Assembly (NCBI GenBank): GCA_030696045.1
Contig: JAUYNO010000055.1
Location: 46,175-110,174, forward strand
Length of the DNA stretch: 64,000 nucleotides
DNA from: Stagnimonas sp.
GTDB taxonomy: Bacteria > Pseudomonadota > Gammaproteobacteria > Nevskiales > Nevskiaceae
Direction of reading: 5' to 3'
Shown here: positions 1 through 64,000 of the stretch, one piece after another
Layout of the letters: the number at the start of each line of letters is the position of its first letter
Numbering within the stretch: position 1 is the first letter of the stretch
Program-made: the position numbers and the translations under genes
The notes under the pieces: model-generated
Database searches by the model: none
Told to the model about the DNA's origin: nothing
The model's input: the letters and a program-made list of their open reading frames with translations, nothing else

Positions 1-811
1 GGCCGGCGCCGGCACTGCCGAGGGCCAGGCCCAGCGCCTGCCAGCGCAGCACCTCGGCGACACTCAGGGGCGCGGCGAAGCCCAGGGCCTTGCCGTATTC
101 CGGAGCCAGGTTCACGAACAGCGCCGAGACGTACCAGATCGGCACCCCGACCAGGATGACCGCGACGAAGCGGCGGCGCAGCACCGCGTCCCCGAGCAGG
201 CGCCGCAGGCTGCCGGCATCGGCCCGGCCCGGCTGGAACAGGGCCGACTCGGTCAGCACCCGCAGCCGCAGCGCCAGCACCCCCAGACCCAGGCCGCCAC
301 CGATCAGGTAGGCCGTGCGCCAGTCCAGCCACTGCCCGACATAGGACGCGACCAGGGCGCCGACCAGGCCGAGGAAGGAGATCACCGTGGTGCCGTAGCC
401 GCGCGCGCGCTTGGGCAAGAGTTCGGCGATCAGCGTGATGCCGGCGCCCAGCTCGCCGGCCAGACCGATCCCGGCCAGCAGGCGCAGCAGGGCGTACTGC
501 TCGACGCTGGTGACGAAGGCATTGGCGATGTTGGCCAGAGAGTAGAGCGCGATGGTGGCGATCAGCGCGCGCCGGCGGCCATAGCGGTCCCCGACCCAGC
601 CCCAAAAGAAGCCGCCGATCAGCATGCCGGCCATCTGCAGGTTGAGCAGGGCCAGACCCCAGTCGGTGTTGGCCTGCCCCACCACCCCCAGTTCGCGCAG
701 CGAGGCGACCCGGACGACGCCGAAGATGACAATGTCGTAGAGATCGACGAAGTAGCCCAGCGCCGCCGCCACGACCGCCAGCAGCTGGGCCTTGCGCGTC
801 GTAGGGTTCAC
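1..811 (-). CDS. MFS transporter (N-terminal part; runs off the window start)
   Basis: Not in the ORF track; read by hand from GTG 811 (TTG 820 possible): VNPTTRKAQLLAVVAAALGYFVDLYDIVIFG...GGFFWGWVGDRYGRR...LAGIGLAGELG, i.e. MFS motif A (GDRYGRR) and a TM4-type motif. Confidence 0.88.
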   Translation of the reverse strand, partial: MNPTTRKAQLLAVVAAALGYFVDLYDIVIFGVVRVASLRELGVVGQANTDWGLALLNLQMAGMLIGGFFWGWVGDRYGRRRALIATIALYSLANIANAFVTSVEQYALLRLLAGIGLAGELGAGITLIAELLPKRARGYGTTVISFLGLVGALVASYVGQWLDWRTAYLIGGGLGLGVLALRLRVLTESALFQPGRADAGSLRRLLGDAVLRRRFVAVILVGVPIWYVSALFVNLAPEYGKALGFAAPLSVAEVLRWQALGLALGSAGAG

Positions 812-818
812 TGAGTCC

Positions 819-961
819 AAAGCCCGTGAAGAAATCGTAGCGAGCATGGCCTGCTGCAAGGAATAGCAGCGCAGCAAGCGCAGCGCACTCCAGTGCGTGA
901 GCATTGCGAGCAGCGCGTGACGCCGCAGCAGGTCAGCGCAGTAGATTTATTCACGGGCTTT
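819..961. mobile_element. MITE-like element (143 bp) with 18-bp terminal inverted repeats
   Basis: AAAGCCCGTGAAGAAATC (819-836) and GATTTATTCACGGGCTTT (944-961) are inverted repeats with 1 mismatch. The element fills the phaB-MFS gap and encodes no transposase. Confidence 0.65.
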
Positions 962-1695
962 CATGCCGACATGAACAGGCCGCCGTTCACCGGGATGTTG
1001 GCGCCGGTGATGTAGCCGGCCTGTTCGGCGCAGAGAAAGACGACCACCCGCGCGATCTCCGCCGGCAAGGCCAGGCGCCCGAGCGGGATCTGCGCCCGGA
1101 TCTTGGCCAGCAGCTCGGGCCGGATCGCCGCCGTCATCGGCGTCTCGACATAGCCGGGCGACACGGTGTTGACGGTCACGCCCTGCCCCGCCCCTTCCTG
1201 CGCCAGCGCCATGCTGAACCCGTGCAGGCCGGCCTTGGCCGCCGAGTAGTTGGCCTGGCCGAACTGACCCTTCTGACCGTTCACCGAGGCGATGTTGACG
1301 ATGCGGCCGTAGCCGCGCGCGCACATTCCGGTGAACAGCGGCTGGGTGACGTAGAAGGCGGCGTCGAGATTGGTGCCGATCACCTCGCGCCACTGGCTCG
1401 GGCTCATCCTGGCGAAGCGGGCGTCGCGGGTGATGCCGGCGGCATTGACCAGCACCGCGTAGCCGCCGTCCTGCTGCTCCAGCGCGCAGACCAACTGGCT
1501 GGCGGCCTCACCATCGGCCAGATCGCAGAACGCGATCTCGACCGCTTCGAGCCGCGAGCGCAGCTCGGCCAGCCCTGGCTGCTCGGAGGGATGGCCGATC
1601 ACCGTCACCGCCATGCCGTCGTCGCGCAGCTGGCGCGCGATCTCCGCACCGATGGCGCCGGTGCCGCCGGTCACCAGGGCTCGGCGCCGGCTCAT
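961..1695 (-). CDS. phaB: Acetoacetyl-CoA reductase (SDR family)
   Basis: TGGTGAIG NAD(P)-binding motif, NAAGITRD, SVNGQKGQFGQANYSAAKAG (YxxxK), and a C-terminal GANIPVNGG end typical of PhaB/PhbB. Confidence 0.85.
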   Translation of the reverse strand: MSRRRALVTGGTGAIGAEIARQLRDDGMAVTVIGHPSEQPGLAELRSRLEAVEIAFCDLADGEAASQLVCALEQQDGGYAVLVNAAGITRDARFARMSPSQWREVIGTNLDAAFYVTQPLFTGMCARGYGRIVNIASVNGQKGQFGQANYSAAKAGLHGFSMALAQEGAGQGVTVNTVSPGYVETPMTAAIRPELLAKIRAQIPLGRLALPAEIARVVVFLCAEQAGYITGANIPVNGGLFMSA

Positions 1696-1696
1696 C

Positions 1697-3148
1697 TCAG
1701 CGCCCCTTCCCGCGGCGGCCGGCGTACTGCTCGGGGGCCGTGGGGTCGAGCTGCCGCTCCAGGCTGTACATGGCTTCTTCCTTTTCCAGGCTGATGTCGA
1801 AGTCCAGCACCAGGGGCTTCGACTGCCGGCCGTCCGGCGTGATCGCCACCGCCTGCAAGCGCAGCGGCGCGGCGATATAGATCGGATGCCCGGCCTGGTA
1901 CAGCGCCGAACCGCTGGCCGGCGCGGTGCCGCTGGTGGTGTAGGTGATGAAGGCGGCCGGGTCGCTGCTTTCCAGGCGCACTTCCTGAGCCTGGGCGTAG
2001 ACGCCGCCGGCCGGGGTCGCGGTGAGCGTCGGCTCGCCTGCGGACCGGTAGCCGGCCTGGCGGGCGAACCGCAGCAGGGGGCTGGCGAGGCCGCTCTGGG
2101 GATCCAGCGCGAAGCAGCTGACTGGCGACTCCGCGCCCAGGCTCAGCTCCTGGACGGCCGGCGTGCTCCGCTGCGGATACTGCCCGCCCGCCGCGCAATG
2201 CAGGCCGGCGCTGGCGGGCTCCGGCCGCAGCCGGTCACCGCTGCGCAGCACGCGCGGCGCGCGCGCCCGGGGCAAGGGCTCGCCGCTGTCGGCGAGGAAT
2301 TTCAGCATCGCGTCCATGGTCGCCGGCTCCCGGGGCAGGTCCATGTGGTCGAACCAGCGGCCCCGCTCCCGGTTGAACGCCAGGTTGTAGGCCCCGTCCA
2401 GCGCCGGGCTGTCCTGGTAGGGCTTGGGGTAGAACACATCGCCCCAGCCGCTGCCGTCGTAGAGCGTCATGTAGCGGGTCGGCCCCGGGGTCTCGCCCAG
2501 GCGGTTGAGCTGGGCCAGCCAGGGCGAGCCCGGCGCCAGCTCCCAGGACGCCGCGCGCTGCTGGCCGCGTGGATAGGCGCTGGCGGTCCACACCCCGTGG
2601 TTGCCACCGGCGGCGCCGATGAAGTTGCGCACCCGGTGGAAGCTGTTGGTCTGCATCATCCATTGCCGCACCAGGGTGACGCCCAGCGAGTGGCTGATGA
2701 TGTCGACCTGGCGCACCGGCACCCCGCGCCGCTTCGACAGGTAGTCCATGACGCTGTTGACGATGCGGTCGATGCTGGCGACCGAGAGATCGTTGGAGTC
2801 GAAATAATGGACGTGGTCCCAGCCATGCCCCAGGGCCCAGAGCTCGTCCTTGCCGTAGCCCTGCGCCAGGAAGTACTCGCGCGCCGGCAGCCAGTAGCGG
2901 GCCGACACGGTGTTGCCGTGGACGAAGATCACCGGCGTGCGATACACGCCGCTCGACTCGCCGCCGCCGAAGCCCGGCATCGGCAACTCGGTCTCGGCTG
3001 AGCGCGGCGGCGTGTAGTCGGGCGGAAAATCACGCAGCTCCGGCACCGGCTGCCCGAGCGCCGGCAGCAGCACCTGGCGCGGCGGGATACAGGCGCTCAG
3101 CGCCAGCAGCAGGCCCAGGCCCAGCGCGCGCAGCGCGGTCGGGCTCAC
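1697..3148 (-). CDS. Lipoprotein alpha/beta hydrolase (Lipase_2 / PhaZ7-like) with C-terminal chitobiase/Fn3-associated Ig-like domain
   Basis: Lipobox LLALSAC; oxyanion segment PVIFVHGN; nucleophile elbow DIISHSLG; candidate Asp (YDGSGWGDV) and His (FDHMDL). The C-terminal ATPAGGVY...ITYTTSGTAP...LRLQAVA matches the CHB_HEX_C/Fn3-associated pattern. Confidence 0.75.
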   Translation of the reverse strand: MSPTALRALGLGLLLALSACIPPRQVLLPALGQPVPELRDFPPDYTPPRSAETELPMPGFGGGESSGVYRTPVIFVHGNTVSARYWLPAREYFLAQGYGKDELWALGHGWDHVHYFDSNDLSVASIDRIVNSVMDYLSKRRGVPVRQVDIISHSLGVTLVRQWMMQTNSFHRVRNFIGAAGGNHGVWTASAYPRGQQRAASWELAPGSPWLAQLNRLGETPGPTRYMTLYDGSGWGDVFYPKPYQDSPALDGAYNLAFNRERGRWFDHMDLPREPATMDAMLKFLADSGEPLPRARAPRVLRSGDRLRPEPASAGLHCAAGGQYPQRSTPAVQELSLGAESPVSCFALDPQSGLASPLLRFARQAGYRSAGEPTLTATPAGGVYAQAQEVRLESSDPAAFITYTTSGTAPASGSALYQAGHPIYIAAPLRLQAVAITPDGRQSKPLVLDFDISLEKEEAMYSLERQLDPTAPEQYAGRRGKGR

Positions 3149-4377
3149 GGCGCCCAGAACAGGTAGACGAAGCGCAGCTCGGCGTAGGGCGAGGCCGAGG
3201 CGGCGGCGGCTTCCTGCACCCCGAACAGGGTGGTGCTTAGCTGCGAGATCGAGTTGTCGCCGGTGCCGTTGTTGTTGCGGTCAGCGCCCGGGCAGTCACT
3301 CACGCCGCAGACGTCGTAGATCACGTCGATCTGGCTGCCGCGCCCCGAGATCGGCTTGGCGATGCGGAACTGCAATACCGAGGAACTGCGATAGACGTAG
3401 GAAATGCCGGCGCTGAGCAGGGTCGCCTGCACGCCCCGGTCCTCGTAGGGGCCGCTGCGCGGTGCCAGATAGAAGGCGTCCAGCGCCGGCGTGTTGCAGA
3501 CATCGGAGCCCAGCCCGAGCGCGGCGCATAGGGTATCCGGCGCCAGCGGCTGATCCTTGAAGTTGACCGTGACCTGGTCGTAACCGTTGTGCCCCACCGA
3601 CTTGTGGAAGGAATAGCCAATGTCGGCGAACCAGTGCTCGCTGAACTTCCAGGCGAAGTTGGCCTCGGCGTTCCACCAGTCGGCGATCCGCGTCGGCGTG
3701 GTGCCGCCGAAGGAGGGATGGGAATTGTCGCCGTTGAACTGGTAGGCCACGGTGGCATCGACGAACAGGCGCCCGAACAGCTCGCCGTGGAAGGCCAGCT
3801 GCGGAATCACGCTGCGGTAGTTGGTGCCGATATTGAGCATGGCATCGGTGTCGTACTCGCCCAGCGGCTCCTTGAACGTGGTCGCGAACAGGCCGTTGAA
3901 CTTCACCGGACCCAGGCGGTACTCGCTGCTGTAGATGCCGCAGAGCCCATACAGATCGAGCAGGCCGTTGCTGCCGGGCCGGGCGCCGAACAGGCGGCCC
4001 CGGTCGGCGATCTGCTCGGTGTTCTGCTGGTAGCCGAAGCCACTGATCAGCCGACAGAACTGCGAGTGGTCGCGCAGGTAGGGAATGCCGGTATCGCGAA
4101 AGACATTGCCGACCCACAGCACCTTGAACAGCGCCAGGCCGACATCGGTGCTCGCCCCAGCCGGCACGAAGGGCACGCCGACGCGGACGGTATTGCCCTC
4201 GCGGTCGAACACCTTCTCGATCTCCGAGAAGATGAAGGTGGTCTCGGTGTAGGTCCCGTTCGCCTGCACCGCGTACTCCGACAGATGCGGGGTGAAGATC
4301 AGCCCGGCCTGCGCCCGCGCCGGCTGCAGGGCCAGCGCCAGCACCAGGCCGACGATCAGCGTGTGCAGCCGGGGCAT
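3145..4377 (-). CDS. COG4313 (Phenol_MetA_deg-like) outer-membrane beta-barrel channel
   Basis: Start moved to ATG 4377 (MPRLHTLIVGLVLALALQPARA, signal peptide). Carries the family-type motif PLGEYDTDAMLNIGTN, amphipathic beta-strands and an aromatic C-terminus (RFVYLFWAP). Stop overlaps the lipase start. Confidence 0.65.
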   Translation of the reverse strand: MPRLHTLIVGLVLALALQPARAQAGLIFTPHLSEYAVQANGTYTETTFIFSEIEKVFDREGNTVRVGVPFVPAGASTDVGLALFKVLWVGNVFRDTGIPYLRDHSQFCRLISGFGYQQNTEQIADRGRLFGARPGSNGLLDLYGLCGIYSSEYRLGPVKFNGLFATTFKEPLGEYDTDAMLNIGTNYRSVIPQLAFHGELFGRLFVDATVAYQFNGDNSHPSFGGTTPTRIADWWNAEANFAWKFSEHWFADIGYSFHKSVGHNGYDQVTVNFKDQPLAPDTLCAALGLGSDVCNTPALDAFYLAPRSGPYEDRGVQATLLSAGISYVYRSSSVLQFRIAKPISGRGSQIDVIYDVCGVSDCPGADRNNNGTGDNSISQLSTTLFGVQEAAAASASPYAELRFVYLFWAP

Positions 4378-5609
4378 GGGTAGGCGTCTCCGAGTCCGAA
4401 CTGCCAGGCCAGGCTCAGGGCCCAGCGCGGCGAGGCATAGCTGCGCGCCGCGCCCAGGCCGTCCACCAGCACCGTGCCGCCCTCGCTGAGCACGCAGCCG
4501 ACACCACCCGGCACGCAACCGGCCGGGGTGCGGTCGGTATAGGGCAGCAGGAACTGGCCGCTCTTGCCGGACAGGGGCTGGCTGTAATGCAGGCCCAGCA
4601 GCAGGCGCTGGCTAGCGAACCACTGCAGGCCGCCGCCGACTTCCCGCAAGGCGGTGCCGCCGTCGCGATAGCTGCCGGGGGTCGGGAAGTTGTCGGACAG
4701 CAGTTCGGCCGGGTCCGGCGCCACCACCACCGGCGCGGGTGCATTGGGCGAGAAGCGCGGGTTCTCGTACAGATTGCGGCCACCGTGGCGGTCGTAGCCG
4801 TAGGCCGTCAGATAGACGCCCGACCAGAGCCGCTGGCTGAGGCTGAGGTCGATGATGCGATCGTCGCCTTGGTTGGCGGGTTCGAGCGCGCCGAAGGCCG
4901 GGTCGTAGTTCTGGAAATACTCGCGATAGCGGATGCCGGCCTCGATATAGCTGCCGGGGCGCGGCTGCCAGTGCCCGCCGAGCTGGACCTGCGCGGCCCA
5001 GGTATTGCGGCCGCTGCTGGCGGGCGCATCGCGGTCGTAGCTGCCGAACGGCGCGGTCAGCCCCAGCAGGGCCAACAGCGAATAGGGCGGCCGGGCGCCG
5101 CCGCGGGTGGCGCTCACCGGCGCGCCGAGCAGGAAGCTGCCGAACTCGAAACCTAGGTCGCCTAGGCCACTGCCGTTGTTGCGCAGATCGTCGGCCTCGG
5201 TGCTGGCATCGTCGGAGCTATCGGCGACGAAATCGGCGAGCACGCCGCGGGTGCGCACCCGGTTATGGCGCAGTGTCAGCCGCGCCAGGTGGGTGCGGCT
5301 GGACAGGAAGGGAATGCCCTCGCCCTCGAACAGCGGAAAGTGCCAGTTGAACCGGGCGGTGAAGCTGCTCTCGGGAAACGCGCTCTGGCCACCGGCCTGC
5401 GGCGCGGCGCTGGGCTGCTCATGGCCCTGCTGATCGTAGCTGCGGTCGCGGTCGTCCTGGCCGTAGCTGGTTTCGAGATACAGCCCCGGATGCAGCGGCA
5501 GGTAACGGCCGAACGCGGGCGGCGGATCGGCCGCCAGCGCCGGGGTGATGCACAGCAGGGCCGGCAGCGCCAGCAGCGCCCGGCAAGCGGGTGACCATCG
5601 ACAGCTCAT
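4356..5609 (-). CDS. COG4313 (Phenol_MetA_deg-like) outer-membrane beta-barrel channel
   Basis: Signal peptide; motifs SGLGDL and APFGSYDRDAPASSGRNTW; alternating beta-strands; Cys-containing loops and tail (CVPGGVGC, CPGCTR). Overlaps the next gene by 22 bp. Confidence 0.62.
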   Translation of the reverse strand: MSCRWSPACRALLALPALLCITPALAADPPPAFGRYLPLHPGLYLETSYGQDDRDRSYDQQGHEQPSAAPQAGGQSAFPESSFTARFNWHFPLFEGEGIPFLSSRTHLARLTLRHNRVRTRGVLADFVADSSDDASTEADDLRNNGSGLGDLGFEFGSFLLGAPVSATRGGARPPYSLLALLGLTAPFGSYDRDAPASSGRNTWAAQVQLGGHWQPRPGSYIEAGIRYREYFQNYDPAFGALEPANQGDDRIIDLSLSQRLWSGVYLTAYGYDRHGGRNLYENPRFSPNAPAPVVVAPDPAELLSDNFPTPGSYRDGGTALREVGGGLQWFASQRLLLGLHYSQPLSGKSGQFLLPYTDRTPAGCVPGGVGCVLSEGGTVLVDGLGAARSYASPRWALSLAWQFGLGDAYPCPGCTR

Positions 5610-5767
5610 CAGCGGTGCCTACTCCGTCCAGTGGGTGGTGTTCCCCGGAACCACCACCGATCCGCGCTCCCGTGTCGGACCGGGCCCGGTCATCCTTGAA
5701 CCAGCCCTGCGTATTTTGATACCTCTCGCGGGGCGCAGCTTATCGCGGCCGGCGCCGCTTGTGGCGG

Positions 5768-6694
5768 CTACTGCAGCACCACCCCGCGCTCGGCGAGCCG
5801 GGCGCGCAAGGCCGGCAGCGCCGCCTGGGCAGCGCGCTCGCCGGCGAGGATGGCGCGGTGCTTGCCCTCGAAGTCGGTGGAGCTGACGTCGCGCATGTCC
5901 GGCACCACCAGCACATCGGCCAGCGGGTACTCGGACTCGCGGATGGTCTTGCCCATGATCCCGAAAGTCTTCATCACCACGTCGAGCTTGCCCTGGGCCT
6001 CGCGCTGGTCCGGCGGCGCGGCGACATCCACCGCGATCACGAAGTCGGCGCCCATCTGCCGGGCATAGCGGATCGGCACCACGCTGACCAGGCCGCCATC
6101 GACATAGTCCTCCTCGCCAATGCGGGCCGGCGTGAACACCCCCGGCACGGCGGACGAGGCCTGCACCGCCAGGCCGGTTTCGCCGCGCTCGAACAGCACC
6201 GCCTCGCCGGTCTTGAGCTTGACCCCGACGCAGGCGAAGCGCGGCTTGAGCTGTTGCAAGGTCTTGTTCTTCACCGCCTGGTTGATGAACAGGCGCAGGG
6301 CGTCGCCCTTGATCAGGCCCTTGCCGAACAGGGTCCAGTCGGAAACCGTGGCGCGGTCGAGATCGAAGGCGATCTGCTGCAGGTCGAAGCCCGAGTAGCC
6401 GGCGGTGTAGAGCGCGCCGGCGACACTGCCGGCGCTGGTGCCGACCACGATCTCCGGCTTCAGACCATGGCTTTCCAGCACCTTGATGACGCCGATGTGG
6501 GCGAAGCCGCGTGCCGCGCCACCACCCAGGGCCAGGCCGATCCTTGGCGGCGGCGGTGGCGTGGGCTGCACCACCGGCGGTGGCTCTACCGGCGGCGGCA
6601 CCGGCTTCGCGCCGAACAGGCCGCAGCTGGCCAGCAGCAGCGGCAGCAACGGGGCCAGGGCTCGCCACGGCAGGCGGGCACGAATCTGGGACAT
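5768..6694 (-). CDS. Patatin-like phospholipase, predicted lipoprotein
   Basis: Start moved to ATG 6694 (MSQIRARLPWRALAPLLPLLLASC, lipobox). Has GLALGGGAARG, GTSAG (nucleophile) and DGG motifs, with a Pro-rich linker after the Cys. Confidence 0.88.
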   Translation of the reverse strand: MSQIRARLPWRALAPLLPLLLASCGLFGAKPVPPPVEPPPVVQPTPPPPPRIGLALGGGAARGFAHIGVIKVLESHGLKPEIVVGTSAGSVAGALYTAGYSGFDLQQIAFDLDRATVSDWTLFGKGLIKGDALRLFINQAVKNKTLQQLKPRFACVGVKLKTGEAVLFERGETGLAVQASSAVPGVFTPARIGEEDYVDGGLVSVVPIRYARQMGADFVIAVDVAAPPDQREAQGKLDVVMKTFGIMGKTIRESEYPLADVLVVPDMRDVSSTDFEGKHRAILAGERAAQAALPALRARLAERGVVLQ

Positions 6695-6800
6695 GGGAAG
6701 GCAGGCAATCCTTGAAGTGCGGCGATTGTAAGCGGCGGCTTCGCTTCGCGGCCGGCATCGGCGATGCTTTCGGCCTGCTCCGCCACGCCCGAGTACCGCC

Positions 6801-8504
6801 ATGCGCCAACTGCTCTGCCTGCTACTTGTCGCCACCACCCTGCCCGCCCTGGCCGGTGATCGGGTCACCGGGCGCGGCTTCGCCAGCCGCAGCGAGGTGA
6901 TCGCCCTGCACGGCATGGCGGCGACCAGCCATCCGCTCGCCACCAATGCCGCGCTCGACATCCTCAAGGCCGGCGGCAGCGCGGTGGATGCCGCCATCGC
7001 CGCCAATGCCATGCTCGGTCTGGTCGAACCGACCGGCAATGGCGTCGGCGGCGACCTGTTCGCCATCGTCTGGGATGCGCGCACACGGCGGCTCCACGGG
7101 CTCAACGCAAGCGGTCGCTCGCCCAAGAGCCTGTCGCTGGAAAAGCTGCGCGAACTGCTGAAGGCGCAAGGCCTGGAGCGGCTGCCTCCGCTGGGGCCGC
7201 TGCCGGTCAGCGTGCCGGGCTGCGTCGACGGCTGGTTCGAGCTGCACGACCGGTTCGGCCGGCTGCCGATGAAGAAAATCCTGGCTCCCGCCATCCGCAC
7301 CGCCCGCGAGGGTCATCCGGTCAGCGAGCTGATTGCCTACTACTGGGGTCGCAGCCTGCCGAGGCTGTCGAAGTTCCCGGGCTACACCGAACAGATGACG
7401 CTGGCCGGCAAGGCGCCGAAGAAGGGCGAAATCTGGAAGAACCCGAATCTCGCCAACACCCTAGACACCATCGCCAGGGGCGGTCGCAAGGCCTTCTATC
7501 AGGGCGAGATCGCCAGGACGATTGCCGACTACCTGCAGGCGCAGGGCGGCTATCTATCGACCGAGGACCTCGCCAGTCACCGGAGCGAATGGGTAGAGCC
7601 GGTCTCGACCAACTATCGCGGCTACGAGGTCTGGGAACTGCCACCCAACTCGCAGGGCATTGCCGCGCTGCAGATGCTCAACCTGCTCGAAGCCTACGAC
7701 CTGGCCAAGGCCGGCTTCGGCAGTCCGGAGCACCTGCACTGGTTCATCGAGGCCAAGAAGATCGCCTTCGAGGACCGGGCGAAGTTCTATGCCGATCCGG
7801 CCTTCAACCAGTTGCCGGTCGCCGATCTCATCAGCAAGCCCTACGCCGAGCAGCGCCGCAAGCTGCTCGACCCGGCCAGGGCCGCCAAGCACTTCGACGC
7901 CGGCAATCCAGCCCTGCGCCAGGGCGACACCATCTACCTCACCACCGCCGACGCCGAGGGCAATATGGTGTCGCTGATCCAGAGCAACTATCGCGGCATG
8001 GGCAGCGGCATGACCCCGCCAGGCCTGGGCTTCATCCTGCAGGACCGGGGCGAAATGTTCAGCCTGGAAGATGGCCACGCCAACGTCTACGCACCGGGCA
8101 AGCGGCCGTTCCAGACCATCATCCCGGCCTTCATCACCAAGGACGGTTTACCCTGGGTCAGCTTCGGCGTGATGGGCGGCGACATGCAGCCGCAGGGCCA
8201 TGTGCAGATCGTGCTGAACCTGATCGACTTCGGCATGAACCTGCAGGAAGCCGGCGACGCGCCGCGCATCTACCACACCGGGTCGAGTGAACCCACTGGC
8301 GAGCGGATGACGGATGGCGGGGTGGTGAATCTGGAGAGCGGCTTTCCGCCCGAATCGGTGCGCAGCCTGCTCGACAAGGGCCACAAGCTCGGCTGGGACC
8401 TGGGCGGCTATGGCGGCTATCAGGCGATCCTGCGTGACCCCAAGACCGGCGCCTACTACGGGGCTTCGGAGTCGCGGAAGGATGGGATGGCGGCGGGGTA
8501 TTGA
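6801..8504 (+). CDS. ggt: Gamma-glutamyltransferase family protein, exported
   Basis: Signal peptide; GGSAVDAAIA, GVGGDLF, the autocleavage Thr in GDTIYLTTADAEGNMVSLIQS, PGKRPFQT, GVMGGDMQPQGH. Confidence 0.92.
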   Translation: MRQLLCLLLVATTLPALAGDRVTGRGFASRSEVIALHGMAATSHPLATNAALDILKAGGSAVDAAIAANAMLGLVEPTGNGVGGDLFAIVWDARTRRLHGLNASGRSPKSLSLEKLRELLKAQGLERLPPLGPLPVSVPGCVDGWFELHDRFGRLPMKKILAPAIRTAREGHPVSELIAYYWGRSLPRLSKFPGYTEQMTLAGKAPKKGEIWKNPNLANTLDTIARGGRKAFYQGEIARTIADYLQAQGGYLSTEDLASHRSEWVEPVSTNYRGYEVWELPPNSQGIAALQMLNLLEAYDLAKAGFGSPEHLHWFIEAKKIAFEDRAKFYADPAFNQLPVADLISKPYAEQRRKLLDPARAAKHFDAGNPALRQGDTIYLTTADAEGNMVSLIQSNYRGMGSGMTPPGLGFILQDRGEMFSLEDGHANVYAPGKRPFQTIIPAFITKDGLPWVSFGVMGGDMQPQGHVQIVLNLIDFGMNLQEAGDAPRIYHTGSSEPTGERMTDGGVVNLESGFPPESVRSLLDKGHKLGWDLGGYGGYQAILRDPKTGAYYGASESRKDGMAAGY

Positions 8505-8508
8505 AACA

Positions 8509-8964
8509 ATGGCCAATCCCTTGCGGGAAGCGGTGAAGCGCCGCTTCTACCCTTTCGCTGAGTCAAGCGGCTTTCTGCGCGCGAAGTCGAGCCATCCGCA
8601 TTTCACAAGCTTTCGGCGGGTGCGCGGCGACATCGCTCAAGTCTTCGACATTCAGTGGGACAAGTACGGCCGGCCCAGTTTCGTGATCAACTTCGGCGAG
8701 GTCTGCCTGAATGAGCCGGAGTCATCCGCCGCCGCCGTCGAGACCCAACACTGCCCGGCCCTGCTCCGCCTGATACCCGACAAGGGCAGCCCGCGATGGT
8801 GGCGCCTCCGGAAACCGTGGCTTGAAGCGCTGGCGACCGGCCGCCTCAGGCACGAACCCAACGACGTGGTGGATCAGGTCATCACCTATTTCATGGAAGC
8901 CGAGACCTGGTGGGCCGAGAAGGTCGAAGGACCTCACGTTCGGCTGCAGTGGCGCATTCGCTGA
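8509..8964 (+). CDS. Hypothetical protein (DUF4304-like)
   Basis: ATG 8509 lies 4 bp after the ggt stop. 151 aa with FRRVRGDIAQVFDIQWDKYGRPSFVINFG, resembling DUF4304-type proteins; codon usage looks less GC-biased than its neighbours. Confidence 0.55.
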   Translation: MANPLREAVKRRFYPFAESSGFLRAKSSHPHFTSFRRVRGDIAQVFDIQWDKYGRPSFVINFGEVCLNEPESSAAAVETQHCPALLRLIPDKGSPRWWRLRKPWLEALATGRLRHEPNDVVDQVITYFMEAETWWAEKVEGPHVRLQWRIR

Positions 8965-9068
8965 CAAGCGATCACGGCCGACCTGGAACCTCCGCTGTCT
9001 CCGCGCAGCAAGGTGGGTGCAGCGTAGCGGACCCGCCCTGCGCGCTTGAACGATGACAACGAGCGAAG

Positions 9069-9084
9069 TGGCAAGCTTTTCGCT
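9069..9084 (+). promoter_or_regulatory. Putative sigma54 (-24/-12) promoter
   Basis: TGGCAAGCTTTTCGCT has GG and GC at the canonical spacing of TGGCAC-N5-TTGC and lies 45 bp upstream of ATG 9129. Confidence 0.5.
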
Positions 9085-9128
9085 AGCCTGACGAGGTTGT
9101 CATCCTCTCCATCAACCTGGACTCACTC

Positions 9129-9275
9129 ATGCGCAAACTTCTGCTCGCCGGCCTGATCGCCGCCTCCGTTGCCGCCCCGACCGCCGCCTTCGCTGCCATC
9201 GGTCCGGACAGCCTGGCCTACTGCGACATCCTGGAATGGCTCGGCTTCGTCAACGTCATGGCCTGCGAAGGCTAA
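9129..9275 (+). CDS. Small secreted peptide (48 aa): signal peptide plus 26-aa mature part with two Cys
   Basis: Below the ORF-track cutoff: MRKLLLAGLIAASVAAPTAAFA|AIGPDSLAYCDILEWLGFVNVMACEG*. Clean n/h/c signal regions with an AFA cleavage site and GC3-rich codons. Confidence 0.65.
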   Translation: MRKLLLAGLIAASVAAPTAAFAAIGPDSLAYCDILEWLGFVNVMACEG

Positions 9276-9304
9276 AAGCGGCAAGGCCGCGGCGCTGGGG
9301 CAAC

Positions 9305-10669
9305 TCAGCGTCGCGGCATCATGCCCGGCGGCAGCTTGCCGGCCAGCGAGCGCATCATCTTCGCCATGCCGCCACCGGCCATCTTCTTCATCATGTCGCG
9401 GGTCTGGTCGAACTGGCGTAGCAGCTGATTGACCTGCTGCACTTCAACGCCCGATCCGGCGGCGATGCGCCGCTTGCGGCTGGCCTTGATGAGGTCCGGA
9501 AACTGGCGCTCCTGCACGGTCATCGAGTTGATGATGGCGACCGTGCGCTTGATCTGTTTCTCGGGATTGGCCTGCTTGAGCTGGGCCTGCATGTTGGCGC
9601 CACCGGGCAGCTTCTCCAGCATCGACTCGATGCCGCCCATGTTCTGCATCTGCACCATCTGCTCGCGGAAGTCGGCGAGGTCGAAGCCCTTCTTGCTGCG
9701 GAGCTTGGCAGCGAGCTTGGCGGCCTTCTCGGTATCGACCCGCTGCACCGTCTCCTCGATCAGGCTGAGCATGTCGCCCTGGCCGAGGATGCGCGCCGCG
9801 ATGCGGTCCGGGTGGAAGACTTCGAGTTTGTCGCTCTTCTCGCCGACGCCGATGAACTTGATCGGCGCGCCGGTCACCTGCCGCACGCTCAGCGCCGCGC
9901 CACCGCGCGAGTCGCCGTCGGCCTTGGTGAGCACGACGCCGGTCAGCGGCACGCGGTCGGCGAAGGCGCGCGCGGTGCGGGCGGCGTCCTGGCCGGTCAT
10001 TGCATCGACCACGAACAGGGTCTCGACCGGATTGAGCGCGGCATGCAGGCCGGCCAATTCGACCATCATCTCCTCGTCGACCGTGGTACGGCCGGCGGTG
10101 TCGACGATCAGCACGTCGGCGAAGGATTTTTTGGCGTGCTCGACGGCGGCGCGGGCGATGGACTCGGGCGTCTGGCCGACTTCGGACGGGAAGAACTCCA
10201 CCCCCACCTGCCCCGCGACGATGCGCAGCTGCTCGATGGCGGCCGGACGGTAGACGTCGCAGGAGACGACGATGACGTTCTTCTTCTCACGCTCCTTCAG
10301 CAGCTTCGCCAGCTTGCCGACGGTGGTGGTCTTGCCGGCACCCTGCAGGCCGGCCATCAGCAGGATGGCGGGCGGCTGGGCGCGCAGGTTGAGCGGCACC
10401 ACTTCGCCGCCCAGGGTTTCGGTAAGCGCCTGCTGCACCATGCGCAGGAAGGCCTGGCCCGGCGTGAGGCTCTGGCTGATCTCGACGCCGAGAGCCTTGG
10501 CCTTCACCGACTCGATGAAGGTCTTGATGACCGGCAGGGCGACGTCGGCTTCCAGCAGCGCCATGCGCAGCTCGCGCGCGGCACCGTTGATCTGGTCTTC
10601 GGTCAGGCGACCCTGGCCGCGCAGGCTGTCGAGAACGCCGGACAGGCGCTGGCTGAGTGATTCAAACAT
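9305..10669 (-). CDS. ffh: Signal recognition particle protein Ffh
   Basis: MFESLSQRL start, GLQGAGKTT, DTAGR, TKADGDSRGG, Met-rich M domain with SRKRRIAAGSG. Confidence 0.98.
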   Translation of the reverse strand: MFESLSQRLSGVLDSLRGQGRLTEDQINGAARELRMALLEADVALPVIKTFIESVKAKALGVEISQSLTPGQAFLRMVQQALTETLGGEVVPLNLRAQPPAILLMAGLQGAGKTTTVGKLAKLLKEREKKNVIVVSCDVYRPAAIEQLRIVAGQVGVEFFPSEVGQTPESIARAAVEHAKKSFADVLIVDTAGRTTVDEEMMVELAGLHAALNPVETLFVVDAMTGQDAARTARAFADRVPLTGVVLTKADGDSRGGAALSVRQVTGAPIKFIGVGEKSDKLEVFHPDRIAARILGQGDMLSLIEETVQRVDTEKAAKLAAKLRSKKGFDLADFREQMVQMQNMGGIESMLEKLPGGANMQAQLKQANPEKQIKRTVAIINSMTVQERQFPDLIKASRKRRIAAGSGVEVQQVNQLLRQFDQTRDMMKKMAGGGMAKMMRSLAGKLPPGMMPRR

Positions 10670-10708
10670 GGGGTATGCGACTCGAAAGGAAGGCGGCCGG
10701 CGCGCCGC

Positions 10709-11476
10709 TTACAACATGAAGATCTCGCCGGATTCGAGGTGATGATAATTCCAGCCGGCCAAAACCGCCTCGCACTGGCGCTCGATCAGCGCCTCGGTGC
10801 CGGGCTTGTGATGGGTCAGCAGCAGTTGCGGCCGGTGCCGGAGCTTTTGCAGTTCGCGCGCCAGCAGGCTGGGCGTGAAGTGCTTGGAGGTCGCACCCAG
10901 TTCTTCCTGCTCGTCCGGGAAGGCGATCTCGATCATCAGCAGGTCCAGGCTCGGCAGGGCATTGAGCGACTGCCACAGGTTCTCGCAGGCCCAGGTGTCG
11001 CCGCTGAAGGCGAACACGCCGGTGGGCGTCTGGATCGCCACGCCCACCGCCGGCACGGTGTGCTTGACCTCGAAACTGTGCAGGCGGCGCGCCAGGCCCA
11101 GGTCCAGCTCGCGGCCGGGTGGCAGCTCGCGCCAGCGCAGCAAGGGGTGCTCGGGACTCGGCAACACCGAGAAGTCCGGCCAGATCTTCCAGTTGAAGAT
11201 GTGGTCGCGGATCGCCGTCAGCGTCAGGCTGGCGGCGTGGACCTCGATCGGCGAGTCGATCAGGTCGAACAGGTTGTCGGCCATGAAGGCCAGGCCGCAG
11301 ACATGGTCGAGGTGCGAATGGGTCAGCACCACATGACGGATGCGGCGCATCTGCGACAGCGCGAGATCGCCAACGCCGGTGCCGGCATCGATCAAGACCT
11401 CGTCATCGATCAGCACGCTGGTGGTGCGCAGCCCGGGCCCCACCCCACCGCTGCACCCCAGAACCTTGATCCGCAT
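10709..11476 (-). CDS. Class II 3',5'-cyclic-nucleotide phosphodiesterase (metallo-beta-lactamase fold)
   Basis: MRIKVLGCSGG...TTSVLIDDEVLIDAGTGV, THSHLDHV (HxHxDH), NHIFNWKIWPDF-type segment (DHIFNWKIWPDF), HTVPAVG, FSGDT. Confidence 0.8.
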   Translation of the reverse strand: MRIKVLGCSGGVGPGLRTTSVLIDDEVLIDAGTGVGDLALSQMRRIRHVVLTHSHLDHVCGLAFMADNLFDLIDSPIEVHAASLTLTAIRDHIFNWKIWPDFSVLPSPEHPLLRWRELPPGRELDLGLARRLHSFEVKHTVPAVGVAIQTPTGVFAFSGDTWACENLWQSLNALPSLDLLMIEIAFPDEQEELGATSKHFTPSLLARELQKLRHRPQLLLTHHKPGTEALIERQCEAVLAGWNYHHLESGEIFML

Positions 11477-11581
11477 TGAATTCCGCGACCCGGTTGGAAG
11501 CTCGATTCGAGTCTAGCACCAAGTCTTTCCGCGCCCGCCGGCGGCGCGGGGCGAACGCTACGGCGGTGCTATTCTCAAACC

Positions 11582-12376
11582 ATGTCGTTGCCCATCCTGC
11601 CGCTGGCGCTGGCCGCCCTGATCGCCTACACCGTCGCGGCCTGGCGGGCCGCCCACGGCGCCACCAACAATCAAGGAACGCTGGCCTTGCTGGTCGGCCT
11701 GGGCCTGCACGCGCTGGTGCTGGTCGGCAGCCTGCAGCTCGCGGGCGGGCGCCTGGGCCTGAGTCAGGCGCTGTCCCTGGTCACCTGGCAGACCGCGTTG
11801 CTGCTGGCACTGCTGTGGCGGGTCCAGACCCTGTGGCCACTGCGCACCGCGATCTACCCGCTGGCCGCCGCTGGCGCGCTGGTGGCGGCGCTGTGGCCCT
11901 CGCAGACCGGCGCCCAGGCGCCGCACGACTGGAAGATCGCCCTGCACGTGGCGCTGTCGATCTTCGCCGCCGGCCTGCTGACCCTGGCCGCTGCCCAGGC
12001 GGTGGCGCTGGCCGTGTTCGACCGCCTGCTGCACCGGCCCGACCAGCTCACCCGGGCGCTGCGCATGCCGCCGATGCAGTCGGCCGAGGACTGGCTGTTC
12101 CAGCTGATCGCCGCCGGCTTCTTCGTGCTGTCGCTGGCCCTGCTGTCGGGCCTGATCTTTGTCGACAACCTGTTCGCCCAGCACCTGGCGCACAAGACGG
12201 CGCTGTCGATCCTGGCCTGGGCCATCTTCGGCGCCTTGCTGCTGGGCCGCCGCCGCTGGGGCTGGCGCGGCCGGCGCGCGGTGCGCTGGGCGCTGTCGGG
12301 CTATGTCGCCTTCCTGCTCGCCTACTTCGGCAGCAAGCTGGTGCTGGAGCAACTCCTGGGTCGGCACTGGAGTTAG
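11582..12376 (+). CDS. ypjD: Cytochrome c assembly family inner-membrane protein (YpjD/CcsA-like)
   Basis: About 8 TM helices; LAHKTALSILAW and WGWRGRRA motifs; conserved divergent position next to ffh. Confidence 0.88.
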   Translation: MSLPILPLALAALIAYTVAAWRAAHGATNNQGTLALLVGLGLHALVLVGSLQLAGGRLGLSQALSLVTWQTALLLALLWRVQTLWPLRTAIYPLAAAGALVAALWPSQTGAQAPHDWKIALHVALSIFAAGLLTLAAAQAVALAVFDRLLHRPDQLTRALRMPPMQSAEDWLFQLIAAGFFVLSLALLSGLIFVDNLFAQHLAHKTALSILAWAIFGALLLGRRRWGWRGRRAVRWALSGYVAFLLAYFGSKLVLEQLLGRHWS

Positions 12377-12400
12377 CGGCCCGTTCCCGGGCGACTCCGC

Positions 12401-12430
12401 TTGACACCAAGCCCCGCCCTTCGCTACCTA
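12401..12430 (+). promoter_or_regulatory. Possible sigma70 promoter for the CNNM gene
   Basis: Perfect -35 TTGACA at 12401; only a weak -10 (TACCTA) 18 bp downstream. Confidence 0.3.
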
Positions 12431-12464
12431 TGACAGCCCTCGTGGTCACCGGCTGACGCCGCTC

Positions 12465-13742
12465 TTGGACGAATTACCTCTCGCGGCGGAGCTTGCGCTC
12501 CTGGTGTTCCTGCTGGCGCTGTCGGCGTTCTTCGCCGCCTCGGAAACCGGTCTGATGACCCTGAACCGCTACCGGCTCAAGACCCGGGCGCAGCAGGGTC
12601 ATCGCGGCGCCCGGCTGGCGCAGAAGCTGCTCGACCGCCCGGACCGCCTGATCGGCCTGCTGCTGCTCGGCAAGAATTTCTCCGACAACGCCGCCACCGT
12701 GGTCGCCACCCTGCTGTCGATCAAGCTGTTCGGCAACGACGAGGTGGTGCTCGGCATCACTACCGCCGTGCTGACCATCGTCATGCTGGTGTTTTCCGAC
12801 GCCGCGCCCAAGACCCTGGCGGCGCTCTACCCGGAGCGGGTCGGCATCCCCTCTGCCTACATCAACTACCCGCTGCAGTGGCTGCTGACGCCGGTGGTCT
12901 GGGTGGTGAGCCTGCTCAGCAACGGCGTGCTGCGCGCCATCGGTGTCACCAAGGAAGACGCCGCCACCCATTCGCTCTCGGCCGAGGAGCTGCGCACCGT
13001 GGTGGTGGAAGCCGGGGCGATGATCCCGCAGCGCCACCAGAGAATGTTGTTGTCCATCCTCGATCTCGAACACGCGACGGTCGAGGACATCATGATCCCG
13101 CGCAACGAGATCATCGGCATTGATCTCTCCGAGCCCTGGGAGCAGATCCACGAGGTGATCGTCGCCAGCAGCCACACCCGGCTGCCGGTGTTCAATGGCT
13201 CCATCGACGACCTCAAGGGCGTGGTGCACCTGCGCAAGCTGGTGCGCTCGGCGGCGATGGGCCAGCTCAACATCGACAGCCTGATGGCCCTGGTGCGCGA
13301 CCCCTATTTCATTCCGGAAGGCACGCCGCTGAACCAGCAGCTGCTGAATTTCCAGGACCAGAAGCGGCGGATCGGCTTCGTGGTCGACGAGTACGGCGAC
13401 ATCCAGGGCCTAGTGACGCTGGAAGACATCCTCGAAGAGGTGGTCGGCGAATTCACCAGCGACCCCGCCACCCGCCAGAAGCACGTCACCCTCGACCACG
13501 ACGGCTCGGCCCTGGTCAGCGGCAATGTCACCATCCGCAGCCTCAACCGCAGCCTGCAATGGCGCCTGCCCACCGACGGCCCCAAGACCCTCAACGGCCT
13601 GGTGGTGGAGCAGCTCGGCGACATCCCCAAGAGCGGCCGCCGGGTGCGTATCGGCAACTACGAGTTCGAGATCATCGAAGCCCGCGCCAACGCGGTGAAG
13701 ACCGCGCGGGTGCGGCCGGTGCTGCCTGCTCCTTCAGGCTGA
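12465..13742 (+). CDS. HlyC/CorC (CNNM-CBS-CorC) family transporter, YfjD-like
   Basis: TTG start; SAFFAASETGLMTLNRYRL (DUF21/CNNM), tandem CBS domains (DIMIPRNE, VVDEYGDIQGLVTLEDILEEVVGE) and a CorC C-terminal domain. Confidence 0.92.
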   Translation: MDELPLAAELALLVFLLALSAFFAASETGLMTLNRYRLKTRAQQGHRGARLAQKLLDRPDRLIGLLLLGKNFSDNAATVVATLLSIKLFGNDEVVLGITTAVLTIVMLVFSDAAPKTLAALYPERVGIPSAYINYPLQWLLTPVVWVVSLLSNGVLRAIGVTKEDAATHSLSAEELRTVVVEAGAMIPQRHQRMLLSILDLEHATVEDIMIPRNEIIGIDLSEPWEQIHEVIVASSHTRLPVFNGSIDDLKGVVHLRKLVRSAAMGQLNIDSLMALVRDPYFIPEGTPLNQQLLNFQDQKRRIGFVVDEYGDIQGLVTLEDILEEVVGEFTSDPATRQKHVTLDHDGSALVSGNVTIRSLNRSLQWRLPTDGPKTLNGLVVEQLGDIPKSGRRVRIGNYEFEIIEARANAVKTARVRPVLPAPSG

Positions 13743-13789
13743 ACCGAGGCAGTCGCTGACGCGGCAGCGCCCCGGCGCAACGCGAGGAC

Positions 13790-15151
13790 TCACCAGAGCG
13801 AAAGTGCCTGCTCCAGGCGCATGGCCGGCAGCACTTCCAGCTCGATGCCGGATGCCTTGCGCGGCCGGTTGGCCTCGGGAACGATGGCGCGCTTGAAGCC
13901 GTGCTTGGCGGCTTCCAGCAGGCGCTCCTCGCCATTGGGCACCGGCCGGATCTCGCCGGCCAGGCCGACCTCGCCGAAGATCACCAGATCGTTCGGCACC
14001 GCCTGACCCCGGAAACTCGACAGCGCCGCCACCAGCAGGGGCAGATCGGCGGCGGTTTCGGAAATCTTCATGCCGCCGACCACGTTGGCGAACACGTCCT
14101 GGTCACCGAGGGCGATGCCGGCATGGCGGTGCAGCACCGCCAGCAGCATGTGCAGGCGGTTGCCCTCCAGCCCCAGGGTCACTCGCCGGGGATTGCCGGC
14201 GGCCGAGGCATCGACCAGGGCCTGCACCTCCACCAGCAGCGGCCGGCTGCCCTGGCGGGTGACGGTGATGACGCTGCCGGCGACCGGCTGCTCGTGGCGC
14301 GACAGGAACAGCGCCGAGGGATTGCTGACCTCCTTCAGGCCGACGTCGGTCATCGCGAACACGCCCAGCTCGTTGACCGCGCCGAAGCGATTCTTGATGG
14401 CGCGGATGATGCGGTAGCGGCTGCCGACGTCCTGCTCGAAGTACAGCACGGTGTCGACCATGTGCTCCAGCACGCGGGGGCCAGCAATAGCGCCCTCCTT
14501 GGTGACATGGCCGACCAGGATGATGGTGCAGCCGCTCTGCTTGGCGTAGCGCACCACTTGCGCCGTGGTCTCGCGCAGCTGACTGACCGAGCCGGGCGCC
14601 GAGTCGAGGCTGTCGGTGTACAGGGTCTGGATCGAGTCCAGCACCACCAGGCCGGGCTTTTCACGGGCCAGCACCGCGAGCACCTGCTCGACGCTGGTTT
14701 CCGCCAGCACCGGCAGGTCCAGCCGGGGCAGGCCCAGGCGGCGGGCGCGCAGGTGCACCTGGGTCAGCGATTCCTCGCCGGTGATGTAGAGCGTCTTCAG
14801 CCGGCCTTCGACCCCGGCCAGCACCTGCAGCAGCAGGGTCGACTTGCCGATGCCGGGGTCGCCACCGATCAGGATCACCGCGCCCGGCACCAGGCCACCG
14901 CCCAGCACGCGGTCCATCTCGGCGAGTTCGGTGGCGACTCTCGGGGCGTCCTCGGCCGCAACCTCGGACAGGCGCTGCACCCGGCCGTCGGCAAGCCCGG
15001 CCATGCCGCCGCCGCGACCGCTGCGCGGGGCCGGCGGCACCTGCCCCTCCACCAGGCTGTTCCAGGCACCGCAATCGGGGCATTGACCCACCCATTTCGG
15101 GGATTGGCTGCCGCATTCCTGACAGATATACGCGGTCTTATTCTTGGCCAT
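13790..15151 (-). CDS. radA: DNA repair protein RadA/Sms
   Basis: C4 zinc finger CQECG...CPDCGAWN, Walker A GGDPGIGKST, KNRFG motif, Lon-like C-terminus. Confidence 0.98.
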   Translation of the reverse strand: MAKNKTAYICQECGSQSPKWVGQCPDCGAWNSLVEGQVPPAPRSGRGGGMAGLADGRVQRLSEVAAEDAPRVATELAEMDRVLGGGLVPGAVILIGGDPGIGKSTLLLQVLAGVEGRLKTLYITGEESLTQVHLRARRLGLPRLDLPVLAETSVEQVLAVLAREKPGLVVLDSIQTLYTDSLDSAPGSVSQLRETTAQVVRYAKQSGCTIILVGHVTKEGAIAGPRVLEHMVDTVLYFEQDVGSRYRIIRAIKNRFGAVNELGVFAMTDVGLKEVSNPSALFLSRHEQPVAGSVITVTRQGSRPLLVEVQALVDASAAGNPRRVTLGLEGNRLHMLLAVLHRHAGIALGDQDVFANVVGGMKISETAADLPLLVAALSSFRGQAVPNDLVIFGEVGLAGEIRPVPNGEERLLEAAKHGFKRAIVPEANRPRKASGIELEVLPAMRLEQALSLW

Positions 15152-15237
15152 GGGCCGTGCGGCGAGTCATGTTCTGGCGGCGGGGAATCGGGTTAGTATC
15201 CCCGGCAATTACAACGCAGAAACCGAGGGAGTGACGC

Positions 15238-17895
15238 GTGAAAGAGCGCATCTGGGCCAAGGACTGGTTCGCGGCGCTGGCCTATGCGCTGGGGTTCGCC
15301 ATCCTAGCCTATGGCGTGTTCTCGACCGGCTTCCAGGGACTGGAGCGGGCGGCCTACGACATGGGCGTGCGCGGCCACGACCGCCCGCCTTCCGATCGCA
15401 TCGCCATCGTCGCCATCGACGACGAGTCCATCGCCAACATGGGCCGCTGGCCCTGGCCGCGAACCAAGCAGGCGGCGCTGCTCGACAAGATCAATGCCGG
15501 CCAGCCGCGGCTGGTGGTCAACACCGCGCTCTATCTCGAACCCGAGCAGGGCGCCGCCGGCGACATCCAGGGCCTGGCCGATTTCCTGGCCGCCTCGCCC
15601 CTGCAGGGGCAGATTCCGGCCGAGATCGACAGCTTCGGCGTGATGCTGGCCGACGCCGCACCGCGCTCCGCCGAAGTGGCGCAGATCGCCAAGGCCTATA
15701 GCGAATCGGCGCTGGCGCGCAGCTATGTCGGCGCCATCAACGAGCTGTCGGCGCGGATCCGGGCCCTGGGCGGCGGTGGCTCGCCGGACACCACCCTAGG
15801 CGCCTCGCTGGCCGCCAGCCACGGCCTGCTGCCGATGCTGTTCACCCTCGGCCGCCCCCAGGGCCTGCCGGATCAGCCGCTGCCCGACTATGTGAAACGG
15901 GAGGCGCTGACCAATATCGTCGACCGCGTCGATGCCCGCGCCGGCGGCCTGCTGCCGATACCGACCGTGGCGGTGGCTATGCCCATCGCGCCCCTGGCGA
16001 CCGCCGCCGCCGGACTCGGCCACCTCAATGTCACCCCGGACGTCGACGGCGCGGTGCGCCAGGAAGCCCTGGTGCTGCAGCACTACGACAGCTTCTTCCC
16101 CTCGCTGGCGCTGCGCACAGCGGCGCAGGCGCTCAACCTCAAGCCCGCCGACATCGAAGTGCGCCTGGGCGAAGGCGTGCAGATGGGCGGGCTGAGTCTG
16201 GGCACCGATACCCGGCTGATGATGTACACCCAGTACTACGCCGACCGCGATGGCGCACCGGCCTTCCGCACCGATTCCGCCTACGACGTCTACGCCGGCA
16301 AGATTCCGGCGGAAAAGTACAAGGACAAGATCGTCCTGATCGGCACCACCGCCGCCGCCACCGGCGACAGCTTCGCCACCCCGGTATCGCCGGCGCTTGC
16401 GCCGGTGGCGCTGATGGCGCATACAGTGTCGAGCATCCTGCAGCAGGACTATTTCACCCGCCCGGGCTGGGCCCGGCCGGCGGAGTTCGGGCTGTTTCTG
16501 CTGCTGACCGCCTACCTGGCGTTGGCGGTGCCGCGGCTGTCGGCCGGCCTCGCCGCCGGCATCACCGCCGGCCTGGTGCTGGCCCTGTTCGCCGCCGAGT
16601 ACTTCCTGCTCGCCGGTTCGGCCCTGTGGCTGAAGCTGATGCTGCCGACTCTGTTCGTCGCCACCGGCTACGGCTTCATGCTGCTGAAGCGCTTCAACCT
16701 CGCGGAAAAACTCCAGTTCGCCAGCGAGACCGAGTCCTCCGAGTCCAACAAGATGCTGGGCCTCGCCTTCCAGGGACAGGGCCAGCTCGACATGGCCTTC
16801 GACAAGTTCAAGCGGGTCAAGCCGGTCGACGACAAGCTGCTCGACCTGGTCTACAACCTGGCGCTGGACTTCGAGCGCAAGCGGCAGTTCAACAAGGCCG
16901 AGGCGGTGTACCAGTACATCGCCGCCAACAACAAGGACTTCAAGGACATCCAGGCCAAGCTCAACCGCGCCAAGAAGCTGTCCGAGACCATCATCCTCGG
17001 CGGCGGCGCGATGGGCGCGACCACCGGCGGCGGCACCATGATCATGGCCGGCGGCGGCACCGAGAAGCCGATGCTGGGCCGCTACCAGGTCGAGAAGGAG
17101 CTGGGCAAGGGCGCGATGGGCGTGGTGTATCTGGGTAAAGACCCGAAGATCGGCCGCATGGTGGCGATCAAGACCATGGCGCTGTCGCAGGAATTCGAGG
17201 CCGACGAACTGAAGGACGTCAAGGATCGCTTCTTCCGCGAGGCCGAGACCGCCGGCCGCCTGAGCCACCCGAACATCGTGCAGATTTTCGATGCCGGCGA
17301 GGAGCACGACCTCGCCTACATCGCCATGGAGTTCGTCAAGGGCAACGACCTCACCAAGAACATCAAGCCCAATATGTTGCTGCCGGTGGAAGAAGTGCTG
17401 CGGCTGATGGCCGACGCCGCCGACGCGCTCGACTACGCGCACAGCAACAGCGTCGTGCACCGCGACATCAAGCCGGCCAACATGATGCTGCTGGCCGACA
17501 CCAAGGTGCTCAAGCTGATGGACTTCGGCATCGCCCGCATCGCCGATTCCAGCAAGACCAAGACCGGCATGGTGCTGGGCACGCCCAGCTACATGAGCCC
17601 GGAGCAGCTCTCGGGCAAGAAGGTCGATGGCCGCAGCGATCTGTTCTCGCTGGGGGTGACTACCTACCAGCTGCTCACCGGCACCCTGCCCTTCCAGGCC
17701 GATTCGATGGCGACCCTGATGTTCAAGATCGCCAACGAGCAGCACGCCTCGCCGCTGGTGGTGCGCCCCGACCTGCCGGCCGGCGTCGCCGAGATCATCG
17801 ACAAGGCCCTGGCCAAGAACTACGAGCAACGCTACCAGCGCGGCAACGATCTCGCCCGCGACCTGCGCGCCGTGCTGCGCGGCTTGAGCGCCTAG
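15238..17895 (+). CDS. CHASE2-domain membrane serine/threonine protein kinase with TPR segment
   Basis: GTG start with GAGGGAG SD; CHASE2 (IAIVAIDDESIANMGRWPWPR, GHLNVTPDVDGAVR), 3 TM helices, TPR-like region, Hanks kinase motifs LGKGAMGVVY, VAIK, HRDIKPAN, DFG, GTPSYMSPE. Confidence 0.93.
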   Translation: MKERIWAKDWFAALAYALGFAILAYGVFSTGFQGLERAAYDMGVRGHDRPPSDRIAIVAIDDESIANMGRWPWPRTKQAALLDKINAGQPRLVVNTALYLEPEQGAAGDIQGLADFLAASPLQGQIPAEIDSFGVMLADAAPRSAEVAQIAKAYSESALARSYVGAINELSARIRALGGGGSPDTTLGASLAASHGLLPMLFTLGRPQGLPDQPLPDYVKREALTNIVDRVDARAGGLLPIPTVAVAMPIAPLATAAAGLGHLNVTPDVDGAVRQEALVLQHYDSFFPSLALRTAAQALNLKPADIEVRLGEGVQMGGLSLGTDTRLMMYTQYYADRDGAPAFRTDSAYDVYAGKIPAEKYKDKIVLIGTTAAATGDSFATPVSPALAPVALMAHTVSSILQQDYFTRPGWARPAEFGLFLLLTAYLALAVPRLSAGLAAGITAGLVLALFAAEYFLLAGSALWLKLMLPTLFVATGYGFMLLKRFNLAEKLQFASETESSESNKMLGLAFQGQGQLDMAFDKFKRVKPVDDKLLDLVYNLALDFERKRQFNKAEAVYQYIAANNKDFKDIQAKLNRAKKLSETIILGGGAMGATTGGGTMIMAGGGTEKPMLGRYQVEKELGKGAMGVVYLGKDPKIGRMVAIKTMALSQEFEADELKDVKDRFFREAETAGRLSHPNIVQIFDAGEEHDLAYIAMEFVKGNDLTKNIKPNMLLPVEEVLRLMADAADALDYAHSNSVVHRDIKPANMMLLADTKVLKLMDFGIARIADSSKTKTGMVLGTPSYMSPEQLSGKKVDGRSDLFSLGVTTYQLLTGTLPFQADSMATLMFKIANEQHASPLVVRPDLPAGVAEIIDKALAKNYEQRYQRGNDLARDLRAVLRGLSA

Positions 17896-17898
17896 GCG

Positions 17899-18720
17899 AT
17901 GGCACTCAAGGACAAGCTGGACACCGCGCTGCTGAGCGACGTCGGTCGCCTGCGCACCAACAACGAGGACGCGCTCGACGAGGACCAGGACATCGGCCTG
18001 CTGGTGCTGGCCGATGGCATGGGCGGCTACAACGCCGGCGAGATCGCCAGCGGCATCACCATCGCCACCGTGCTCGACACCGCGCGGCGCGAATGGAAAA
18101 CCCTGAAGAGCGGCGAGATCGATGAGACCACCGGCTACAGCGTCGAAGCGCTGATGCTGCGTCACGCGGTGGAGACCGCGCACACCACCATCTACCACGT
18201 CAGCCAGAGCCAGCCGCAGTGTGCCGGCATGGGCACCACCGTGGTCGCCTGCCTGTTCCACGACGACCGGCTGTCGATCGCCTATGTCGGCGATTCGCGC
18301 CTGTACCGGCTGCGCGGCGGCCGGCTCGAACAGATCACCCGCGACCACTCGCTGCTGGAAGAACTGATCGCCCGCGGCCACTACACCCGCGAGGAAGCCA
18401 GCAAGCTGGTGCGCAAGAACATCGTCACCCGCGCCCTGGGCGTGGAGCCGGAGGTGACGGTGGACCTGATCGAGGAGACCGCCGAGGTCGACGACATCAT
18501 CCTGATCTGCTCCGACGGCCTCACCGACATGGTCGACGACAACACCCTGCGCTTAACGCTCACGCAGTTTGCTGATAACCTGCAAGAAGCCGCGAAAGTG
18601 CTGGTGGATACAGCGAATGAGCGGGGCGGCAAGGACAATGTTTCGGTGGTGCTGGCCCGGGTGAACGCCAGCTTCGCTCGCGGTCGGCGCTGGTATGAGC
18701 GGTTGATGGAGTGGTTCTAG
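17899..18720 (+). CDS. PP2C-family (Stp1/IreP) Ser/Thr phosphatase
   Basis: SDVGRLRTNNED, LADGMGG, MGTT, VGDSR, TRDHS, CSDGLTD, GGKDNVSV. Confidence 0.94.
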   Translation: MALKDKLDTALLSDVGRLRTNNEDALDEDQDIGLLVLADGMGGYNAGEIASGITIATVLDTARREWKTLKSGEIDETTGYSVEALMLRHAVETAHTTIYHVSQSQPQCAGMGTTVVACLFHDDRLSIAYVGDSRLYRLRGGRLEQITRDHSLLEELIARGHYTREEASKLVRKNIVTRALGVEPEVTVDLIEETAEVDDIILICSDGLTDMVDDNTLRLTLTQFADNLQEAAKVLVDTANERGGKDNVSVVLARVNASFARGRRWYERLMEWF

Positions 18721-18749
18721 TCGGCTTTTTGGATCAGGGAAAGAAATCT

Positions 18750-19436
18750 ATGGGCAAGCTCATCGTCACGGAGGCCGACGGCAAGAGCCGGGAGCTCGCG
18801 CTCGACAAGGAGCGCGTGACCATCGGCCGCCATGCCGACAACGACATCGCCTTGAACGACAAGGCGGTGTCCGGACACCACGCGGTGGTGATCACCATCC
18901 TCTCCGATTCCTTCCTGGAAGATCTCGACTCCACCAACGGCACCATGGTCAACGGCAAGCAGGTCGCCAAGCACCCGCTGTCGCACGGTGACACCGTCAG
19001 CATCGGCCGCAACAGCCTGCGCTACGAGGCCGAGCAGGGCGGCGACCAGGAGGATTTCGAGAAGACCATGATCATGCGCCCGGGCCAGGTGTCCGCGGCG
19101 ATGGGCAGCCCGCGTCCGGCCGCACCGGCACCCGGCGCCGCGCCGGCGATGGCCGAGGCCAAGCCGCTCAACGGCCGGCTGCGGGTCGACAGCGGCTCCA
19201 ATGCCGGCAAGGAACTGGAGTTGACCAAGGCGCTGACCACCATCGGCAAGCCCGGCGTGCAGGTGGCGGCGATCACCAAGCGTGCCGACGGCTACTACAT
19301 CGTCCATGTCGGCGGTGCCGCCGGTGGCAAGCGGCCGCTGGTCAACGGCGCCGAGATCGACACCCAGGCGCGCAAGCTGAGTCCCGGCGACGTGGTCGAA
19401 CTCGCCGGCACCAAGATGTCCTTCCTGATCAGCTGA
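18750..19436 (+). CDS. FHA-domain protein (FHA, linker, second FHA-like domain)
   Basis: Start moved to ATG 18750. FHA motifs TIGR, VSGHHA, DLDSTNGT; Ala/Pro linker; C-terminal LTTIGKPG...LVNG...LSPGDVVELAG. Confidence 0.9.
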   Translation: MGKLIVTEADGKSRELALDKERVTIGRHADNDIALNDKAVSGHHAVVITILSDSFLEDLDSTNGTMVNGKQVAKHPLSHGDTVSIGRNSLRYEAEQGGDQEDFEKTMIMRPGQVSAAMGSPRPAAPAPGAAPAMAEAKPLNGRLRVDSGSNAGKELELTKALTTIGKPGVQVAAITKRADGYYIVHVGGAAGGKRPLVNGAEIDTQARKLSPGDVVELAGTKMSFLIS

Positions 19437-19455
19437 TCGCTCCCGGCAACGAACG

Positions 19456-19483
19456 ACGGCAGCCCGGGGGCTGCCGTTTTTTG
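19456..19483 (+). terminator. Rho-independent terminator of the kinase-PP2C-FHA operon
   Basis: ACGGCAGCCC/GGGCTGCCGT stem followed by TTTTT, between the convergent FHA gene and fliK. Confidence 0.8.
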
Positions 19484-19493
19484 TTGGTGCCGC

Positions 19494-20591
19494 TCAGGCG
19501 TAGTGGTCGAACAGCCCGCGCCCGGCCCGGACCGGAGTCCATGCAAGGGGGCCGTCGTCCTCGACGAACGCGGACGATGCCCGTCCGGGCCAACCCGGCG
19601 CGGACCGCGCAGGCGTCCGCTCCTGCTGGTCGAAGACGCTGGTCTGTCCCAGGCTCAGGCCGCTGTCGCCGAGCAGTTCGCGCAGGCGCGGCAGCGCCTC
19701 GTTGAGCAGTTCGCGGGTCGCGGCCTGCGCCGCGCCGATATGCAGCTGCACCTGGCCGGCCTCCACCTGCACCCGCAGCTCCAGCGCGCCCAACCCGGCC
19801 GGCGCCAGCTCGATGCGGGCTTCCTGCACGCCGTCGCCCAGCTGCCAGCGGATGCGCTCGCCCAGCTGCTCCGGCCAATCGTTGCAACGGGTATCGAGCG
19901 GCGGTGGGGCCGGCGGCGACGTCGGCACGGGAGTCGCGATCGCTGCCGGCGTGGCAGGCCCCAGAGAAAAAGTGGGCGCCGGGCTGGCGGCGACAGCGGC
20001 CAGATCCGGCAGTGCCGGTTCTGTCGCCGGTGGCGCGACCGCGGCCTCCGGCAGGGCGGGGTTCAGCGCCAGGGTCGCCAGCGACTCCCGCCGCGCGAGC
20101 GGATCAGGACCGTCCGCGATCAGCCCCGGTGCGGCGGCCTGCGGGTTCGCCGGCATCACCGGTGTGGGCGGCGCGGCCGGCGAGCCGAACAGGGCCAGCC
20201 AGTCGGTACCCGGGCTGCCGGGCTCGCCGGCGAGACCAGGCTCCGGATCGACCGGGTCGGAGGCGGCAAATGCAGTCACCGACGGGTCGCCGGATGGCGC
20301 CGGACAGTCCAGGAACAGATCCTTGAGCGGGCCGTCCGGCGGCGGCGCAGCCGGCCCCTTGCGGACCGCAGCGGTTGGCGCCGAGGCCGGCCGGGTTTCG
20401 GCTGCCGAACCGGGGACGGCTGGCGGCAGCGGCCTGCCGCCTTCTGCCGCGCCGGTTGCCGGCTTCAGGAGGGCGGCGAAATCCGGGGCCTGGGCGCCGG
20501 TAGTCGCCGGGGCGGCATCCGGCAATCCGGGGCCTGCGGCGGTGAGGGGCGCCGAGGTCGGCGCGGCACTGGCAGCCGCCAGTCCGTTCAC
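19494..20591 (-). CDS. fliK: Flagellar hook-length control protein
   Basis: GTG 20591 overlaps the fliJ stop. Pro/Ala-rich N-terminus and C-terminal T3S4 domain (WPEQLGERIRW...ARIELAPAGLGALELRV...LPRLRELL); ends GLFDHYA. Confidence 0.88.
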   Translation of the reverse strand: MNGLAAASAAPTSAPLTAAGPGLPDAAPATTGAQAPDFAALLKPATGAAEGGRPLPPAVPGSAAETRPASAPTAAVRKGPAAPPPDGPLKDLFLDCPAPSGDPSVTAFAASDPVDPEPGLAGEPGSPGTDWLALFGSPAAPPTPVMPANPQAAAPGLIADGPDPLARRESLATLALNPALPEAAVAPPATEPALPDLAAVAASPAPTFSLGPATPAAIATPVPTSPPAPPPLDTRCNDWPEQLGERIRWQLGDGVQEARIELAPAGLGALELRVQVEAGQVQLHIGAAQAATRELLNEALPRLRELLGDSGLSLGQTSVFDQQERTPARSAPGWPGRASSAFVEDDGPLAWTPVRAGRGLFDHYA

Positions 20592-21049
20592 GAAGCCGCG
20601 CCCGCCGCCAGCCGGTGGCCACGCGCCAGGTGACTGCGGATCGCTGCCTCGTCCATCTCCCGGCCTTGCCGACGCGCCTCCTGGCGCTGGGCCTCGCGCG
20701 CGAACTGGCTGACCAGACGATCCAGTTTTTCGACTTCCTGATGGGTTTCCAGCCAGCAGGCGCGGACCCGTTCCAGCTCCTCGGCGCAACGGCGGCTGGC
20801 CTCGGCCTGGAAGCGGACCGCCTCGCGCAGGCGCGCCAGGAAGGCGGCCTGCTGGCGCAGCGCGCCGATGGCGGTGGCATTCGGCAGGTCGCGCTCGGCG
20901 TATTCGGCCTCGTAGCGGCACAGCTCGGCATGGCGCGCCTCGGCCTGGGCATGGCGGCCGAGCGCGGCGGACAGTGCCTGCGCGGCACGGTCTTCCAGCA
21001 GGGCGGCACGGCGGCGCAGCGGCGCCAGGCGATCAGCGGGGGACGTCAT
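20588..21049 (-). CDS. fliJ: Flagellar export chaperone
   Basis: ATG 21049 overlaps the fliI stop; coiled-coil protein ending [11 protein letters not shown]; canonical position between fliI and fliK. Confidence 0.85.
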
Positions 21050-22413
21050 GTGGGCACTCCGGCGAGCAGCAGGTCTAGCTGTGTAAGGCTTGCTACAAAT
21101 CCTGCGCCAGCGTCGACATCCTGGCGCAAAAAGGCTTCGATGGCCGGCCACAGGGCGATGGCGGCGTCGGTGCGCGGGTCGCCCCCCTTCTGGTAAGCGC
21201 CGATGGCAATCAGGTCGCGATTGCGCTGGTAGGCCGACAGCAGGGCACGGAACCGCCGCACCAGCTGCTGCTGGGCCGTCGAGGTGCAATCGTTGGCGAC
21301 GCGCGAGATCGAGGCCTCGACATCGACCGCCGGATAAATGCCGCTCTCGGCGATGCGCCGCGACAGCACGATGTGGCCGTCAAGAATTCCGCGCGCGGCG
21401 TCGGCAATCGGATCCTGCGGATCGTCGCCCTCGGTCAGCACCGTGTAGAAGGCGGTGATCGAGCCGGAGCCCTCGGGGCCGTTGCCGGCGCGGTCGACCA
21501 GCGCCGGCAATTTTGCGAACACGCTGGGCGGATAGCCGCGCGTGGTCGGCGGCTCGCCGATGGCGAGACCAATTTCGCGCTGGGCCTGGGCATAGCGGGT
21601 CAGCGAGTCCATCAGTAACAAGACATTCATGCCACGGTCGCGGAAATGCTCGGCCACGGCGGTGGCCAGGGCCGCGCCGTGCAGGCGCTGCAGCGGTGAG
21701 CGGTCGGCGGGGGTGGCGATGACGCAGGCGCGCGCCAGGCCCTCCGGCCCCAGCGACTGCTCGACGAAGTCGCGCACCTCGCGGCCGCGTTCGCCGATCA
21801 GGCCAACCACGATCACGTCGGCGGCGGTGTAGCGGGTCATCATGCCGAGCAAGGTCGACTTGCCGACGCCGGTGCCGGCGAACAGGCCCAGGCGCTGGCC
21901 CCGGCCCACGGTCAGCAGGGCATTGATGGCGCGCACGCCGACATCCAGCGGTTCCCGCACCGAGGCCCGCTGGAAGGGATTGAGGCGACGGCCGGCCAGC
22001 GGGGTGCTGGTATCGCCGCGCGGCTTGGGCTTGCCGTCGAGGGGATCGCCCTCGCCGTCCAGCACCCGCCCCAGCCAGTCGAAACCGACATTGACCTTGG
22101 CAACGCGGCGCAGCGGCACCACCCGCGCATGGGGGGCGATGCCGGCCAGGTCGCCGATCGGCATCAGGTGCACGCGGTCGCCGGCGAAGCCGACCACCTC
22201 GGCCTCCAGCGCCGCGCCATCGACATCGACCACCCGGCAGCGGCTGCCGATCTGCACTTGGCAGCCGACGGCTTCGAGCGTCAGTCCGACCACGCGCGTC
22301 AGGCTGCCCTCGACCGTCATCAGCGGCGCCCGCCCCAGCACCGGCAGGTGCTCACGCAGGCGGCCGGCGAGCCGGTGCTGGCGCTCGCGGTTGAGCTCGC
22401 TGGCGGCGCTCAT
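21046..22413 (-). CDS. fliI: Flagellum-specific ATP synthase
   Basis: Start moved to ATG 22413. [40 protein letters not shown]. Confidence 0.97.
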
Positions 22414-23021
22414 TCGGCACCCAGGAGTTCGTGCGCCAGACCGGCGGCGCGGGCATCGAGACTGGCATTGACCGTGGCGTGCTCGCTGCTGACCCGGCAG
22501 CCCCCGGGCAGCACGTCGCCGTCGGCGACCAGGGACCAGCCGGCACCGCTGATCTCGCTGCTCAAAACCTCGGTGAGCGCGCCGTAATCCTCTGGCGCGA
22601 CATGCACGCGCAGGGCGCGCGGCACCGAGCCGAGGGCGGCGGCGGCATCGCGCACCACGGCCGCGACCCGGGCCGGTTCCACCGCCAGTTCCTGCTGGGC
22701 AATGCGGCGCGCGGCTTCGAGGGTCATGGCGATCAGCACCCGCTCCAGTTCGGCATCCAGCACCGACAGTGGCGTGGCCAGGGCATCGAGCACGGCGCGC
22801 ACCCGCGCCGCCTGCGCCTCGGCGGCGGCCAGGCCGGCAGCGCGGCCCTGCAGCTCGCCCAGCGCGTAGCCGCGCGCGGCGGCCTCGGCCTCGATCTCGG
22901 CCATGCGGGCGGCGGTGGCGGCCGCATCCGGCGGCGGTGGCGGCGCCGGCGGCAGCTCGAAACTCGGCAGCTGCCAGCGCTTGGCGCTCAGCCCCTGCTC
23001 CTCGGCCCAGAGCAGGGCCAT
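22410..23021 (-). CDS. fliH: Flagellar assembly protein
   Basis: ATG 23021 overlaps the fliG stop; AKRWQLPSF, GxxxG repeats (GYALGELQG), C-terminal LPGGCRVSS. Confidence 0.9.
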
Positions 23022-24046
23022 CAGACGAAGTCCTCGCCCTTGCCGCCGAGCGCGATGGTGCCGGACTCGGCCAGACGGCGGGCGGTGGCGAGAATGTCCT
23101 TCTGCGCGACCTCGACATCGGACAGCTTGACCGGGCCCTTGGCCTCCATGTCCTCGACCATCATTTCCGAGGCGCGCTTGGACATGTTGCGCAGGATCTT
23201 GTCCTTGACCTTGGGGTCGGCGCCGCGCAGGGCGAGCGCCAGGGTGTCGGTGGAAACCTCGCGCAGCAGGGTCTGGATGCCGCGGTCGTCGACATCGGCG
23301 AGGTTGTCGAACACGAACATCAGGTCCTGGATGCGCTGACCGAGGTCCTCGTCGACGCCCTTGATGGTCTCGGTGAGCTTGGCCTCGGTGCTGGAATCGA
23401 GCAGGTTGAGGATGGTGGCCGCCACCTTGACGCCACCGACGCTGGAGGACTTGATGTTGGCGGTGCCGGTGAACTGCCGCTCCATGATCTCGTCGAGCTC
23501 GCGCAGCGCCTGCGGCTGGATGCCATCGAGGGTGGCGATGCGCAGCACCACGTCGCTCTGGATGCGCTCGGGCAGGTTCACCAGCACCTCGGCGGCCTGG
23601 TCCGGGTCCAGATAGGCCAGCACGATGGCGATGATCTGCGGATGTTCGTTGCGGATCAGTTCGGCTACGGCGCGGGTTTCCATCCACTTCAGGGCTTCCA
23701 GGCCCTTGGAATTGCGGCCCAGCAGGATGCGGTCGATCAGGCCGCCGGCCTTGTCCTCGCCGAGCGCCTGCACCAGCACCTTGCGCACGTAGTCGTCGGC
23801 GCCGACGCCGAGCGAGGTCTGGTCCTCGAGATTGGCGACAAAGCCCTGCAGCACCGATTCGGCCTGCTCGCGGCTGACGCTGGACAGGTTCGCCATCGCC
23901 TGGCCGAGGCGCTGCACGTCCTTGGCGCCGAGATGGCGCAGCACCTCCGCCGCCTCGTTCTCGCCGAGCGAGAGCAGGAAGATGGCGGCACGGTCGGTGC
24001 CGTTGAGCTTGGCTTCGGTGACAGGTGCGGTAGCGGCATCGGCCAT
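23021..24046 (-). CDS. fliG: Flagellar motor switch protein
   Basis: [30 protein letters not shown] motifs. Confidence 0.97.
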
Positions 24047-24069
24047 GGGAGTTCTCATTTACGAAATCG

Positions 24070-25797
24070 TTATTCCTGCGCGATCCAGGCGCGCATCACC
24101 TGGGCCACGCGCTTGGGGTCCTCGCGCACTGCCTGGCGGGCGCGATCCAGCCGCTGCCCGTGCGCGGTGTTGGCGGTCGACGCCGGCAGACCGCCATCGG
24201 CCTCGGCCTGCTGCTGCGCCAGCGCCGCCTGGCTCGCACTGGCGCCCTCGGCGGTCAGCGCGCCCGGCCGGCTGTCCTCCGGCGGCGCCAGGGCCGCCAG
24301 TTGCTCGGGCGTCAGCACCTTGCGATCCGGGCCGCCGAACAGGCTGCGCATCACCGGCCGGACCACCGTGATGATCAGCACCAGCAGCACCAGCGCACCC
24401 AGGGCTTCGCGGGCGGCATCGCGCAGTTCCGGCCGCTGCAGCATGGGCAGCTCCGGCTCGACCAGGGCCTCGACCGGAGCGAAGGGCGCGTTCTGCACCG
24501 TCACCGAGTCGCCGCGCTTGGCGTCGAAGCCCACCGCCTCCTTAACCAGCGCCTCCATCCGCGCCAGTTCCTCCGGCTTGAGCGCGCTCGGCACCATCTG
24601 GCCCTTGGCATCCGGGCGCGGCAGGTAGTCGACCAGCACCGCCACCGACAGCCGCTGGATCCGGCCCGGCGCCTGCTTGCTGTGGCGGATGGTCTTGTCG
24701 AGTTCGTAGTTGCGGGTGCTGCTGCGGCTTTGCGGGCCGCTGAATTCGGTGCTGGCGGCGGCATTGGGATCGGTCACCGCCGGCGCGCTGCCGGCCGGTG
24801 GCGTCGGGGCCGTGACCGGCGGCGCCACATCCGGCGGACGGTTGCTGGTGGCGCCGGGGATGCCGCGCGCCGTCGCACTGCTGTCGCGCTCCTCGCGGGT
24901 CTGCTCGCTGCGGATCGCCTGCGGGTCCGGCTGGTACTGCTCCTCGGTCTGCTCGGCCTCGGTGAAGTCGAGGTCGGCCACCACCTGGGCGTTGACCCGA
25001 CCGGCGCCGGTGAGCGGCGACAGGATGTCCTGCACCCGCCGGCTGTAGTCATCCTCGATCCGGCGCACATGGTCGAACTGGCTGGAATTAAGCGCTCCGG
25101 AGCTGTTGCGGCTGTCGTCGGTGAGCAGATCGCCGGCCTGGTCCACCACGGTCACCGCCGCCGCCGGCAGTTCCGGCACGCTCGACGACACCACATGGAC
25201 GATGCTCGCCACCTGCTGCGGCGTCAGCGCCCGGCCCGGGTGCAGTTCCACCAGCACCGAGGCGCTGGGCGTGCTGCGGCCGCGGGCGAAGGCGGAAGGC
25301 TTGGGAATGGCGAGATGGACGCGGGCGCTCTTCACCGGCTGCAGGGCGCTGATGGTGCGCACCAGCTCGATCTCCAGCGAATGCTGGTAGCGCGCGTTCT
25401 CGATGAACTGCGAAACCCCGAAACCCTGCTCGCCGCGCATGGCCTCGAAGCCGACGCCACCGGCCTTGGGCAAGCCCTGCCCGGCCAGTTTCAGCCGCGC
25501 CTCGCGCAACTGCGCCGCCGGCACGGTGAGCGCGCCGGTATCGGCATCGACCCGGTGTTCGATGCCCGCCGCCGCGAGCGCATCCGCCATCGCCGCCACA
25601 TCCTGCTCCGGCAGGCCGGCGTAGAGCGGCTGATAGCCCGGCGCGCGCGACCACATGAACAAGGACAGGCCGCCGGCGATCGCCGCCGCCAGGCCGGTGA
25701 GCAGCAGCAGCTGGGGCAGGCCAGGAACGGCGCGGAGGCGCTCGCCCAGGCCCTGCAGCGGCGGGGGATTGTGCGGGGTCAGGATGGCTTCGCGCAT
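24070..25797 (-). CDS. fliF: Flagellar MS-ring protein
   Basis: Two TM segments; FGVSQF, ARVHLAIPK, PSASV, NYELDK, VGFDAKRGDSVTV. Confidence 0.96.
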   Translation of the reverse strand: MREAILTPHNPPPLQGLGERLRAVPGLPQLLLLTGLAAAIAGGLSLFMWSRAPGYQPLYAGLPEQDVAAMADALAAAGIEHRVDADTGALTVPAAQLREARLKLAGQGLPKAGGVGFEAMRGEQGFGVSQFIENARYQHSLEIELVRTISALQPVKSARVHLAIPKPSAFARGRSTPSASVLVELHPGRALTPQQVASIVHVVSSSVPELPAAAVTVVDQAGDLLTDDSRNSSGALNSSQFDHVRRIEDDYSRRVQDILSPLTGAGRVNAQVVADLDFTEAEQTEEQYQPDPQAIRSEQTREERDSSATARGIPGATSNRPPDVAPPVTAPTPPAGSAPAVTDPNAAASTEFSGPQSRSSTRNYELDKTIRHSKQAPGRIQRLSVAVLVDYLPRPDAKGQMVPSALKPEELARMEALVKEAVGFDAKRGDSVTVQNAPFAPVEALVEPELPMLQRPELRDAAREALGALVLLVLIITVVRPVMRSLFGGPDRKVLTPEQLAALAPPEDSRPGALTAEGASASQAALAQQQAEADGGLPASTANTAHGQRLDRARQAVREDPKRVAQVMRAWIAQE

Positions 25798-25814
25798 GGC
25801 TCAGGGATCCCGGT

Positions 25815-26138
25815 TCAGATCGGCATGTTCATGATGTCCTGGTAGGCCGACACCAGGCGGTTGCGGACCTCCACGGCACCACGGAAATTCACCTGGGCGC
25901 GGGCGCCGGCCACCATCACCTGCGCCAGGTCGACCGATTGGTCACCCAGCTCGAAGCGGGTGGCGAGATCGGCCGCCTTGTTCTGCGCGGTGGCGACGCC
26001 GTCGATGGCCTTGCCGAGGGTGGCGCTAAAGTTTTCCAGCGGCGCGCCGTTAGCCGGAGCAGCGGGAACACGACCCGCCGCCGCCGCGTTCATCGTGCGG
26101 ATCTGGGCAAGGACCTGATTGATGCCGATGTCGTTCAT
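25815..26138 (-). CDS. fliE: Flagellar hook-basal body complex protein
   Basis: Start moved to ATG 26138; C-terminal EVRNRLVSAYQDIMNMPI signature. Confidence 0.95.
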   Translation of the reverse strand: MNDIGINQVLAQIRTMNAAAAGRVPAAPANGAPLENFSATLGKAIDGVATAQNKAADLATRFELGDQSVDLAQVMVAGARAQVNFRGAVEVRNRLVSAYQDIMNMPI

Positions 26139-26173
26139 GGCGGGACTACGGACGCGGGTTCGAGCGGCTAAGA

Positions 26174-26188
26174 GCAAGTCCCGGACCA
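26174..26188 (-). promoter_or_regulatory. Putative sigma54 promoter of the fliE operon
   Basis: Minus-strand TGGTCCGGGACTTGC(T) has GG/GC at -24/-12 spacing, 35 bp upstream of fliE; consistent with FleQ/sigma54-type flagellar regulation. Confidence 0.65.
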
Positions 26189-26296
26189 GAGCGGGTGTCG
26201 GGTCTCTGGCGCCTGTTGTGTGGCTGCTTCTTGTCGCGCTCTCGACGTTCCCAAGTGGACGGGTAAGTCCACGGCACTGCGCTGCGCGCAGCCAAG

Positions 26297-26339
26297 CCCC
26301 CCTCTCCCCTAACCCCTCCCCCACGAGGGGGGAGGGGAA
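26297..26339 (+). repeat. REP-like palindromic unit, copy 1
   Basis: CCCCCTCTCCCCTAACCCCTCCCCCACGAGGGGGGAGGGGAA, containing the hairpin CCCCTCCCCC-ACGA-GGGGGGAGGGG. Confidence 0.65.
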
Positions 26340-26389
26340 TCACACAGAGCGCGATGTCGGCGCAGCCGACGAGCCGGATGGCTGTTGAT

Positions 26390-26684
26390 GGGCTGTTGAC
26401 GCCCCCCTCCCTTGAGAGGCGCCGAGAAGCGCAGGAGACGGGGGGTATGGAAGCGTCCGACTGTTCGAAGCGCCTATAGGGCGCTGAGTTCGGACGCGTC
26501 CCCCCGGCTCCGAGCATCGCAGGGAACCCCGCAGGGGCGCCGAACAGGGCGTACTTTCTCTTGCCTACTTCTCTTTGCACGAGCAAAGAGAAGTAGGTCC
26601 CGCGGAAGGCGACCCAGCTCGAAGCTCGGATGGAAACCAAGCCGAGCGCGCAAGCGCGACAAAACACAGCAACGTCAACAGCCC
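26390..26684. mobile_element. MITE-like/composite repeat (295 bp) with 12-bp TIRs and internal hairpins
   Basis: GGGCTGTTGACG (26390) and CGTCAACAGCCC (26673) are perfect inverted repeats. Internal hairpins include CCTACTTCTCTTTGC-ACGA-GCAAAGAGAAGTAGG and GCGTCCGA...TCGGACGC. Confidence 0.55.
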
Positions 26685-26723
26685 CCTCACCCCTAAGCCC
26701 TCTCCCGCAAGGGGAGCGGGGAA
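26682..26723 (+). repeat. REP-like palindromic unit, copy 2
   Basis: CCCCCTCACCCCTAAGCCCTCTCCCGCAAGGGGAGCGGGGAA, a direct, diverged copy of the unit at 26297. Confidence 0.6.
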
Positions 26724-26755
26724 CAGGAGCCAGCCATAGGCTTTAAACTGCGCCC

Positions 26756-27523
26756 ATGTCCGAGACCTATATCGGCGGCTTCCATGCCGTCACCGCCGCC
26801 CTCGAAGACGGCGAAAAGAAACCCCGCGAGATCCTCGTCGCCGATGCCCGGCGCGATTCGCGCATGTCGGCGCTGACGGCGCTGGCGGCGCGCTGCAAGG
26901 TGACCGTCCGTACCGTCTCCAAGGATCAGCTCGACCTCTACGCCCCGGGCCTGCGCCACCAGGGCGTGATCGCGGCGGTGCCGGCGGCGGATTTCCAGGG
27001 CGAGGACGCGCTCGAAGTGCCAGCCACGCCCGACCGCCTGGTGCTGGTGCTCGACGGCGTGCAGGACCCCCACAACCTCGGCGCCTGCCTGCGCACCGCC
27101 GAAGCGGTCGGCGTCACCGCCGTCATCATCCCCAAGGATCGCGCCGTCGGCCTCACCCCGGTCGCGCGCAAGGCGGCGGCCGGTGCCGCCGAGCGGGTGC
27201 CGGTGGTGGCGGTGACCAACCTCACCCGCACCCTGGAGCGGCTCAAGGAGCTGGGCTACTGGGTCACCGGCCTGGCCGGCGAATCCGACCAGCTGATCTA
27301 CGACGTCGACCTCACCGGCCCGACCGTGATCGTCATGGGTGGCGAAGGCGATGGCCTGCGCCGGCTCACCCGCGAAACCTGCGACAAGCTGGTGCGCATC
27401 CCCATGGTCGGCGAGATCGAGAGCCTCAATGTCTCGGTCGCCGCCGCCGTCTGCCTGTACGAGTGCTTCCGCCAGCGGCAGGCCGCCGCCAAGCCCAGGA
27501 AGCCGTCCGCCGGCCGCAAATAG
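26756..27523 (+). CDS. rlmB: 23S rRNA (Gm2251) 2'-O-methyltransferase
   Basis: HQGV, LVLDGVQDPHNLGACLRTA, MGGEGDGLRRLT, IPMVGEIESLNVSVAA (SpoU motifs). Confidence 0.96.
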   Translation: MSETYIGGFHAVTAALEDGEKKPREILVADARRDSRMSALTALAARCKVTVRTVSKDQLDLYAPGLRHQGVIAAVPAADFQGEDALEVPATPDRLVLVLDGVQDPHNLGACLRTAEAVGVTAVIIPKDRAVGLTPVARKAAAGAAERVPVVAVTNLTRTLERLKELGYWVTGLAGESDQLIYDVDLTGPTVIVMGGEGDGLRRLTRETCDKLVRIPMVGEIESLNVSVAAAVCLYECFRQRQAAAKPRKPSAGRK

Positions 27524-27574
27524 GCGTTTGTCCGCGGGCACTTAAGTCCGGCGACAGGAATCCGTCGAACGCGC

Positions 27575-27589
27575 GGGCACAGGAATTGG
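27575..27589 (+). promoter_or_regulatory. Possible sigma54 promoter of flgB (imperfect -12)
   Basis: GGGCACAGGAATTGG: good -24 (GGCAC) and TTG, but GG instead of GC at -12; 40 bp upstream of flgB. Confidence 0.35.
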
Positions 27590-27629
27590 AGCAGGCCCTC
27601 TGCCTGATCCATTTCGACGGAGGTGCCCC

Positions 27630-28025
27630 ATGTCCGACCCGCTGTTTGGCGTCCACGCCACGGCGCTTTCGCTCGGGCGCCAGCGCATGGACGTGCTCGC
27701 CAGCAATCTGGCGAATGCCGACACCCCGCGCTATCTGGCGAAGGACATCGACTTCGAGCGCGCCCTCGCCGCCCAGACTGCGGTGGCCGACGCCGGCCGC
27801 CTGCAGACCAGCAGCCCGCTGCACCTGGCCACGGCCGCCGAGGGCGGCGGGCCGGAACAGGTCTGGCGCACACCCTTGCAGCCCTCGGCCGACGGCAACA
27901 CCGTCGACGCCCAGGTCGAGCAGGCCGCCTTCGCCGACGCGGCGATGCGCTACCAGGCCAGCCTGAACTTTCTCGATGGCCGGGTGCGCTCCCTGCTCAC
28001 CGCCATCACCGGACAAGGCGCATGA
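27630..28025 (+). CDS. flgB: Flagellar basal-body rod protein
   Basis: VLASNLANADTPRYLAKDIDF and DGNTVD motifs; GGAGG SD. Confidence 0.96.
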   Translation: MSDPLFGVHATALSLGRQRMDVLASNLANADTPRYLAKDIDFERALAAQTAVADAGRLQTSSPLHLATAAEGGGPEQVWRTPLQPSADGNTVDAQVEQAAFADAAMRYQASLNFLDGRVRSLLTAITGQGA

Positions 28026-28408
28026 GCCGCTTCCCGATCTTCGACATCGCCGGCTCGGCGCTGGCGGCGCAGTCGGTGCGGCTCAATGCCACCGCGTCCA
28101 ACCTCGCCAATGCCAACAACCTCGCCGGCTCGCCGGAAGCGGTCTACCGCGCCCACGAGCCAGTGTTCCAGAGCGTGGACGGCGGCGTGCGGGTGCAGGA
28201 GGTGCGCGAGGACCAGAGCGCGCCGCAGAAGCTCTACCAGCCCGGTCATCCGCTCGCCGATGCCGAGGGCTATGTCTACGCGCCCAACGTCAACGTCGTC
28301 GAGGAGATGGTCAACATGATCTCCGCCTCGCGCAGCTACCAGAGCAACATCGAGGTGTTCAACACCACCAAGGATCTGGCGATGCGCACGCTCTCGCTCG
28401 GCAAATAA
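28022..28408 (+). CDS. flgC: Flagellar basal-body rod protein
   Basis: ATG 28022; FDIAGSALAAQSVRLN...NLANA, PGHPLADAEGYVYAPNVNVVEEM. Confidence 0.96.
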   Translation: MSRFPIFDIAGSALAAQSVRLNATASNLANANNLAGSPEAVYRAHEPVFQSVDGGVRVQEVREDQSAPQKLYQPGHPLADAEGYVYAPNVNVVEEMVNMISASRSYQSNIEVFNTTKDLAMRTLSLGK

Positions 28409-28419
28409 AGGACTGTCCA

Positions 28420-29079
28420 ATGACCACCGCCGTCAGCAGCTACGAATCCCTCGGGCTCGCCTCCGCCTCGCAGCGGGTCAAGAAGAACGAGATCGGCCAG
28501 GACGATTTCCTCAAATTGATGACCACCCAGCTGCAGGCGCAGGACCCGTTCAAGCCCATGGACTCCAGCCAGTTCCTGGGCCAGATCGCGCAGTTCTCGC
28601 AGGTCTCGGGCCTGCAGGCGCTGAACACTTCCTTCGAGAACCTGGCCAGCAGCCTGAGCGACAACCAGACCCTGCAGGGCGCCTCCCTGGTCGGCCGCGA
28701 GGTACTGGCGGCCAGCGACCGGGTCACGGTCGCCGCCGACGGCGGCGCCGAGGGCGCCATCGTGGTGCCGCAGGCCGGCTGGCTGACGCTGGAGTTGGTC
28801 GACGCCAGCGGCCAGACCGTGCGCCAGCTCGACCTCGGCAAGCAGGCGGCCGGCGTCAGCGACTTCAGCTGGGACGGCCTCGATGCCAACGGTGCCCATG
28901 TCGCCGCCGGCAACTACAGCCTGCGCGCCAGCCTGCGTGGCGACGACGGCAGCAACATCGCCACCAGCACCTATGTCAGCGGCCTGGTGCGCGGGGTCGC
29001 GCCCAGTAGCTCCGGCCTGCAACTCGACGTGACCGGGCTCGGCTCGCTGTCGCTGTCGCAGGTCGCCCGGATTCAGTAG
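28420..29079 (+). CDS. flgD: Flagellar hook capping protein
   Basis: ATG 28420; GQDDFLKLMTTQLQAQDPFKPMD motif. Confidence 0.95.
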   Translation: MTTAVSSYESLGLASASQRVKKNEIGQDDFLKLMTTQLQAQDPFKPMDSSQFLGQIAQFSQVSGLQALNTSFENLASSLSDNQTLQGASLVGREVLAASDRVTVAADGGAEGAIVVPQAGWLTLELVDASGQTVRQLDLGKQAAGVSDFSWDGLDANGAHVAAGNYSLRASLRGDDGSNIATSTYVSGLVRGVAPSSSGLQLDVTGLGSLSLSQVARIQ

Positions 29080-29115
29080 TCCAGTAGTCCATCCCCTTCC
29101 CCCACGGAGGCACCC

Positions 29116-30333
29116 ATGTCCTTCAACGTCGCCCTCAGCGGTCTCAACGCCGCTTCCGCCGATCTCAATGTCACCGCCAACAACATCGCCAACGCCAACA
29201 CCAGCGGCTTCAAGAGCGCGCGTGCCGAGTTCGGCGATGTGTTCGCTTCCACCGCCTATGGCCTGTCGAAGATCGCGACCGGCAATGGCTCGCGCCTGCA
29301 GGACATCCGCCAGCAGTTCAAGCAGGGCAACATCAACTACACCGAGAACACCCTCGACCTCGCGGTGAGCGGCGAAGGCTTCTTCACCGTCCGCGATGGC
29401 AGCGGCATCGCCTATACCCGGGCCGGCGCTTTCGGCGCCAACCGCGACGGCTATGTCACCAACAACAGCGGCCAGCGCCTGCAGGTGTTCCCGCCGCTGG
29501 CCTCGGGCGCCTTCGATACCGCCAACCTGAGCGACCTGCGGCTGTCCACCGCCGACAGCGCGCCGAAGGCCAGCGGCCTGCTGGAAGTGGTCGCCAACCT
29601 GCCGGCCAGCGCCAGCGTACCGACCACGACCCCGTTCTCGGCGACCGATCCGACCAGTTACAACCAGGCCACCTCGGTGACGCTGTACGACTCGCTGGGG
29701 GCCTCGCACAGCGCCAATCTCTACTTCGTCAAGGGCGCCGCCGCCGGCGCCTGGGACGTGCAGGTGACCGTCGACGGCGCCAGCGCCGGCACGGCGCAGA
29801 CCCTGCAATTCGACAGTGCCGGCGCGCTGACCACGCCCGTCGGCGGCCAGCTGACGCTGCCCGCGGTGACCATGGCCAACGGCGCCGCCGATCTCAATCT
29901 CACGCTCGACATGGACAGCCTGAGCCAGTACGGCGATACCTTCAGCGTCTCGCGCCTGACCCAGGACGGTTACGCCACCGGCAGCCTCACCGGCCTCGAC
30001 ATCAGCGAGGACGGCATCGTCGAAGGCCGCTACTCCAACGGCCAGTCGGTCGCGCTCGGCCAGGTGGCAATGGCCAACTTCAGCAATCCCAACGGCCTCA
30101 AGAAGCTCGGCGACAGCGCCTGGTCGGAGACCATGGATTCAGGGCCGGTGCTGCGCGGCAGCGCCGGTGCCGGCAGCTTCGGCCAGTTGCAGTCGGGCGC
30201 CCTGGAAGCCAGCAACGTCGATCTCACCGCCCAGCTGGTCAACATGATCACCGCGCAGCGCAACTTCCAGGCGAACGCGCAGATGATCCAGACCAGCGAC
30301 GCCATCACCCAAACCATCATCAACATCCGCTAA
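29116..30333 (+). CDS. flgE: Flagellar hook protein
   Basis: MSFNVALSGL...ANNIANANTSGFK, YTRAGAF, LEASNVDLTAQLVNMITAQRNFQANAQ. Confidence 0.97.
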   Translation: MSFNVALSGLNAASADLNVTANNIANANTSGFKSARAEFGDVFASTAYGLSKIATGNGSRLQDIRQQFKQGNINYTENTLDLAVSGEGFFTVRDGSGIAYTRAGAFGANRDGYVTNNSGQRLQVFPPLASGAFDTANLSDLRLSTADSAPKASGLLEVVANLPASASVPTTTPFSATDPTSYNQATSVTLYDSLGASHSANLYFVKGAAAGAWDVQVTVDGASAGTAQTLQFDSAGALTTPVGGQLTLPAVTMANGAADLNLTLDMDSLSQYGDTFSVSRLTQDGYATGSLTGLDISEDGIVEGRYSNGQSVALGQVAMANFSNPNGLKKLGDSAWSETMDSGPVLRGSAGAGSFGQLQSGALEASNVDLTAQLVNMITAQRNFQANAQMIQTSDAITQTIINIR

Positions 30334-31073
30334 TGGATCGCGCCCTCTACGTTGCTCTCTCCGGTGCCGCGCAAACCCTGCGCGCACAGGCGGCGAACAA
30401 CCACAACCTGGCCAACGCGAGCACCACGGCCTTCCGCGCCGAACTGGTGGTGGCGGATGGCGCGGCGGTGACCGGCGAGGGCTTCGACAGCCGGGTGCAG
30501 GCGCGCAACTACGACGTCGGGCTCGACAGCCGCGCCGGGTCGATGATCAGCACCGGCCGCGACCTCGACATCGCCCTGCGCGACGACGGCTGGCTGGCGG
30601 TGCAGACCGCCGACGGCCGCGAGGCCTATACCCGCGCCGGCGACCTCCAGGTCGACGCCGAGGGTGTCCTGCGCACCGGGGGCGGCCTGGAAGTGCTGGG
30701 CGAGGGCGGGCCGATCAGCCTGCCGGCCTCTTCCAGCATCGCCATCGGCGCCGATGGCAGCGTCTCGGCAGTGCCGCTGGGCCAGACCGGTGCCGTCGCC
30801 AGCACCGTTGGCCGCCTGAAGGTGGTTGCCGCCAGCACCACCCAACTGGAACGGGGTAGCGACGGACTCTACTTCGCCCGCGAAGGCGTGACGCTGGAGA
30901 GCAAGAGCGGCACGACCGTCACCGCCGGCATGCTGGAAAGCTCGAATGTGAACGTCGCCGAGGCGATGGTGAACATGATCGAGCTGGCGCGGAATTTCGA
31001 GTTGCAGACCCGGGCGATGAAATCCGCCGACGAAAATGCCCAGCAGGCCTCCACCCTGCTGCGCATGAAGTAA
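30333..31073 (+). CDS. flgF: Flagellar basal-body rod protein
   Basis: MDRALYVALSGA, TGRDLDIAL...GWLAVQ, LESSNVNVAEAMVNMIELARNFELQ; length and motifs fit FlgF rather than FlgG. Confidence 0.92.
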   Translation: MDRALYVALSGAAQTLRAQAANNHNLANASTTAFRAELVVADGAAVTGEGFDSRVQARNYDVGLDSRAGSMISTGRDLDIALRDDGWLAVQTADGREAYTRAGDLQVDAEGVLRTGGGLEVLGEGGPISLPASSSIAIGADGSVSAVPLGQTGAVASTVGRLKVVAASTTQLERGSDGLYFAREGVTLESKSGTTVTAGMLESSNVNVAEAMVNMIELARNFELQTRAMKSADENAQQASTLLRMK

Positions 31074-31085
31074 GGAGACGCCGCC

Positions 31086-32924
31086 ATGGCCGACATCCTC
31101 AACATCGGCACCTCGGCCCTGCTGGCGGCCCAGCGCGGCCTCGATGTCACCGGCCACAACGTCGCCAACGTCAACACGCCCAACTATTCGCGCCAGCGCA
31201 TCGAGCAGTCGTCGCGGCCGGGCGGCCTGCTCAGCGGTGGCGTCAACGTCGATCTCACCCGCCGGCTCAACGATGCCCTGCTGGAGACCCGCCTGGTCCG
31301 TGGCGGCACCGAGACCGCGCGACTGAGCACCTTCGACAGCCTGGCGCAACGTGTCGACGGCCTGCTGTCGGACCCCGATTCCGGTCTGGGCGGCAGCCTG
31401 GACAGCTTCTTTTCCTCGCTCTCGCAGCTCGCCGCCGACCCGGCCTCGACCGCCACCCGGCAGTCGGTGCTGGGCCAGGCCCAGGGCCTGGTCAGCCGCT
31501 TCAACAGCCTGCATGGCGAGCTAAGCGCGCTCGACAGCGAGATCGACCAGCGCCTCAACCTGGCGGTGGACGAACTCAACAGCAAGACCACGGCCCTGGC
31601 CCAGCTCAATCACCGGATCGCCACCGCCGGCGCCGCCCCCACCAACGAGCTGCTCGACGCCCGCGACCAGCTGGTGCAGGAAATCGCCGCCCAGCTCGGC
31701 GTCAGCACGGTGGAGCAGGACGACGGCAGCCTCAATGTCTTCAGCGGCTCCGGCCAGCCCCTGGTGGTCGGCAACCGCAGCATTCCACTCGCGGTCGGCA
31801 GCGATGCCTTCCGCCCCAATCGCGCCGATCTCAGCGGTGCCGGCAAGCTGTCGGGCGGCGCCATCGGCGGCCTGCTCGACGCCCGCCGCGAGCTGATCGA
31901 CCCGGCGCTGGAAAAACTCGGCCGCGTCGCGGTCGCCATCAGCAGCCAGGTCAACAGCATGCAGGCCCAGGGCGCGACCCTGGATGGCAGCGCCGGCGCG
32001 GCGATGTTCACCGCCCTCGACGGCAGTGCCCTGCCCGCCACCAACAACACCGGTAACGCCCAACTCGGGCTCCGCATCAGCGACAGCAGCGCGCTCACCG
32101 GCGGCGACTATCTGCTGCGCTACAGCGGCGGTAGCTGGCAGCTGAGCCGGGCCAGCAGCGGCGAGGCGGTGAGCCTGACCGGCAGCGGCACCGCCGCCGA
32201 TCCCTACACTGCCGAGGGCCTGTCGTTCACCGTCAGCGGCAGTGCCGCCGACGGCGACCGCTTCCGCCTGTCGCCGGCGCGCGAGGCGGCCGGCGCCCTG
32301 CAACTGAGTCTGAGCGATCCGCGCGGCCTGGCCGCCGCCGGCCGACTGAACGCCAGTGCCAGCCTGGGCAACAGCAATGGCGCCCGGATCGGCAGCGTCG
32401 CCGTCACCGAGCCCGGCAATGCCGCGCTGAGCACTCCGGTCAGCATCCGCTTCACCAGCGCCAGCAGCTATTCCATCGACGGCGGCCCGGACATCGCCTG
32501 GAGCAGCGGCCAGAGCATCAGTGCCAACGGCTGGAGCCTGAGCCTGCAGGGCAGCCCGGCCGCGGGCGACAGCTTCGGCATCCGCCCCACGGCTGCCGGC
32601 AGCAGCGACAACCGCAATGCCCAGAGCCTGGCCGGACTATCCACCGCCAAGCTGCTCGACGGCGGGCGCAGCAGCCTGGTCAGCGCCCACAGCGCCCTGG
32701 TCACCCAGATCGGCAGCACCAGCCAGCGCGCCCAGATCGCGAAAACCGCCGCCGAGGCACTGCAAACGCAGGCCCAGGGCGAGCGTGACTCGCTGTCCGG
32801 CGTCAATCTCGACGAAGAGGCCGCCAATCTGATCCGCTACCAGCAGGCCTACCAGGCCGCGGCGCAGGTGATCGCCACCGCCAGCGCCGTGTTCGACTCG
32901 CTGCTGTCGGCGGCAAGGAGCTAG
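31086..32924 (+). CDS. flgK: Flagellar hook-associated protein 1
   Basis: GHNVANVNTPNYSRQ N-terminus; SGVNLDEEAANLIRYQQAYQAAAQVI C-terminus. Confidence 0.96.
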   Translation: MADILNIGTSALLAAQRGLDVTGHNVANVNTPNYSRQRIEQSSRPGGLLSGGVNVDLTRRLNDALLETRLVRGGTETARLSTFDSLAQRVDGLLSDPDSGLGGSLDSFFSSLSQLAADPASTATRQSVLGQAQGLVSRFNSLHGELSALDSEIDQRLNLAVDELNSKTTALAQLNHRIATAGAAPTNELLDARDQLVQEIAAQLGVSTVEQDDGSLNVFSGSGQPLVVGNRSIPLAVGSDAFRPNRADLSGAGKLSGGAIGGLLDARRELIDPALEKLGRVAVAISSQVNSMQAQGATLDGSAGAAMFTALDGSALPATNNTGNAQLGLRISDSSALTGGDYLLRYSGGSWQLSRASSGEAVSLTGSGTAADPYTAEGLSFTVSGSAADGDRFRLSPAREAAGALQLSLSDPRGLAAAGRLNASASLGNSNGARIGSVAVTEPGNAALSTPVSIRFTSASSYSIDGGPDIAWSSGQSISANGWSLSLQGSPAAGDSFGIRPTAAGSSDNRNAQSLAGLSTAKLLDGGRSSLVSAHSALVTQIGSTSQRAQIAKTAAEALQTQAQGERDSLSGVNLDEEAANLIRYQQAYQAAAQVIATASAVFDSLLSAARS

Positions 32925-32926
32925 CG

Positions 32927-34105
32927 ATGAGAGTCTCGACCATGGGCCTGCACAACCTCAGCGTCGCCCGCATGCTGGCGCAGCAGAGCGAGCTGGCGCG
33001 CACCCAGGAGCAGGTCAGCTCGCAGCAGAGATTCCGTACCGCCGGCGAGAACCCCGCCGGCATGGCGCAGGTGCTGAGCCTGGAGAGTGCCCAGTCCGAG
33101 CACGCGCGGCTGGCCGACAACGCCGGCAGCCTGCGGCACCGGCTGTCGGCCGAGGAATCGGCGCTCGACAGTATCGACGACACCCTCAACCGCGTCCGCG
33201 AACTGGCGGTGCAGGCCAATAGCGGCGCCCTCACCAGTGCCGACCGCGCCCAGATCGCCAGCGAGATGGAGCAGCAGTACGCGCGCCTGGTCGATCTCGC
33301 CAATGGCGACGATGGCACCGGCCGCCACCTGTTCGCCGGCACCCAGGACGGCGCCCCACCCTTCGCGCTGTCGGCCAGTGGCGTCAGCTACAGCGGCGAC
33401 CAGCAGCAACGCCTGCTCGCGGTCGGCAGCGGCGCGCGCATGAGCGATGGCGATTCCGGCGATGCCGTGTTCCTGCGGCTGGACGGTGGTCTGCAGGCCC
33501 AGGTGCCGGGCAGCAATACCGGCACGCTCGCGGTCAGCACCGTGACCGCGACCGGCGGCAATGCCGCCGCGCTGAACCTGAGTTTCAGCAACGGCCAGTA
33601 CGAAGCCCGCGACGGCGCCGGCGCCCTGGTACAGAGCGGCAGCTACAGCGCCGGCCAGACCCTGGAGCTGCCCGGCGTCCGCCTGAAGCTGAATGGCAGC
33701 CCGGCCGACGGCGACAGCCTCAGCCTCGCGCCGGCCGGCAACCAGGATCTGTTCAGCCGCGTGCGCTCCCTGATCGACGCCGCGAAGGCGACCGGCGCCG
33801 GCACCAGCGCCGAGCGTGCGCAGACGCAGAGCCGCTACAACCAGTCACTCGCCGGACTCGACACCGGCATGGATCACATTTCCTCGGTGCGGGCCTCGGT
33901 CGGCACCCGGCTGGCGACGCTGGACGATGTCGACAGCCAGCTGAGCGCGCTCGACCTGCAGCTGCAGTCGACGCTGTCTGACGTGCGCGACCTCGACTAC
34001 GCCGAGGCGATCAGCCGCCTGCAGATGCAGACCACCAGCCTGGAGGCGGCGCAGGCGGTGTTCGCCAAGGTGCAGGGCTTGTCGCTGTTCAACTACATCC
34101 GGTAA
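32927..34105 (+). CDS. flgL: Flagellar hook-associated protein 3
   Basis: MRVST N-terminus, HLFAGT, RASVGTRL, DLDYAEAIS, LSLFNYI. Confidence 0.95.
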   Translation: MRVSTMGLHNLSVARMLAQQSELARTQEQVSSQQRFRTAGENPAGMAQVLSLESAQSEHARLADNAGSLRHRLSAEESALDSIDDTLNRVRELAVQANSGALTSADRAQIASEMEQQYARLVDLANGDDGTGRHLFAGTQDGAPPFALSASGVSYSGDQQQRLLAVGSGARMSDGDSGDAVFLRLDGGLQAQVPGSNTGTLAVSTVTATGGNAAALNLSFSNGQYEARDGAGALVQSGSYSAGQTLELPGVRLKLNGSPADGDSLSLAPAGNQDLFSRVRSLIDAAKATGAGTSAERAQTQSRYNQSLAGLDTGMDHISSVRASVGTRLATLDDVDSQLSALDLQLQSTLSDVRDLDYAEAISRLQMQTTSLEAAQAVFAKVQGLSLFNYIR

Positions 34106-34113
34106 GCGCCCAG

Positions 34114-34140
34114 AAAAAAGCCCCGCAGCGCGGGGCTCTG
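34114..34140 (-). terminator. Terminator between convergent flgL and OmpA-family gene
   Basis: AAAAAAGCCCCGC-AGC-GCGGGGCT: GC stem with a U-tract on the minus strand. Confidence 0.75.
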
Positions 34141-34150
34141 TTGCTGCGTG

Positions 34151-34843
34151 TCAGCCACCCAAGTAGGGCGGCGGCGTCCAGGCCGACTGCTCGTTGCCCT
34201 CGACCACCGCCTTGATGACGATGTCGACCCGGCGGTTGCGCGGCTCGGCGACGCCATCGGCGGTGCGCAGCAGCAGCTCGCGCTCGCCCCGCCCTTCCTC
34301 GCGGATGCGGCCGGCTGGCAGGCCCTGGCTGGCCAGGTAGCTGCTGACGCTGGCGGCGCGCTGCTCCGACAGGCTCTGGTTGTAGGCGGTGCTGCCGACG
34401 GTGTCGGTGTGGCCGACGACGTGGATCACGGTCTTGTCGAAACTCTGCAGGGTGCTGGCGATCTTGGCGAAGGTCGCGAGCGCCGGGCCCGAGAGCTGGG
34501 CCGAGCCGGTGTCGAAGGAGACATCGCTGGCAACACCGATCTTCAGGGTATTGGCATCCAGCTGGGTGATGACCAGCTCCTTGCGGCGGGCCTCCTCGGC
34601 CAGCTTGGCTTCCAGCTCGCGGCGCTGCTTGTCCATGTAGTTGCCGACCGCGCCACCGGCGATGGCGCCGACCACGGCGCCGACGATGGGCGCGCCGTCG
34701 GCGCCGCTGACCTGGCGGCCGATGACGCCGCCCAGCACGGCACCGACACCGGTGCCGATCTTGGCATCGCGGTTGGGATCGCCGGCGCAACCCGCGAGCG
34801 TGGCGAGCGCCAGCACGAGGGCAAGAGGCTTGAGTGGCTGCAT
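34151..34843 (-). CDS. OmpA-family lipoprotein (YiaD-like, glycine zipper)
   Basis: ATG 34843; lipobox LAGC; GAVLGGVIG/GAIAGGAVG glycine zipper; OmpA domain (GHTD, NQSLSEQRA, NRRVDI). Confidence 0.92.
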   Translation of the reverse strand: MQPLKPLALVLALATLAGCAGDPNRDAKIGTGVGAVLGGVIGRQVSGADGAPIVGAVVGAIAGGAVGNYMDKQRRELEAKLAEEARRKELVITQLDANTLKIGVASDVSFDTGSAQLSGPALATFAKIASTLQSFDKTVIHVVGHTDTVGSTAYNQSLSEQRAASVSSYLASQGLPAGRIREEGRGERELLLRTADGVAEPRNRRVDIVIKAVVEGNEQSAWTPPPYLGG

Positions 34844-34847
34844 GGAA

Positions 34848-37532
34848 CTATCTCCGTCTTTTCTTGGAGCGTCCGGCGGGCCCGGACGCGGTCTTGGACT
34901 TCGGCTTCGGAGCCGGCGCAGGGCCAGGCTTCGATGAGCGCGAGTCTTGCCGTCGCGGCTGAATCGGCTCTGAACCGCGCGGCGCGCCGGCGCCGGCCTT
35001 GCCGGCCGGCAGCAGGTCGATCTTGCGTTCCTCCAGATTGACCCGCACCACCTGCACCCGGATCGGCTGGCCCAGGGCATAGCGGTGACCGCTGCGGCGA
35101 CCGACCAGGTGCTGGGCCTTGGGATCGAACTGGTAGGGCTCGTCGCCCAGCGCCGAGATATGCACCAGGCCCTCGATGTACAGGCCGCTGAGATCGACGA
35201 AGGCGCCAAAGCTGGTGACGGCGCTGATGACGCCCTCGAACACCTCGCCGACGCGGTGGCTCATGAACTCGCACTTGAGCCAGCTCGAAACGTCGCGGGT
35301 GGCCTCGTCGGCGCGCCGCTCGGTCATCGAGCAGTGCAGGCCCAGGGCCTCGATCTGCTCGTAGCTGTAGGTGAAGTTCTTCGGCTTGCGCCGCTTGACC
35401 ACGTGCTTCACCGCCCGGTGCAGCAGCAGGTCGGGATAGCGGCGGATCGGCGAGGTGAAGTGCGCGTAATGCTCCAGTGCCAGGCCGAAGTGGCCGAGCG
35501 GCTCCGGCGCGTAACGCGCCTGCGCCATGGTGCGCAGGATCATCATGTGGATCAGGCCGGTGTCGGGCCGGCCGCGCGCCGCCTCGGTCACTGCCGCGAA
35601 GTCCTTGGCCTGCGGGTCGTCGCCGCCGCCGAGCGTCAGCGCCCGGCCGGCCAGGAAGTCCTTCAGCATCACCACCCGCTGCGGGTCCGGACGCTCGTGC
35701 ACGCGGTGCAGGGCCGGAGTCTCGCGGCTGCTGACGAACTTCGCGGCCTCGATGTTGGCGGCGATCATGCATTCCTCGATCAGCCGGTGCGCGCGGGTGC
35801 GCTGCACCGGCACGATGCGCTCGATCTTGCGGTCGTCGGTGAACTCGAACTTGGTTTCCTGGCCCTCGAAGTCGATGGCGCCACGCTTCTGGCGGGCCGC
35901 GAACAGCACCTCGAACACCGCATCGAGAGCCTGCAACTGCGGCAGCAGCTTGGCGTGGGCACGGGCCAGCTCGCCCTTGGGCTCGGCCAGCATCACCGAC
36001 ACGTCCTCGTAGATCAGCCGCGCCTGCGAGCACATGACCGCCTCGTAGAACTTGGCGGCGCTGACCGTGCCGTCCTTGTCCAGCTTCATGTCGCAGACCA
36101 GGCAGAGCCGGTCGACCTTGGGGTTGAGCGAGCAGAGGCCGTTCGACAGCGCTTCCGGCAGCATCGGGATGACCCGGCGCGGGAAGTAGACCGAGGTGCC
36201 GCGCTTGGTCGCCTCCTCATCCAGCGGCGTGCCCGGCTCGACATAGGCGGAGACATCGGCAATGGCGACCAGCAGGCGGTAACCGCCGCGCAGCGTTTCG
36301 GCATAGACCGCGTCGTCGTAGTCGCGGGCATCGACGCCGTCGATGGTGACCAGGGGCAACTTGCGCAGATCGACCCGGCCCTCGGTGTCGGCGGCGCGTA
36401 CTTCGGGCCCGAAGGCCTCGGCCTCACGCTCGACCTCGGCCGGAAACTCGTGCGGCAGGTCGTGGCGGCGCAGCGCGATCTCGATCTCCAGACCCGGGGC
36501 CAGGTGTTCGCCGACGACTTCGCTGACGCGGCCCGCCATCTGGTTGCGGCTGCCGGGCTGGCTGATGATCTCGGCCCGCACCACCTGGCCCTCGGTGGCG
36601 CCACCCAGATCGCCGGAGGCGATCGCCAGCTCGAAGGGCTGCGCCTTCTGGTTGTCGGGGGTCACCAGCCAGCGCCCCTGCTCGCGGCGCAGACGGCCGA
36701 CCACAAAGCGTGGCGCGGTGCTGAGCATGGTCAGGAATTCGCCGGACAGCCGGCCGTTGGCCTCGACCCCGACCAGTCGCACCTTCACCCGATCACCGGT
36801 CATCAGGCCGCGCATCTCGCGCTGCGGCAGGAACACGTCCTCGCCCGGGCCATCGACCACGACGAAGCCGAAGCCGTCGCGATGCGCCGAAACCCGGCCA
36901 CTCAGCTCGTCACCGACGGCGGGCGGCTTGCTGGGCTTGGCCGGAGTCGCCGCCGCAGGCCGCTTGGGCGCCGGCAGCGGCTTGTCCAGGACCGGCTTGG
37001 GCTCGCCAGCAGGAGGGCCACTGATCAGCCGCGACAGCGAAGACGCTGCGCTGCGGGCCGCCGCCATCATGCCGCTGGGCGGCTTCGGCGCGGTCGGCTT
37101 GGCCGGCTTGCCCGGAGCTGCCTTGGGCGCCGCGATCACCGCCGCTGGCGGCGGCACGAAGACCGGCGGGACCGGGGCTGCCCGAGGCGGCTCGGCCTGG
37201 GGCAGCGGCGTCGGGCTGCCGCCGGGTGCCGCCTCCAGCCGACCACGCCGGTCCAGCCTGACCTGACCGCTGCGGCCCAGTTCCAGCAGCCGGCGCTCCA
37301 GCGCGGTGTGCTCCGGCAGTTTCTTGAGCTTGAAGTAGCCGATCAGATCGTCCAGCGATCCGGGGTGCTGGCGCAGACGCGCCAGCACCGCCTCGGCGCT
37401 CGGGGTGCCGGAGCTGGCCTGGGACCGCGCCGGCGGTGGCCGCACGGAGGCGCTGTCCGAGGCTTTCCAGGGCTCGTCATAGGGCGTGCTGCCGGGGCGC
37501 GGGGGCGTGGAAGAAGAGGAACGTTTTTTCAT
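34848..37532 (-). CDS. rnr: Ribonuclease R
   Basis: Cold-shock domain HRDGFGF, RNB catalytic TIDGVDARDYDDA, HFTSPIRRYPDL, S1 domain and basic tail; long Pro/Ala-rich N-terminal extension. Confidence 0.97.
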   Translation of the reverse strand: MKKRSSSSTPPRPGSTPYDEPWKASDSASVRPPPARSQASSGTPSAEAVLARLRQHPGSLDDLIGYFKLKKLPEHTALERRLLELGRSGQVRLDRRGRLEAAPGGSPTPLPQAEPPRAAPVPPVFVPPPAAVIAAPKAAPGKPAKPTAPKPPSGMMAAARSAASSLSRLISGPPAGEPKPVLDKPLPAPKRPAAATPAKPSKPPAVGDELSGRVSAHRDGFGFVVVDGPGEDVFLPQREMRGLMTGDRVKVRLVGVEANGRLSGEFLTMLSTAPRFVVGRLRREQGRWLVTPDNQKAQPFELAIASGDLGGATEGQVVRAEIISQPGSRNQMAGRVSEVVGEHLAPGLEIEIALRRHDLPHEFPAEVEREAEAFGPEVRAADTEGRVDLRKLPLVTIDGVDARDYDDAVYAETLRGGYRLLVAIADVSAYVEPGTPLDEEATKRGTSVYFPRRVIPMLPEALSNGLCSLNPKVDRLCLVCDMKLDKDGTVSAAKFYEAVMCSQARLIYEDVSVMLAEPKGELARAHAKLLPQLQALDAVFEVLFAARQKRGAIDFEGQETKFEFTDDRKIERIVPVQRTRAHRLIEECMIAANIEAAKFVSSRETPALHRVHERPDPQRVVMLKDFLAGRALTLGGGDDPQAKDFAAVTEAARGRPDTGLIHMMILRTMAQARYAPEPLGHFGLALEHYAHFTSPIRRYPDLLLHRAVKHVVKRRKPKNFTYSYEQIEALGLHCSMTERRADEATRDVSSWLKCEFMSHRVGEVFEGVISAVTSFGAFVDLSGLYIEGLVHISALGDEPYQFDPKAQHLVGRRSGHRYALGQPIRVQVVRVNLEERKIDLLPAGKAGAGAPRGSEPIQPRRQDSRSSKPGPAPAPKPKSKTASGPAGRSKKRRR

Positions 37533-37560
37533 TGACAACGGGCGGCCTCGCCGCGATACT
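37532..37560 (+). promoter_or_regulatory. Sigma70 promoter of tRNA-Leu
   Basis: TTGACA (37532-37537)-N17-GATACT (37555-37560), followed by a GC-rich discriminator GCGCGCCC. Confidence 0.8.
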
Positions 37561-37605
37561 GCGCGCCCTTGAAAGTCGGCGGCTGTGATGGATGCCGATT
37601 CTCAG

Positions 37606-37690
37606 GCCGAGATGGCGGAATTGGTAGACGCACCAGTTTCAGGTACTGGCGAGTAACATCGTGGAGGTTCGAGTCCTCTTCTCGGCACCA
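37606..37690 (+). tRNA. tRNA-Leu (CAG)
   Basis: 85 nt; acceptor stem GCCGAGA/TCTCGGC plus ACCA, D-loop GG, anticodon arm CCAGT-TTCAGGT-ACTGG, long variable arm, T-loop GTTCGAG. Confidence 0.97.
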
Positions 37691-37698
37691 ATCAAAGG

Positions 37699-37722
37699 AA
37701 CCCGGCTCCGGCCGGGTTTTTT
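37699..37722 (+). terminator. Rho-independent terminator after tRNA-Leu
   Basis: AACCCGGC-TCCG-GCCGGGTT followed by TTTT. Confidence 0.85.
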
Positions 37723-37838
37723 GTTGGGCGACGATAAGTCGCAGCGCGCAGCGGGTCTGGTACTGGGGTTGCGCCGCGTTGCCGTTCAAAGGCCAGGGTT
37801 CCATCGATGGGCTGCGATGGCCTGGACAGTCCGGCCGG

Positions 37839-37880
37839 CGTGAACATGGTCACGTCAAATTTGCAGCGACGCTCTACAGT
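37839..37880 (+). promoter_or_regulatory. CRP/Clp-type box with candidate -10 (class II geometry) upstream of the TpsA gene
   Basis: CGTGA-ACATGG-TCACG (37839-37854) and TACAGT (37875-37880); the box centre lies about 41.5 bp from the inferred start near 37888. Confidence 0.5.
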
Positions 37881-37911
37881 AGCAGTCAAAGACCGCTTTG
37901 GGGAGGAGCAC

Positions 37912-40900
37912 ATGCAGGCCTGCCGGATTCCCTTTGCCCCTACGCCCTGGCGCCGGGCCCTGCTCGGTGGTGCCAGTGCCGCCGCCCTGCTGCCCTGGGC
38001 CGCGCTCGCCAACCCCAGCGGCGGCCAGGTGATCGCCGGCGACATCGCCTTCGCCAGCCCCGACGCCCAGACGCTCACCATCAGCCAGAACAGTCCCACC
38101 GCCGTCATCAACTGGCAGGACTTCTCCATCGGCGCCGGCGAGACGGTGGTCTTCAACCAGCTCTCCGCCGCCGCTGCCGTGCTCAACCGGGTCACCGGCG
38201 ATGTCCCCTCCAGCATTCTCGGACAGTTGTCCGGCAATGGCCGGGTGTTCCTGATCAACCCACGCGGCATCCTGTTCGGTGCCTCGGCGAATGTCGATGT
38301 CGGCTCCCTGGTCGCCAGCACCCTGGACCTCGCCGACGACGACTTCCTGCAGGGGCGCTACCTGTTCGCCGGCGATCCGGCCAGCGGCGAGGCGATCATC
38401 CAGGCCGGCGACATTGCGGTGGGCGACGGCGGCTTCGTGGTACTGGCCGCCGGCCAGGTCGAGAACTCCGGTCTGATCCAGGCGCGCCTGGGCAGTGTGG
38501 TACTGGCTTCCGGCGCGGCGCTGACGCTGGAACTCGGCGACGGCTTGGTCAGTTATGCCCTGGACCAGGGCGGCAGCGCCGAGTTGGCCGGCGTCCGCAA
38601 CCTCGACAGCGGCGTGATCGACGCGGCCGGCGGCCGCGTCTGGCTGGCGGCCCGCACCGCGCAGTCGCTGCTGACCACCGTGGTCAACAACCAGGGCCAG
38701 ATCGCGGCCCGCTCCATCGCCGAGAGCGGCGGCGAGATCTACCTGCTGGCCGACGGTGGCGGCCTGGACAGCAGTGGCGCGCTGGATGTCTCCAGCGATG
38801 GCAATGCCGCCACGGGCGGCCTGCTGCTGGCGGCGGGCGACACGGTGAATCTGCGCGGCACCGTCGCTATCGGTGCCGGCGGGCAGCTCCAGCTCGCCGC
38901 GACCAGGCTTCGCGTCGGCGCCGGCAACGATTGCCCGGACGCGATCTGCGAGACGCAGCTGGAAAGTCAGCTGCGGCAGGGCGTGGAAGTGCAACTGGCG
39001 GCGGCCGACAGCCTGAGCATCGCGGCGCTGGAAGACGGCCGGCTCGACGGTCGCTCGACCGAGGCCGGGACGCGCGGCGGCAGCCTCGCCCTCCACGCCG
39101 CAGGCGAGGGCCGGGCGATCGGTTTCGACCATACCGGGGATAGCATCGAACTCGACGGCAGCTTCCTGGCTTCGACCGCCGAGGCTTACGGCGGCAACAT
39201 CGACATCGGCTCGATCCACAGCGGTGTGTCCATCGGCATCGACGCCGGCCTGTACGGCCGCCTGGATGCCGGCGCCCTACAGGTCCACAACCAGACCGGC
39301 GCCGCGCAACTGAACCTGTATGCGGGCGAGGGCCTGAGCCTGGCTGCGATTGATGTCGAGGGCCATGTCGGCAGCCTTGCCAGCGAGGGCTACGAGCGCC
39401 TCGCCGGCGCCCAGGTACTGATCGGCAGCACCAACGGCGACATTGTCGTCACCGGACCGCTGCGGGTCTCCGGCGAGATTGAACAAGCCAGCGTCGGCGA
39501 CTCCACCCAGGTCCACGGCGCCGAGCTGCTGGTGAACGCCGAGTTCGCCAGCATCCGGCTGGACGGGCCGGTGGCGGTCGACGGCAGGATCGGCAGCGTG
39601 CAGGGCTTCGAGGAGTTGGCGGTCTGGGGCGCCAGCATCGAGCTCGACGCCGGCAGCGGCAGTGCCGCCATCGACGGCAGCCTGATGCTGGATGGTGAGA
39701 TCGGCGGGGTGACGACCCTCGGCAGCTCCGCGCTGGTGCAGGGCGCCAGCCTGCGGCTCGCCAGCCGGCTCGGCGATTCACGGCTGGGCGGCATGGCCTT
39801 GATCGAGGGCTCGGTGGACAGCGCGCAGACCGGTGCCTTCGCGAGCATCTCCGGCAGCGTGCTCGATCTCTCCAGCGAATTTGGCAATGTGCAGGTGCTG
39901 GCGCCGCTGACCGTCGACGGCCAGCTCGGCAGCGCCCAGGCCGGCCAGGGCAGCGAGTTCGCCGGCACCCAGGCCAGCTTCGAGGCGATCAGCAGCCTCG
40001 GCAACGAGCCTACGGCCATCGGCAGCGTCCACTTCGCCGGCGACGCCAGCTTCACCGGGCATATCGCCGAGGCGCAGGGTGGCGAGGCCAGCGGCGCCTT
40101 CGGCGCCTTCCTGCTGCTGCACGCGACCGCCGACAACCGGCTCGACGGCAAGCTGAGCCTCGATGGCCGCATTGATACGGTCGAGGCGGGTGACAGCTCC
40201 TATCTGATCGGCGCCTTCGGCACCCTGCTCTCGGACCAGGGCGATATCGGCCTGGGCGCGGCCGAGGTCATAGGCGTGATCGGCGCTGCTGAAACCGGCA
40301 ACTACGCCCAACTGACCGGGGCCGCGTTCTGGCTCGACACCAGCGGTGCGCAGCTCGATGTCGACGGCGCCGTGTTGGTCGACGGCCGGCTCGACCACAT
40401 CCAGTCCGGCCTGGGACTCGACGCCAACGGCTCCTATCTCTATCTCAACTCGCTGTTCGGCCGCACCCGGCTGGGCGGCCCGGTGTCGGTGCTCGGCACG
40501 CTGCAGAACCTGCAGGCCGGCAGCGGCCAGGCCGTGGGCTCGCAGCTGCTGACCGGCACCGGGTTCAGCGAGGGCTACGGCACCAACCTGGTGTTCGCGG
40601 GCAATCTCCTGCAGCGCGGCACGCTCGGCGACCTGCGCTTTACCGACACCGAAGCCAGCTCGACCGAGCTCGGCGGCGTGCTGCTTGATGCCGGCAGCTA
40701 CAGCCTGTCGTTCGCCGATATCCAGGCCGACAATCTGTTCGCCTACTTCGACTCGGACTCGGTCCTCGGCGACAGCCGGCTGGACATCGGCGGCTATGCC
40801 GAGCTGTTCTCACCATCGGTGCAGCCGACGCTGTCCGGCGGCAGCCTGGACATCCACGCCGGCGAGCTGTTCCTCAGCGCCAATACCGACTTCGAGACGC

Positions 40901-41934
40901 TGACCGCGACCACGCAGGGCGACCTGACGGTGTTCTTCGCCGAGGTCGGCGCCAGCCATCTGGCGCTGGCCGCCGGCGGCACGCTGCAACTGGAGATGGC
41001 CAGTCTCGCTGGCGACTCGGTGCAGCTCCAGGGCCAGGCGCTCTACAGCGATGCCGACTCCAGCATTGATGCCGGCGCGCTCGATGCCACCGCCAGCAGC
41101 ACCATCCTGTTCCAGGGCGCGGTGCGGGTCGGCAGCGGTCTGGCCGAGGACCTCGGCGACGCGGAGTTGCTGCGCCGGCTGGCGTTGGCAAGCCCCGAAC
41201 TGCTACCGGAGTCCCCGCAGCCGAACGCCTATTTTTCCGCGCCAACGGTAGGCCTGGCCCAGCTGAGCCTGTCCGGCGACTACCTGCACATCCGGTCCGA
41301 CTTCCTGTTCCTGGGCAGCCTGGAGTTTGCCCAGGCCGGCGGCTTCGTGCATCTGGAACCGCGCCTGAACCTGCCGCTGTTCGCCGAGAGCGTGGATGCC
41401 AACGTGCTCGGCGACGCGGCCAGCAAGATCCCACTGAACCGCGGTCGCATCCAGCCCAATATCGGCAGCCTGAGCTCTGTGCTCGGCGAACTGCCACGGA
41501 TCGGCGACGATGCCCAGCGCGCGGGCAGCCAGCTCAACTTCGTGGTGGGCGAGCAACTGCCGAGCCTGAGCGAACTGATCCTGGGCAGCGGCCTGCGCGA
41601 CAGCACCCTGGTGATCGGTGGCAGCGGCTATCGCGCCAGCATCCAGATCAGCGACCAGCTCGACGTCGATGTACGGCCGTCAAACACCCATTTCGTGCTG
41701 GCGACCCAGGCGGGAATCCTGGGCAGCGAGCGCATCCTCACCGACGGCCAGGTCGTGATTCTGGACGGCACGGTGTTCAGCGACCGCGACGCCTTCTACG
41801 GCCAGGCCGCCGACGAGATCAACAGCTTCTATCAGAACCTCGGCAGCGACCCGTCGTCGGCGGATGAGGACGAAGACGAGGCCACGACCGAGAAGGACGA
41901 CAGCCAGGAGCAGGCCTGCGAGGCGGCGACCTGA
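37912..41934 (+). CDS. Filamentous haemagglutinin N-terminal (TPS) domain exoprotein, TpsA-like
   Basis: ATG 37912 with GGGGAGGAG SD; signal peptide; TPS domain ANPSGGQV...INWQDFSI...VLNRVTG...[11 protein letters not shown]; Gly-rich beta-helix repeats; acidic C-terminus ending QACEAAT. Confidence 0.88.
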
Positions 41935-41943
41935 TCGACGAAA

Positions 41944-43290
<1,347 letters not shown>

Positions 43291-43304
43291 TTAACCAATA
43301 GCGC

Positions 43305-44303
43305 TCAGGTCATCGACCCGAGTCTGAGCAATTCATTGACGTCAGCCGAGAAGCCGGTCGCCGGTCGCGCCAGCCCGAACTCACCACCGACACCATCGTA
43401 CCGACCGCCACGCGCCAGTTCGCGACCGTGGCCGGGCGCGAACAGCGCGAAGGTCAGACCGGTGTGATAGCGCGCGCCGCGCAACTCGGCGAGGTCCAGG
43501 TGCAGGGGCAGCGCCGGGTGCTGCTTCGTCACCGAGGCAATGACCGCTTCCAGTGTCGCCAATGCCGTCGCCACGCCCTCGCCATACCGGGACAGCGTGC
43601 GACGCGCGGTTTGCAGCACCGTGACATCACCGTGCAGGGTGGTGAGCGCCTGCAGCGCTTCGGCCGCCGAGGCGGCAATGCCCAGGCTGGCGGCGAAGCC
43701 AAGCAGTTCCGGCCGCGACTTGCGCTGCAGGATGTCGAACAGCGCGGTCTCGTCCCCGGCCGACAAGGCCAGCTGTTCGACCACGGCGCGGTAGACACCG
43801 ACATGGCCGAGATCGAGATGCACCTCGGCGACACCCGCCAGCCGCAGGGTGTGCAACATCAAGGACAGCACTTCCAGATCCGCCGACAGCGCGCTAGCCC
43901 CGGGCGGCGTGCCGAACAGCTCGCAACCGACCTGACGCGGCGAGCGCGGGCCGCCGAGCGCATCCGGGCGGGTGCGCAGCACGGTGCCGAGATAGCAGAG
44001 ACGCACCACCGGCTGGTCGGCGAAATGACGCGCGGCGATGCGGGCGGCCTGCGGCGTCATGTCGCTGCGCAGGCCCAGCAGGCGACCGCTGGCCGGATCG
44101 GTGAGCTTGAAGGTGAGACTGTCGAGATCGGTGCCGGCACCGGTCAGCAGCGAGTCGAGGTGCTCCAGGAACGGCGGCAGGATCAGCTCGTAGCCGGCAC
44201 CGCGATAGTGGTCGAGCAGGGCGCGGCGCAGGCTCTCGGCCCGCCAGGCCTGCTGCGGCAGGGATTCTTCCATGCCGTCCGGCAACATCCAGAGTTTGCT
44301 CAT
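43305..44303 (-). CDS. hisZ: ATP phosphoribosyltransferase regulatory subunit
   Basis: WMLPDGMEE, LRSDMTPQAARI, RLCYLG, QVGCELFG, GGRYD, ATGFS; conserved position before purA. Confidence 0.93.
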   Translation of the reverse strand: MSKLWMLPDGMEESLPQQAWRAESLRRALLDHYRGAGYELILPPFLEHLDSLLTGAGTDLDSLTFKLTDPASGRLLGLRSDMTPQAARIAARHFADQPVVRLCYLGTVLRTRPDALGGPRSPRQVGCELFGTPPGASALSADLEVLSLMLHTLRLAGVAEVHLDLGHVGVYRAVVEQLALSAGDETALFDILQRKSRPELLGFAASLGIAASAAEALQALTTLHGDVTVLQTARRTLSRYGEGVATALATLEAVIASVTKQHPALPLHLDLAELRGARYHTGLTFALFAPGHGRELARGGRYDGVGGEFGLARPATGFSADVNELLRLGSMT

Positions 44304-44494
44304 GGCGTCGAACTTAGAAAGTGCAGCAGGCCGGCGCCCAGCAGCAGGGCAACCAGCCCGAAACCGCGCAGCAGGCGGTCGTCGAGACTGGCGGCGCGCA
44401 GCATCGATTCGCGGAAACGGCCCGGCGACAGGAAGGGCAGCAGACCTTCAATCACCATCACCAAGGCCAGCGCGCGCAGGAAATCATCGGCCAC
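44300..44494 (-). CDS. DUF2065 family small membrane protein
   Basis: ALALVMVIEGLLPFLSPGRFR...LRGFG; conserved position after hflC. Confidence 0.9.
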   Translation of the reverse strand: MADDFLRALALVMVIEGLLPFLSPGRFRESMLRAASLDDRLLRGFGLVALLLGAGLLHFLSSTP

Positions 44495-44503
44495 CGCGCC
44501 TCC

Positions 44504-45367
44504 TTACTTTCCGTCCTTGAAGGTGCGGAAGAACTCGCCCTTGGGCTCCAGCACCATCACGTCGCCGACGCCGAAGGAATCCCGGTAGGCCGAGAGCGAG
44601 CGGTAGAAGCGGTAGAACTCCACGTCGGCACCATAGGCCCGGGCATAGATCTCCGCCGCCTTGGCATCGCCCTCGCCGCGCAGCTTCTCGGCGTCACGGT
44701 AGGCGTTGGCGACGGTGACCTGCGCCTCGCGGTCGGCTTCGGCGCGGATCTTCTCGGCCTCCTCGGCGCCGCGTGCGCGGAAGTCCGAGGCGATGCGCGC
44801 GCGCTCGGCGCGCATGCGGTCGTACACCGCGTTGGAGACGTTCTGCGGCAGGTTGATGGACTTGATGCGGACATCGACGATCTCGACGCCCAGCTCCTTC
44901 ACCTTCTCGACCACGCCCTTTTCCAGCTCCTGCATCATCTGGTCGCGCTGGCTGTCGACCGCCTGCTGGATGGTGCGCGAGCCGAACTGGTCACGCAGGC
45001 CACGATTGACGATGGAGGAGAGCCGGTCCGCCGCCACCAGTTCCTGGCCGCCGGTGGAGCGGTAGTACTGGAGCGCGTCGGCGATGCGCCATTTGACGTA
45101 GAAGTCGACCTCGAGGTTCTTCTTCTCGACGGTCAGGAAATTCTCGGTCTGGTTGTCGAGCGTCAGGGTGCGGCCGTCGAACTTCTTCACAGACTGAATG
45201 AAGGGCAGCTTGAAGTGCAGGCCCGGCTCGAACTCGTAGGACTTCACCGCCGAGAGCTGGAACAGGATGGCGCGCTGGCGCTGGTCGATGATGAAGGTGG
45301 AATTGGCGACGGCCAGCGCGAGCAGCGCTAGCAGGCCGATGACGATAAGGCTACGGTCCTGATTCAT
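44504..45367 (-). CDS. hflC: FtsH protease modulator HflC
   Basis: SPFH domain; PGLHFKLPF, VYDRMRAER, FYRFYRSL. Confidence 0.97.
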   Translation of the reverse strand: MNQDRSLIVIGLLALLALAVANSTFIIDQRQRAILFQLSAVKSYEFEPGLHFKLPFIQSVKKFDGRTLTLDNQTENFLTVEKKNLEVDFYVKWRIADALQYYRSTGGQELVAADRLSSIVNRGLRDQFGSRTIQQAVDSQRDQMMQELEKGVVEKVKELGVEIVDVRIKSINLPQNVSNAVYDRMRAERARIASDFRARGAEEAEKIRAEADREAQVTVANAYRDAEKLRGEGDAKAAEIYARAYGADVEFYRFYRSLSAYRDSFGVGDVMVLEPKGEFFRTFKDGK

Positions 45368-46488
45368 CAGCGGCTCCGGTCACGCGCGCGGCTGGCGTCG
45401 TAGGGATCGGGTCGCGGCGTCGGCGCCGGCTCGACGCCCACGGCGGGTGCGACCAGCTTGGGCTGGTTCTTGAGCAGCTGGTCCAGCGGCAGATAGATCA
45501 TCGGCGAACCCTTGTCGACATCGACCACCACCTTGCTGGTCTTGCGCATCACCTCGTTCATGGTGTCGAGGTAGAGCCGCTCGCGGGTGACCTGCGGAGC
45601 CTTGCGGTACTCACCGACCAGCGAGGTGAAGCGGGCGGCGTCGCCGGTGGCCTTGGCGACGATCTGCTCGCGGTAGGCGGTGGCCTCCGCCAGTTCGCGG
45701 GCGGCTGCGCCGCGCGAACGCGGCAGCCGCTCGTTGGCATCGGCCTGGGCCTCGTTCTTCAAGCGCTCCAGGTCCTCGCGGGCCTTGGTGACTTCGGCGA
45801 AGGAGGCCTGCACCGCCTCGGGCGGCTGCACGTCCTTGAGATTGACCTCGTTGACCAGCAGGCCAGTCTTGTACTCCTCCAGGCGCTCCTGCAGCAGCTG
45901 CTTGGTGCGGTCGGCAATGGCTTCGCGACCGTCGGTGAGGATGTAGTCCATCTTGTTCTGCCCCACCACCTCGCGCACCGCCGACTTGGTGGCCTGGCGC
46001 AGGGTGAGGTCGGGATCGGCGACGTTGACCACGTAGTCCTTGGCGTCGCTGACTCGGTACTGCACCGAGAGCTCGACGTCGACGATGTTCTCGTCCTGGG
46101 TCAGCATGGTGGCGCGGTCGGTGACGTTGCGGACGCCGGTGAGATTGACCTTCTCATGACTCTCGATCGGCCAGGGCAGGTGCCAGCGCAGACCCGGCTC
46201 AGTGGTGCCGACATAGGCGCCGAACCGGAACACCACCGCGCGCTGCTGCTCATCCACCGAATAGAAGCCGGACAGCACCCACAGCAGGGCAATCAGGCCG
46301 GCGATCAGACCGGCGCCGCCGGCGATGGGCAGACTGGGGCCGCTCTTGCCGCCACCGCCGCCCTTGCCGGAGAAGCGGGCCTTGAAGCGCTTGAGCATCT
46401 CGTCGAGGTCGGGCGGCCCCGGTTGCTTGCCCTTGCCGCCCTGATTCCAGGGGTCGCGGTTGCCCGGCCCCGGTTCATTCCATGCCAT
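45367..46488 (-). CDS. hflK: FtsH protease modulator HflK
   Basis: Start moved to ATG 46488 (MAWNEPG...DPW, PPDLDE); PGLRWHLPWP, MLTQDENIV, APQVTRERLYLDTM. Confidence 0.97.
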   Translation of the reverse strand: MAWNEPGPGNRDPWNQGGKGKQPGPPDLDEMLKRFKARFSGKGGGGGKSGPSLPIAGGAGLIAGLIALLWVLSGFYSVDEQQRAVVFRFGAYVGTTEPGLRWHLPWPIESHEKVNLTGVRNVTDRATMLTQDENIVDVELSVQYRVSDAKDYVVNVADPDLTLRQATKSAVREVVGQNKMDYILTDGREAIADRTKQLLQERLEEYKTGLLVNEVNLKDVQPPEAVQASFAEVTKAREDLERLKNEAQADANERLPRSRGAAARELAEATAYREQIVAKATGDAARFTSLVGEYRKAPQVTRERLYLDTMNEVMRKTSKVVVDVDKGSPMIYLPLDQLLKNQPKLVAPAVGVEPAPTPRPDPYDASRARDRSR

Positions 46489-46558
46489 TGACTGTCTCGA
46501 TTGCTGAGTTTCCCGTGCGGCTGCCTCACCGCCGGATGCGGGCATTCCTGAAAGCGGG

Positions 46559-47905
46559 TCAGGCCCGGCGATGAGCCTTGCCGGCGCCACCGCTCTCCCA
46601 GGATTCTAGAGGTCGGTCGGCAGCCGCGCCATTTGCCGGCACGCCCGCCTCCCGACAGATACGTTCATAACGTGGACGCGGCAGCCGCAACTTCAAGTGC
46701 GAGACACCGGTCTCATCAACCTGTTCGTCCTGCACCGCGTTGGCGGCATAGAGCAGCGCGCGCAGCTTGCCCTGTGCCGGCGTCAGCCTGACCTCGCCCT
46801 CGAACAGGTCGGGGAAGATCAGTTCCGACAGCACTTCGCGCAGCGCGTCCAGGCCTTCGCCGGTCTTGGCCGACAGGAATACCCGCCGTGGCCGGCCAGT
46901 CTCGTCGCGCTCGACCCGCGCCGGTTCGTCCTCGCGCAGGTCGATCTTGTTGAACACCAGCAGCGCCGGCACCTCGTCGGCCTCGATCTCCTGCAGCACC
47001 GCGTTCACCTGCTCGATGCGGGTGGCGCGCTCGGGATCGGCGGCATCCAGCACGTGCAGCAGCAGGTCGGCCTCGCGTGCCTCTTCCAGGGTGGCGCGGA
47101 AAGCCGCGACCAGGTCGTGCGGCAGGTCGCGGATGAAGCCGACGGTGTCGGCGAGCAGGATTTCCTGGTCGGCCGGCAGCTGCAGCTTGCGGATGGTGGT
47201 GTCGAGCGTCGCGAACAGCTGGTCGGCGGCGTAGGCCGTGGCGCCGGTCATGCTGTTGAACAGGGTGCTCTTGCCGGCATTGGTATAGCCGACGATGGAT
47301 ACCAGCGGCGTCTCGTTGCGCTTGCGGGCACGGCGCGACAGCGCGCGGTGGCGCTTCACGTCGGCCAGGTCGCGCTTGAGCTTGTCGATGCGGCCGCGCA
47401 CCAGACGGCGGTCCATTTCGAGCTGGGTTTCACCCGGGCCGCGCATGCCGATACCACCGCCCTGGCGCTCAAGGTGAGTCCAGCCGCGCACCAGCCGGGT
47501 CGACAGGTGATGCAGCTGGGCCAGCTCGACCTGCAGCTTGCCCTCGTGGGTGCGGGCGCGGCGCGCGAAGATATCGAGGATCAGACCCGCCCGTGACAGC
47601 ACGCGGCACTTGAGCAGGCGCTCAAGATTGCGCTCCTGGCTGGGCGAGAGGTCGTGATTGAAGATCGCCACCTCGGCCTCGCCCGCCGCCACGGCCGCCG
47701 CCGCTTCCTCGGCCTTGCCGGAGCCGATGAACAGGCCGGCGTCCGGCTTGATCCGCGAGCCACCGAGGAAGGCGACGATCTCGGCACCGGCCGAACGCGC
47801 CAGCTCCTGGAACTCGGCGCGGTCCGACACATAGTCGGTACCCGGCAGTTCCAGGTGGACCAGCACGGCTTTCTGCCCGCCACGCGGGCGTTCGATGAAC
47901 TTCAG
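46559..47905 (-). CDS. hflX: Ribosome rescue GTPase HflX
   Basis: GYTNAGKST, DQLFATLD, DTVGFI, NKID. The in-frame N-terminus (KFIERPRGGQKAVLVH) extends to a CTG at 47905 preceded by GGAG. Confidence 0.95.
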   Translation of the reverse strand: MKFIERPRGGQKAVLVHLELPGTDYVSDRAEFQELARSAGAEIVAFLGGSRIKPDAGLFIGSGKAEEAAAAVAAGEAEVAIFNHDLSPSQERNLERLLKCRVLSRAGLILDIFARRARTHEGKLQVELAQLHHLSTRLVRGWTHLERQGGGIGMRGPGETQLEMDRRLVRGRIDKLKRDLADVKRHRALSRRARKRNETPLVSIVGYTNAGKSTLFNSMTGATAYAADQLFATLDTTIRKLQLPADQEILLADTVGFIRDLPHDLVAAFRATLEEAREADLLLHVLDAADPERATRIEQVNAVLQEIEADEVPALLVFNKIDLREDEPARVERDETGRPRRVFLSAKTGEGLDALREVLSELIFPDLFEGEVRLTPAQGKLRALLYAANAVQDEQVDETGVSHLKLRLPRPRYERICREAGVPANGAAADRPLESWESGGAGKAHRRA

Positions 47906-47945
47906 CGAAAAACTCCGCGGCCGACGAAGGCCGTGTCAGACCGAA

Positions 47946-48200
47946 TTAGGCAGCCGGTGTGGCGGCAGCCTCGTCGCCCTCGGTCTCGGCCAGGCGCACG
48001 GCACGGGCCGGCACGATGGTGGAGATCGCGTGCTTGTAGACCATCTGGCTCACGGTGTTGCGCAGCAGCACCACGAACTGGTCGAAGGATTCGACGTGGC
48101 CCTGCAGCTTGATGCCGTTGACGAGGTAGATGGAGACCGGAATGCGTTCCTTGCGCAGGGCATTGAGGAACGGTTCCTGAAGGGTTTGGCCTTTGGACAT
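47946..48200 (-). CDS. hfq: RNA chaperone Hfq
   Basis: [34 protein letters not shown]...[10 protein letters not shown]. Confidence 0.99.
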
Positions 48201-48299
48201 GGCGACTTCCTTTTGTTGTAGTTGCTGATTGTCGTGGGCTTGCCGAAGTAGAGACGGCCGGCAAGCAAGTCTGGATTTTACCACGAGGTGTAATGCCGC

Positions 48300-49274
48300 T
48301 TACGCCGCCCCGCGCAGCCTTTCGACCACCCGCGCCAACGCCGCCCCGCCTGCCCTCGGATCAATCCACTCGGTATCGGCCTCGCTGCGCAGCCAGGTGA
48401 TCTGGCGCTTGGCGTATTGCCGGGTCGCGACGACTCCCCGCTCGACAGCCTCGCTGAGACTGCCGCGACCGTCCAAATGTTCCCAAAGCTGTCGATATCC
48501 CACCGCGCGGATGGCCGGCAGCGCGGGATCGAGGTCGCCACGGGCGCGCAAGGCACGCACTTCGTCGAGGAAGCCAGCCGCCATCATCTGCCGGAAGCGG
48601 CGCTCAATCGCAGCATGCAAGACCTCGCGCTCGGGCGGCATCAGGGCCAGCTTGACCAGCGGTCCCGGCAGGCCCTCGCTGCGTGGCGCGGCCCAGTGCT
48701 CGGAGCGCGAACGGCCGCTGAGTTCGAGGATCTCCAGTGCGCGCTGGATGCGCTGCTGGTCCATGGGCTTGATCTTGGCGCCGGCTTCCGGGTCCAGCGC
48801 CGCCAGTCGTTCATGCAGGGCCGGCCAGCCCAGCTCGGCGGCCTCGGCCTCCAGCCGCGCGCGTACCGCCGGATCAGCCGCCGGCAGTTCCGACAGACCG
48901 TACTGCAGGGCCCGGAAGTAGAGGCTGGTGCCGCCGACCAGGATCGGCAGCCGTCCGCGCGCCCGGCTGGCCGCCACCAGTGCCAGCGCATCCACGCGGA
49001 AGCGCGCTGCCGAATAGCTTTCGGCCGGATCGAGGATGTCGATCAGGGCATGCGGCACCCGCGCCAGCGTCGCGGCGTCCGGCTTGGCGGTGCCGATGTC
49101 CATCTGCCGGAACACCTGGGCCGAATCGACGCTGACCAGATCGGCACCCGCCCAGGGCAACCGCCCGGCCTCGGCTTCCGCGTGCAGGGCCAGCGCCAGG
49201 CCGGTCTTGCCGGAGGCGGTGGGGCCCATCAGGAACAGTGCTGGGATGGCGTTTTCGCGCGGTGACAGGCTCAT
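48300..49274 (-). CDS. miaA: tRNA dimethylallyltransferase
   Basis: [49 protein letters not shown]. Confidence 0.98.
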
Positions 49275-49341
49275 GCCATCACCTTAGCCCAGAGCTGCCC
49301 AGCCGGCGCGATTTGCGGTAAAACGCTCGGCGCTGCGCTCC

Positions 49342-49612
49342 AGGGCCTGTTCACCATTAAATGATCGCTGCGGCCGAAGGCTGTTTTGGGGCAGTGCGAG
49401 GAAGGCAGAGAGCGGCAATAGTGGTTCTATTGCCCTCTCTGCCTGACGTAGCAATGCCCCAAAACAGTCCGGCCCCGAAGGGTTGCGGCCAAAACCGCGC
49501 ATTGCTTCGTTGCGAGACTAGCGAAGGTGAGCCACCCTTCGCGTCGTCTCGCGCCTCGCACTGCGCGGTTTTGACCTGCAACGCAGCGACCATTTAATGG
49601 TGAACAGGCCCT
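49342..49612. mobile_element. MITE (271 bp) with 22-bp perfect TIRs (31 bp with one mismatch)
   Basis: AGGGCCTGTTCACCATTAAATG (49342-49363) and CATTTAATGGTGAACAGGCCCT (49591-49612). Two long internal hairpins (CTGTTTTGGGGC...GCCCCAAAACAG; CAAAACCGCGCA...TGCGCGGTTTTG); no transposase. Confidence 0.8.
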
Positions 49613-49637
49613 AACAATGACAACAAGGAGAGGTCCG

Positions 49638-50246
49638 ATGCGTCACCCGCTGCTGGCCGGTCTGCTGCTGGCCCTGCCCCTGTCCGCCGTCGCCGACGGC
49701 TTCAGCTACACCTATGCCGATGCCCGTTACGGCTTTTCGGATGCCGACGCCACCACCGCGCAAGCCGCCGGCCCGGTGCTGTCGGGCGCGCTGGCGCTGC
49801 CGGAGCTGTACGGCATCTCCTCGCTCTACCTGCTGGGCGGGCTCAGCTACCTGGAGACCGACAACTACAGCGACGGCGGCGTCAGCGGCAAGCTCGCCGC
49901 CCTTGACGCCGGCCTGCGGCTGGGCACCCACCACGCGCTGACCCCGGGCCTGGACCTGTTCGGCAATGCCGGCCTGGCCTACGCCAACACCGAGGGCAAG
50001 GGCGGCTTCAGCGGCTACAGCGACGACGACCTCAGCTACCTCATCGAACTGGGCCTGCGGGCGCAGCTGATCGAGCGGCTGGAACTGGCGATCGGCTACG
50101 ACTTCACCGGGCTGCGCAACGACACCACCGGCAGTTTCAGCACCGGCTTGGAGTACCGGATCACGCCGCATATCTCGGTGGTCGGCGCCGCCGAGTACGC
50201 CAGTCATGCCGATGGCTACACGGTGGGCGGGCGCTACAACTTCTGA
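49638..50246 (+). CDS. Outer-membrane beta-barrel protein (Ax21/YfaZ-like)
   Basis: ATG 49638 with AAGGAG SD; signal peptide; mature start ADGFSYTYADARY; amphipathic strands; C-terminal GGRYNF BAM signal. Confidence 0.85.
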   Translation: MRHPLLAGLLLALPLSAVADGFSYTYADARYGFSDADATTAQAAGPVLSGALALPELYGISSLYLLGGLSYLETDNYSDGGVSGKLAALDAGLRLGTHHALTPGLDLFGNAGLAYANTEGKGGFSGYSDDDLSYLIELGLRAQLIERLELAIGYDFTGLRNDTTGSFSTGLEYRITPHISVVGAAEYASHADGYTVGGRYNF

Positions 50247-50257
50247 TCGGCCCGGGT

Positions 50258-50281
50258 CTGCGCGGTCCCTGGACCGCGCAG
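50258..50281. terminator. Strong hairpin between convergent OMP gene and mutL
   Basis: CTGCGCGGTCC-CT-GGACCGCGCAG; no clear U-tract. Confidence 0.5.
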
Positions 50282-50291
50282 GCCGAGGCAA

Positions 50292-52082
50292 CTAGCGCCC
50301 CCGCAGGAACAGCCGGTCCAGTTCCGCCAGCTCCACCTGCACCCAGGTCGGTCGGCCGTGATTGCACTGGCCGGCGAGTTCGGTGCTCTCCATGTCGCGC
50401 AGCAGGGCGTTCATCTCGCCCAGGCCGAGACTGCGGTTAGCCTTGATCGCGGCCTTGCAGGCCATGTCCGCCAGCACCCGATGCTGGGCATCCAGCACCT
50501 CGCCGAGATGGGCGTGGGAACCGCTGTCGCTGCTGCGGCCCAACAGGTCCTTCAGCAGTTCCACCACCGCTTCCGTCGGCAACAACGTCGGCGTCGCACG
50601 CACCAGCAGCTGCCCCGGTCCGGCACGATCCAACTGCAGGCCCGCCGCGCGCAGCGTCTCCGTCTGGCGCTCGGCCAGCTCGGCCTCGGCCTCGCCGACC
50701 TGCACCAGGATCGGCGCCAGCAGCGTCTGCGAGGGCACCCCGCCCTGCGCCAACTCGCGCTTGTAGCGCTCGTAGATGACCCGCTCGTGAGCGGCATGCA
50801 TATCCACCAGCACCAGGCCACGGGCGTTCTGCGCCAGGATGAACAGGCCGTGCAGCTGGGCGATGGCATAGCCCAGCGGATGTTCGGCGCGCGCCTCGGG
50901 GCGGGTCGCTGGCGCCTCGCGCGGCGCGGCCATGGCGGCAAGGTCGGCCCAGGTCGCGAGCGCCGGACGGTAGGACGACATAGCCTCGCCGACACCGGCA
51001 GTCGCGGTGCGCAGCGGCAGCGCGTAACTATGCGGCTCCGGCGCGGCGGCAAGGCCGACCCCGTGGTGATGTTCCGGCTCCGGCCGCAGCTCGCGCAGCC
51101 AGCGGTGCACCAGGCCGAACAGGAAATCGTGGACCCGCGCGCCTTCGCGGAAGCGCACCTCGGTCTTCTGCGGGTGGACATTGACGTCCACCGCCGCCGG
51201 GTCGAGCGTCAGCGCCAGCACGAAGGCGGGATGACGGGTGCTGTGCAGGGCGTCGGCATAGGCCCGCCGCAAGGCTGAAGCCAGCAGGCGGTCGCGGACG
51301 CCACGGCCATTGACGGTGAGGAACTGCAGGTCCGGCTGTGAACGGGAAAAGCTGGGCAGCGCGATCCAGCCCCGCAGACACAGGCCACCGACCTCGGCCT
51401 CGCGATACACCGCATTGGCGAGGAACTCGGCGCCGCAGACTGCCGCCAGGCGCCGCTCCCGCGCCGGCTCGTCGAGCGCCGGTTCCAGTTGCAGCAGCTG
51501 GCGGCCGTCATGGCTGAGCTTGAAGGCGACCTCCGGCCGCGCCAGCGCCAGCCGCCGCAGGGCGGTCTCGACATGGCGTGCCTCGGTGCTGGCGCTCTTC
51601 ATGAACTTGCGCCGGGCCGGGGTGCTGAAGAAAAGGTCCAGCACCTCCACGGCGGTTCCCGGCGCCAGTGCCGCCGGAACCGGCTCCGGACTCGCCAGCC
51701 CGCCCTCGCCGCCCAGGCGCCAGCCGTGCTCGTCGGCGGCGGTGCGCGAGTTGAGCGCAAGCCGGGACACCGCCAGGATGCTGGCCAGGGCCTCGCCACG
51801 GAAGCCCAGACTGGCAACCCGTTCGAGATCGTCCAGACTGGCGATCTTGCTGGTGGCGTGGCGGCTCAGCGCCAGCCTCAATTCCTCGCGCGGAATGCCC
51901 CTGCCGTCATCGCGGACCAGGATGCGGCGCAGGCCGCCATCCTCCAGTTCCACCACCAGGCGATGCGCGCAAGCGTCGAGCGCGTTCTCGACCAGTTCCT
52001 TCACCACGGCAGCAGGCCGCTCGACGACCTCACCGGCCTTGATCTGGTTGATCAGGACTTCGGGCAGGAACTGGATCGGCAT
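50292..52082 (-). CDS. mutL: DNA mismatch repair endonuclease MutL
   Basis: GEVVERP, KELVENALDA, DDGRG, HATSKI, GFRGEAL; C-terminal DMHAAHERV and CNHGRP. Confidence 0.98.
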   Translation of the reverse strand: MPIQFLPEVLINQIKAGEVVERPAAVVKELVENALDACAHRLVVELEDGGLRRILVRDDGRGIPREELRLALSRHATSKIASLDDLERVASLGFRGEALASILAVSRLALNSRTAADEHGWRLGGEGGLASPEPVPAALAPGTAVEVLDLFFSTPARRKFMKSASTEARHVETALRRLALARPEVAFKLSHDGRQLLQLEPALDEPARERRLAAVCGAEFLANAVYREAEVGGLCLRGWIALPSFSRSQPDLQFLTVNGRGVRDRLLASALRRAYADALHSTRHPAFVLALTLDPAAVDVNVHPQKTEVRFREGARVHDFLFGLVHRWLRELRPEPEHHHGVGLAAAPEPHSYALPLRTATAGVGEAMSSYRPALATWADLAAMAAPREAPATRPEARAEHPLGYAIAQLHGLFILAQNARGLVLVDMHAAHERVIYERYKRELAQGGVPSQTLLAPILVQVGEAEAELAERQTETLRAAGLQLDRAGPGQLLVRATPTLLPTEAVVELLKDLLGRSSDSGSHAHLGEVLDAQHRVLADMACKAAIKANRSLGLGEMNALLRDMESTELAGQCNHGRPTWVQVELAELDRLFLRGR

Positions 52083-52093
52083 GAGCGGCGCGC

Positions 52094-52129
52094 AAAAGAA
52101 AACGGCGCGCAGGATAACCCGCGCGCCGT
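52094..52129 (-). terminator. Rho-independent terminator between amiC and mutL
   Basis: ACGGCGCGC...GCGCGCCGT stem followed on the minus strand by TTTCTTTT. Confidence 0.65.
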
Positions 52130-52144
52130 CCTCGGAATCAGGCC

Positions 52145-53419
52145 CTAGTGGCTCTTGCGCTTGAGACTGACCGGCACCGGGCCGGCGATGTGCTCGTTGC
52201 TGGCCTGCACGATTTGCTGCTGCGGGCGATAACCGGAGAAGTAACCCTTGATGCCGGCCATCAGCGAGGCAGCCATGCTCTCCTGGTAGTCGGCGGCGGC
52301 GAGCAGGCGCTCGTCTTCCGGATGGCTCAGGAAGGCGGTCTCGACCAGCACCGAGGGGATGTCCGGCGCTTTCAGCACCGCGAAGCCGGCCTGCTGCACG
52401 TCGTGCTTCTGCAGGGCGTTGAACTGGCCGATGGATTCCAGCAGGCGGCTGCCGAAATCGAAGCTGGCCTCGCGCACGGCGGTCTGCGAGATGTCGAGCA
52501 GCACCGAGGCGAGATCGTCGTCCTTGCCGGCAATCTCCACCCCGCCGACCAGATCGGCGGCGTTTTCCAGGCTGGCGAGCATCTTCGCGTGCTCGCTGGT
52601 GGCGCCGCGCTGGCTCAGCACATAGACCGCCGAGCCACGGATGTTCTTGGCGGTCGGCAGCGAGTTGGCATGGATCGACACGAACAGGTCGGCCTGGGCC
52701 TTGCGGGCGATGGCGGTGCGCTGCCGCAGGCCGACGTAGTAGTCGCCGTTGCGGGTCAGCACCGCCTTGTAGCCGGGGGTATCGTTGACCATCTTCGCCA
52801 GCTTCTTGGCAATGCGCAGCGACACTTCCTTCTCGATCACGCCGTTGCGGCCACGCGCGCCCGGGTCTTCACCGCCATGACCGGGATCGATGGCAACGAT
52901 GATCGGCCGGCCCGCGGGCGCCGGGCGTGGCGTCTCCACCGGCGCGGCGGGCGCGGGGCTGCGCGGCGTCGGAGCCGGAGCCGCTATCGGCGGCGCGATG
53001 GCGATCTGGGACGGCGCTTCGGTCGCCGCCGGCGCGCTCGGCTGCTCGACATAGAGATCGAAGATCAGGCGATAGCCGTACTGGCCATTCGGCTCCAGGC
53101 CGAAGCTCTTGGGGCTGGCCGCCTCGCTGAGGTCGAGCACCACCCGCAGGCCGTCTTCCCGGGGACCGGTGCGCACGCCCTTGACGATGCCCTTGCCGAG
53201 GCCGTCGAGGTTCAGCGCCGGCGCGACCTTGGCGTCGGCGATGTCGATCACCAGCCGGTTGGGATTGTCCAGCGTGAAGGACTTGTGCTGGGTGCCGCCT
53301 TCCAGATCGAAGACGATGCGGGTGCTTTCCGGGCCGTCCCAGAGACGCACGTCGCGCAGCTCCACGGCGTGCGCGAGCGACGCCATGAGCCCGAGAACGA
53401 TGGTCACCAGTACGCGCAC
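52145..53419 (-). CDS. amiC: N-acetylmuramoyl-L-alanine amidase (AMIN plus Amidase_3)
   Basis: Probable GTG 53419 with signal peptide; AMIN domain (TRIVFDL, PNRLVIDI), IDPGHGGEDPGA, FVSIHAN, PSVLVETAFLSH. No LysM domain; could be called amiB/amiC. Confidence 0.9.
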   Translation of the reverse strand: MRVLVTIVLGLMASLAHAVELRDVRLWDGPESTRIVFDLEGGTQHKSFTLDNPNRLVIDIADAKVAPALNLDGLGKGIVKGVRTGPREDGLRVVLDLSEAASPKSFGLEPNGQYGYRLIFDLYVEQPSAPAATEAPSQIAIAPPIAAPAPTPRSPAPAAPVETPRPAPAGRPIIVAIDPGHGGEDPGARGRNGVIEKEVSLRIAKKLAKMVNDTPGYKAVLTRNGDYYVGLRQRTAIARKAQADLFVSIHANSLPTAKNIRGSAVYVLSQRGATSEHAKMLASLENAADLVGGVEIAGKDDDLASVLLDISQTAVREASFDFGSRLLESIGQFNALQKHDVQQAGFAVLKAPDIPSVLVETAFLSHPEDERLLAAADYQESMAASLMAGIKGYFSGYRPQQQIVQASNEHIAGPVPVSLKRKSH

Positions 53420-53525
53420 GCCCCACTCCCCAACGCCGATCACGATGGCGGGACGATAGCGCGCGCTCGAAAGTACTGCAACTTTTTCATTCAAATCAGT
53501 CGACAAGGGCAACTTCTTAAAGCTG

Positions 53526-54014
53526 CTACTGGGACTCAAAACAGGACCGTACCCGAAGCCAGCCGGGATCGTCCGTCAGGCTCGGCGCGACCGACCAGTC
53601 GAGACGGCGCGCAGCGCCGGCATGGCTCAGGCGCAGGCGCAGGTCCGCCGCCGGCAGCACGCCCGCCCCGCGCTCGGGCCATTCCACCAGCCACCAAGCC
53701 GCCGGCGGCGCTTCGTCGAGCACGCCCAGGCCGTACAGCTCCTCGGGCTCCAGCAGGCGGTAGAGATCGAGATGCAGCACCTTCGGGCCGTCGGTCTCGT
53801 AGGGCTCGACCAGGGTATAGGTCGGGCTCTTGACCGCGCCCTGCACACCCAGGGCACGCAGCAGCGCCCGGCTCAGGGTGGTCTTGCCGGCGCCCAGTTC
53901 GCCTTCGAGATGGATCATGCCGCCCGGCCGGCTGCGCAGCAGCGGCGCCAGGGCCGCACCCAGGGCCTCGGTGGCGGCGCTGTCCGGCAACTCGAGCTGG
54001 CCTTCGATGCTCAT
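53526..54014 (-). CDS. tsaE: tRNA threonylcarbamoyladenosine biosynthesis ATPase
   Basis: LEGELGAGKTT, VKSPTYTLVEPY, HLDLYRL, VEWPE. Confidence 0.97.
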   Translation of the reverse strand: MSIEGQLELPDSAATEALGAALAPLLRSRPGGMIHLEGELGAGKTTLSRALLRALGVQGAVKSPTYTLVEPYETDGPKVLHLDLYRLLEPEELYGLGVLDEAPPAAWWLVEWPERGAGVLPAADLRLRLSHAGAARRLDWSVAPSLTDDPGWLRVRSCFESQ

Positions 54015-55507
54015 GGATTCAGCACCCGCCGCAACTCGGCGAGCAGGTCCGAGGGCAACAGCCCGCGCTCGCCGCCCGCCGCTGCCGCGTCGCCAGCCAG
54101 GGCATGGGCCAGCACACCCAGGCGCGCCGCCGCCCCGGGCGCCAGGCCCTGCGCCATCAGGGCGGCGATCAGCCCGGTGAGGACATCGCCCATGCCGCCG
54201 ACCGCCATGCCCGGATTGCCATAGGGGCAGTAGTGGACCTGCTCGGCGGCGATCAGGCTGCCGGCGCCCTTCAGCACCACCACCGCGCCGTAACGCTGGC
54301 GCAGCGCCAGCACCGCGCCCAGTCGGTCGCGCTGCACCTCGGCAGTGCTGCGGCCGAGCAGACGCGCCGCCTCGCCCGGATGCGGGGTCAGCACCGTGCC
54401 GGGCGGTAACGGCTGCGGCGCCGCGGCCAGCAGATTCAGGGCATCGGCATCGAGCACCAGGGGACGGCCGCTGGCAAGCACGGTCTGATACATATCCCGG
54501 CCCCAGTCGCCCTGCCCCAGCCCCGGCCCGAGTGCGACCACGCTGGCGAGCGCCAGGCGTGGCGCCAGCTGCGCACCATCGGCGACCGCCGAGACCATGG
54601 CCTCCGGCTGCGCCGCCACCAGGGCGGCGGCGTGCGCGCCGTGGGTGGCGAGGCTGACCCAGCCGGCGCCGCCGCGCAGGGCGGCGCGGGTCGCCAGCAG
54701 GGCGGCGCCGGCCATCCCGGCCTCGCCGCCCACCACCAGCACATGGCCGTGATGTCCCTTGTGCGCCTCGCGCGCACGAGGCAGCAACCCGACGCGCAGG
54801 TCGTCGGCGCGCAGGCGCAGGAAAGCTGCCGGCTCGCTGGCGAGAAAGTCCGCCGGCAGGCCCAGCATGTGCAGGCGCAGCTCGCCGGCCAGCTCCGGGC
54901 CGGCGCCCAGATGCAGGCCGGTCTTGTGGCCGATGAAAGTCAGCGTTCGGGTCGCCCGCACCGCCGGGCCCAGCGCGGCGCCGGTGTCGGCGTCGAGGCC
55001 GCTGGGAAGGTCAACCGCCAGCACCGGCGCGCCACGGCCAGCGGCGGCATTGATCGCCCGCACGGCGGCAGCGGCCTCGCCGTCCAGTGGTCGCGACAGG
55101 CCAAGTCCGAACAGGGCATCGACGATCAGGTCGCGGTGATCCACCGCGTCCAGGGCGTCCGGCCGCCAGGGCTGCTCGCGTCCGCCCGCACCACGCCAGG
55201 CCGCGTGCGCCTGCACCGCATCGCCACTGCGCGGCGGGCCGCCCAGGGTCCAGACGCGGGGCGCTCGGCCATGCGCCTGCAGCAGCGCCGCCAGCTGGTA
55301 GCCGTCGCCGCCGTTGTTGCCGCTACCGCAGAGCAGATGGACATCCCGCAGCGCGCGCCCGGCCAGCATCGCCTCGACATGGCAATGGCAGGCTTCGGCA
55401 GCGCGCTGCATCAACGTGTAGCCGGCAATGCCCAGCTCGCTCTGCGCGCGCTGCTCCAGCGCCCGCAGCGAGCGGGCGGAATACACTGCGCGCGCCATGT
55501 CGTCCAT
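54011..55507 (-). CDS. nnr: Bifunctional NAD(P)H-hydrate epimerase/dehydratase
   Basis: CGSGNNGGDG, DALFGLG, DLPSG (YjeF_N); LDADALN, TPHPGE, VLKG, GGMGDVLTG. Start is 55507 or 55498. Confidence 0.96.
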   Translation of the reverse strand: MDDMARAVYSARSLRALEQRAQSELGIAGYTLMQRAAEACHCHVEAMLAGRALRDVHLLCGSGNNGGDGYQLAALLQAHGRAPRVWTLGGPPRSGDAVQAHAAWRGAGGREQPWRPDALDAVDHRDLIVDALFGLGLSRPLDGEAAAAVRAINAAAGRGAPVLAVDLPSGLDADTGAALGPAVRATRTLTFIGHKTGLHLGAGPELAGELRLHMLGLPADFLASEPAAFLRLRADDLRVGLLPRAREAHKGHHGHVLVVGGEAGMAGAALLATRAALRGGAGWVSLATHGAHAAALVAAQPEAMVSAVADGAQLAPRLALASVVALGPGLGQGDWGRDMYQTVLASGRPLVLDADALNLLAAAPQPLPPGTVLTPHPGEAARLLGRSTAEVQRDRLGAVLALRQRYGAVVVLKGAGSLIAAEQVHYCPYGNPGMAVGGMGDVLTGLIAALMAQGLAPGAAARLGVLAHALAGDAAAAGGERGLLPSDLLAELRRVLNP

Positions 55508-56570
55508 GCCCCCATTTTACGAGTTGCCAGCCCGCATCAAGGCCTGGGCCCGGGAACTGGGTTTTGCCGACGCCGGCATCGCCGAGTTGACGCTCGATGC
55601 CGACCGCGCCCATCTGCAGCGCTGGCTGGACGCCGGCATGCACGGCCAGATGGCCTTCATGGGCCGCGATCTCGACAAGCGCGCACACCCCACAGGCCTC
55701 AGACCCGGCACCCTGTCGGTGGTCAGCGTGCGCCTGGACTACCGCCCACTGGCTGAGCAGGCGCAGGCGGTACTCGACGACGGCGAACGCGCCTATATCT
55801 CCCGCTACGCCCTGGGTCGCGACTATCACAAGCTGATGCGCTCCCGGCTGCTGAAGCTCGGCGCGCGACTGGAACAGGAGGTCGGCCCGCACGGCTACCG
55901 TGTGCTCACCGATTCCGCTCCGGCGCTGGAAAAGGCCCTGGCGCGCAATGCCCGGCTGGGCTGGATCGGCAAGAACACCCTACTGCTCAATCGCCAGGCC
56001 GGCTCCTGGTTCTTTCTCGGCGAGTTGTACACCGATCTGCCGCTGCCGCCGGATGACAAAGCGCTCGCCAGCAATCTCTGCGGCACCTGTACTTCCTGCA
56101 TCGACATCTGTCCCACCAAAGCCTTCGTCGCGCCTTACCGCCTGGATGCTCGCAAGTGCATCAGCTACCTGACCATCGAGCATCGCGGCGCTTTTCCCGA
56201 GGAACTGCGCGCCCTCATCGGCAACCGGGTATTCGGCTGCGACGACTGCCAGCTGGTCTGCCCCTGGAACCGCTACGCGCAGACCACCGCCGAAGCCGAT
56301 TTCGCGCCGCGCCACGGCCTCGACACCGCCAAGCTCGTGGAGCTGTTCGCCTGGGACGAGGCGACCTGGCTGCGCAAGACCGAGGGCATGGCACTGCGCC
56401 GGCTGGACCACGCGCGCTGGCTACGCAACCTCGCCATCGGGCTGGGTAATGCGCCGCGCTCGGCGGAGGTAATCGCGGCCCTGGCAGAACGCAGCGAGCA
56501 TCCGGACGATGCGGTGCGCGAGCATGTGCAATGGGCCTTGCAGCGACAGGCCCGGGCCGGAGACCACTAA
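55506..56570 (+). CDS. queG: Epoxyqueuosine reductase
   Basis: ATG 55506; ISRYALGRDYH, GWIGKN, two 4Fe-4S motifs (CGTCTSCIDICPT, GCDDCQLVCPWN). Confidence 0.97.
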   Translation: MPPFYELPARIKAWARELGFADAGIAELTLDADRAHLQRWLDAGMHGQMAFMGRDLDKRAHPTGLRPGTLSVVSVRLDYRPLAEQAQAVLDDGERAYISRYALGRDYHKLMRSRLLKLGARLEQEVGPHGYRVLTDSAPALEKALARNARLGWIGKNTLLLNRQAGSWFFLGELYTDLPLPPDDKALASNLCGTCTSCIDICPTKAFVAPYRLDARKCISYLTIEHRGAFPEELRALIGNRVFGCDDCQLVCPWNRYAQTTAEADFAPRHGLDTAKLVELFAWDEATWLRKTEGMALRRLDHARWLRNLAIGLGNAPRSAEVIAALAERSEHPDDAVREHVQWALQRQARAGDH

Positions 56571-57511
56571 GGCGCTTTGCTGTCCGGGCAGTGACCGGCC
56601 GGACTCGCCTCGATCTCGGCCCGGGTCGCACGCAGCGCGGCGGCGTTGGCGGGCGCGACCTGCGTGGGATTGATCGCATCCAGTATCGCCAGACCGGCCT
56701 GCGGACAGCCGCGCGCCAACTCCAGGCTGGCAAGGTTGTTGGCATAGGCGGCATTGGCCGGCTCCAGCGCGACCGCCTTGCGCAAGGCCAGCAGCGCCTC
56801 CGGCAAGGCGCCAGCGCCATAACGCTGCGCACCCCAGGCGGCCTGCACCAGGGCGCGCTCCGGCCAGCGCTGCACCGCAGCGCGGTAGGCGGTCTCGGCA
56901 ACCGCCGGCGCGGATTTTTCAAACGGGGCCGCTGCGGCAATCCAGCGCTCGGCCACCGCGTGCTGGGGTATCTGGTCCGGCGCGTGCACGCTCATCGCCC
57001 AGCGATTGGCCCAATCCCAGCGACGCAGCAAGGCACGGCGGCTGTAGCGGCTCGGCTCGGCCTTGCCGTCATTGAGCAGATAGCCCTGCTCGGGGTCGTA
57101 GCCGACCAGCACGGCGTAGTGCCAGACCGGGTAGCTGCGGACGCCGAGATTGAGCAGCAGCAGCGGCGGCTGGCCGTCACGCAGGGCCTCAATCAGGGCC
57201 GATTCCTGGGGTGGCAGGATCAGCGGCAGCCGCGCGCGGGCGCGCGTCTGCGCCAGCAATTCGATTTGTAGTGAACCCCGACGTCCGGGGATGTACAGGT
57301 CGGGTTTGAGCCCTTCCGGTGTCGCCGCGACTCCGGCGGCATTCAGGGCGCTGGCCAGCGCGGCTGGGCCGCACTGCAGTTCGTCCTGCGCATAGGCAGG
57401 CACCCCCGCCAAATGTACCGCGCTACCGCCCGGTGCGGGTGGCAGCGCGGCGCAACCGGACAATACGGCCGCCAGCAACAGGGCTGGCAGCCGCGTCCGG
57501 ATGCGGATCAT
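56567..57511 (-). CDS. PA2778-family C39-like cysteine peptidase with TPR, lipoprotein
   Basis: Lipobox LSGC; QCGPAALA (catalytic Cys), LYIPGRRGSLQ, WHYAVLVGYD (His), C-terminal TPR-like repeats. Confidence 0.85.
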   Translation of the reverse strand: MIRIRTRLPALLLAAVLSGCAALPPAPGGSAVHLAGVPAYAQDELQCGPAALASALNAAGVAATPEGLKPDLYIPGRRGSLQIELLAQTRARARLPLILPPQESALIEALRDGQPPLLLLNLGVRSYPVWHYAVLVGYDPEQGYLLNDGKAEPSRYSRRALLRRWDWANRWAMSVHAPDQIPQHAVAERWIAAAAPFEKSAPAVAETAYRAAVQRWPERALVQAAWGAQRYGAGALPEALLALRKAVALEPANAAYANNLASLELARGCPQAGLAILDAINPTQVAPANAAALRATRAEIEASPAGHCPDSKAP

Positions 57512-57888
57512 CAGATCTTGGTGAAAATGTTGGTGACGCCGACCAGTTCCAGGATGAGCAGCACCACGAACACCAGCCCGACCACCACCAGCAGATCACC
57601 ACCGGCCGGCTGCTGGTCGAGGGTCGAGGCAACGCGCTGCAGTTCCTGATCGCTCATCGAGGCCGCGCGCGACTTGGCTTTTTCGACATCCACGCCCCAG
57701 GCGACCAGCTGCTGCTGCACGTCGTCGCGCGACAACAGCGACTGCACCCGGGCTTCGGTATCGGCGCGCAGCGACTGCGAGGCCAGGCTTTCAGTGCCGA
57801 TCATGGCGGCCGACGAAACCCCCGGGGTACCGAGCAGGATCATGCCGGCGCTGACGACAACTGCGAGTGAGGATTTGAGGTTATTCAT
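57511..57888 (-). CDS. PA2779-family protein
   Basis: Signal peptide; AAMIGTE...VQQQLVAWGVD...RAASMSDQEL...PAGGD, then a very hydrophobic C-terminal segment; translationally coupled to the peptidase. Confidence 0.85.
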   Translation of the reverse strand: MNNLKSSLAVVVSAGMILLGTPGVSSAAMIGTESLASQSLRADTEARVQSLLSRDDVQQQLVAWGVDVEKAKSRAASMSDQELQRVASTLDQQPAGGDLLVVVGLVFVVLLILELVGVTNIFTKI

Positions 57889-57988
57889 TGGCCACTCCTA
57901 AAGAGATTTTGTTCCGGATCGCGTCCACTGCCGAGCGGCAGCAACACGGCGAGGCTGACCGGCGGCGATGAATCGACGCTGAAAGTCC

Positions 57989-59611
57989 TCAATAGCCTAG
58001 CCGCACCAGCAGCTGCGCGGTGCTGGCATCGCCGGCTGCACCCTGGCCTTCCATCGCCTGCAGGGTGCGGCCAGCCAGCTGCTTGCCCAGCTCGACCCCC
58101 CACTGGTCAAAAGCGTTGAGGTTCCAGATCACGCTCAGCACGAAGGTGCGGTGCTCGTAGAGCGCCAACAGCGCCCCCAGGTGCCAGGCATCCAGGCGCG
58201 GCAGCAGCAAGGTGCTGGACGGCCGGTTGCCGTTGAACACCCGGTGCGGGATCGCGGCTTCCAGCGCTGCGCCCTGCAGGCCGGCGGCAATCAGCTCGGC
58301 GCGGACCTCGGCCGCGTCCTTGCCCTGCATCATCGCCGCCGACTGCGCCAAGCCGTTGGCGAGCAGGAGTTGGTTCAGCCGTGGGTAGGGGTGATCCGCT
58401 TCGCGGACCAGGATGAAGTCCACCGGGTGCACGCCGCTGCCCTGGTGCAGCATCTGGAAAAAGGCATGCTGGCTGTTGGTGCCGACATCGCCCCACAGCA
58501 CCGGCGTGGTGGCGTAGTCGACGCGGCAGCCGTCGCGATCCACGCCCTTGCCGTTGCTCTCCATCTCCAGCTGCTGGAGCCAGGGAACAAATTTCTCCAG
58601 GCGCTGCGCATAGGGCGCCATGACCTGATCGGCCAGCCCGAGGAAGTTGCGGTTCCAGACCCCGATCAGGCCGAGCAGCACCGGCAGGTTCTGGCCGAAC
58701 GGCGCGGTGCGGAAGTGCTCGTCGACCGCCTGCGCGCCGGCCAGTAGCTGGTCGAAGCGCGAGGGCCCCAGGTTCAGCATCAGCGACAGGCCCACCGCGC
58801 CCCACAGCGAGTAGCGGCCTCCGACCCAGTCCCAGAAGCCGAACATGTTGTCGAGCGAGATCCCGAACTTCTGGACCTCGGCGGCATTGGTGGACACCGC
58901 CACGAAATGCTTGGGTACGGCCGCCTCGCCCAGGGTCGCGCGCAGCCAGTCGCGCGCGGCGCAGGCGTTGGCCATGGTCTCCTGCGTCGTGAAGGTCTTG
59001 CTGGTGACCACGAACAGCGTTGATTCGGGCCGCAGGCGCGGCAGCTCGGCATGCAGCTGGGCACCGTCGACATTGGCGACGAAATGGGCGCGCGGCCCGT
59101 CTGCGAGCGGCGCCAGCGCCTTGCCGACCATGCGCGGTCCGAGATCGCTGCCACCGATGCCGATGTTGACCACGTCGGTGATGCGCTCGCCGCTGGCACC
59201 GCGCCATTCGCCGCTACGCACCGCCTCGGCAAAGGCGCGCATGCGATCCCGCACTTCGCAAACCGCCGGCACGACATTGCGCCCGGCGACCTGCATGGTC
59301 GCCTCCGGCGGCGCGCGCAGCGCCATGTGATAGGCGGCGCGATGCTCGGTGTGGTTGACCGCCTCGCCGGCGAACAGCCGGCCGATCCAGCCGGCCAGGC
59401 CCTGCTGCTCGGCCAGCGCGACCAGCAAGTCGAGGGTTTCGCCGGTCAGCCGCTGCTTGGAATAGTCGAGGAACAGGCCCTGGAATTCCGCCGACAGCCG
59501 CTGCGCGCGTCCGCCATCGCCAGCGAACAGCTGGCTCAGCGTCTGGGGCTCAAGGCTTGCGGCGTGTGCTTGCAGCGCTCGCCAGGCGGCGCTGTGGGTG
59601 AGTACGGACAT
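57989..59611 (-). CDS. pgi: Glucose-6-phosphate isomerase
   Basis: GIGGSDLG, SKTFTTQET, DWVGGRYS, QQLEMESNGK, FDQWGVELGK. Confidence 0.98.
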   Translation of the reverse strand: MSVLTHSAAWRALQAHAASLEPQTLSQLFAGDGGRAQRLSAEFQGLFLDYSKQRLTGETLDLLVALAEQQGLAGWIGRLFAGEAVNHTEHRAAYHMALRAPPEATMQVAGRNVVPAVCEVRDRMRAFAEAVRSGEWRGASGERITDVVNIGIGGSDLGPRMVGKALAPLADGPRAHFVANVDGAQLHAELPRLRPESTLFVVTSKTFTTQETMANACAARDWLRATLGEAAVPKHFVAVSTNAAEVQKFGISLDNMFGFWDWVGGRYSLWGAVGLSLMLNLGPSRFDQLLAGAQAVDEHFRTAPFGQNLPVLLGLIGVWNRNFLGLADQVMAPYAQRLEKFVPWLQQLEMESNGKGVDRDGCRVDYATTPVLWGDVGTNSQHAFFQMLHQGSGVHPVDFILVREADHPYPRLNQLLLANGLAQSAAMMQGKDAAEVRAELIAAGLQGAALEAAIPHRVFNGNRPSSTLLLPRLDAWHLGALLALYEHRTFVLSVIWNLNAFDQWGVELGKQLAGRTLQAMEGQGAAGDASTAQLLVRLGY

Positions 59612-59671
59612 CCGGGGACCGATGATTCTGATGTAGCCGGAGCTTACGCGAGGCGATTCCCGGACCGGAAG

Positions 59672-60298
59672 TCACAGGATCCAGTGATAGTTGAAACTGA
59701 CGCTCACTCGTTCGGCGCTGACCGGGCTGGCGGGCACCTCGTGGCGCAGCCAACTCTCGAAAAGAATTACCTGACCGGCCTGCGCCGGGTAGCTGATGTG
59801 CGGCTGCTGCGCCGGATCGGCCTCGGGCTGGCGCATCGGCGCCGCCATCAGGCGCGACAGCCGCGGGTCTTCGAACTTCAGACCCGAGCAGCCGCGTGGC
59901 GTCTTCACGTAGTAGCTGCCGCTGATCACCGCCTGCGGATGCAGATGAAAGCTATGCGCGCAGCCCTTGGGCATGACATTGACCCAGCAGTCGGTCATCG
60001 CCAGCCGGCCGCCGCGCAGATCCCAGGCCAGCGCCTTGGCGTAGCGACGCACCTGGGTGTCGATGCGCTTCTCGAGGTCCATGAAGCTGGACGAAAACTG
60101 GTGCAGGCGGTCCATCGAGCCGTAGCTGGTATAGCCGCCGGGGTAGCTCTTGGCCGACCACTGGCGCCCGGCGCGGTCGTAGTCGCGCAGCTGGCCGATC
60201 TCGCGCAGCAACTCGGCGTTGTAGCGCGTCGCGGCCGCCCCGCGCAGCAGCGGCGCGTGGTGAATCAGGGTCGGGAACCAGCTCTTGGTATTGGCCAT
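59672..60298 (-). CDS. TIGR02466-family putative 2OG-Fe(II) oxygenase
   Basis: ATG 60298; YPGGYTSY, CWVNVM, HSFHLHPQAVISGSYYV, FESWLRHEV, RVSVSFN. Confidence 0.82.
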   Translation of the reverse strand: MANTKSWFPTLIHHAPLLRGAAATRYNAELLREIGQLRDYDRAGRQWSAKSYPGGYTSYGSMDRLHQFSSSFMDLEKRIDTQVRRYAKALAWDLRGGRLAMTDCWVNVMPKGCAHSFHLHPQAVISGSYYVKTPRGCSGLKFEDPRLSRLMAAPMRQPEADPAQQPHISYPAQAGQVILFESWLRHEVPASPVSAERVSVSFNYHWIL

Positions 60299-60307
60299 GG
60301 CAGAGGC

Positions 60308-60339
60308 AAAAAAGAAAACGCCCGCTGGGAAGCGGGCGT
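60308..60339 (-). terminator. Rho-independent terminator after panD
   Basis: ACGCCCGCT-GGGA-AGCGGGCGT stem with TTTCTTTTTT on the minus strand. Confidence 0.8.
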
Positions 60340-60359
60340 GGTCAGGGTGAACAGAGAAA

Positions 60360-60743
60360 TTACGCGGCCATTTGGACCGGAATGGTATTGGCGGTGCGCT
60401 GCACGCCATTCTGGTCGGTGCAATAGACCAGGCGCGGCTTGTAGCTGCGGGCCTGCGCCTCGTCCATATCGGCGTAGATGGCGATGATCACCTTGTCGCC
60501 GACACGCGCCTTGTGGGCGGCAGCGCCATTGACCGAGATGATCCCCGAGCCTTCCTCGGCGCGGATGGCATAGGTGGTGAAACGCTCGCCGTTGGTGACG
60601 TTGTAAATCTGGATCTGCTCGAATTCGAGGATGTTGGCGAGATCGAGCAGCTTGCCGTCGATGGCGCAGGAACCGTCGTAGTCGAGTTCGGAGTGGGTGA
60701 CGCGGGCGCTGTGCAACTTGCACTTGAGCATGGTCAGACGCAT
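60360..60743 (-). CDS. panD: Aspartate 1-decarboxylase
   Basis: [18 protein letters not shown] (G-S cleavage site), [13 protein letters not shown]. Confidence 0.98.
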
Positions 60744-60773
60744 GGCTGGCTTCCTCTTGCCGGGGTCAGCGTT

Positions 60774-60847
60774 GGCGGCCCACTAAGACATGCGCCTTCG
60801 CTGTGTCGTTATTCAAGCAAGCGGGCGGCCCACTAAGGCATGCACCC
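60774..60847 (-). ncRNA. Candidate cis-regulatory RNA: two tandem identical-architecture hairpins in the panD leader
   Basis: 20-bp direct repeat (60774-60793, 60824-60843; 1 mismatch). Each copy folds as outer stem, CAU bulge, 3-bp stem and UUAGUG loop, and the differences preserve pairing. Confidence 0.45.
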
Positions 60848-60916
60848 GGTTCGCAGCGGTTTCGCCGCGATCAAAACCGTGACGCTTCCGTCACGAATTG
60901 GACATTAGTTTAGAAC

Positions 60917-60938
60917 AAATGTGATCCGGATCAAACCG
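60917..60938. promoter_or_regulatory. CRP/FNR-family binding site upstream of panD
   Basis: AAATGTGATCCGGATCAAACCG versus the CRP consensus AAATGTGATCTAGATCACATTT; lies in an AT-rich patch and overlaps a possible TTGATC-N16-TAAACT promoter on the minus strand. Confidence 0.55.
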
Positions 60939-60944
60939 CGCTCG

Positions 60945-61790
60945 TCAGCCCGCAGCGACCACCAGGTTGTCGATCAGACGGGTCGTACCGAGAAAGGCGG
61001 CCACCAGGACCACCCAATCGGTCGCCGACGCCGCCGGCTCCAGCAACTCCGCGCTACGAATGGCGACGTATTGCGGGCGGAAGCCGGCACGTTGCAGCGT
61101 CAACGCGGCTTCCGATTGCAGTACCTCGTAATCACGACGACCCGCTCGTAAGCCCTCGGCGATCCGGCTCAGGACCCGATGAACGGTCGTGGCGCGCGCC
61201 CGCTCCTCGGCGCTCAGGTACTGGTTGCGCGAGGACAGGGCCAGACCGTCCTCGGCGCGCAGGGTCGGCACCCCGACCACTTCGAGCGGCAGGCGCAGGT
61301 CGGCAACCATGCGGCGGATCACCGCCAGCTGCTGGTAGTCCTTCTGCCCGAACAACGCGACATCGGGCTGCACCAGGTTGAACAGGATATTGACCACGGT
61401 GGCCACGCCGTCGAAATGGCCAGGGCGGAATTCGCCTTCCAGCATTTCAGTGACGCCGGCCACCCGCACCGTAGTGGCGCCCACGCCTTGCGGATACACC
61501 TCCTCGACGCCGGGCGCGAACAGCAGGTCGCAGCCGGCCGTGATGAGTTGCGCGGCGTCCTGCGGCAGGCTGCGCGGATAGCGGCCGAAGTCCTCGTTGA
61601 CGCCGAACTGCAGCGGGTTCACGAACACGCTGGCGACGACACGCTGCGCCCGCTGACGGCCCTGGCGTACCAGCTCGATGTGGCCGGCGTGGAGGTTACC
61701 CATGGTCGGCACAAAGGCGATGCGCTCGCCCGCGGTCCGCCAGGCGGCCAGCTGCGCACGCAACTCGGCAACGGTATGGACAGTGCGCAT
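60945..61790 (-). CDS. panC: Pantoate-beta-alanine ligase
   Basis: FVPTMGNLHAGH, SVFVNPLQF, RPGHFDGV, FGQKDYQQ, GLALSSRN, RLIDN. Confidence 0.98.
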   Translation of the reverse strand: MRTVHTVAELRAQLAAWRTAGERIAFVPTMGNLHAGHIELVRQGRQRAQRVVASVFVNPLQFGVNEDFGRYPRSLPQDAAQLITAGCDLLFAPGVEEVYPQGVGATTVRVAGVTEMLEGEFRPGHFDGVATVVNILFNLVQPDVALFGQKDYQQLAVIRRMVADLRLPLEVVGVPTLRAEDGLALSSRNQYLSAEERARATTVHRVLSRIAEGLRAGRRDYEVLQSEAALTLQRAGFRPQYVAIRSAELLEPAASATDWVVLVAAFLGTTRLIDNLVVAAG

Positions 61791-62626
61791 CAGAAGCAGT
61801 GCTCGGGCGCCGGATAGCTGGCGGCTTTCACCGCCTTCACGTAGGCGGCGATGGCCGCCTCGATCACCCCGCCCTTCTCGCCAGCGGCCTGGGCGGTGGC
61901 CATGAAATTCTTCACGAAACGGGGCGTGCGCCCCAGGGTCACCTGGGGCGAGATGCCGAGGATGTCCTGCAGCACCAGGATCTGCCCGTCGACGGCGGCG
62001 CCGGCGCCGATGCCGATCACCGGCACCGGACTCTCTTTCGTGATCCGCTCACCGAGGGCAGCGGGGATGCACTCCAGCAACAGCAGGTCGGCACCGGCCT
62101 CGGCCAGCACCTTCGCGTCATGCAGCATGGACTCGGCGGCTGCGTCGTCGCGGCCCTGCACCTTGAAGGCGCCCATCTTGTGGATGAACTGCGGCTGCAG
62201 GCCCAGGTGGGCGCAGACCGGCACGCCACGCACCGAGAGATATTCGACGATGCTGGCCTGCTCACGGCCACCTTCCAGCTTCACCATCTTGGCGCCGCCC
62301 TGCTGCATCAGGCGCTGGCTGGCATCGAGCGCGCGGTCCAGGGTGGCGTAACTCAGGAACGGCAGGTCGGCGATCAGGAAGGCGCGCTTCAGGTGCGGCG
62401 CCACCGCCCTGGAGTGGTAGACGATGTCGTCCACCGTCACCGGCGTGGTGGTGTTGCCGCCGTGGATGACCATACCCAGGGAGTCGCCGATCAGCACCAC
62501 GTCGACACCGGCACGGTCTTCGAGCAGGGCGAAGCTGGCGTCGTAGGCGGTCAGGCAGGCGATCTTCTCGCCGGCCTCGCGCATCTTGCGCAGCTCGGCG
62601 AGGTGCAGCGGTTTCTGGGTTTCCAT
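61790..62626 (-). CDS. panB: 3-methyl-2-oxobutanoate hydroxymethyltransferase
   Basis: LTAYDASFA, IGDSLGM, DLPFLSY, VKLEGG, HLGLQPQ, GIGAG...DGQILV. Confidence 0.98.
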   Translation of the reverse strand: METQKPLHLAELRKMREAGEKIACLTAYDASFALLEDRAGVDVVLIGDSLGMVIHGGNTTTPVTVDDIVYHSRAVAPHLKRAFLIADLPFLSYATLDRALDASQRLMQQGGAKMVKLEGGREQASIVEYLSVRGVPVCAHLGLQPQFIHKMGAFKVQGRDDAAAESMLHDAKVLAEAGADLLLLECIPAALGERITKESPVPVIGIGAGAAVDGQILVLQDILGISPQVTLGRTPRFVKNFMATAQAAGEKGGVIEAAIAAYVKAVKAASYPAPEHCF

Positions 62627-62685
62627 GTGCAGGGACAGCCCGGGAATAGCGGGCGCGGACTATACCAAAGCCGTTTCGGCCGGCC

Positions 62686-63333
62686 TTACAACAGGTCAGC
62701 CCGGGGCAGTCGCAGATAGCCGCGCGGCTGGCGCAAGGCAGCCAGCAGCTCGGCGTAATGCGCGGGCTCGGCTACCAGGTCCATCTGCGAGACATCGACC
62801 TCGATCACCGGTGCCGCCGAATAGCTGCCGAAGTAGCGGGCATAGACCGCGCTGAGGTCTTCCAGATAGCGCCGCTCGATGCCGGCCTCGTAGTCGCGGC
62901 CACGGCGGGCGATGCGCTCCAGCAAGGTATCGACCGGGCCGGTCAGGTAGATGACCGCGTCCGGTGCCGGAACATCCCAGGCCAGCCGCCGGTACACCGA
63001 CTCGTAGAGCGCTAGGTCCGCCGGCGTCAGCGTCAGTTCGGCAAACAGCCGGTCCTTGTCGAACAGGAAGTCGGCGACCCAGCGCTGGTCGAACAGGTCG
63101 GGCTGTTGGAAGCTCTCGACCTGCCCCGCCCGCTGCAACAAAAAGCCCAGCTGCGCCGGCAAGGCCCCGTTGACCGGGTCGCGATAGAAGCGCGGCAGGA
63201 AGGGATTGTCCTCCGGCTTTTCCAGCAGCAGGCGAGCGCCGAGATCGGCCGCGAGCCGCCGTGCCAGGGTGGTCTTGCCCGCGCCGATCGGGCCTTCGAT
63301 CACCAGATAGGGCAGAGGCGGATTCAGGTCCAC
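62686..63333 (-). CDS. Deoxynucleoside kinase
   Basis: IEGPIGAGKTT, ENPFL-type NPFLPRFY, RIARRGRDYE; conserved position between folK and panB. Confidence 0.92.
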   Translation of the reverse strand: MDLNPPLPYLVIEGPIGAGKTTLARRLAADLGARLLLEKPEDNPFLPRFYRDPVNGALPAQLGFLLQRAGQVESFQQPDLFDQRWVADFLFDKDRLFAELTLTPADLALYESVYRRLAWDVPAPDAVIYLTGPVDTLLERIARRGRDYEAGIERRYLEDLSAVYARYFGSYSAAPVIEVDVSQMDLVAEPAHYAELLAALRQPRGYLRLPRADLL

Positions 63334-63803
63334 GGCCGTACTTCCCAGGGCGGCAGCGCCGCCAGCCGCTGTTCGATGGCGCCATGACCCGGCAGTTCCA
63401 GTCCGGGCGCGATCTCGGCCAGCGGCTGCAACACGAAGCGGCGATGGGCCAGTTCCGGATGCGGCAGTCTCAGTCGCGCGTTGTCGCAGACGAGGTCGCC
63501 GAGCAGCAGGAGATCAAGGTCCAGATGGCGCGCTCCCCAGTGCTCGCCACGCACCCGGCCCAGCTGGGTCTCGATCAACTGCAGCGCGTCCAGCAAGGCC
63601 ACCGGCGGCAGGCCGGTTTCCAGCGCCACGACCGCGTTGCAGTAGTCCGGCTGGCCGGCGGGCCCCAGGGGCGCGGTACGGTACAGGCGGGAGCGCCGCA
63701 GCAGCTGCGTTTGCGCCAGCTGCGCCAGGCGGGCGATAGCGTTTTCCAGCTGCGCGGCGGGGTCGCCGAGGTTGCCCCCCAGCGCGACGTAGGCTCTAGC
63801 CAT
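63324..63803 (-). CDS. folK: 2-amino-4-hydroxy-6-hydroxymethyldihydropteridine diphosphokinase
   Basis: ATG 63803; AYVALGGNLG, YCNAVV, WGARHLDLDLL, LPHPEL, RFVLQPL. Confidence 0.96.
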   Translation of the reverse strand: MARAYVALGGNLGDPAAQLENAIARLAQLAQTQLLRRSRLYRTAPLGPAGQPDYCNAVVALETGLPPVALLDALQLIETQLGRVRGEHWGARHLDLDLLLLGDLVCDNARLRLPHPELAHRRFVLQPLAEIAPGLELPGHGAIEQRLAALPPWEVRPWT

Positions 63804-64000
63804 CCGCCGGAGTGCCGGCACCGCCACGACGCCGGCCGCTGCGACGGCGGCGCTTCTTGGGCGCGCCCTCGGCGGTCGCCGACTCAGCAGCCAGGTCCTC
63901 GGCATCGTCCAGCGATTCGGGCAGGGTCGCCCCGGCCTGCGCGGCGGTCCACCAGCGCGCCAGCGCCGGGTCGGCATCGCCGGTCTCGGAACGCAGCACC
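63796..64000 (-). CDS. pcnB: Poly(A) polymerase I, C-terminal end (partial)
   Basis: LRSETG...LARWWTAAQ...PKKRRRRSGRRR basic tail; conserved position upstream of folK. Confidence 0.8.
   Translation of the reverse strand, partial: VLRSETGDADPALARWWTAAQAGATLPESLDDAEDLAAESATAEGAPKKRRRRSGRRRGGAGTPADG

Follow-up and report, generated by a model that had tools for sequence, protein, structure and literature searches.

What might a bacterium gain from keeping two outer-membrane channels, a lipoprotein hydrolase, a PhaB-type dehydrogenase, and an MFS transporter side by side? The question is raised by positions 1–6694 of a 64,000-nucleotide stretch of gammaproteobacterial DNA from a groundwater metagenome—hereafter the window—where six genes, including a patatin, lie on the minus strand and ggt follows divergently at 6801. 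A preliminary description had read the locus as a polyester scavenging and uptake operon of five tightly joined same-strand genes, with a patatin gene 158 bp upstream of barrel 1; the coordinates, listed here, agree on both counts.

1..811, minus strand: MFS transporter, 5' part; the 3' end lies outside the window start
819..961, no strand assigned: MITE-like insertion, 143 bp, flanked by the stop codon of the SDR gene and the start of the MFS gene
961..1695, minus strand: PhaB-type SDR, 244 aa, cytoplasmic
1697..3148, minus strand: Lipase_2 lipoprotein, putative serine esterase, 483 aa (lipobox, Pfam, AF2)
3145..4377, minus strand: barrel 2, COG4313/Phenol_MetA_deg, 410 aa (Pfam, AF2/Foldseek)
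4356..5609, minus strand: barrel 1, COG4313/Phenol_MetA_deg, 417 aa (Pfam; paralogue of barrel 2)
5610..5767, minus strand: intergenic gap, 158 nt, 5' of barrel 1; probable promoter/regulatory region
5768..6694, minus strand: patatin-like phospholipase lipoprotein, 308 aa (Pfam; RssA-like)

The SDR and hydrolase genes are separated by 1 nt (1695/1697), hydrolase and barrel 2 overlap by 4 nt (3145/3148), and the two barrels overlap by 22 nt (4356/4377)—spacing that would suit co-transcription. Aligned with the corresponding gap in the related locus L005, the gap at 5610–5767 shows conserved blocks and a column identity of 79%, and it probably serves as the promoter/regulatory region of the five-gene unit; it contains no sigma-70 consensus match and no Rfam match. 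At the other end, the element reported as a MITE lies exactly at the SDR/MFS junction, where relatives show a 4-nt overlap (ATGA). Its length and its 18-nt terminal inverted repeats (arms 819–836 and 944–961, 94% complementary) bear out the description in part, but no second copy was found in the window or in the fetched loci and no target-site duplication is visible around it. The likely MFS start is GTG 811, the point where homology to relatives begins; two in-frame ATGs further upstream, at 847 and 904, are both inside the inserted element.

The hydrolase was rightly described as a lipoprotein: it has the lipobox L-S-A-C20, with C20 invariant across 52 homologues, and matches Pfam Lipase_2 (44.1) and CHB_HEX_C_1 (45.1). 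Its catalytic candidates are an HGN oxyanion motif, the nucleophile S154 in SHSLG, and the invariant D231/D237 and H268. Beyond the Lipase_2 domain the protein continues in beta-sandwich modules, one of them a CHB_HEX_C_1/Fn3_assoc Ig-like domain—a type associated with carbohydrate enzymes—and ends in a basic, conserved C-terminal tail. The label PhaZ7-like is apt at the family level; in a profile search of the PDB, PhaZ7 (E 1.3e-15) ranks above LipA (2.4e-8) and is, by sequence, the nearest solved relative. The label does not hold more closely than that, as the protein scores 45.7 bits against the PhaZ7 equivalog model NF050060 (cutoff 450). The top Foldseek matches of its AF2 model (pLDDT 86.7) are PhaZ7, lipase 5h6g/5h6b, CALB, and LipA; the TM to the PhaZ7 core is ~0.4, and the ordinary lipases fit about equally.

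Both barrels carry what read as ordinary signal peptides and, as proposed, belong with COG4313, matching PF13557 at 45.4 (barrel 1) and 33.4 (barrel 2; cutoff 22). They share 23% identity (E 3e-11) and are paralogues of COG4313 type. Barrel 2 is an enlarged member, and its AF2 model (pLDDT 84.6) resembles the COG4313 channel Pput2725 (4rl8), its best Foldseek match (E 2.5e-11, target-normalised TM 0.80); FapF is second. Four cysteines of barrel 2 are invariant (C108, C146, C284, C294). [quoted passage not shown]

For the SDR, the assignment to PhaB is upheld. It passes TIGR01829 (308.5; cutoff 302.1), scores 223–225 bits to solved PhaB structures versus ≤183 for FabG-type enzymes, and keeps NGQKGQFGQxNY, PhaB's motif for substrate, as well as the tyrosine of PGY and the arginine of AIR; the cofactor loop differs, with GHPSE replacing PhaB's GPNSPRR. 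We therefore predict an enzyme of the acetoacetyl-CoA reductase/(R)-3-hydroxyacyl-CoA dehydrogenase type. The MFS protein is likewise predicted to be an importer: it matches Pfam MFS_1 (81.9 bits) and Sugar_tr (59 bits), a symporter-type family, and is 65–84% identical to the MFS following the SDR in L003, L005, L008, L020, L090, and L092. Its top NCBIfam match is TIGR00895, the aromatic-acid/H+ symporter subfamily (102.7; cutoff 418).

How much of this arrangement is shared? Among 15 distinct orthologous loci (48–78% identity, from Nevskiales and metagenomes), the order barrel 1–barrel 2–hydrolase is kept in all 15, and a barrel 1 orthologue precedes barrel 2 in every relative examined. Wherever an orthologous locus has sufficient flanking sequence it shows this order, so the gene arrangement is not a matter of chance. 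Cultured carriers include Sinimarinibacterium thermocellulolyticum HSW-8 and Fontimonas thermophila. All five genes are conserved together; a dehydrogenase is always beside the core, and its type, like that of the carrier, is swapped in some relatives. The SDR is adjacent in 13 of the 15 loci; in L089 it lies divergently just upstream, and in L016 a fatty-acyl-CoA-reductase-like fusion with an SDR, located downstream, replaces the PhaB-type enzyme. PhaB-type enzymes are the usual partner, with L017 and L018 having a YdfG-like 3-hydroxy-acid dehydrogenase instead (393.8 bits; cutoff 411), and BdhA-type dehydrogenases flank distant members of the hydrolase family; YdfG-like and BdhA-type enzymes act on free short 3-hydroxy acids. 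As for the inner-membrane carrier, an SSF protein takes the place of the MFS in L089, and the distant L035/L021 clusters have a Liv-type SBP with an ABC importer. (In L035 the hydrolase has LPATG as its sortase anchor.) With importers of three different classes standing in for one another, transport is best read as inward, the direction first proposed.

Upstream of the core, most relatives carry genes for a TetR regulator, a KASIII (NF005308/PRK06840, 450 bits), and an acyl-CoA ligase, although the ligase is missing from L091 and KASIII from L016 and L017. The ligase scores highest to long-chain fatty-acid-CoA ligase models, and its best solved relative is 8wev/8weu (330 bits; ~40% identity, judged by eye from the alignment), deposited as 'feruloyl-CoA synthetase' and 'fatty-acyl-CoA synthase' (8weu). 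The similarity of the TetR to FasR/FadR/FabR-type regulators stays below cutoff throughout. In the window's own subclade the cluster has neither ligase nor KASIII, and the SDR and MFS are kept. The patatin (Pfam Patatin 116.6; NF007623 RssA 127, cutoff 272; lipobox L-A-S-C) is indeed present where the description placed it, but it occurs only in the window/L001, L005, and L092, with TetR–KASIII–ligase at that position in other orthologous loci; it is a neighbour specific to this subclade, outside the conserved core.

The wider hydrolase family offers clues to the substrate. In L027 a bona fide bdhA (TIGR01963, 315.5; cutoff 307) sits directly against the gene of a secreted hydrolase, and bdhA is directly upstream of the hydrolase in L025, L034, L041, L044, and L077. 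In L058, L053, and L065 the hydrolase adjoins class III phaE/phaC, and L042 has a fragment of phaC. L033 and L050 have a PF10503 PHB esterase right beside the hydrolase, and in L027 and L008 one lies in the vicinity. These neighbours, together with the swapped 3-hydroxy-acid dehydrogenase types, lend independent support to a PHB/3-hydroxy-acid substrate; on the other side, the polyester reading leaves KASIII unexplained, and the TetR, KASIII, and ligase genes fit fatty-acid scavenging as well.

We propose the following route. The lipoprotein esterase, sorted to the outer membrane and facing either the surface or the periplasm, would bind substrate with its Ig-like C-terminal module and cut ester bonds with its PhaZ7/LipA-type core. 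The two enlarged barrels would pass poorly soluble substrate or products through the outer membrane, and the importer-type MFS would move the released acid to the cytoplasm. After CoA activation—by the cluster's own ligase in most relatives, by a ligase encoded elsewhere in the window's subclade—the dehydrogenase would interconvert (R)-3-hydroxyacyl-CoA and 3-ketoacyl-CoA, presumably running towards the latter, with thiolysis next. Taken together, the relatives' upstream genes, the dehydrogenase and carrier swaps, and the PHB-gene neighbours argue for 3-hydroxyalkanoate esters being imported and catabolised. Among possible substrates, (R)-3-hydroxyalkanoate esters come first; these could be native PHB/PHA debris, 3HB oligomers, or hydroxy-acid esters of a similar kind, and we judge this reading to be close to an even call.

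Several points are counted against this 3-hydroxyalkanoate-ester reading. The window has no phaC, phaA, bdhA, or ligase gene: as the description had noted for phaA and phaC, tblastn with class III phaA, phaE, and phaC gave no match, and Pfam on 37 of its ~53 ORFs returned housekeeping genes only. PhaB usually works reductively, with NADPH, and the 3HB monomer is hydrophilic, making a COG4313 channel superfluous. Also entered here are the KASIII of most orthologous clusters, the ligase's nearness to fatty-acyl/feruloyl-CoA synthetases, the L016 fusion, the hydrolase's equivalog failure and equal lipase fit, and patatin genes in two unrelated contexts.

Much of this belongs to the main rival, general lipid scavenging by a FadL/FadD logic, which we consider unlikely. 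A true lipase would act on acylglycerols, wax esters, or phospholipids, aided in some clades by the patatin; the barrels would import free fatty acids, the ligase would trap them as acyl-CoA, and KASIII with a ketoreductase-type SDR would run one activate–elongate–reduce cycle into fatty-acid/lipid synthesis, under an acyl-CoA-responsive TetR repressor. Ligase, KASIII, and 3-ketoacyl reductase would be three consecutive steps and are co-located in most orthologous clusters; the ligase and TetR matches, the two independent patatin contexts, the lipase folds, the L016 reductase-like gene, and a desaturase and acyltransferase close by in L089 all fit. Yet the SDR is PhaB-type rather than FabG-type and gives way to YdfG-like enzymes in the orthologous cluster (with BdhA-type ones beside distant family members), Sugar_tr-type MFS, SSF, and Liv-type ABC carriers suit small carboxylates rather than long-chain fatty acids, PHB genes are tied to the wider family, and the window's subclade retains SDR and MFS in clusters free of ligase and KASIII.

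The same KASIII, AMP ligase, and ketoreductase form a classic biosynthetic trio, and could make a 3-hydroxyacyl surfactant or signal precursor that the MFS and barrels export and the lipoprotein hydrolase processes in the envelope; FapF, barrel 2's second structural match, is an export channel. This is improbable, as relatives swap in obligate importers (SBP-dependent ABC, SSF symporter), the MFS matches Sugar_tr, the cluster lacks an acyl carrier protein, acyltransferase, or synthase, and envelope genes persist where ligase (L091), KASIII (L016, L017), or both (the window's subclade) are missing.

Scavenging of hydroxycinnamate or other phenolic esters is a shade more doubtful still. The esterase would free ferulate-like acids from plant polymers, the barrels and MFS would import them, the ligase would activate them, and the SDR would oxidise a beta-hydroxy intermediate in side-chain shortening. 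The names given to 8wev/8weu, the MFS's top NCBIfam match, the Ig-like domain, and the links of COG4313 members TcpY (PMC4493636) and MolK (PMC11393088) to phenolics speak for it; against it, the clusters examined contain no enoyl-CoA hydratase/lyase or ring-cleavage genes, the MFS reaches 102 against a family cutoff of 418, the SDR keeps PhaB substrate residues, and links to PHB genes prevail across the wider hydrolase family. Independently acting chance neighbours are highly improbable: promoter and terminator signals do not exceed shuffled controls, but the genes overlap or nearly abut, and their order is the same in 15 distinct loci with varied flanks, the most divergent of them at 48% identity.

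We found no description of a barrel–barrel–hydrolase–PhaB–MFS system in the literature, and the operon is a conserved, undescribed one. We consider it likely that it represents a chromosomal, Nevskiales-type operon in which an envelope esterase, uptake, and catabolism would together serve the use of ester-linked organic acids.

Five genes on the minus strand, reading from an outer-membrane barrel to an importer-type transporter, make up the candidate uptake operon, and a patatin-like lipoprotein gene stands upstream of them. The features of this region are as follows, in window positions:

Crossing the window start, minus strand: MFS transporter gene
819-961, between the SDR stop and the MFS gene: MITE-like element of 143 bp with 18-nt inverted termini
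961-1695, minus strand: SDR gene
1697-3148, minus strand: hydrolase gene, 483 aa, lipobox LSAC
3145-4377, minus strand: barrel 2 gene, 410 aa, ordinary signal peptide
4356-5609, minus strand: barrel 1 gene, 417 aa, ordinary signal peptide
5768-6694, minus strand: patatin-like gene, 308 aa, lipobox LASC
From 6801, divergent to the operon: gamma-glutamyltransferase gene

The preliminary description had reported tight junctions among the five same-strand genes, and these were found exactly so—a gap of 1 nt, an overlap of 4 nt, and an overlap of 22 nt; the patatin lipoprotein, with its lipobox, does lie 158 nt beyond barrel 1. The genes share one strand, overlap or abut, and keep their order in relatives, as expected of an operon, and are presumably co-transcribed. 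The public sequencing runs that contain the window sequence are DNA metagenomes only, from groundwater (the source of the window itself) and other settings, with no RNA-seq run among them. A promoter scan of the operon region found none, and predicted terminators were at the level of shuffled sequence. The 158-nt gap before barrel 1 holds blocks that are conserved in L005 (one of the fetched homologous loci, L001 to L092), a hint that a promoter of the five genes may lie there. Just upstream of the barrel 1 start, at window ~5633-5657, there is also a near-perfect hairpin of 11-12 bp (GGTGGTGGTTCC..GGAACACCACC); it is not kept in L005 and has no Rfam match, and a search of window 1-7000 against Rfam gave no match at all.

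Elsewhere the window carries housekeeping genes: ffh and radA, a trio of CHASE2 kinase, PP2C, and FHA genes, a set of flagellar genes, the RNase R gene, a gene for a TpsA-like exoprotein, purA, hflX, mutL, pgi, and panBC. The trio (15238-19436) comprises a CHASE2-domain Ser/Thr protein kinase of 885 aa, a PP2C phosphatase, and an FHA-domain protein, adjacent and on the same strand. The flagellar block (19494-34105) has minus-strand genes for FliK, FliI, FliG, and FliF and plus-strand genes for FlgE, FlgK, and a flagellin-type protein, with a SpoU-type rRNA methylase gene breaking it up at ~26-27.5 kb. The exoprotein gene (37912-41934) encodes 1340 aa with an N-terminal TPS (two-partner secretion) domain; no TpsB partner gene lies beside it, its neighbours being RNase R upstream and purA downstream.

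The barrel 1-barrel 2-hydrolase core is a real unit, since this order is kept in 15 of 15 distinct orthologous loci with usable flanks, at 48-78% identity (the window, L002, L003, L005, L008, L013, L014, L016, L017, L018, L020, and L089-L092; gene content was checked by targeted tblastn and Pfam/NCBIfam). The co-conservation in relatives on which the preliminary description depended was thus found for the core order. Full-length hydrolase homologues form a narrow clade whose named members belong to Nevskiales (Solimonas, Fontimonas, Sinimarinibacterium, and Nevskiaceae MAGs), and 50% clustering leaves the full hydrolase architecture in only two representatives.

Around this core the commonest layout is TetR-KASIII-acyl-CoA ligase-barrels-hydrolase-PhaB-type SDR-MFS, found in L003, L008, L020, and L090; L002 has the same layout without the MFS, and L091 without the ligase. 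The KASIII is assigned to NF005308/PRK06840 (450 bits against a cutoff of 315), and the TetR-KASIII-ligase start is present in most orthologous clusters, with the ligase overlapping barrel 1 (L003 4458-7582; also L002, L008, L020, L089, L090, and, less the ligase, L091). The best models for ligase and KASIII are PRK06839 and PRK06840, and PRK06841 is an SDR model; these consecutive numbers hint at an old ligase-KASIII-SDR trio. Three loci, L016, L017, and L018, have neither KASIII nor MFS, and L017 and L018 carry a YdfG-like 3-hydroxy-acid dehydrogenase (393.8 against a cutoff of 411). In L016 the hydrolase is followed by a 664-aa fusion of NAD_binding_4 ('male sterility') and SDR domains that resembles fatty-acyl-CoA reductases (11515-13509), and a Polyketide_cyc2-SDR fusion (3807-5228) lies upstream of TetR. 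In the marine locus L089 (TARA; 3339-14194) an SSF sodium:solute symporter stands in place of the MFS, and the SDR lies divergent upstream, adjoining fatty-acid desaturase and acyltransferase genes; after the hydrolase comes an unannotated 141-aa gene, and after the symporter a second Lipase_2 gene, a small one (229 aa). A subclade made up of the window, L005, and L092 has a patatin lipoprotein and a PQ-loop protein upstream, the latter absent from the window; the patatin is specific to this subclade. No KASIII or ligase is found in the clusters of this subclade, nor anywhere in the 64-kb window.

The hydrolase scores 44.1 bits with PF01674 (Lipase class 2), against a gathering score of 20.3. 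Beyond its Lipase_2 catalytic domain it has beta-sandwich modules, one matching CHB_HEX_C_1/Fn3_assoc, and then a conserved helical, basic C-terminal tail (residues ~450-483) in which R465 is invariant and Q466, Y475, R479, and G482 are nearly so. The N-terminus, LLLALSAC20-IPP, is a lipobox with no Asp at +2, and C20 is invariant in 52 homologues; from the lipobox and residue +2—the sorting rule comes from E. coli—the hydrolase is predicted to be a lipoprotein sorted to the outer membrane. Across the 52 homologues, little or no variation is seen at H77-G78-N79, S154 in SHSLG, D231/D237, and H268; the Ser and HGN align to PhaZ7, and the Asp and His are assigned by conservation only.

The term 'PhaZ7-like', used in the preliminary description, stands as a statement of relationship and fails as one of orthology. 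PhaZ7, the extracellular native-PHB depolymerase of Paucimonas lemoignei (PDB 2vtv/4brs; NF050060), is the best match of the family profile among solved structures (E 1.3e-15, residues 56-186; Bacillus LipA, 2.4e-8). The two enzymes share the Lipase_2 superfamily, a signal peptide, the TPVIF(V/I)HGN oxyanion motif, and the xHSxG nucleophile elbow with the VR(N/K)FI..AGG segment after it. However, the NF050060 equivalog is not passed (45.7 bits against a cutoff of 450, covering residues 55-189 only). With the hydrolase model (pLDDT 86.7), Foldseek gives PhaZ7 the lowest E-value (5e-9) at a target-normalised TM of 0.37-0.45, and the core fit is equal or better for LipA (TM 0.72-0.77) and lipase 5h6g/5h6b (0.67); with a TM of ~0.4, the PhaZ7 lid is apparently not recovered. 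PhaZ7 is also a free secreted, single-domain enzyme, whereas the window hydrolase is a predicted lipoprotein with ~190 extra C-terminal residues (Ig-like modules). We regard the hydrolase as a PhaZ7/LipA-type esterase by prediction, and not as a PhaZ7 orthologue.

Both barrels score above the PF13557 cutoff of 22 (barrel 1, 45.4 bits; barrel 2, 33.4 bits), in partial matches to the central part of the profile (positions ~55-189 of 242); they are paralogues with 23% identity (E 3e-11). Barrel 2, the only one of the pair to be modelled, gave an AlphaFold2 model from 53 homologues (pLDDT 84.6) whose best PDB match is the 12-stranded Pput2725 (4rl8; E 2.5e-11, target-normalised TM 0.80), with FapF (5o65), an amyloid secretion channel, second (E ~1e-7, TM 0.6-0.7). 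FapF shows that a barrel of this fold can also deal with polypeptides; its sequence identity is ~10%, no Fap genes are present, and the importers of the clusters argue for uptake. Assignment to COG4313 is therefore upheld by the Pfam matches of both and by the superposition of barrel 2 on Pput2725. The pair resembles the COG4313 channels Pput2725, TcpY, SphA, and MolK in its PF13557 match and barrel 2 fold, and TcpY and MolK share with it a catabolic, uptake-related operon context. The family is further marked by an N-terminal segment that blocks the lumen and by the transport of hydrophobic molecules. Its members have a mature length of 270-320 residues (PMC4493636). The mature window barrels, with ~385-390 residues, fall outside this range by ~100 residues, and their extra segments lie beyond the Pfam-matched core; in barrel 2 this additional loop material holds four invariant cysteines. 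Also unlike the family at large, the barrels are an obligatory paralogous pair beside a lipoprotein hydrolase, an arrangement for which no description was found in the searched literature on COG4313. Either the barrel 2 cysteines or the basic tail of the hydrolase could mediate contact between barrel and lipoprotein.

The SDR passes TIGR01829 marginally (308.5 against a cutoff of 302.1) and its L003 orthologue passes clearly (338.8); the SDR scores 217-225 bits against solved PhaBs and at most 183 against FabG-type enzymes. It is like Cupriavidus necator PhaB1 (3vzp/4n5m) in subfamily score and substrate-pocket motif: the residues that we take to form the PhaB1 pocket (Q147, F148, Q150, Y185, R195, and D94) are all conserved, with K99 replaced by R, and the motif NGQKGQFGQxNY, the PGY tyrosine, and the AIR arginine are kept. 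In contrast, all operon-linked SDR orthologues have GHPSE(x)3 at residues ~33-38 where PhaB1 has GPNSPRR, presumably its NADPH 2'-phosphate loop; cofactor preference and physiological direction may therefore differ from those of PhaB. The SDR also differs from PhaB in standing outside a phaCAB context—phaA and phaC are indeed absent from the window, as had been noted, and bdhA was not found there either. For the MFS protein only the general assignments MFS_1 and Sugar_tr hold; the top subfamily match, the TIGR00895 aromatic-acid/H+ symporter, is not passed by the partial window protein (102.7) or by the full-length L003 protein (102.6), the cutoff being 418.55.

The SDR and MFS genes overlap by ATGA in L003, L005, and L092, and the 143-bp segment between them is by this comparison an insertion in the window's lineage. 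The element has cut off the ancestral MFS start, which now heads a 5-codon remnant (MKARE, then a stop), and MFS translation must restart at GTG 811 or at the in-frame ATGs 847 or 904 within the element. Its length and its 18-nt inverted arms, 94% complementary, agree with the earlier label 'MITE'. However, no second copy was found in the 64-kb window or in loci L001-L088, and the flanks (GAGTCC and CATGCC) show no target-site duplication, so the label is reasonable but not proven.

Beyond the orthologous clusters, a metagenome scan with the family alignment gave 68 distant members of the hydrolase family, 29-39% identical over the catalytic domain. A 3-hydroxybutyrate dehydrogenase gene lies directly upstream of the hydrolase in L025, L034, L041, L044, and L077; in L027 (9066-10924) bdhA (TIGR01963, 315.5 against 307) runs right up to the start of a hydrolase gene whose product has a signal peptide. 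PHB synthesis genes are neighbours as well: L058 (1784-7724) has the order phaA-phaB-x-phaE-phaC-hydrolase with a class III PHA synthase, class III phaE and phaC adjoin the hydrolase in L053 and L065, and a phaC fragment does so in L042. The L058 hydrolase, which lacks a signal peptide, may act as a depolymerase inside the cell. A PF10503 PHB-depolymerase-family esterase adjoins the hydrolase in L033 (8961-10951) and L050 (728-2550); L027 and the orthologous locus L008 have one in the vicinity. Hydrolase, ligase, and KASIII genes follow one another in L021, L035, and L046, whereas L026, L040, and L051 have a ligase next to the hydrolase. The trios of L035 and L021 are joined by TetR, a Liv-type binding protein of the periplasm, and an ABC permease/ATPase. 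At its C-terminus the L035 hydrolase has LPATG and a hydrophobic, basic tail, which mark it as a sortase-anchored surface enzyme of a monoderm. This locus (4987-15201) has the ABC permease/ATPase and TetR on one strand, followed by the Liv-type binding protein, LPATG hydrolase, ligase, KASIII, and a second Lipase_2 hydrolase, and looks like a monoderm version of the module. In a rough neighbour-joining tree of catalytic domains, which has no support values and does not discriminate among substrates, the Nevskiales clade is monophyletic and sister to the clade that holds all of these PHB-linked loci.

By association only, we favour import and catabolism of 3-hydroxyalkanoate esters as the function of the operon. 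The tethered esterase, facing either the surface or the periplasm, would bind and cleave (R)-3-hydroxyalkanoate esters, be they debris of native PHB/PHA, oligomers, or similar esters of hydroxy acids, and the poorly soluble species would cross the outer membrane through the paired COG4313 barrels. The acid would be imported by the MFS protein and, after CoA activation, the PhaB-type enzyme would oxidise the (R)-3-hydroxyacyl-CoA, yielding the 3-keto thioester; or else the monomer could be recycled into the cell's own PHB. Three features argue for import and catabolism: the hydrolase has an envelope tether in diderms (a lipid anchor) and in monoderms (sortase) alike, the inner-membrane part is exchanged among Sugar_tr-type MFS, SSF, and SBP-dependent ABC transporters, and the usual cytoplasmic partner is a CoA ligase. 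A 3-hydroxy-acid product is suggested by three unrelated 3-hydroxy/3-oxo dehydrogenase types that accompany the hydrolase family (PhaB-type and YdfG-like in the orthologous cluster, BdhA-type beside distant members) and by its repeated proximity to PHB synthesis and degradation genes. KASIII is left without explanation by this model.

The ligase, KASIII, and ketoreductase are three formally consecutive steps, 'activate, elongate, reduce', and could instead serve to scavenge fatty acids into lipid synthesis. The ligase is similar to fatty-acyl-CoA ligases, the TetR is FasR/FadR-like, patatins occur in two contexts, the L016 fusion is acyl-CoA-reductase-like, and the hydrolase fold is lipase-like; we consider such scavenging possible, if on the unlikely side. 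We are more doubtful that the hydrolase and both barrels form one outer-membrane 'depolymerase-channel' machine, in which a FapF-like barrel would present the lipoprotein on the cell surface or dock it there, perhaps via the basic C-terminal tail, and the other barrel would take up oligomers. If real, this machine would be the first route dedicated to capturing and taking up polyester (PHB/PHA) fragments at a Gram-negative outer membrane. Biosynthesis with export, to which the importers and the clusters without ligase or without KASIII run counter, is very improbable. Use of aromatic esters, which a ligase match to 8wev ('feruloyl-CoA synthetase'), the MFS subfamily hint, and COG4313 precedents would fit, is highly unlikely, with no hydratase/lyase or ring-cleavage genes found in the clusters examined.

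Two known types of system were compared and set aside. An OleABCD/beta-lactone-type cluster does not agree with an extracytoplasmic hydrolase, a classical PhaB-type SDR that is not OleD-like, or a window with neither KASIII nor ligase; for LplT/Aas-type lysophospholipid recycling, no LplT model is among the MFS matches listed.

Import and catabolism of 3-hydroxyalkanoate esters would follow the logic of the E. coli FadL/FadD system for vectorial fatty-acid uptake, in which an outer-membrane channel for a hydrophobic acid is combined with trapping by an acyl-CoA ligase in the cytoplasm. The barrels here are COG4313 proteins, in contrast, an envelope esterase dedicated to the system and an inner-membrane symporter come in addition, and ligase and KASIII are missing from the window. 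The KASIII and ketoreductase of relatives could elongate acyl-CoA, in likeness to the PA3286 KASIII shunt of P. aeruginosa. The parts are all of known families (COG4313, Lipase_2, PhaB-type SDR, MFS, and patatin); the combination of paired enlarged COG4313 barrels, lipoprotein esterase, 3-hydroxyacyl dehydrogenase, and importer was not found in the literature searched. By kind the system would be a catabolic uptake operon.

PHB depolymerases have so far been studied as free secreted enzymes, and we know of no mechanism by which polyester oligomers or poorly soluble ester products pass the Gram-negative outer membrane. The operon is a concrete candidate for capture and uptake of polyester fragments at this membrane: a tethered PhaZ7/LipA-type esterase, two COG4313 channels, an importer, and a dehydrogenase would, if the proposal is true, constitute a concrete uptake route. 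Cultured carriers (Sinimarinibacterium thermocellulolyticum HSW-8, locus L002, and Fontimonas sp., locus L090) make the proposal open to direct testing. If it holds, the COG4313 family would gain a larger, paired, lipoprotein-associated subtype, and the gene set would serve as a marker of the turnover of polyesters or lipid esters in Nevskiales from groundwater, soil, and the sea.

What the first reader, a model, noticed from the sequence alone, without database searches (positions are those of the whole stretch)
9052..9275. Unannotated sigma54-driven secreted two-cysteine micropeptide
Seen: a 48-aa ORF missed by the ORF track, with a textbook Sec signal (MRKLLLAGLIAASVAAPTAAFA) and mature peptide AIGPDSLAYCDILEWLGFVNVMACEG. 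A -24/-12 element lies 45 bp upstream, embedded in a long imperfect hairpin (GATGACAAC 9052 / GTTGTCATC 9096; AGCGAA/TTCGCT). Inference: a disulfide-looped amphipathic peptide that could act as a signal, a bacteriocin-like peptide or a surface peptide. No modifying enzymes are adjacent.
Basis: partly seen in the sequence, partly recalled or inferred. Interest (0 to 1): 0.68.

Follow-up and report, generated by a model that had tools for sequence, protein, structure and literature searches.

The report
Small secreted two-cysteine peptide gene
The 48-codon ORF is a real, conserved gene for a small exported peptide with one probable disulfide loop, probably driven by a sigma-54-type promoter; it belongs to an unnamed family of hypothetical secreted peptides and its function is still unknown.

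Summary
The ORF at 9129-9275 is real. Profile searches found about 30 homologous protein clusters of 48-102 aa, all called "hypothetical". Every one has an N-terminal signal peptide and the core C-[DE]-[ILV]-x3-[LI]-G-x3-V-x2-C. The closest relatives show coding-type evolution: dN/dS is 0.1-0.3, GC3 is 0.85-0.94, and variable columns by codon position are 12/6/29.

The window comes from an uncultured groundwater member of Nevskiaceae (Gammaproteobacteria).

The -24/-12 element TGGCAAGCTTTTCGC (9069-9083) is not remarkable as a motif, but it is a conserved island. It is 87-100% identical in four lineages at a fixed 45-51 nt from the ATG, while both flanks have diverged and different genes lie upstream. 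It matches 9 of the 11 specified bases of the sigma-54 consensus and shares TTTCGCT with E. coli glnAp2. Transcription could not be tested because no RNA data exist.

The flanking hairpin exists only in this window's lineage and is probably incidental.

There are no neighbouring modification, export or immunity genes, and the mature peptide is anionic, so a bacteriocin or RiPP is unlikely.

Verdict: a new, uncharacterised family of Sec-exported peptides with a probable disulfide staple. Interest is modest.

The parts
9069..9084 (+). Sigma-54-type -24/-12 promoter element TGGCAAGCTTTTCGCT (GG 9070-71, GC 9082-83)
   Evidence: It is 87-100% identical in four lineages while the flanks are 50-78% and 53-73% identical. 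It matches 9 of 11 consensus bases of TGGCACG-N4-TTGC (consensus from PMC3224663). The -12 half, TTTCGCT, is identical to that of E. coli glnAp2.
9095..9095 (+). Predicted transcription start (inferred, about 12 nt after the GC doublet), giving a 5' UTR of about 34 nt
   Evidence: Inference from sigma-54 promoter geometry. Not tested, because no RNA runs hold the locus.
9052..9104 (+). Imperfect hairpin enclosing the promoter element (arms 9052-9060 and 9096-9104); lineage-specific and probably incidental
   Evidence: z = -2.1 in the window but not significant in L088, L007, L002 or L089. The upstream arm lies in DNA that only this lineage has.
9118..9122 (+). Shine-Dalgarno-like TGGAC (GGAG in relatives), 7 nt before the ATG
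   Evidence: G120, G121 and A122 are invariant in alignment A3.
9129..9194 (+). Signal peptide (22 aa, MRKLLLAGLIAASVAAPTAAFA): n-region RK, hydrophobic h-region, Pro at -6, A-F-A before the predicted signal peptidase I cut
   Evidence: Read from the sequence. The same architecture is kept in 31 family members. No SignalP-type tool was available.
9195..9272 (+). Mature 26-aa peptide AIGPDSLAYCDILEWLGFVNVMACEG, net charge about -4; Cys32 at 9222-9224 and Cys46 at 9264-9266 (C-x13-C)
   Evidence: C32, G39, V43 and C46 are invariant, and L38 and E47 at least 90% conserved, in 31 sequences. AlphaFold2 gives a helix at residues 31-38, a turn at G39 and a short helical turn at 44-46, with pLDDT about 84 for residues 31-40.
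9273..9275 (+). Stop codon TAA
9286..9317 (.). 14-bp G+C-rich stem-loop between the convergent peptide gene and ffh (terminator-like; overlaps the last ffh codons)
   Evidence: -37.6 kcal/mol, z = -4.6. A strong hairpin of different sequence follows the stop codon in L003, L007 and L092; a T-run follows it in L007 and L092.

Best explanation
This is a stand-alone, monocistronic gene for a 48-aa precursor.

Supported by the data: the gene is real and under purifying selection. It belongs to an unnamed family of small secreted Cys peptides found in uncultured Nevskiaceae/Solimonas and other high-G+C soil and groundwater bacteria. The family core is C-[DE]-[ILV]-x3-[LI]-G-x3-V-x2-C. In this clade the gene carries its own conserved -24/-12 element and a terminator-like hairpin.

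Inferred: the precursor is exported by Sec and cut by signal peptidase I after A-F-A. The two invariant cysteines are oxidised in the periplasm, presumably by DsbA, to staple a short helix (YCDILEWL) through a Gly turn onto the C-terminal VMAC segment. The product would be a 26-aa anionic looped mini-protein.

Inferred: transcription is conditional. It would come from RNA polymerase with sigma-54 plus an unidentified enhancer-binding activator and would start near 9095.

Most likely role (weakest step): an extracytoplasmic ligand or accessory peptide that binds a partner in the cell envelope through its conserved acidic and aromatic helix face (D33, E36, W37, L38). It is less likely to be a toxin.
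For: Gene and family:
- Homologues at 81-94% identity, and more distant ones found by profile searches.
- A 31-sequence alignment has C32, G39, V43 and C46 invariant.
- Every member has an even number of Cys (2, 4 or 6) in the mature part.
- dN/dS is 0.1-0.3 and GC3 is 0.85-0.94; codon-position variation is 12/6/29.

Stand-alone unit:
- Neighbours differ between lineages: GGT, a DUF4304-like ORF, DUF3667, PAS-GGDEF-EAL, integrase/MFS, fatty-acid hydroxylase/SDR, tRNAs.
- Every lineage folded (window, L003, L007, L092) has a strong hairpin after the stop codon.

Promoter:
- The 15-nt element is 87-100% identical in four lineages and sits 45-51 nt from the ATG, while the 5' UTR is 53-73% identical.
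- It stays with the peptide gene when different genes are inserted upstream.
- It matches 9 of 11 bases of the consensus TGGCACG-N4-TTGC, the same score as the validated Xylella glnA promoter.
- Its -12 half equals that of E. coli glnAp2.
- No sigma-70-like promoter was found in 8800-9500.

Structure: AlphaFold2 with the 31-sequence alignment gives a helix at 31-38 and pLDDT about 84 in the core.
Against: - No transcript or peptide data exist.
- The motif alone is not enriched in the window.
- The base at -14 is C, not the consensus T.
- The element is absent upstream of distant family members (L092, L098, L101, L102).
- There is no rpoN or GAFTGA activator gene in the 64 kb.
- The different upstream contexts share no activator-site motif.
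- Signal-peptide cleavage was judged by rule, not by a predictor.
- AlphaFold2 confidence is only moderate overall (74), and the Cys-Cys distance could not be read out.
- Nothing identifies a binding partner.
- Whether the peptide leaves the periplasm is unknown.
Confidence: 0.5

Rival explanations
1. The conserved TGGCA-N7-GC island is not a sigma-54 promoter. It would instead be the binding site of another regulator or part of another promoter type, and the peptide gene would be transcribed by a sigma-70-family holoenzyme or by read-through from the upstream gene on the same strand.
For: The motif is not enriched over chance. All four spacer bases are also conserved, which sigma-54 does not require. 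No activator gene, rpoN or shared upstream site was found. Distant family members lack the element. The upstream gene is on the same strand, only 75-165 nt away.
Against: The GG and GC doublets are invariant at exactly the sigma-54 spacing in all four lineages, and the only variable positions (6 and 13) lie outside the two doublets. The -12 half is identical to glnAp2. No sigma-70-type hexamer pair is present. The element travels with the peptide gene when the upstream gene changes.
Confidence: 0.3
2. The mature peptide is a diffusible cell-to-cell signal: a Sec-exported, disulfide-cyclised pheromone sensed by a membrane receptor.
For: It is small and has a single conserved loop. It is clade-specific, with variable residues at a few positions (27, 41-42 and the C-terminal tail) beside an invariant core. 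It is apparently under conditional control.
Against: No receptor or kinase gene is linked in any context. A 2.8-kDa peptide has no evident route across the outer membrane. Nothing distinguishes this role from an envelope-resident one.
Confidence: 0.12
3. It is a bacteriocin- or microcin-like antimicrobial peptide.
For: It is a small, ribosomally made, exported peptide with a disulfide. It has a patchy distribution: it is absent from the Nevskiaceae MAG L057, where the GGT and ffh stop codons are 7 bp apart.
Against: The mature peptides are all anionic (-2 to -4, read). There is no double-glycine leader. No ABC/C39 exporter, immunity gene or modifying enzyme lies nearby in any of at least 8 contexts. 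The gene is single-copy and under purifying rather than diversifying selection.
Confidence: 0.07
4. The ORF is a chance open frame and the conservation reflects something else, such as the opposite-strand ORF 9123-9284 or an RNA.
For: It is very short. High-G+C DNA carries many spurious ORFs on both strands.
Against: Substitutions concentrate at third positions of this frame (12/6/29) and dN/dS is 0.1-0.3. Protein-level homologues remain recognisable at only 37-53% identity and in unrelated genomic contexts. There is no Rfam match.
Confidence: 0.02

Closest known systems
Sigma-54 (-24/-12) promoters, e.g. E. coli glnAp2 (TGGCACAGATTTCGCT) and Xylella fastidiosa glnA (TGGTATG-N4-TTGC)
   Same: The GG and GC doublets are one helical turn apart. 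The TGGCA and TTTCGCT halves are identical to glnAp2. The match is 9 of 11 consensus bases, as for the validated Xylella promoter, whose start is also about 35 nt before the ATG.
   Different: There is no identified enhancer-binding protein, upstream activator site or rpoN in the window. No experimental start site is known. The promoter drives a 48-codon secreted-peptide gene rather than a nitrogen, stress or motility operon.
Sec-dependent, DsbA-oxidised small peptides of Gram-negative bacteria, e.g. E. coli heat-stable enterotoxin STb (from general knowledge: 71-aa precursor, Sec signal, disulfides formed in the periplasm)
   Same: Both are short precursors with a classical cleavable signal peptide and a mature peptide whose fold depends on intramolecular disulfide(s). 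Neither has a dedicated modification gene.
   Different: There is no sequence or fold similarity (Pfam, PDB sequence and Foldseek searches all empty). This peptide has one disulfide, is anionic, comes from an environmental bacterium, and has no evidence of toxicity or of export beyond the periplasm.
Class II microcins and Sec-dependent class II bacteriocins (e.g. microcin V, enterocin P; from general knowledge)
   Same: All are unmodified ribosomal peptides with a disulfide. Enterocin P also uses a Sec signal.
   Different: There is no double-glycine leader, no ABC/C39 exporter and no immunity gene. The peptide has a net negative charge and is under purifying selection.
MgrB-type small envelope regulators (from general knowledge: 47 aa, a periplasmic Cys pair needed for binding PhoQ)
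   Same: Similar size, a conserved periplasmic Cys pair, a stand-alone gene and conditional expression. This is the model for the 'binds an envelope partner' reading.
   Different: MgrB keeps an uncleaved membrane anchor, whereas this peptide has a conserved A-x-A cleavage site. There is no sequence similarity, and no partner is known.

Membership tests
Sigma-54-dependent promoter | GG (-24) and GC (-12) doublets with fixed spacing, matching TGGCACG-N4-TTGC | tested here: met
   TGGCAAG-N4-TCGC at 9069-9083 matches 9 of 11 bases (consensus from PMC3224663). The -12 half equals that of glnAp2.
Sigma-54-dependent promoter | Element conserved at a fixed distance in orthologous loci | tested here: met
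   It is 87-100% identical and 45-51 nt from the ATG in four lineages whose flanks have diverged. It is absent in distant family members.
Sigma-54-dependent promoter | rpoN and a cognate enhancer-binding protein with its upstream binding site | tested here: inconclusive
   No RpoN box or GAFTGA motif occurs in the 64-kb window. No motif is shared upstream across contexts. The rest of the genome is not available.
Sigma-54-dependent promoter | rpoN-dependent transcription start about 12 nt downstream of the GC | not testable with these tools
   No RNA runs contain the locus.
Sec / signal peptidase I signal peptide | Positive n-region, 10-15-residue hydrophobic h-region, c-region with small residues at -3 and -1 | tested here: met
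   MRK / LLLAGLIAASVAA / PTAAFA then A. The same plan is kept in 31 homologues although the sequence varies. Judged by rule; no predictor was available.
Sec / signal peptidase I signal peptide | Experimental export and cleavage | not testable with these tools
   Needs PhoA fusions or mass spectrometry.
Bacterial lipoprotein (e.g. entericidins) | Lipobox L-[AS]-[GA]-C at the end of the signal peptide | tested here: not met
   There is no Cys in the signal peptide of the window protein. The Cys at position 8 in P0005 and P0007 lies too close to the N-terminus.
Class II microcin / bacteriocin | Double-glycine leader with a linked ABC/C39 exporter and an immunity gene | tested here: not met
   The leader is Sec-type. 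No such genes occur in any of at least 8 contexts.
RiPP precursor | Adjacent modifying enzyme(s) and a non-Sec leader | tested here: not met
   The neighbours are GGT, a DUF4304-like ORF and ffh, and they vary between lineages.
Pfam DUF7155 | Score at or above the gathering threshold (27 bits) | tested here: not met
   14.6 bits, E = 0.039, over the signal-peptide half. Only 3 of 14 members give even a weak hit.
Unnamed family defined here (C-[DE]-[ILV]-x3-[LI]-G-x3-V-x2-C secreted peptides) | Signal peptide plus a C-terminal C-x13-C core with invariant G and V | tested here: met
   The window protein scores 88.5 bits (E = 2e-25) against the family HMM, although that HMM includes the window sequence itself. 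The independent evidence is the alignment A6 and the database hits.

The most novel reading that the evidence does not exclude
The peptide is a Sec-exported, disulfide-cyclised peptide signal of a Gram-negative bacterium. It would be produced under sigma-54/activator control and sensed by an unlinked envelope receptor. Its relatives with 4 and 6 Cys in other high-G+C bacteria would then be multi-module versions of the same signalling scaffold.
Probability: 0.1. Interest if true: 0.7.

Novelty: new member of a known kind. Interest (0 to 1): 0.3.

Why it matters
The finding adds a defined family of very small secreted bacterial proteins that current family databases miss. The family has about 30 sequence clusters, an invariant C-x13-C core and modular versions with 2, 4 or 6 Cys. 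One clade appears to place it under sigma-54 control, which is an unusual way to express a micropeptide. If a partner or activity were found, it would be a tractable 26-residue scaffold that can be made synthetically. At present it is a well-supported hypothetical gene and not a new mechanism.

Tried and rejected
- Peptide-pattern scans of GTDB species-representative genomes and of JGI metagenomes found no member of the window's clade.
- 80 ffh loci from representative genomes hold no family member within 3 kb. The closest, Nevskiaceae MAG L057, has GGT and ffh stop codons 7 bp apart.
- Nothing usable came from Rfam, Pfam and NCBIfam, PDB by sequence or Foldseek against PDB.
- No RNA-seq runs were found for the window.
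- The flanking hairpin was rejected as a conserved feature.
- The search for a shared upstream activator site or NtrC-like palindrome was negative.
- P0006 resembles the query only in its signal peptide and sits in an unrelated contig, so it was rejected as a homologue.
- The tandem 54-aa two-Cys peptide in L095-L097 shows no detectable homology to the family (hhalign probability 2.6%).
- A DNA-pattern scan of metagenomes for promoter plus ATGCGCAA returned two unrelated AT-rich loci that simply carry TGGCA-N-GCTTTTTGC motifs, both close matches to the sigma-54 consensus.
- PADLOC gave no hit for the genes inserted upstream.

Full report
**1. What is in the sequence**

- Window 9129-9275 (+) is an ATG-initiated 48-codon ORF encoding MRKLLLAGLIAASVAAPTAAFAAIGPDSLAYCDILEWLGFVNVMACEG.
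- It lies in a 340-nt gap. Upstream is a 160-aa ORF (8482-8964, weak DUF4304 match) that follows gamma-glutamyltranspeptidase (GGT, 6801-8504). Downstream is the convergent ffh gene (9305-10669, minus strand).
- TGGCAAGCTTTTCGC lies at 9069-9083, 45 nt before the ATG.
- The inverted arms GATGACAAC (9052-9060) and GTTGTCATC (9096-9104) are exact.
- The window is 68.9% G+C.
- Its Ffh protein is closest to Nevskiaceae and Nevskia MAGs (84% and 75% identity). The exact DNA occurs only in groundwater metagenomes. The source is therefore an uncultured Nevskiaceae gammaproteobacterium.

**2. The ORF is a real gene**

- A word-indexed search found five homologues of 49-50 aa at 81-94% identity.
- An HMM search of 1.8 billion cluster representatives, plus two profile iterations, extended this to about 30 clusters of 48-102 aa.
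- In the 31-sequence alignment, C32, G39, V43 and C46 are invariant and L38 and E47 are nearly so. The core is C-[DE]-[ILV]-x3-[LI]-G-x3-V-x2-C-[EDG].
- Among the close relatives, dN/dS is 0.1-0.3 in both the signal and the mature parts. GC3 is 0.85-0.94 against GC2 of about 0.5.
- Variable alignment columns fall 12/6/29 on codon positions 1/2/3.
- The window holds a single copy.
- All members are unnamed or called "hypothetical protein". The only taxon label is Solimonas sp. (HEX4895747.1).
- No Pfam, NCBIfam, PDB or Foldseek match exists. The DUF7155 hit (14.6 bits, cutoff 27) covers mostly the signal peptide.

**3. Export and fold**

- Every member begins with M-[RKT]-K, a run of 12-18 hydrophobic residues, a Pro, and small residues at -3 and -1 (A-F-A before A in the window). 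That is the rule-based signature of a Sec / signal peptidase I signal. No predictor was available, so this is sequence-rule evidence only.
- There is no lipobox and no twin-arginine motif.
- The mature 26-mer carries four acidic and no basic residues. All family members are net anionic (read).
- Mature regions always contain 2, 4 or 6 Cys. The longer proteins add N-terminal modules (PPGTCDLIKNTMC; VEDVCGIVNDSTFLTC) in front of the same C-terminal core. This fits full disulfide pairing.
- AlphaFold2 with the 31-sequence alignment gives mean pLDDT 74, about 84 over residues 31-40. It shows a helix at 31-38 (YCDILEWL), a turn at the invariant Gly39, and a short helical turn at 44-46.
- The inferred picture is a helix stapled to the C-terminal segment by a Cys32-Cys46 disulfide. 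The Cys-Cys distance could not be read from the tool output.

**4. Genomic context**

- In the closest clade the order is GGT, then the peptide gene, then ffh pointing back toward it (L001-L007, L088).
- The slot between GGT and the peptide is variable. It is empty in most loci, holds the DUF4304-like ORF in the window, and holds a DUF3667 gene in L089 and L090.
- A Nevskiaceae MAG (L057) has GGT and ffh stop codons 7 bp apart and no peptide gene.
- More distant members sit next to PAS-GGDEF-EAL and ffh (L095-97), integrase and an MFS transporter (L092), a fatty-acid hydroxylase and an SDR (L098), tRNAs and an SDR (L101), or BTAD-LuxR and M23 peptidase genes in a 75% G+C contig (L102).
- No modifying enzyme, exporter, immunity gene or receptor recurs.
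- A strong stem-loop follows the stop codon in each lineage folded (window, L003, L007, L092), each time with a different sequence (z from -3.1 to -5.7). It is followed by a T-run in L007 and L092.
- The gene is therefore a self-contained unit.

**5. The promoter**

- On its own the motif proves nothing. With up to 2 mismatches to TGGCACGNNNNTTGCW the window has 7 matches against 13 expected.
- The evidence is comparative. Four lineages were compared: window/L088, L007, L003/L002 and L089.
  - The element reads TGGCA[A/G]GCTTTT[C/G]GC and is 87-100% identical between them.
  - It always lies 45-51 nt from the ATG.
  - By contrast, the 5' UTR is 53-73% identical, the upstream 40 nt are 50-78% identical, and CDS third positions are 58-75% identical.
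- The GG and GC doublets never change.
- The island starts exactly where upstream similarity ends, and it stays with the peptide gene when the upstream gene differs.
- My rough estimate, not a computed statistic, is that such an island would arise by chance in a roughly 60-nt leader at about 1 in 1000 or less.
- The element matches 9 of the 11 specified consensus bases, the same as the experimentally validated Xylella glnA promoter, whose start is 35 nt before the ATG (PMC3224663).
- Its TGGCA and TTTCGCT halves are identical to E. coli glnAp2, read directly from MG1655.
- No sigma-70-type hexamer pair is present.
- Points against:
  - There is no rpoN or GAFTGA protein in the window.
  - The three upstream contexts share no motif.
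  - The element is missing in distant members.
  - No RNA data exist.
- In L095-97 a different sigma-54-like site (TGGCATGCAAGCTGC) lies about 120 nt upstream of a tandem pair of small secreted two-Cys peptide genes, the second of which is the family member. This is suggestive, but it is one lineage only.
- I put sigma-54 dependence in this clade at about 0.6.

**6. The hairpin**

- It folds at -21.6 kcal/mol (z = -2.1; 4 of 200 shuffles fold as well) in the window. The equivalent regions of L088, L007, L002 and L089 are no better than shuffled sequence, and L003 has a different 8-bp pairing that its sister L002 lacks.
- The upstream arm lies in DNA specific to this lineage, next to the inserted ORF.
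- A transcript starting near 9095 would contain only the downstream arm.
- I treat the hairpin as incidental.

**7. Function**

- The data support an exported mini-protein with a probable disulfide staple and conditional expression. They do not reveal an activity.
- A bacteriocin or microcin role is unlikely because of the anionic charge, the Sec leader, the lack of immunity or export genes, and purifying selection.
- A RiPP is excluded by context.
- The remaining readings are an envelope-resident ligand or accessory peptide (my preferred one, by analogy with MgrB-type regulators), a diffusible signal, or a metal- or partner-binding periplasmic peptide. These cannot be separated computationally here.

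**8. Verdict**

- This is a new, uncharacterised family of a familiar kind of gene. Interest is modest unless a partner or activity is found.

Noticed in passing
window 8482-8964 (+): A 160-aa ORF (weak DUF4304 match, E = 4e-4, below the cutoff) is inserted between GGT and the peptide gene and overlaps the GGT 3' end by 23 nt. It is absent from the closest relatives, and L089 and L090 carry a DUF3667 gene at the same spot. The GGT-peptide junction is therefore a variable insertion slot. PADLOC gave no hit.
   Followed up: partly
L095 660-824 (also L096 and L097 2875-3039): A second small secreted two-Cys peptide gene lies directly upstream of the family member: 54 aa, signal peptide then AAAALPTPTFDCITMYFGPLQPLVTAICRLGS, C-x15-C. 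A sigma-54-like TGGCATGCAAGCTGC lies about 120 nt before it. No homology to the family is detectable (hhalign probability 2.6%).
   Followed up: partly
L057 1138-1150: In a Nevskiaceae MAG whose Ffh is 84% identical, the GGT and ffh stop codons are only 7 bp apart and there is no peptide gene. The gene has therefore been gained or lost within the family.
   Followed up: yes
window 9286-9317: A 14-bp G+C-rich stem-loop (-37.6 kcal/mol, z = -4.6) lies between the convergent peptide and ffh genes and overlaps the last ffh codons. Strong hairpins of different sequence occupy the same place in L003, L007 and L092.
   Followed up: yes
L102 6001-6309 and proteins P0015, P0025-P0035: Family members of 68-102 aa add one or two N-terminal Cys-pair modules (4 or 6 Cys) in front of the conserved core. 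One lies in a 75% G+C contig with BTAD-AAA-LuxR, PG-binding/M23 peptidase and PMT_2 genes. This suggests, by inference, that the family reaches beyond Gammaproteobacteria.
   Followed up: partly
L105 6422-6497; L106 2375-2451: A pattern scan for the promoter plus ATGCGCAA hit two unrelated AT-rich metagenome contigs carrying TGGCAGGCTTTTTGCT and TGGCATGCTTTTTGCA upstream of genes. In L106 the gene encodes another signal-peptide protein. They are not homologues of the peptide.
   Followed up: no
window 37606-37690 (+): tRNA-Leu (CAG) is the only structured RNA found in the window by ARAGORN and by Rfam at gathering thresholds.
   Followed up: no

Follow-up and report, generated by a model that had tools for sequence, protein, structure and literature searches.

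To our knowledge, little is understood of how pantothenate (vitamin B5) synthesis is controlled through gene expression, and the pan motif is the only RNA candidate that has been described for it. In the thrS operator of Escherichia coli, two leader hairpins near the ribosome binding site, one for each subunit of the homodimeric enzyme, control translation; the hairpins mimic the anticodon arm of tRNA-Thr, and the bound enzyme acts as a repressor, in competition with the 30S subunit. Guanidine-II (mini-ykkC) consists of small, near-identical tandem hairpins that are joined by a variable linker directly upstream of the Shine-Dalgarno (SD) sequence, kiss through ACGR tetraloops, and act on translation, and NAD+-I (the nadA motif) comprises tandem bulged stem-loops in the leader of a coenzyme gene, with internal loops that bind the ADP moiety. 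ANTAR targets are two hexaloop hairpins with a conserved A1 and G4, the second of which overlaps a terminator. The pan motif itself is a hairpin with two conserved bulged A residues, mostly found in tandem, in the 5' leaders of panB, panC, and aspartate decarboxylase operons, and Weinberg et al. (2010) proposed that it is the binding site of a dimeric protein (PMC2864571). It has been reported from Chloroflexi, Firmicutes, and delta-Proteobacteria, a range that the first-pass annotation of the DNA studied here had also placed outside the gammaproteobacteria. The control that is known for the pantothenate/CoA pathway acts on its enzymes: in enterobacteria, PanD is the target of PanZ-CoA (PMC4410942), and CoA synthesis is subject to competitive enzyme inhibition (PMC10393543).

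We describe here a pair of small RNA hairpins upstream of panD in a 64-kb stretch of DNA (the window), every gene of the region being carried on the minus strand, as are all features given below. Upstream of panD lie folK (63324-63977), a deoxynucleoside-kinase-like gene (Pfam dNK; 62686-63333), panB (61790-62626), and panC (60945-61790, its stop ending at 60945); downstream are an ORF resembling 2OG-oxygenases and pgi, and among these flanking genes we found no candidate for a regulator gene. The panD ORF (60360..60743, with its ATG at 60743-60741) encodes an aspartate 1-decarboxylase of 127 amino acids (Pfam Asp_decarbox, E 6.7e-46) and is followed by a strong intrinsic terminator (60318..60339) with a 9-bp GC stem and a U run, near which RNA contigs of relatives end. 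The longest ORF after panD (59672-60409) overlaps panD by 50 nt and covers the panD terminator; the true start of this 2OG-oxygenase-like ORF is probably the ATG at 60298 (MANTKSW...). Its product belongs to the 2OG-FeII_Oxy_5 family, and the gene is kept between panD and pgi in relatives (L104). The nearest relatives of this panD are in Stagnimonas and Nevskiaceae metagenome-assembled genomes (95% amino-acid identity), which places the window in the order Nevskiales (Gammaproteobacteria), and a groundwater metagenome (DNA run X1) contains the stretch in full.

The panC-panD intergenic region measures 201 nt, in agreement with the gap of about 200 bp given by the first-pass annotation, and holds two similar hairpins. 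Hairpin A (60823..60847; GGGUG-CAU-GCCU-UAGU-GGGC-CGCCC, GGGUGCAUGCCUUAGUGGGCCGCCC) scores 44.2 bits and hairpin B (60774..60796; GGCG-CAU-GUCU-UAGU-GGGC-CGCC, GGCGCAUGUCUUAGUGGGCCGCC) 37.4 bits with covariance model R1. A repeat search recovered the pair as a direct repeat of 23 nt with 91% identity and a start-to-start spacing of 50 nt; the copies are 23-25 nt long, and hairpin B ends at 60774, 30 nt 5' of the panD ATG. The first-pass annotation had claimed tandem hairpins with this spacing and this distance from the ATG, which was borne out on the mRNA-sense sequence, and it was also accurate in stating that the differences between them (C-G to U-G in the inner stem and U-G to C-G in the outer stem) preserve pairing and that bulge and loop are the same. 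The linker from A to B (60797..60822) is variable, its sequence differing across genera. Neither a pattern search nor a covariance-model search found further copies of the motif in the window. The folding energy of the isolated hairpins did not separate them from shuffled sequence (z of -1.0 and -1.7), and hairpin B of the window, when folded alone, favors another register. The pair is considered more than chance because of the comparative data, namely the same tandem pair at the same position in 57 distinct panD leaders, and not because of thermodynamics.

These comparative data come from 80 panD loci taken from a genome collection. The first-pass annotation had made its reading depend on conservation of the repeats upstream of panD in relatives, and they are conserved in all Nevskiales sampled: the tandem pair was present in every Nevskiales-type panD locus retrieved, with the hairpins at about -97 and -48 from the ATG, and in none of the approximately 25 panD loci of Moraxellaceae and other gammaproteobacteria. 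The carriers are Stagnimonas, Solimonas, Nevskia, Hydrocarboniphaga, Panacagrimonas, Fontimonas, Sinimarinibacterium, and Algiphilus, together with metagenome-assembled genomes. Further, in 10 Nevskiales loci the panB leader, some 2 kb upstream, contains another tandem pair (e.g. L016). The distinct tandem elements number 70, of which 57 precede panD and 13 precede panB; in all pairs, the hairpins are spaced by 46-54 nt (mode 49-50), and in 56 of the 57 panD leaders a distance of 24-33 nt separates the 3' end of hairpin B from the panD ATG.

The element is also confined to pan genes. A covariance model from the leaders of relatives, as the first-pass annotation had proposed, was built and run on 472 kb that included the whole window, where it found only pan-linked copies, at 26-46 bits, with noise at no more than 18.8 bits; on 667 kb of metagenome loci it likewise found pan-linked copies only. 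Over about 1.1 Mb of related and metagenome loci, there were no copies with intact stems away from pan genes. A scan of metagenomes for the exact pattern returned 120 stretches, of which the 6 whose stems were intact and whose copies lay in tandem were without exception in leaders of panD or panB. The remaining matches, about 110 in number, were rejected as motif copies and attributed to chance, being single, without the 5' stem arm, and in coding sequence; the best-scoring of them lies within an NfeD-like gene (L096, 31.7 bits). We therefore give almost no credence to a chance duplication, or a dispersed repeat of the REP or MITE type without a link to panD, which has nothing in its favor beyond the existence of an intergenic direct repeat. 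Such repeats are dispersed genome-wide, whereas here the 64-kb window has two copies and the rest of the 70 distinct elements occur in pan leaders only.

Two loci stood out by their labels. L041, labeled Verrucomicrobiia, carries the Nevskiales motif, and L049, labeled Pedobacter, carries a leader of the Moraxellaceae type; the pan loci on both are gammaproteobacterial, and both are probably mis-binned contigs in those metagenome-assembled genomes. The Moraxellaceae-type panD loci (L048, L049, L051, L062, L066, L069, and L070) are without the motif and have another conserved leader about 150 nt upstream (GATTGCGGCACAATGGCCCGCCCGG...GTGTTACG...CACGAGCGGAGGTAA). This leader, which has a GC hairpin and a promoter of its own, may be an independent panD leader element.

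Comparison of the copies defined the fold. The consensus has an outer stem of 5 bp, a YAU bulge in the 5' strand, an inner stem GYCU/GGGC with the pairs G-C, U-G (or C-G), C-G, and U-G, and a UNNU loop, and both hairpins were recovered by RNAalifold from 53 leaders. For 81 distinct hairpins of 27 nt, 94.9% of cells are paired in the proposed fold, and the covariation score of this fold lies above those of all 500 shuffles and all slid controls. Outer-stem pair 5-23 is C-G in 37, U-A in 24, and U-G in 20 of these hairpins and is never unpaired; pairs 3-25 and 2-26 also flip, the changes being from G-C to C-G and from G-C to A-U. Across the order, 11 of the 27 positions do not vary, and a further 5 reach 90% conservation or more, unpaired bulge nucleotides included. 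In 140 hairpins, the bulge is CAU in 67, UAU in 63, and UCU in 6. The middle positions of the loop are free (UAGU, UGGU, UUUU, UAUU, UUGU, and similar), and a reading of AUG-UCU-UAG inside the hairpin as a tiny coding ORF was rejected on the ground that the loop positions forming the stop codon vary. YAUG, the conserved tetranucleotide, is complementary to itself and matches the context of a C-AUG start as well.

The two hairpins are not equivalent. Hairpin A favors C-G at the variable pair together with a UAU bulge (48 of 70), and hairpin B favors a CAU bulge (48 of 70), with U-A as its commonest variable pair (30 of 70). The outer stem of hairpin B is often longer, extending to as many as 11 contiguous pairs or to 3+4 pairs interrupted by a bulged pyrimidine, in a sequence that differs from clade to clade. 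The loop dinucleotide is the same in A and B of one leader in 31 of 70 cases, compared with 16 expected, a possible sign of concerted evolution or co-selection.

The same pairs bear on the nucleic acid that is recognized. If the repeats were DNA operators for a transcription factor acting on panD and panB transcription, one could point to direct repeats about five helical turns apart that form partial dyads near a promoter, but the dyad is imperfect as DNA, with two invariant T-G positions in the inner stem, and the antisense strand does not take up the fold. U-G pairs, the reciprocal C-A of which never occurs at the variable position (20 and 0, respectively), work in the mRNA sense only, which argues for an RNA and not a DNA operator. 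In addition, the sites lie at +25 to +130 past the predicted transcription start. We consider the DNA reading very improbable.

The start position follows from a panD promoter, seen in the sequence and in the alignment of upstream regions, with a -35 hexamer TTGATC (60929..60934) and, after a 16-nt spacer, a -10 hexamer TAAACT (60907..60912; conserved as TACACT/TAAACT/TAGACT). From these, transcription is predicted to begin near 60900, giving a leader of about 155 nt. A sigma-70-type promoter (TTGNNN-15..18-TANN[ACT]T) is present in 67 of the 70 distinct leaders, compared with 3.8% of shuffles, and the distance from the end of its -10 box to hairpin A is 28-61 nt (mode 31-39). In soil and river metatranscriptomes (X20, X23, X24, X26, and X27) containing relatives that are about 90-96% identical, RNA contigs of 540-553 nt (X23, X24, X26, and X27) and 349 nt (X20) span panD and its leader, with ends corresponding to about 60879-60906, near the predicted start; this transcript evidence consists of assembled contigs of relatives and not of mapped 5' ends. 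The RNA depth in these relatives is 0-8 over panC and 16-50 over panD and the leader. The data agree with a monocistronic panD transcript that begins at the predicted promoter and holds both hairpins. The first-pass annotation had recognized that a position upstream of the transcription start would speak against an RNA element, and the hairpins proved to lie downstream of the conserved promoter and within the leader-spanning RNA contigs. One contig in X27 (514 nt, depth 50.7) joins 60707 in panD to 60820 next to hairpin A, dropping 112 nt in which hairpin B, the ribosome binding site, and the initial 36 nt of the panD coding region are contained; this join is possibly an assembly artifact, a case of the relative's hairpin B aligned onto A, or a real variant.

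Between the predicted start and hairpin A, relatives have a 5'-terminal hairpin (P0) of genus-variable sequence. In the window, P0a (60877..60896; CGUGACGGAAGCGUCACG followed by UUUUGAU) is terminator-like (-11.8 kcal/mol, z -4.9); it is probably a 5' stabilizing stem of the panD mRNA and possibly also a terminator for panC or panBC read-through. A second small hairpin, P0b (60853..60868; GCGGCGAAACCGCUGC; -8.6 kcal/mol, z -3.3), occurs in the closest relatives only. A GTGAY-N6-RTCAC palindrome 5' of hairpin A was evaluated as a DNA site of the CRP/Clp type and rejected; we read it as a 5'-terminal RNA stem because it lies downstream of the -10 box and is replaced by an unrelated hairpin in other genera. 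Another perfect palindrome, of 12 bp (TGATCCGGATCA, 60920-60931), overlaps the -35 box and is probably not an operator, since it is unconserved in the closest relative L002 (TGAACGAAGTCA).

We next consider how the hairpins relate to initiation of translation. The panD SD sequence AGAGGAA (60751..60757) lies 7 nt 5' of the ATG. Hairpin A of Solimonas, Fontimonas, Sinimarinibacterium, and others has a 5' half (GGCGUAUGUCUU) with perfect complementarity to AGAGGACAUACGCC, which extends from the SD through position -1, giving a duplex of 12-13 bp with -21 kcal/mol and a z of about -5; in the Nevskia clade, the complementarity between hairpin A and the initiation region is weaker, at -13 to -16 kcal/mol. 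For the window and a few other leaders, the pairing across the start codon is made by hairpin B, not A: GGCGCAUG (60796-60789) pairs with CAUGCGUC (60744-60737) in a duplex of -15.4 kcal/mol (z -2.1), and in the ensemble of the window 9.98 nt of the initiation region are paired to hairpin B, compared with 0.71 when the region is shuffled. Overall, complementarity between half a hairpin and the ribosome binding site is strong in about a fifth of the leaders, moderate in another third, and weak in several clades; for the 5' half of hairpin A and the initiation region, strong cases number about 12 of 56. When 58 leaders were folded, a mean of 5.06 nt of the initiation region paired to hairpin A, compared with 1.44 after shuffling. 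Neither these folding statistics nor those given next take phylogeny into account, and they describe a clade-dependent effect.

Because in many leaders the 5' half of one hairpin (A in most genera, B in the window) is complementary to the SD/start region, formation of that hairpin and sequestration of the ribosome binding site would be mutually exclusive. At equilibrium, hairpin A is predicted to be mostly open (median probability 0.06) and hairpin B mostly closed (median 0.86); when both were forced to form, the unpaired probability of the initiation region rose from 0.37 to 0.52, a rise to be read in the light of the general tendency of any forced upstream structure to free downstream sequence. 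In the minimum-free-energy fold of the full leader of the window, both hairpins form, and the linker GCUUGCUUG pairs with the SD region CAAGAGGAAGC. No terminator was found between hairpin B and the ATG, and translation initiation or mRNA stability is therefore the natural level of control.

The leaders of panB show two further arrangements. In leaders of the Nevskia type (L029 340-440; L129, L132, L188, L028, and L036), the element lies about 25 nt before a short upstream ORF of 23-30 codons (MQPT..QYG...) with an SD, and the stop of this ORF overlaps the panB start (ATGA); this suggests that panB is translationally coupled to a regulated leader peptide. Other panB leaders have UUCCCCAUCG right after hairpin B, complementary to their SD GGGGAG.

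These observations also bear on the idea that the hairpins are constitutive structures that set mRNA half-life, processing, or ribosome standby with no regulatory input. Stable GC-rich hairpins in a long leader would fit this idea, and P0, which is conserved in structure only, sits just upstream; hairpins of that kind, however, drift as P0 does, whereas A and B keep their invariant positions down to the bulge, the same sequence has been recruited to a second pan leader, and the complementarity to the initiation region points to a switch. We regard purely structural hairpins as quite improbable.

Overall, we conclude that the hairpin pair is an RNA element that is conserved across the Nevskiales, specific to pan genes, and located in the 5' leaders of panD and panB. 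The explanation that we prefer, and to which we give an even chance, is a new factor-binding element for translational control of pan genes, working in many lineages as a switch between the hairpins and an anti-SD pairing. Each hairpin has a near-invariant surface, made up of the YAU bulge, the inner stem with its two U-G wobbles, and the flanking G-C pairs, beside a variable loop, and a trans-acting factor would recognize the two sites. The bound factor would stabilize the hairpins, leaving the ribosome binding site exposed and translation increased, and in its absence the leader would relax to the sequestered form. A dimeric or oligomeric protein would be a more likely factor than a metabolite; a dimeric protein, the kind of partner that Weinberg et al. 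proposed for the pan motif, is favored because of the small size and tandem layout of the hairpins, the invariant bulge/wobble surface, and the variable loop. Translation is favored as the controlled step for three reasons. First, the distance from hairpin B to the start is fixed. Second, the Nevskia-type panB element precedes an ORF that overlaps the panB ATG. Third, the other panB leaders have a segment complementary to the SD. Conserved hairpin sites at a fixed distance from the ribosome binding site, a feature of protein-binding translational operators, are found here. We infer, then, that a factor binds, that this factor is a protein, that translation initiation is controlled, and that the switch works in the direction given above. 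Speaking against this explanation, an ON switch triggered by a factor is unusual for a biosynthetic gene, complementarity to the ribosome binding site is not universal, and the minimum-free-energy fold of the window pairs the SD with the linker. As to the protein, one attractive guess, by analogy with ThrRS on thrS, is autoregulation by a pathway enzyme, for which PanC, a homodimer related to class I aminoacyl-tRNA synthetases, would be a candidate.

The features on which a protein could act might instead serve a small-molecule riboswitch, in which two mini-aptamers would sense a pathway metabolite and the ligand would stabilize the hairpins at the expense of a helix in which the ribosome binding site is sequestered; options for the ligand would be beta-alanine, pantoate, pantothenate, 4'-phosphopantetheine, CoA, or a shortage signal. 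The strict tie to pantothenate biosynthesis genes in two separate leaders, the invariance of bulge and wobble nucleotides that helix stability does not need, and an alternative structure with the SD/start region, predicted for part of the leaders, that resembles an expression platform are all compatible with this proposal, and guanidine-II offers a precedent for tandem mini-hairpins. On the other hand, a selective pocket would hardly fit into units of 25 nt whose loop varies and whose bulge has 3 nt, a ligand that turns expression ON clashes with end-product feedback, and a narrow taxonomic range is more typical of protein-dependent leaders. We therefore hold a riboswitch of this kind to be unlikely, and a natural riboswitch for a metabolite of the pantothenate/CoA pathway or a shortage signal, with a two-hairpin aptamer releasing a sequestered ribosome binding site, to be distinctly unlikely. 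A further point in its favor is that no CoA riboswitch is known, as noted by Breaker (2022) (PMC9971707).

Comparison with described families places the element apart from all of them. Rfam 15 gave no credible match to positions 58000-64000 of the window, or, with permissive filters and E<=10, to three leaders (60720-60960 of the window, L016 340-560, and L006 2330-2520); the scans returned only noise of 12-20 bits (Giardia snoRNA, ybhL leader, serC leader, and Twister-P5). The covariance model of the pan motif (RF01749) also had no match at E<=10 on three leaders, and of the two options left by the first-pass annotation, a pan-like or a new element, it is the second that holds. The element shares with the pan motif the tandem bulged hairpins and the location in leaders of pan genes (here 57 of panD and 13 of panB) but differs in having one 3-nt YAU bulge on the 5' side instead of two bulged A residues, other conserved sequence, and hosts in the Nevskiales (Gammaproteobacteria). 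We take the resemblance for analogy, or for a homology so remote that it escapes detection, and not for membership in that family.

With the thrS operator, the element has in common two similar leader hairpins just upstream of the ribosome binding site; in contrast to thrS, tRNA mimicry is not evident, the distance from hairpin B to the ATG is 24-33 nt, and the alternative pairing that is predicted points to activation and not repression. Tiny, near-identical tandem hairpins with a variable linker recall guanidine-II, but here the loops are UNNU and not ACGR, conservation resides in the bulge and inner stem, and there is no Rfam match. NAD+-I likewise has tandem, similar, bulged stem-loops in the leader of a coenzyme biosynthesis gene, although the nadA domains are about twice as large and the Rfam scan gave no sequence or model similarity. 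Unlike ANTAR targets, the hairpins have U at loop position 1, variable positions 3-4, and no terminator after hairpin B. The literature that we searched described no panD leader RNA in Gammaproteobacteria and no pantothenate or CoA riboswitch. The element is absent from Rfam and from this literature, and we regard it as a new family within a kind that is already known.

The element thus represents a second, independent case of tandem bulged hairpins recruited to the leaders of pan genes, now in the Gammaproteobacteria. Two leaders of one pathway carry it, and some of its hosts are in culture (Solimonas, Nevskia, Hydrocarboniphaga, and Fontimonas); the proposal is directly testable because compensatory-mutation designs and a predicted anti-SD switch are at hand. 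If the partner were a metabolite, the finding would bear on the long-noted lack of a CoA-related riboswitch (PMC9971707), and if the riboswitch reading were true, the element would be the first RNA sensor for this coenzyme pathway. If the partner were a pathway enzyme or a metabolite, the element would reveal how these bacteria sense the demand for vitamin B5 and CoA.
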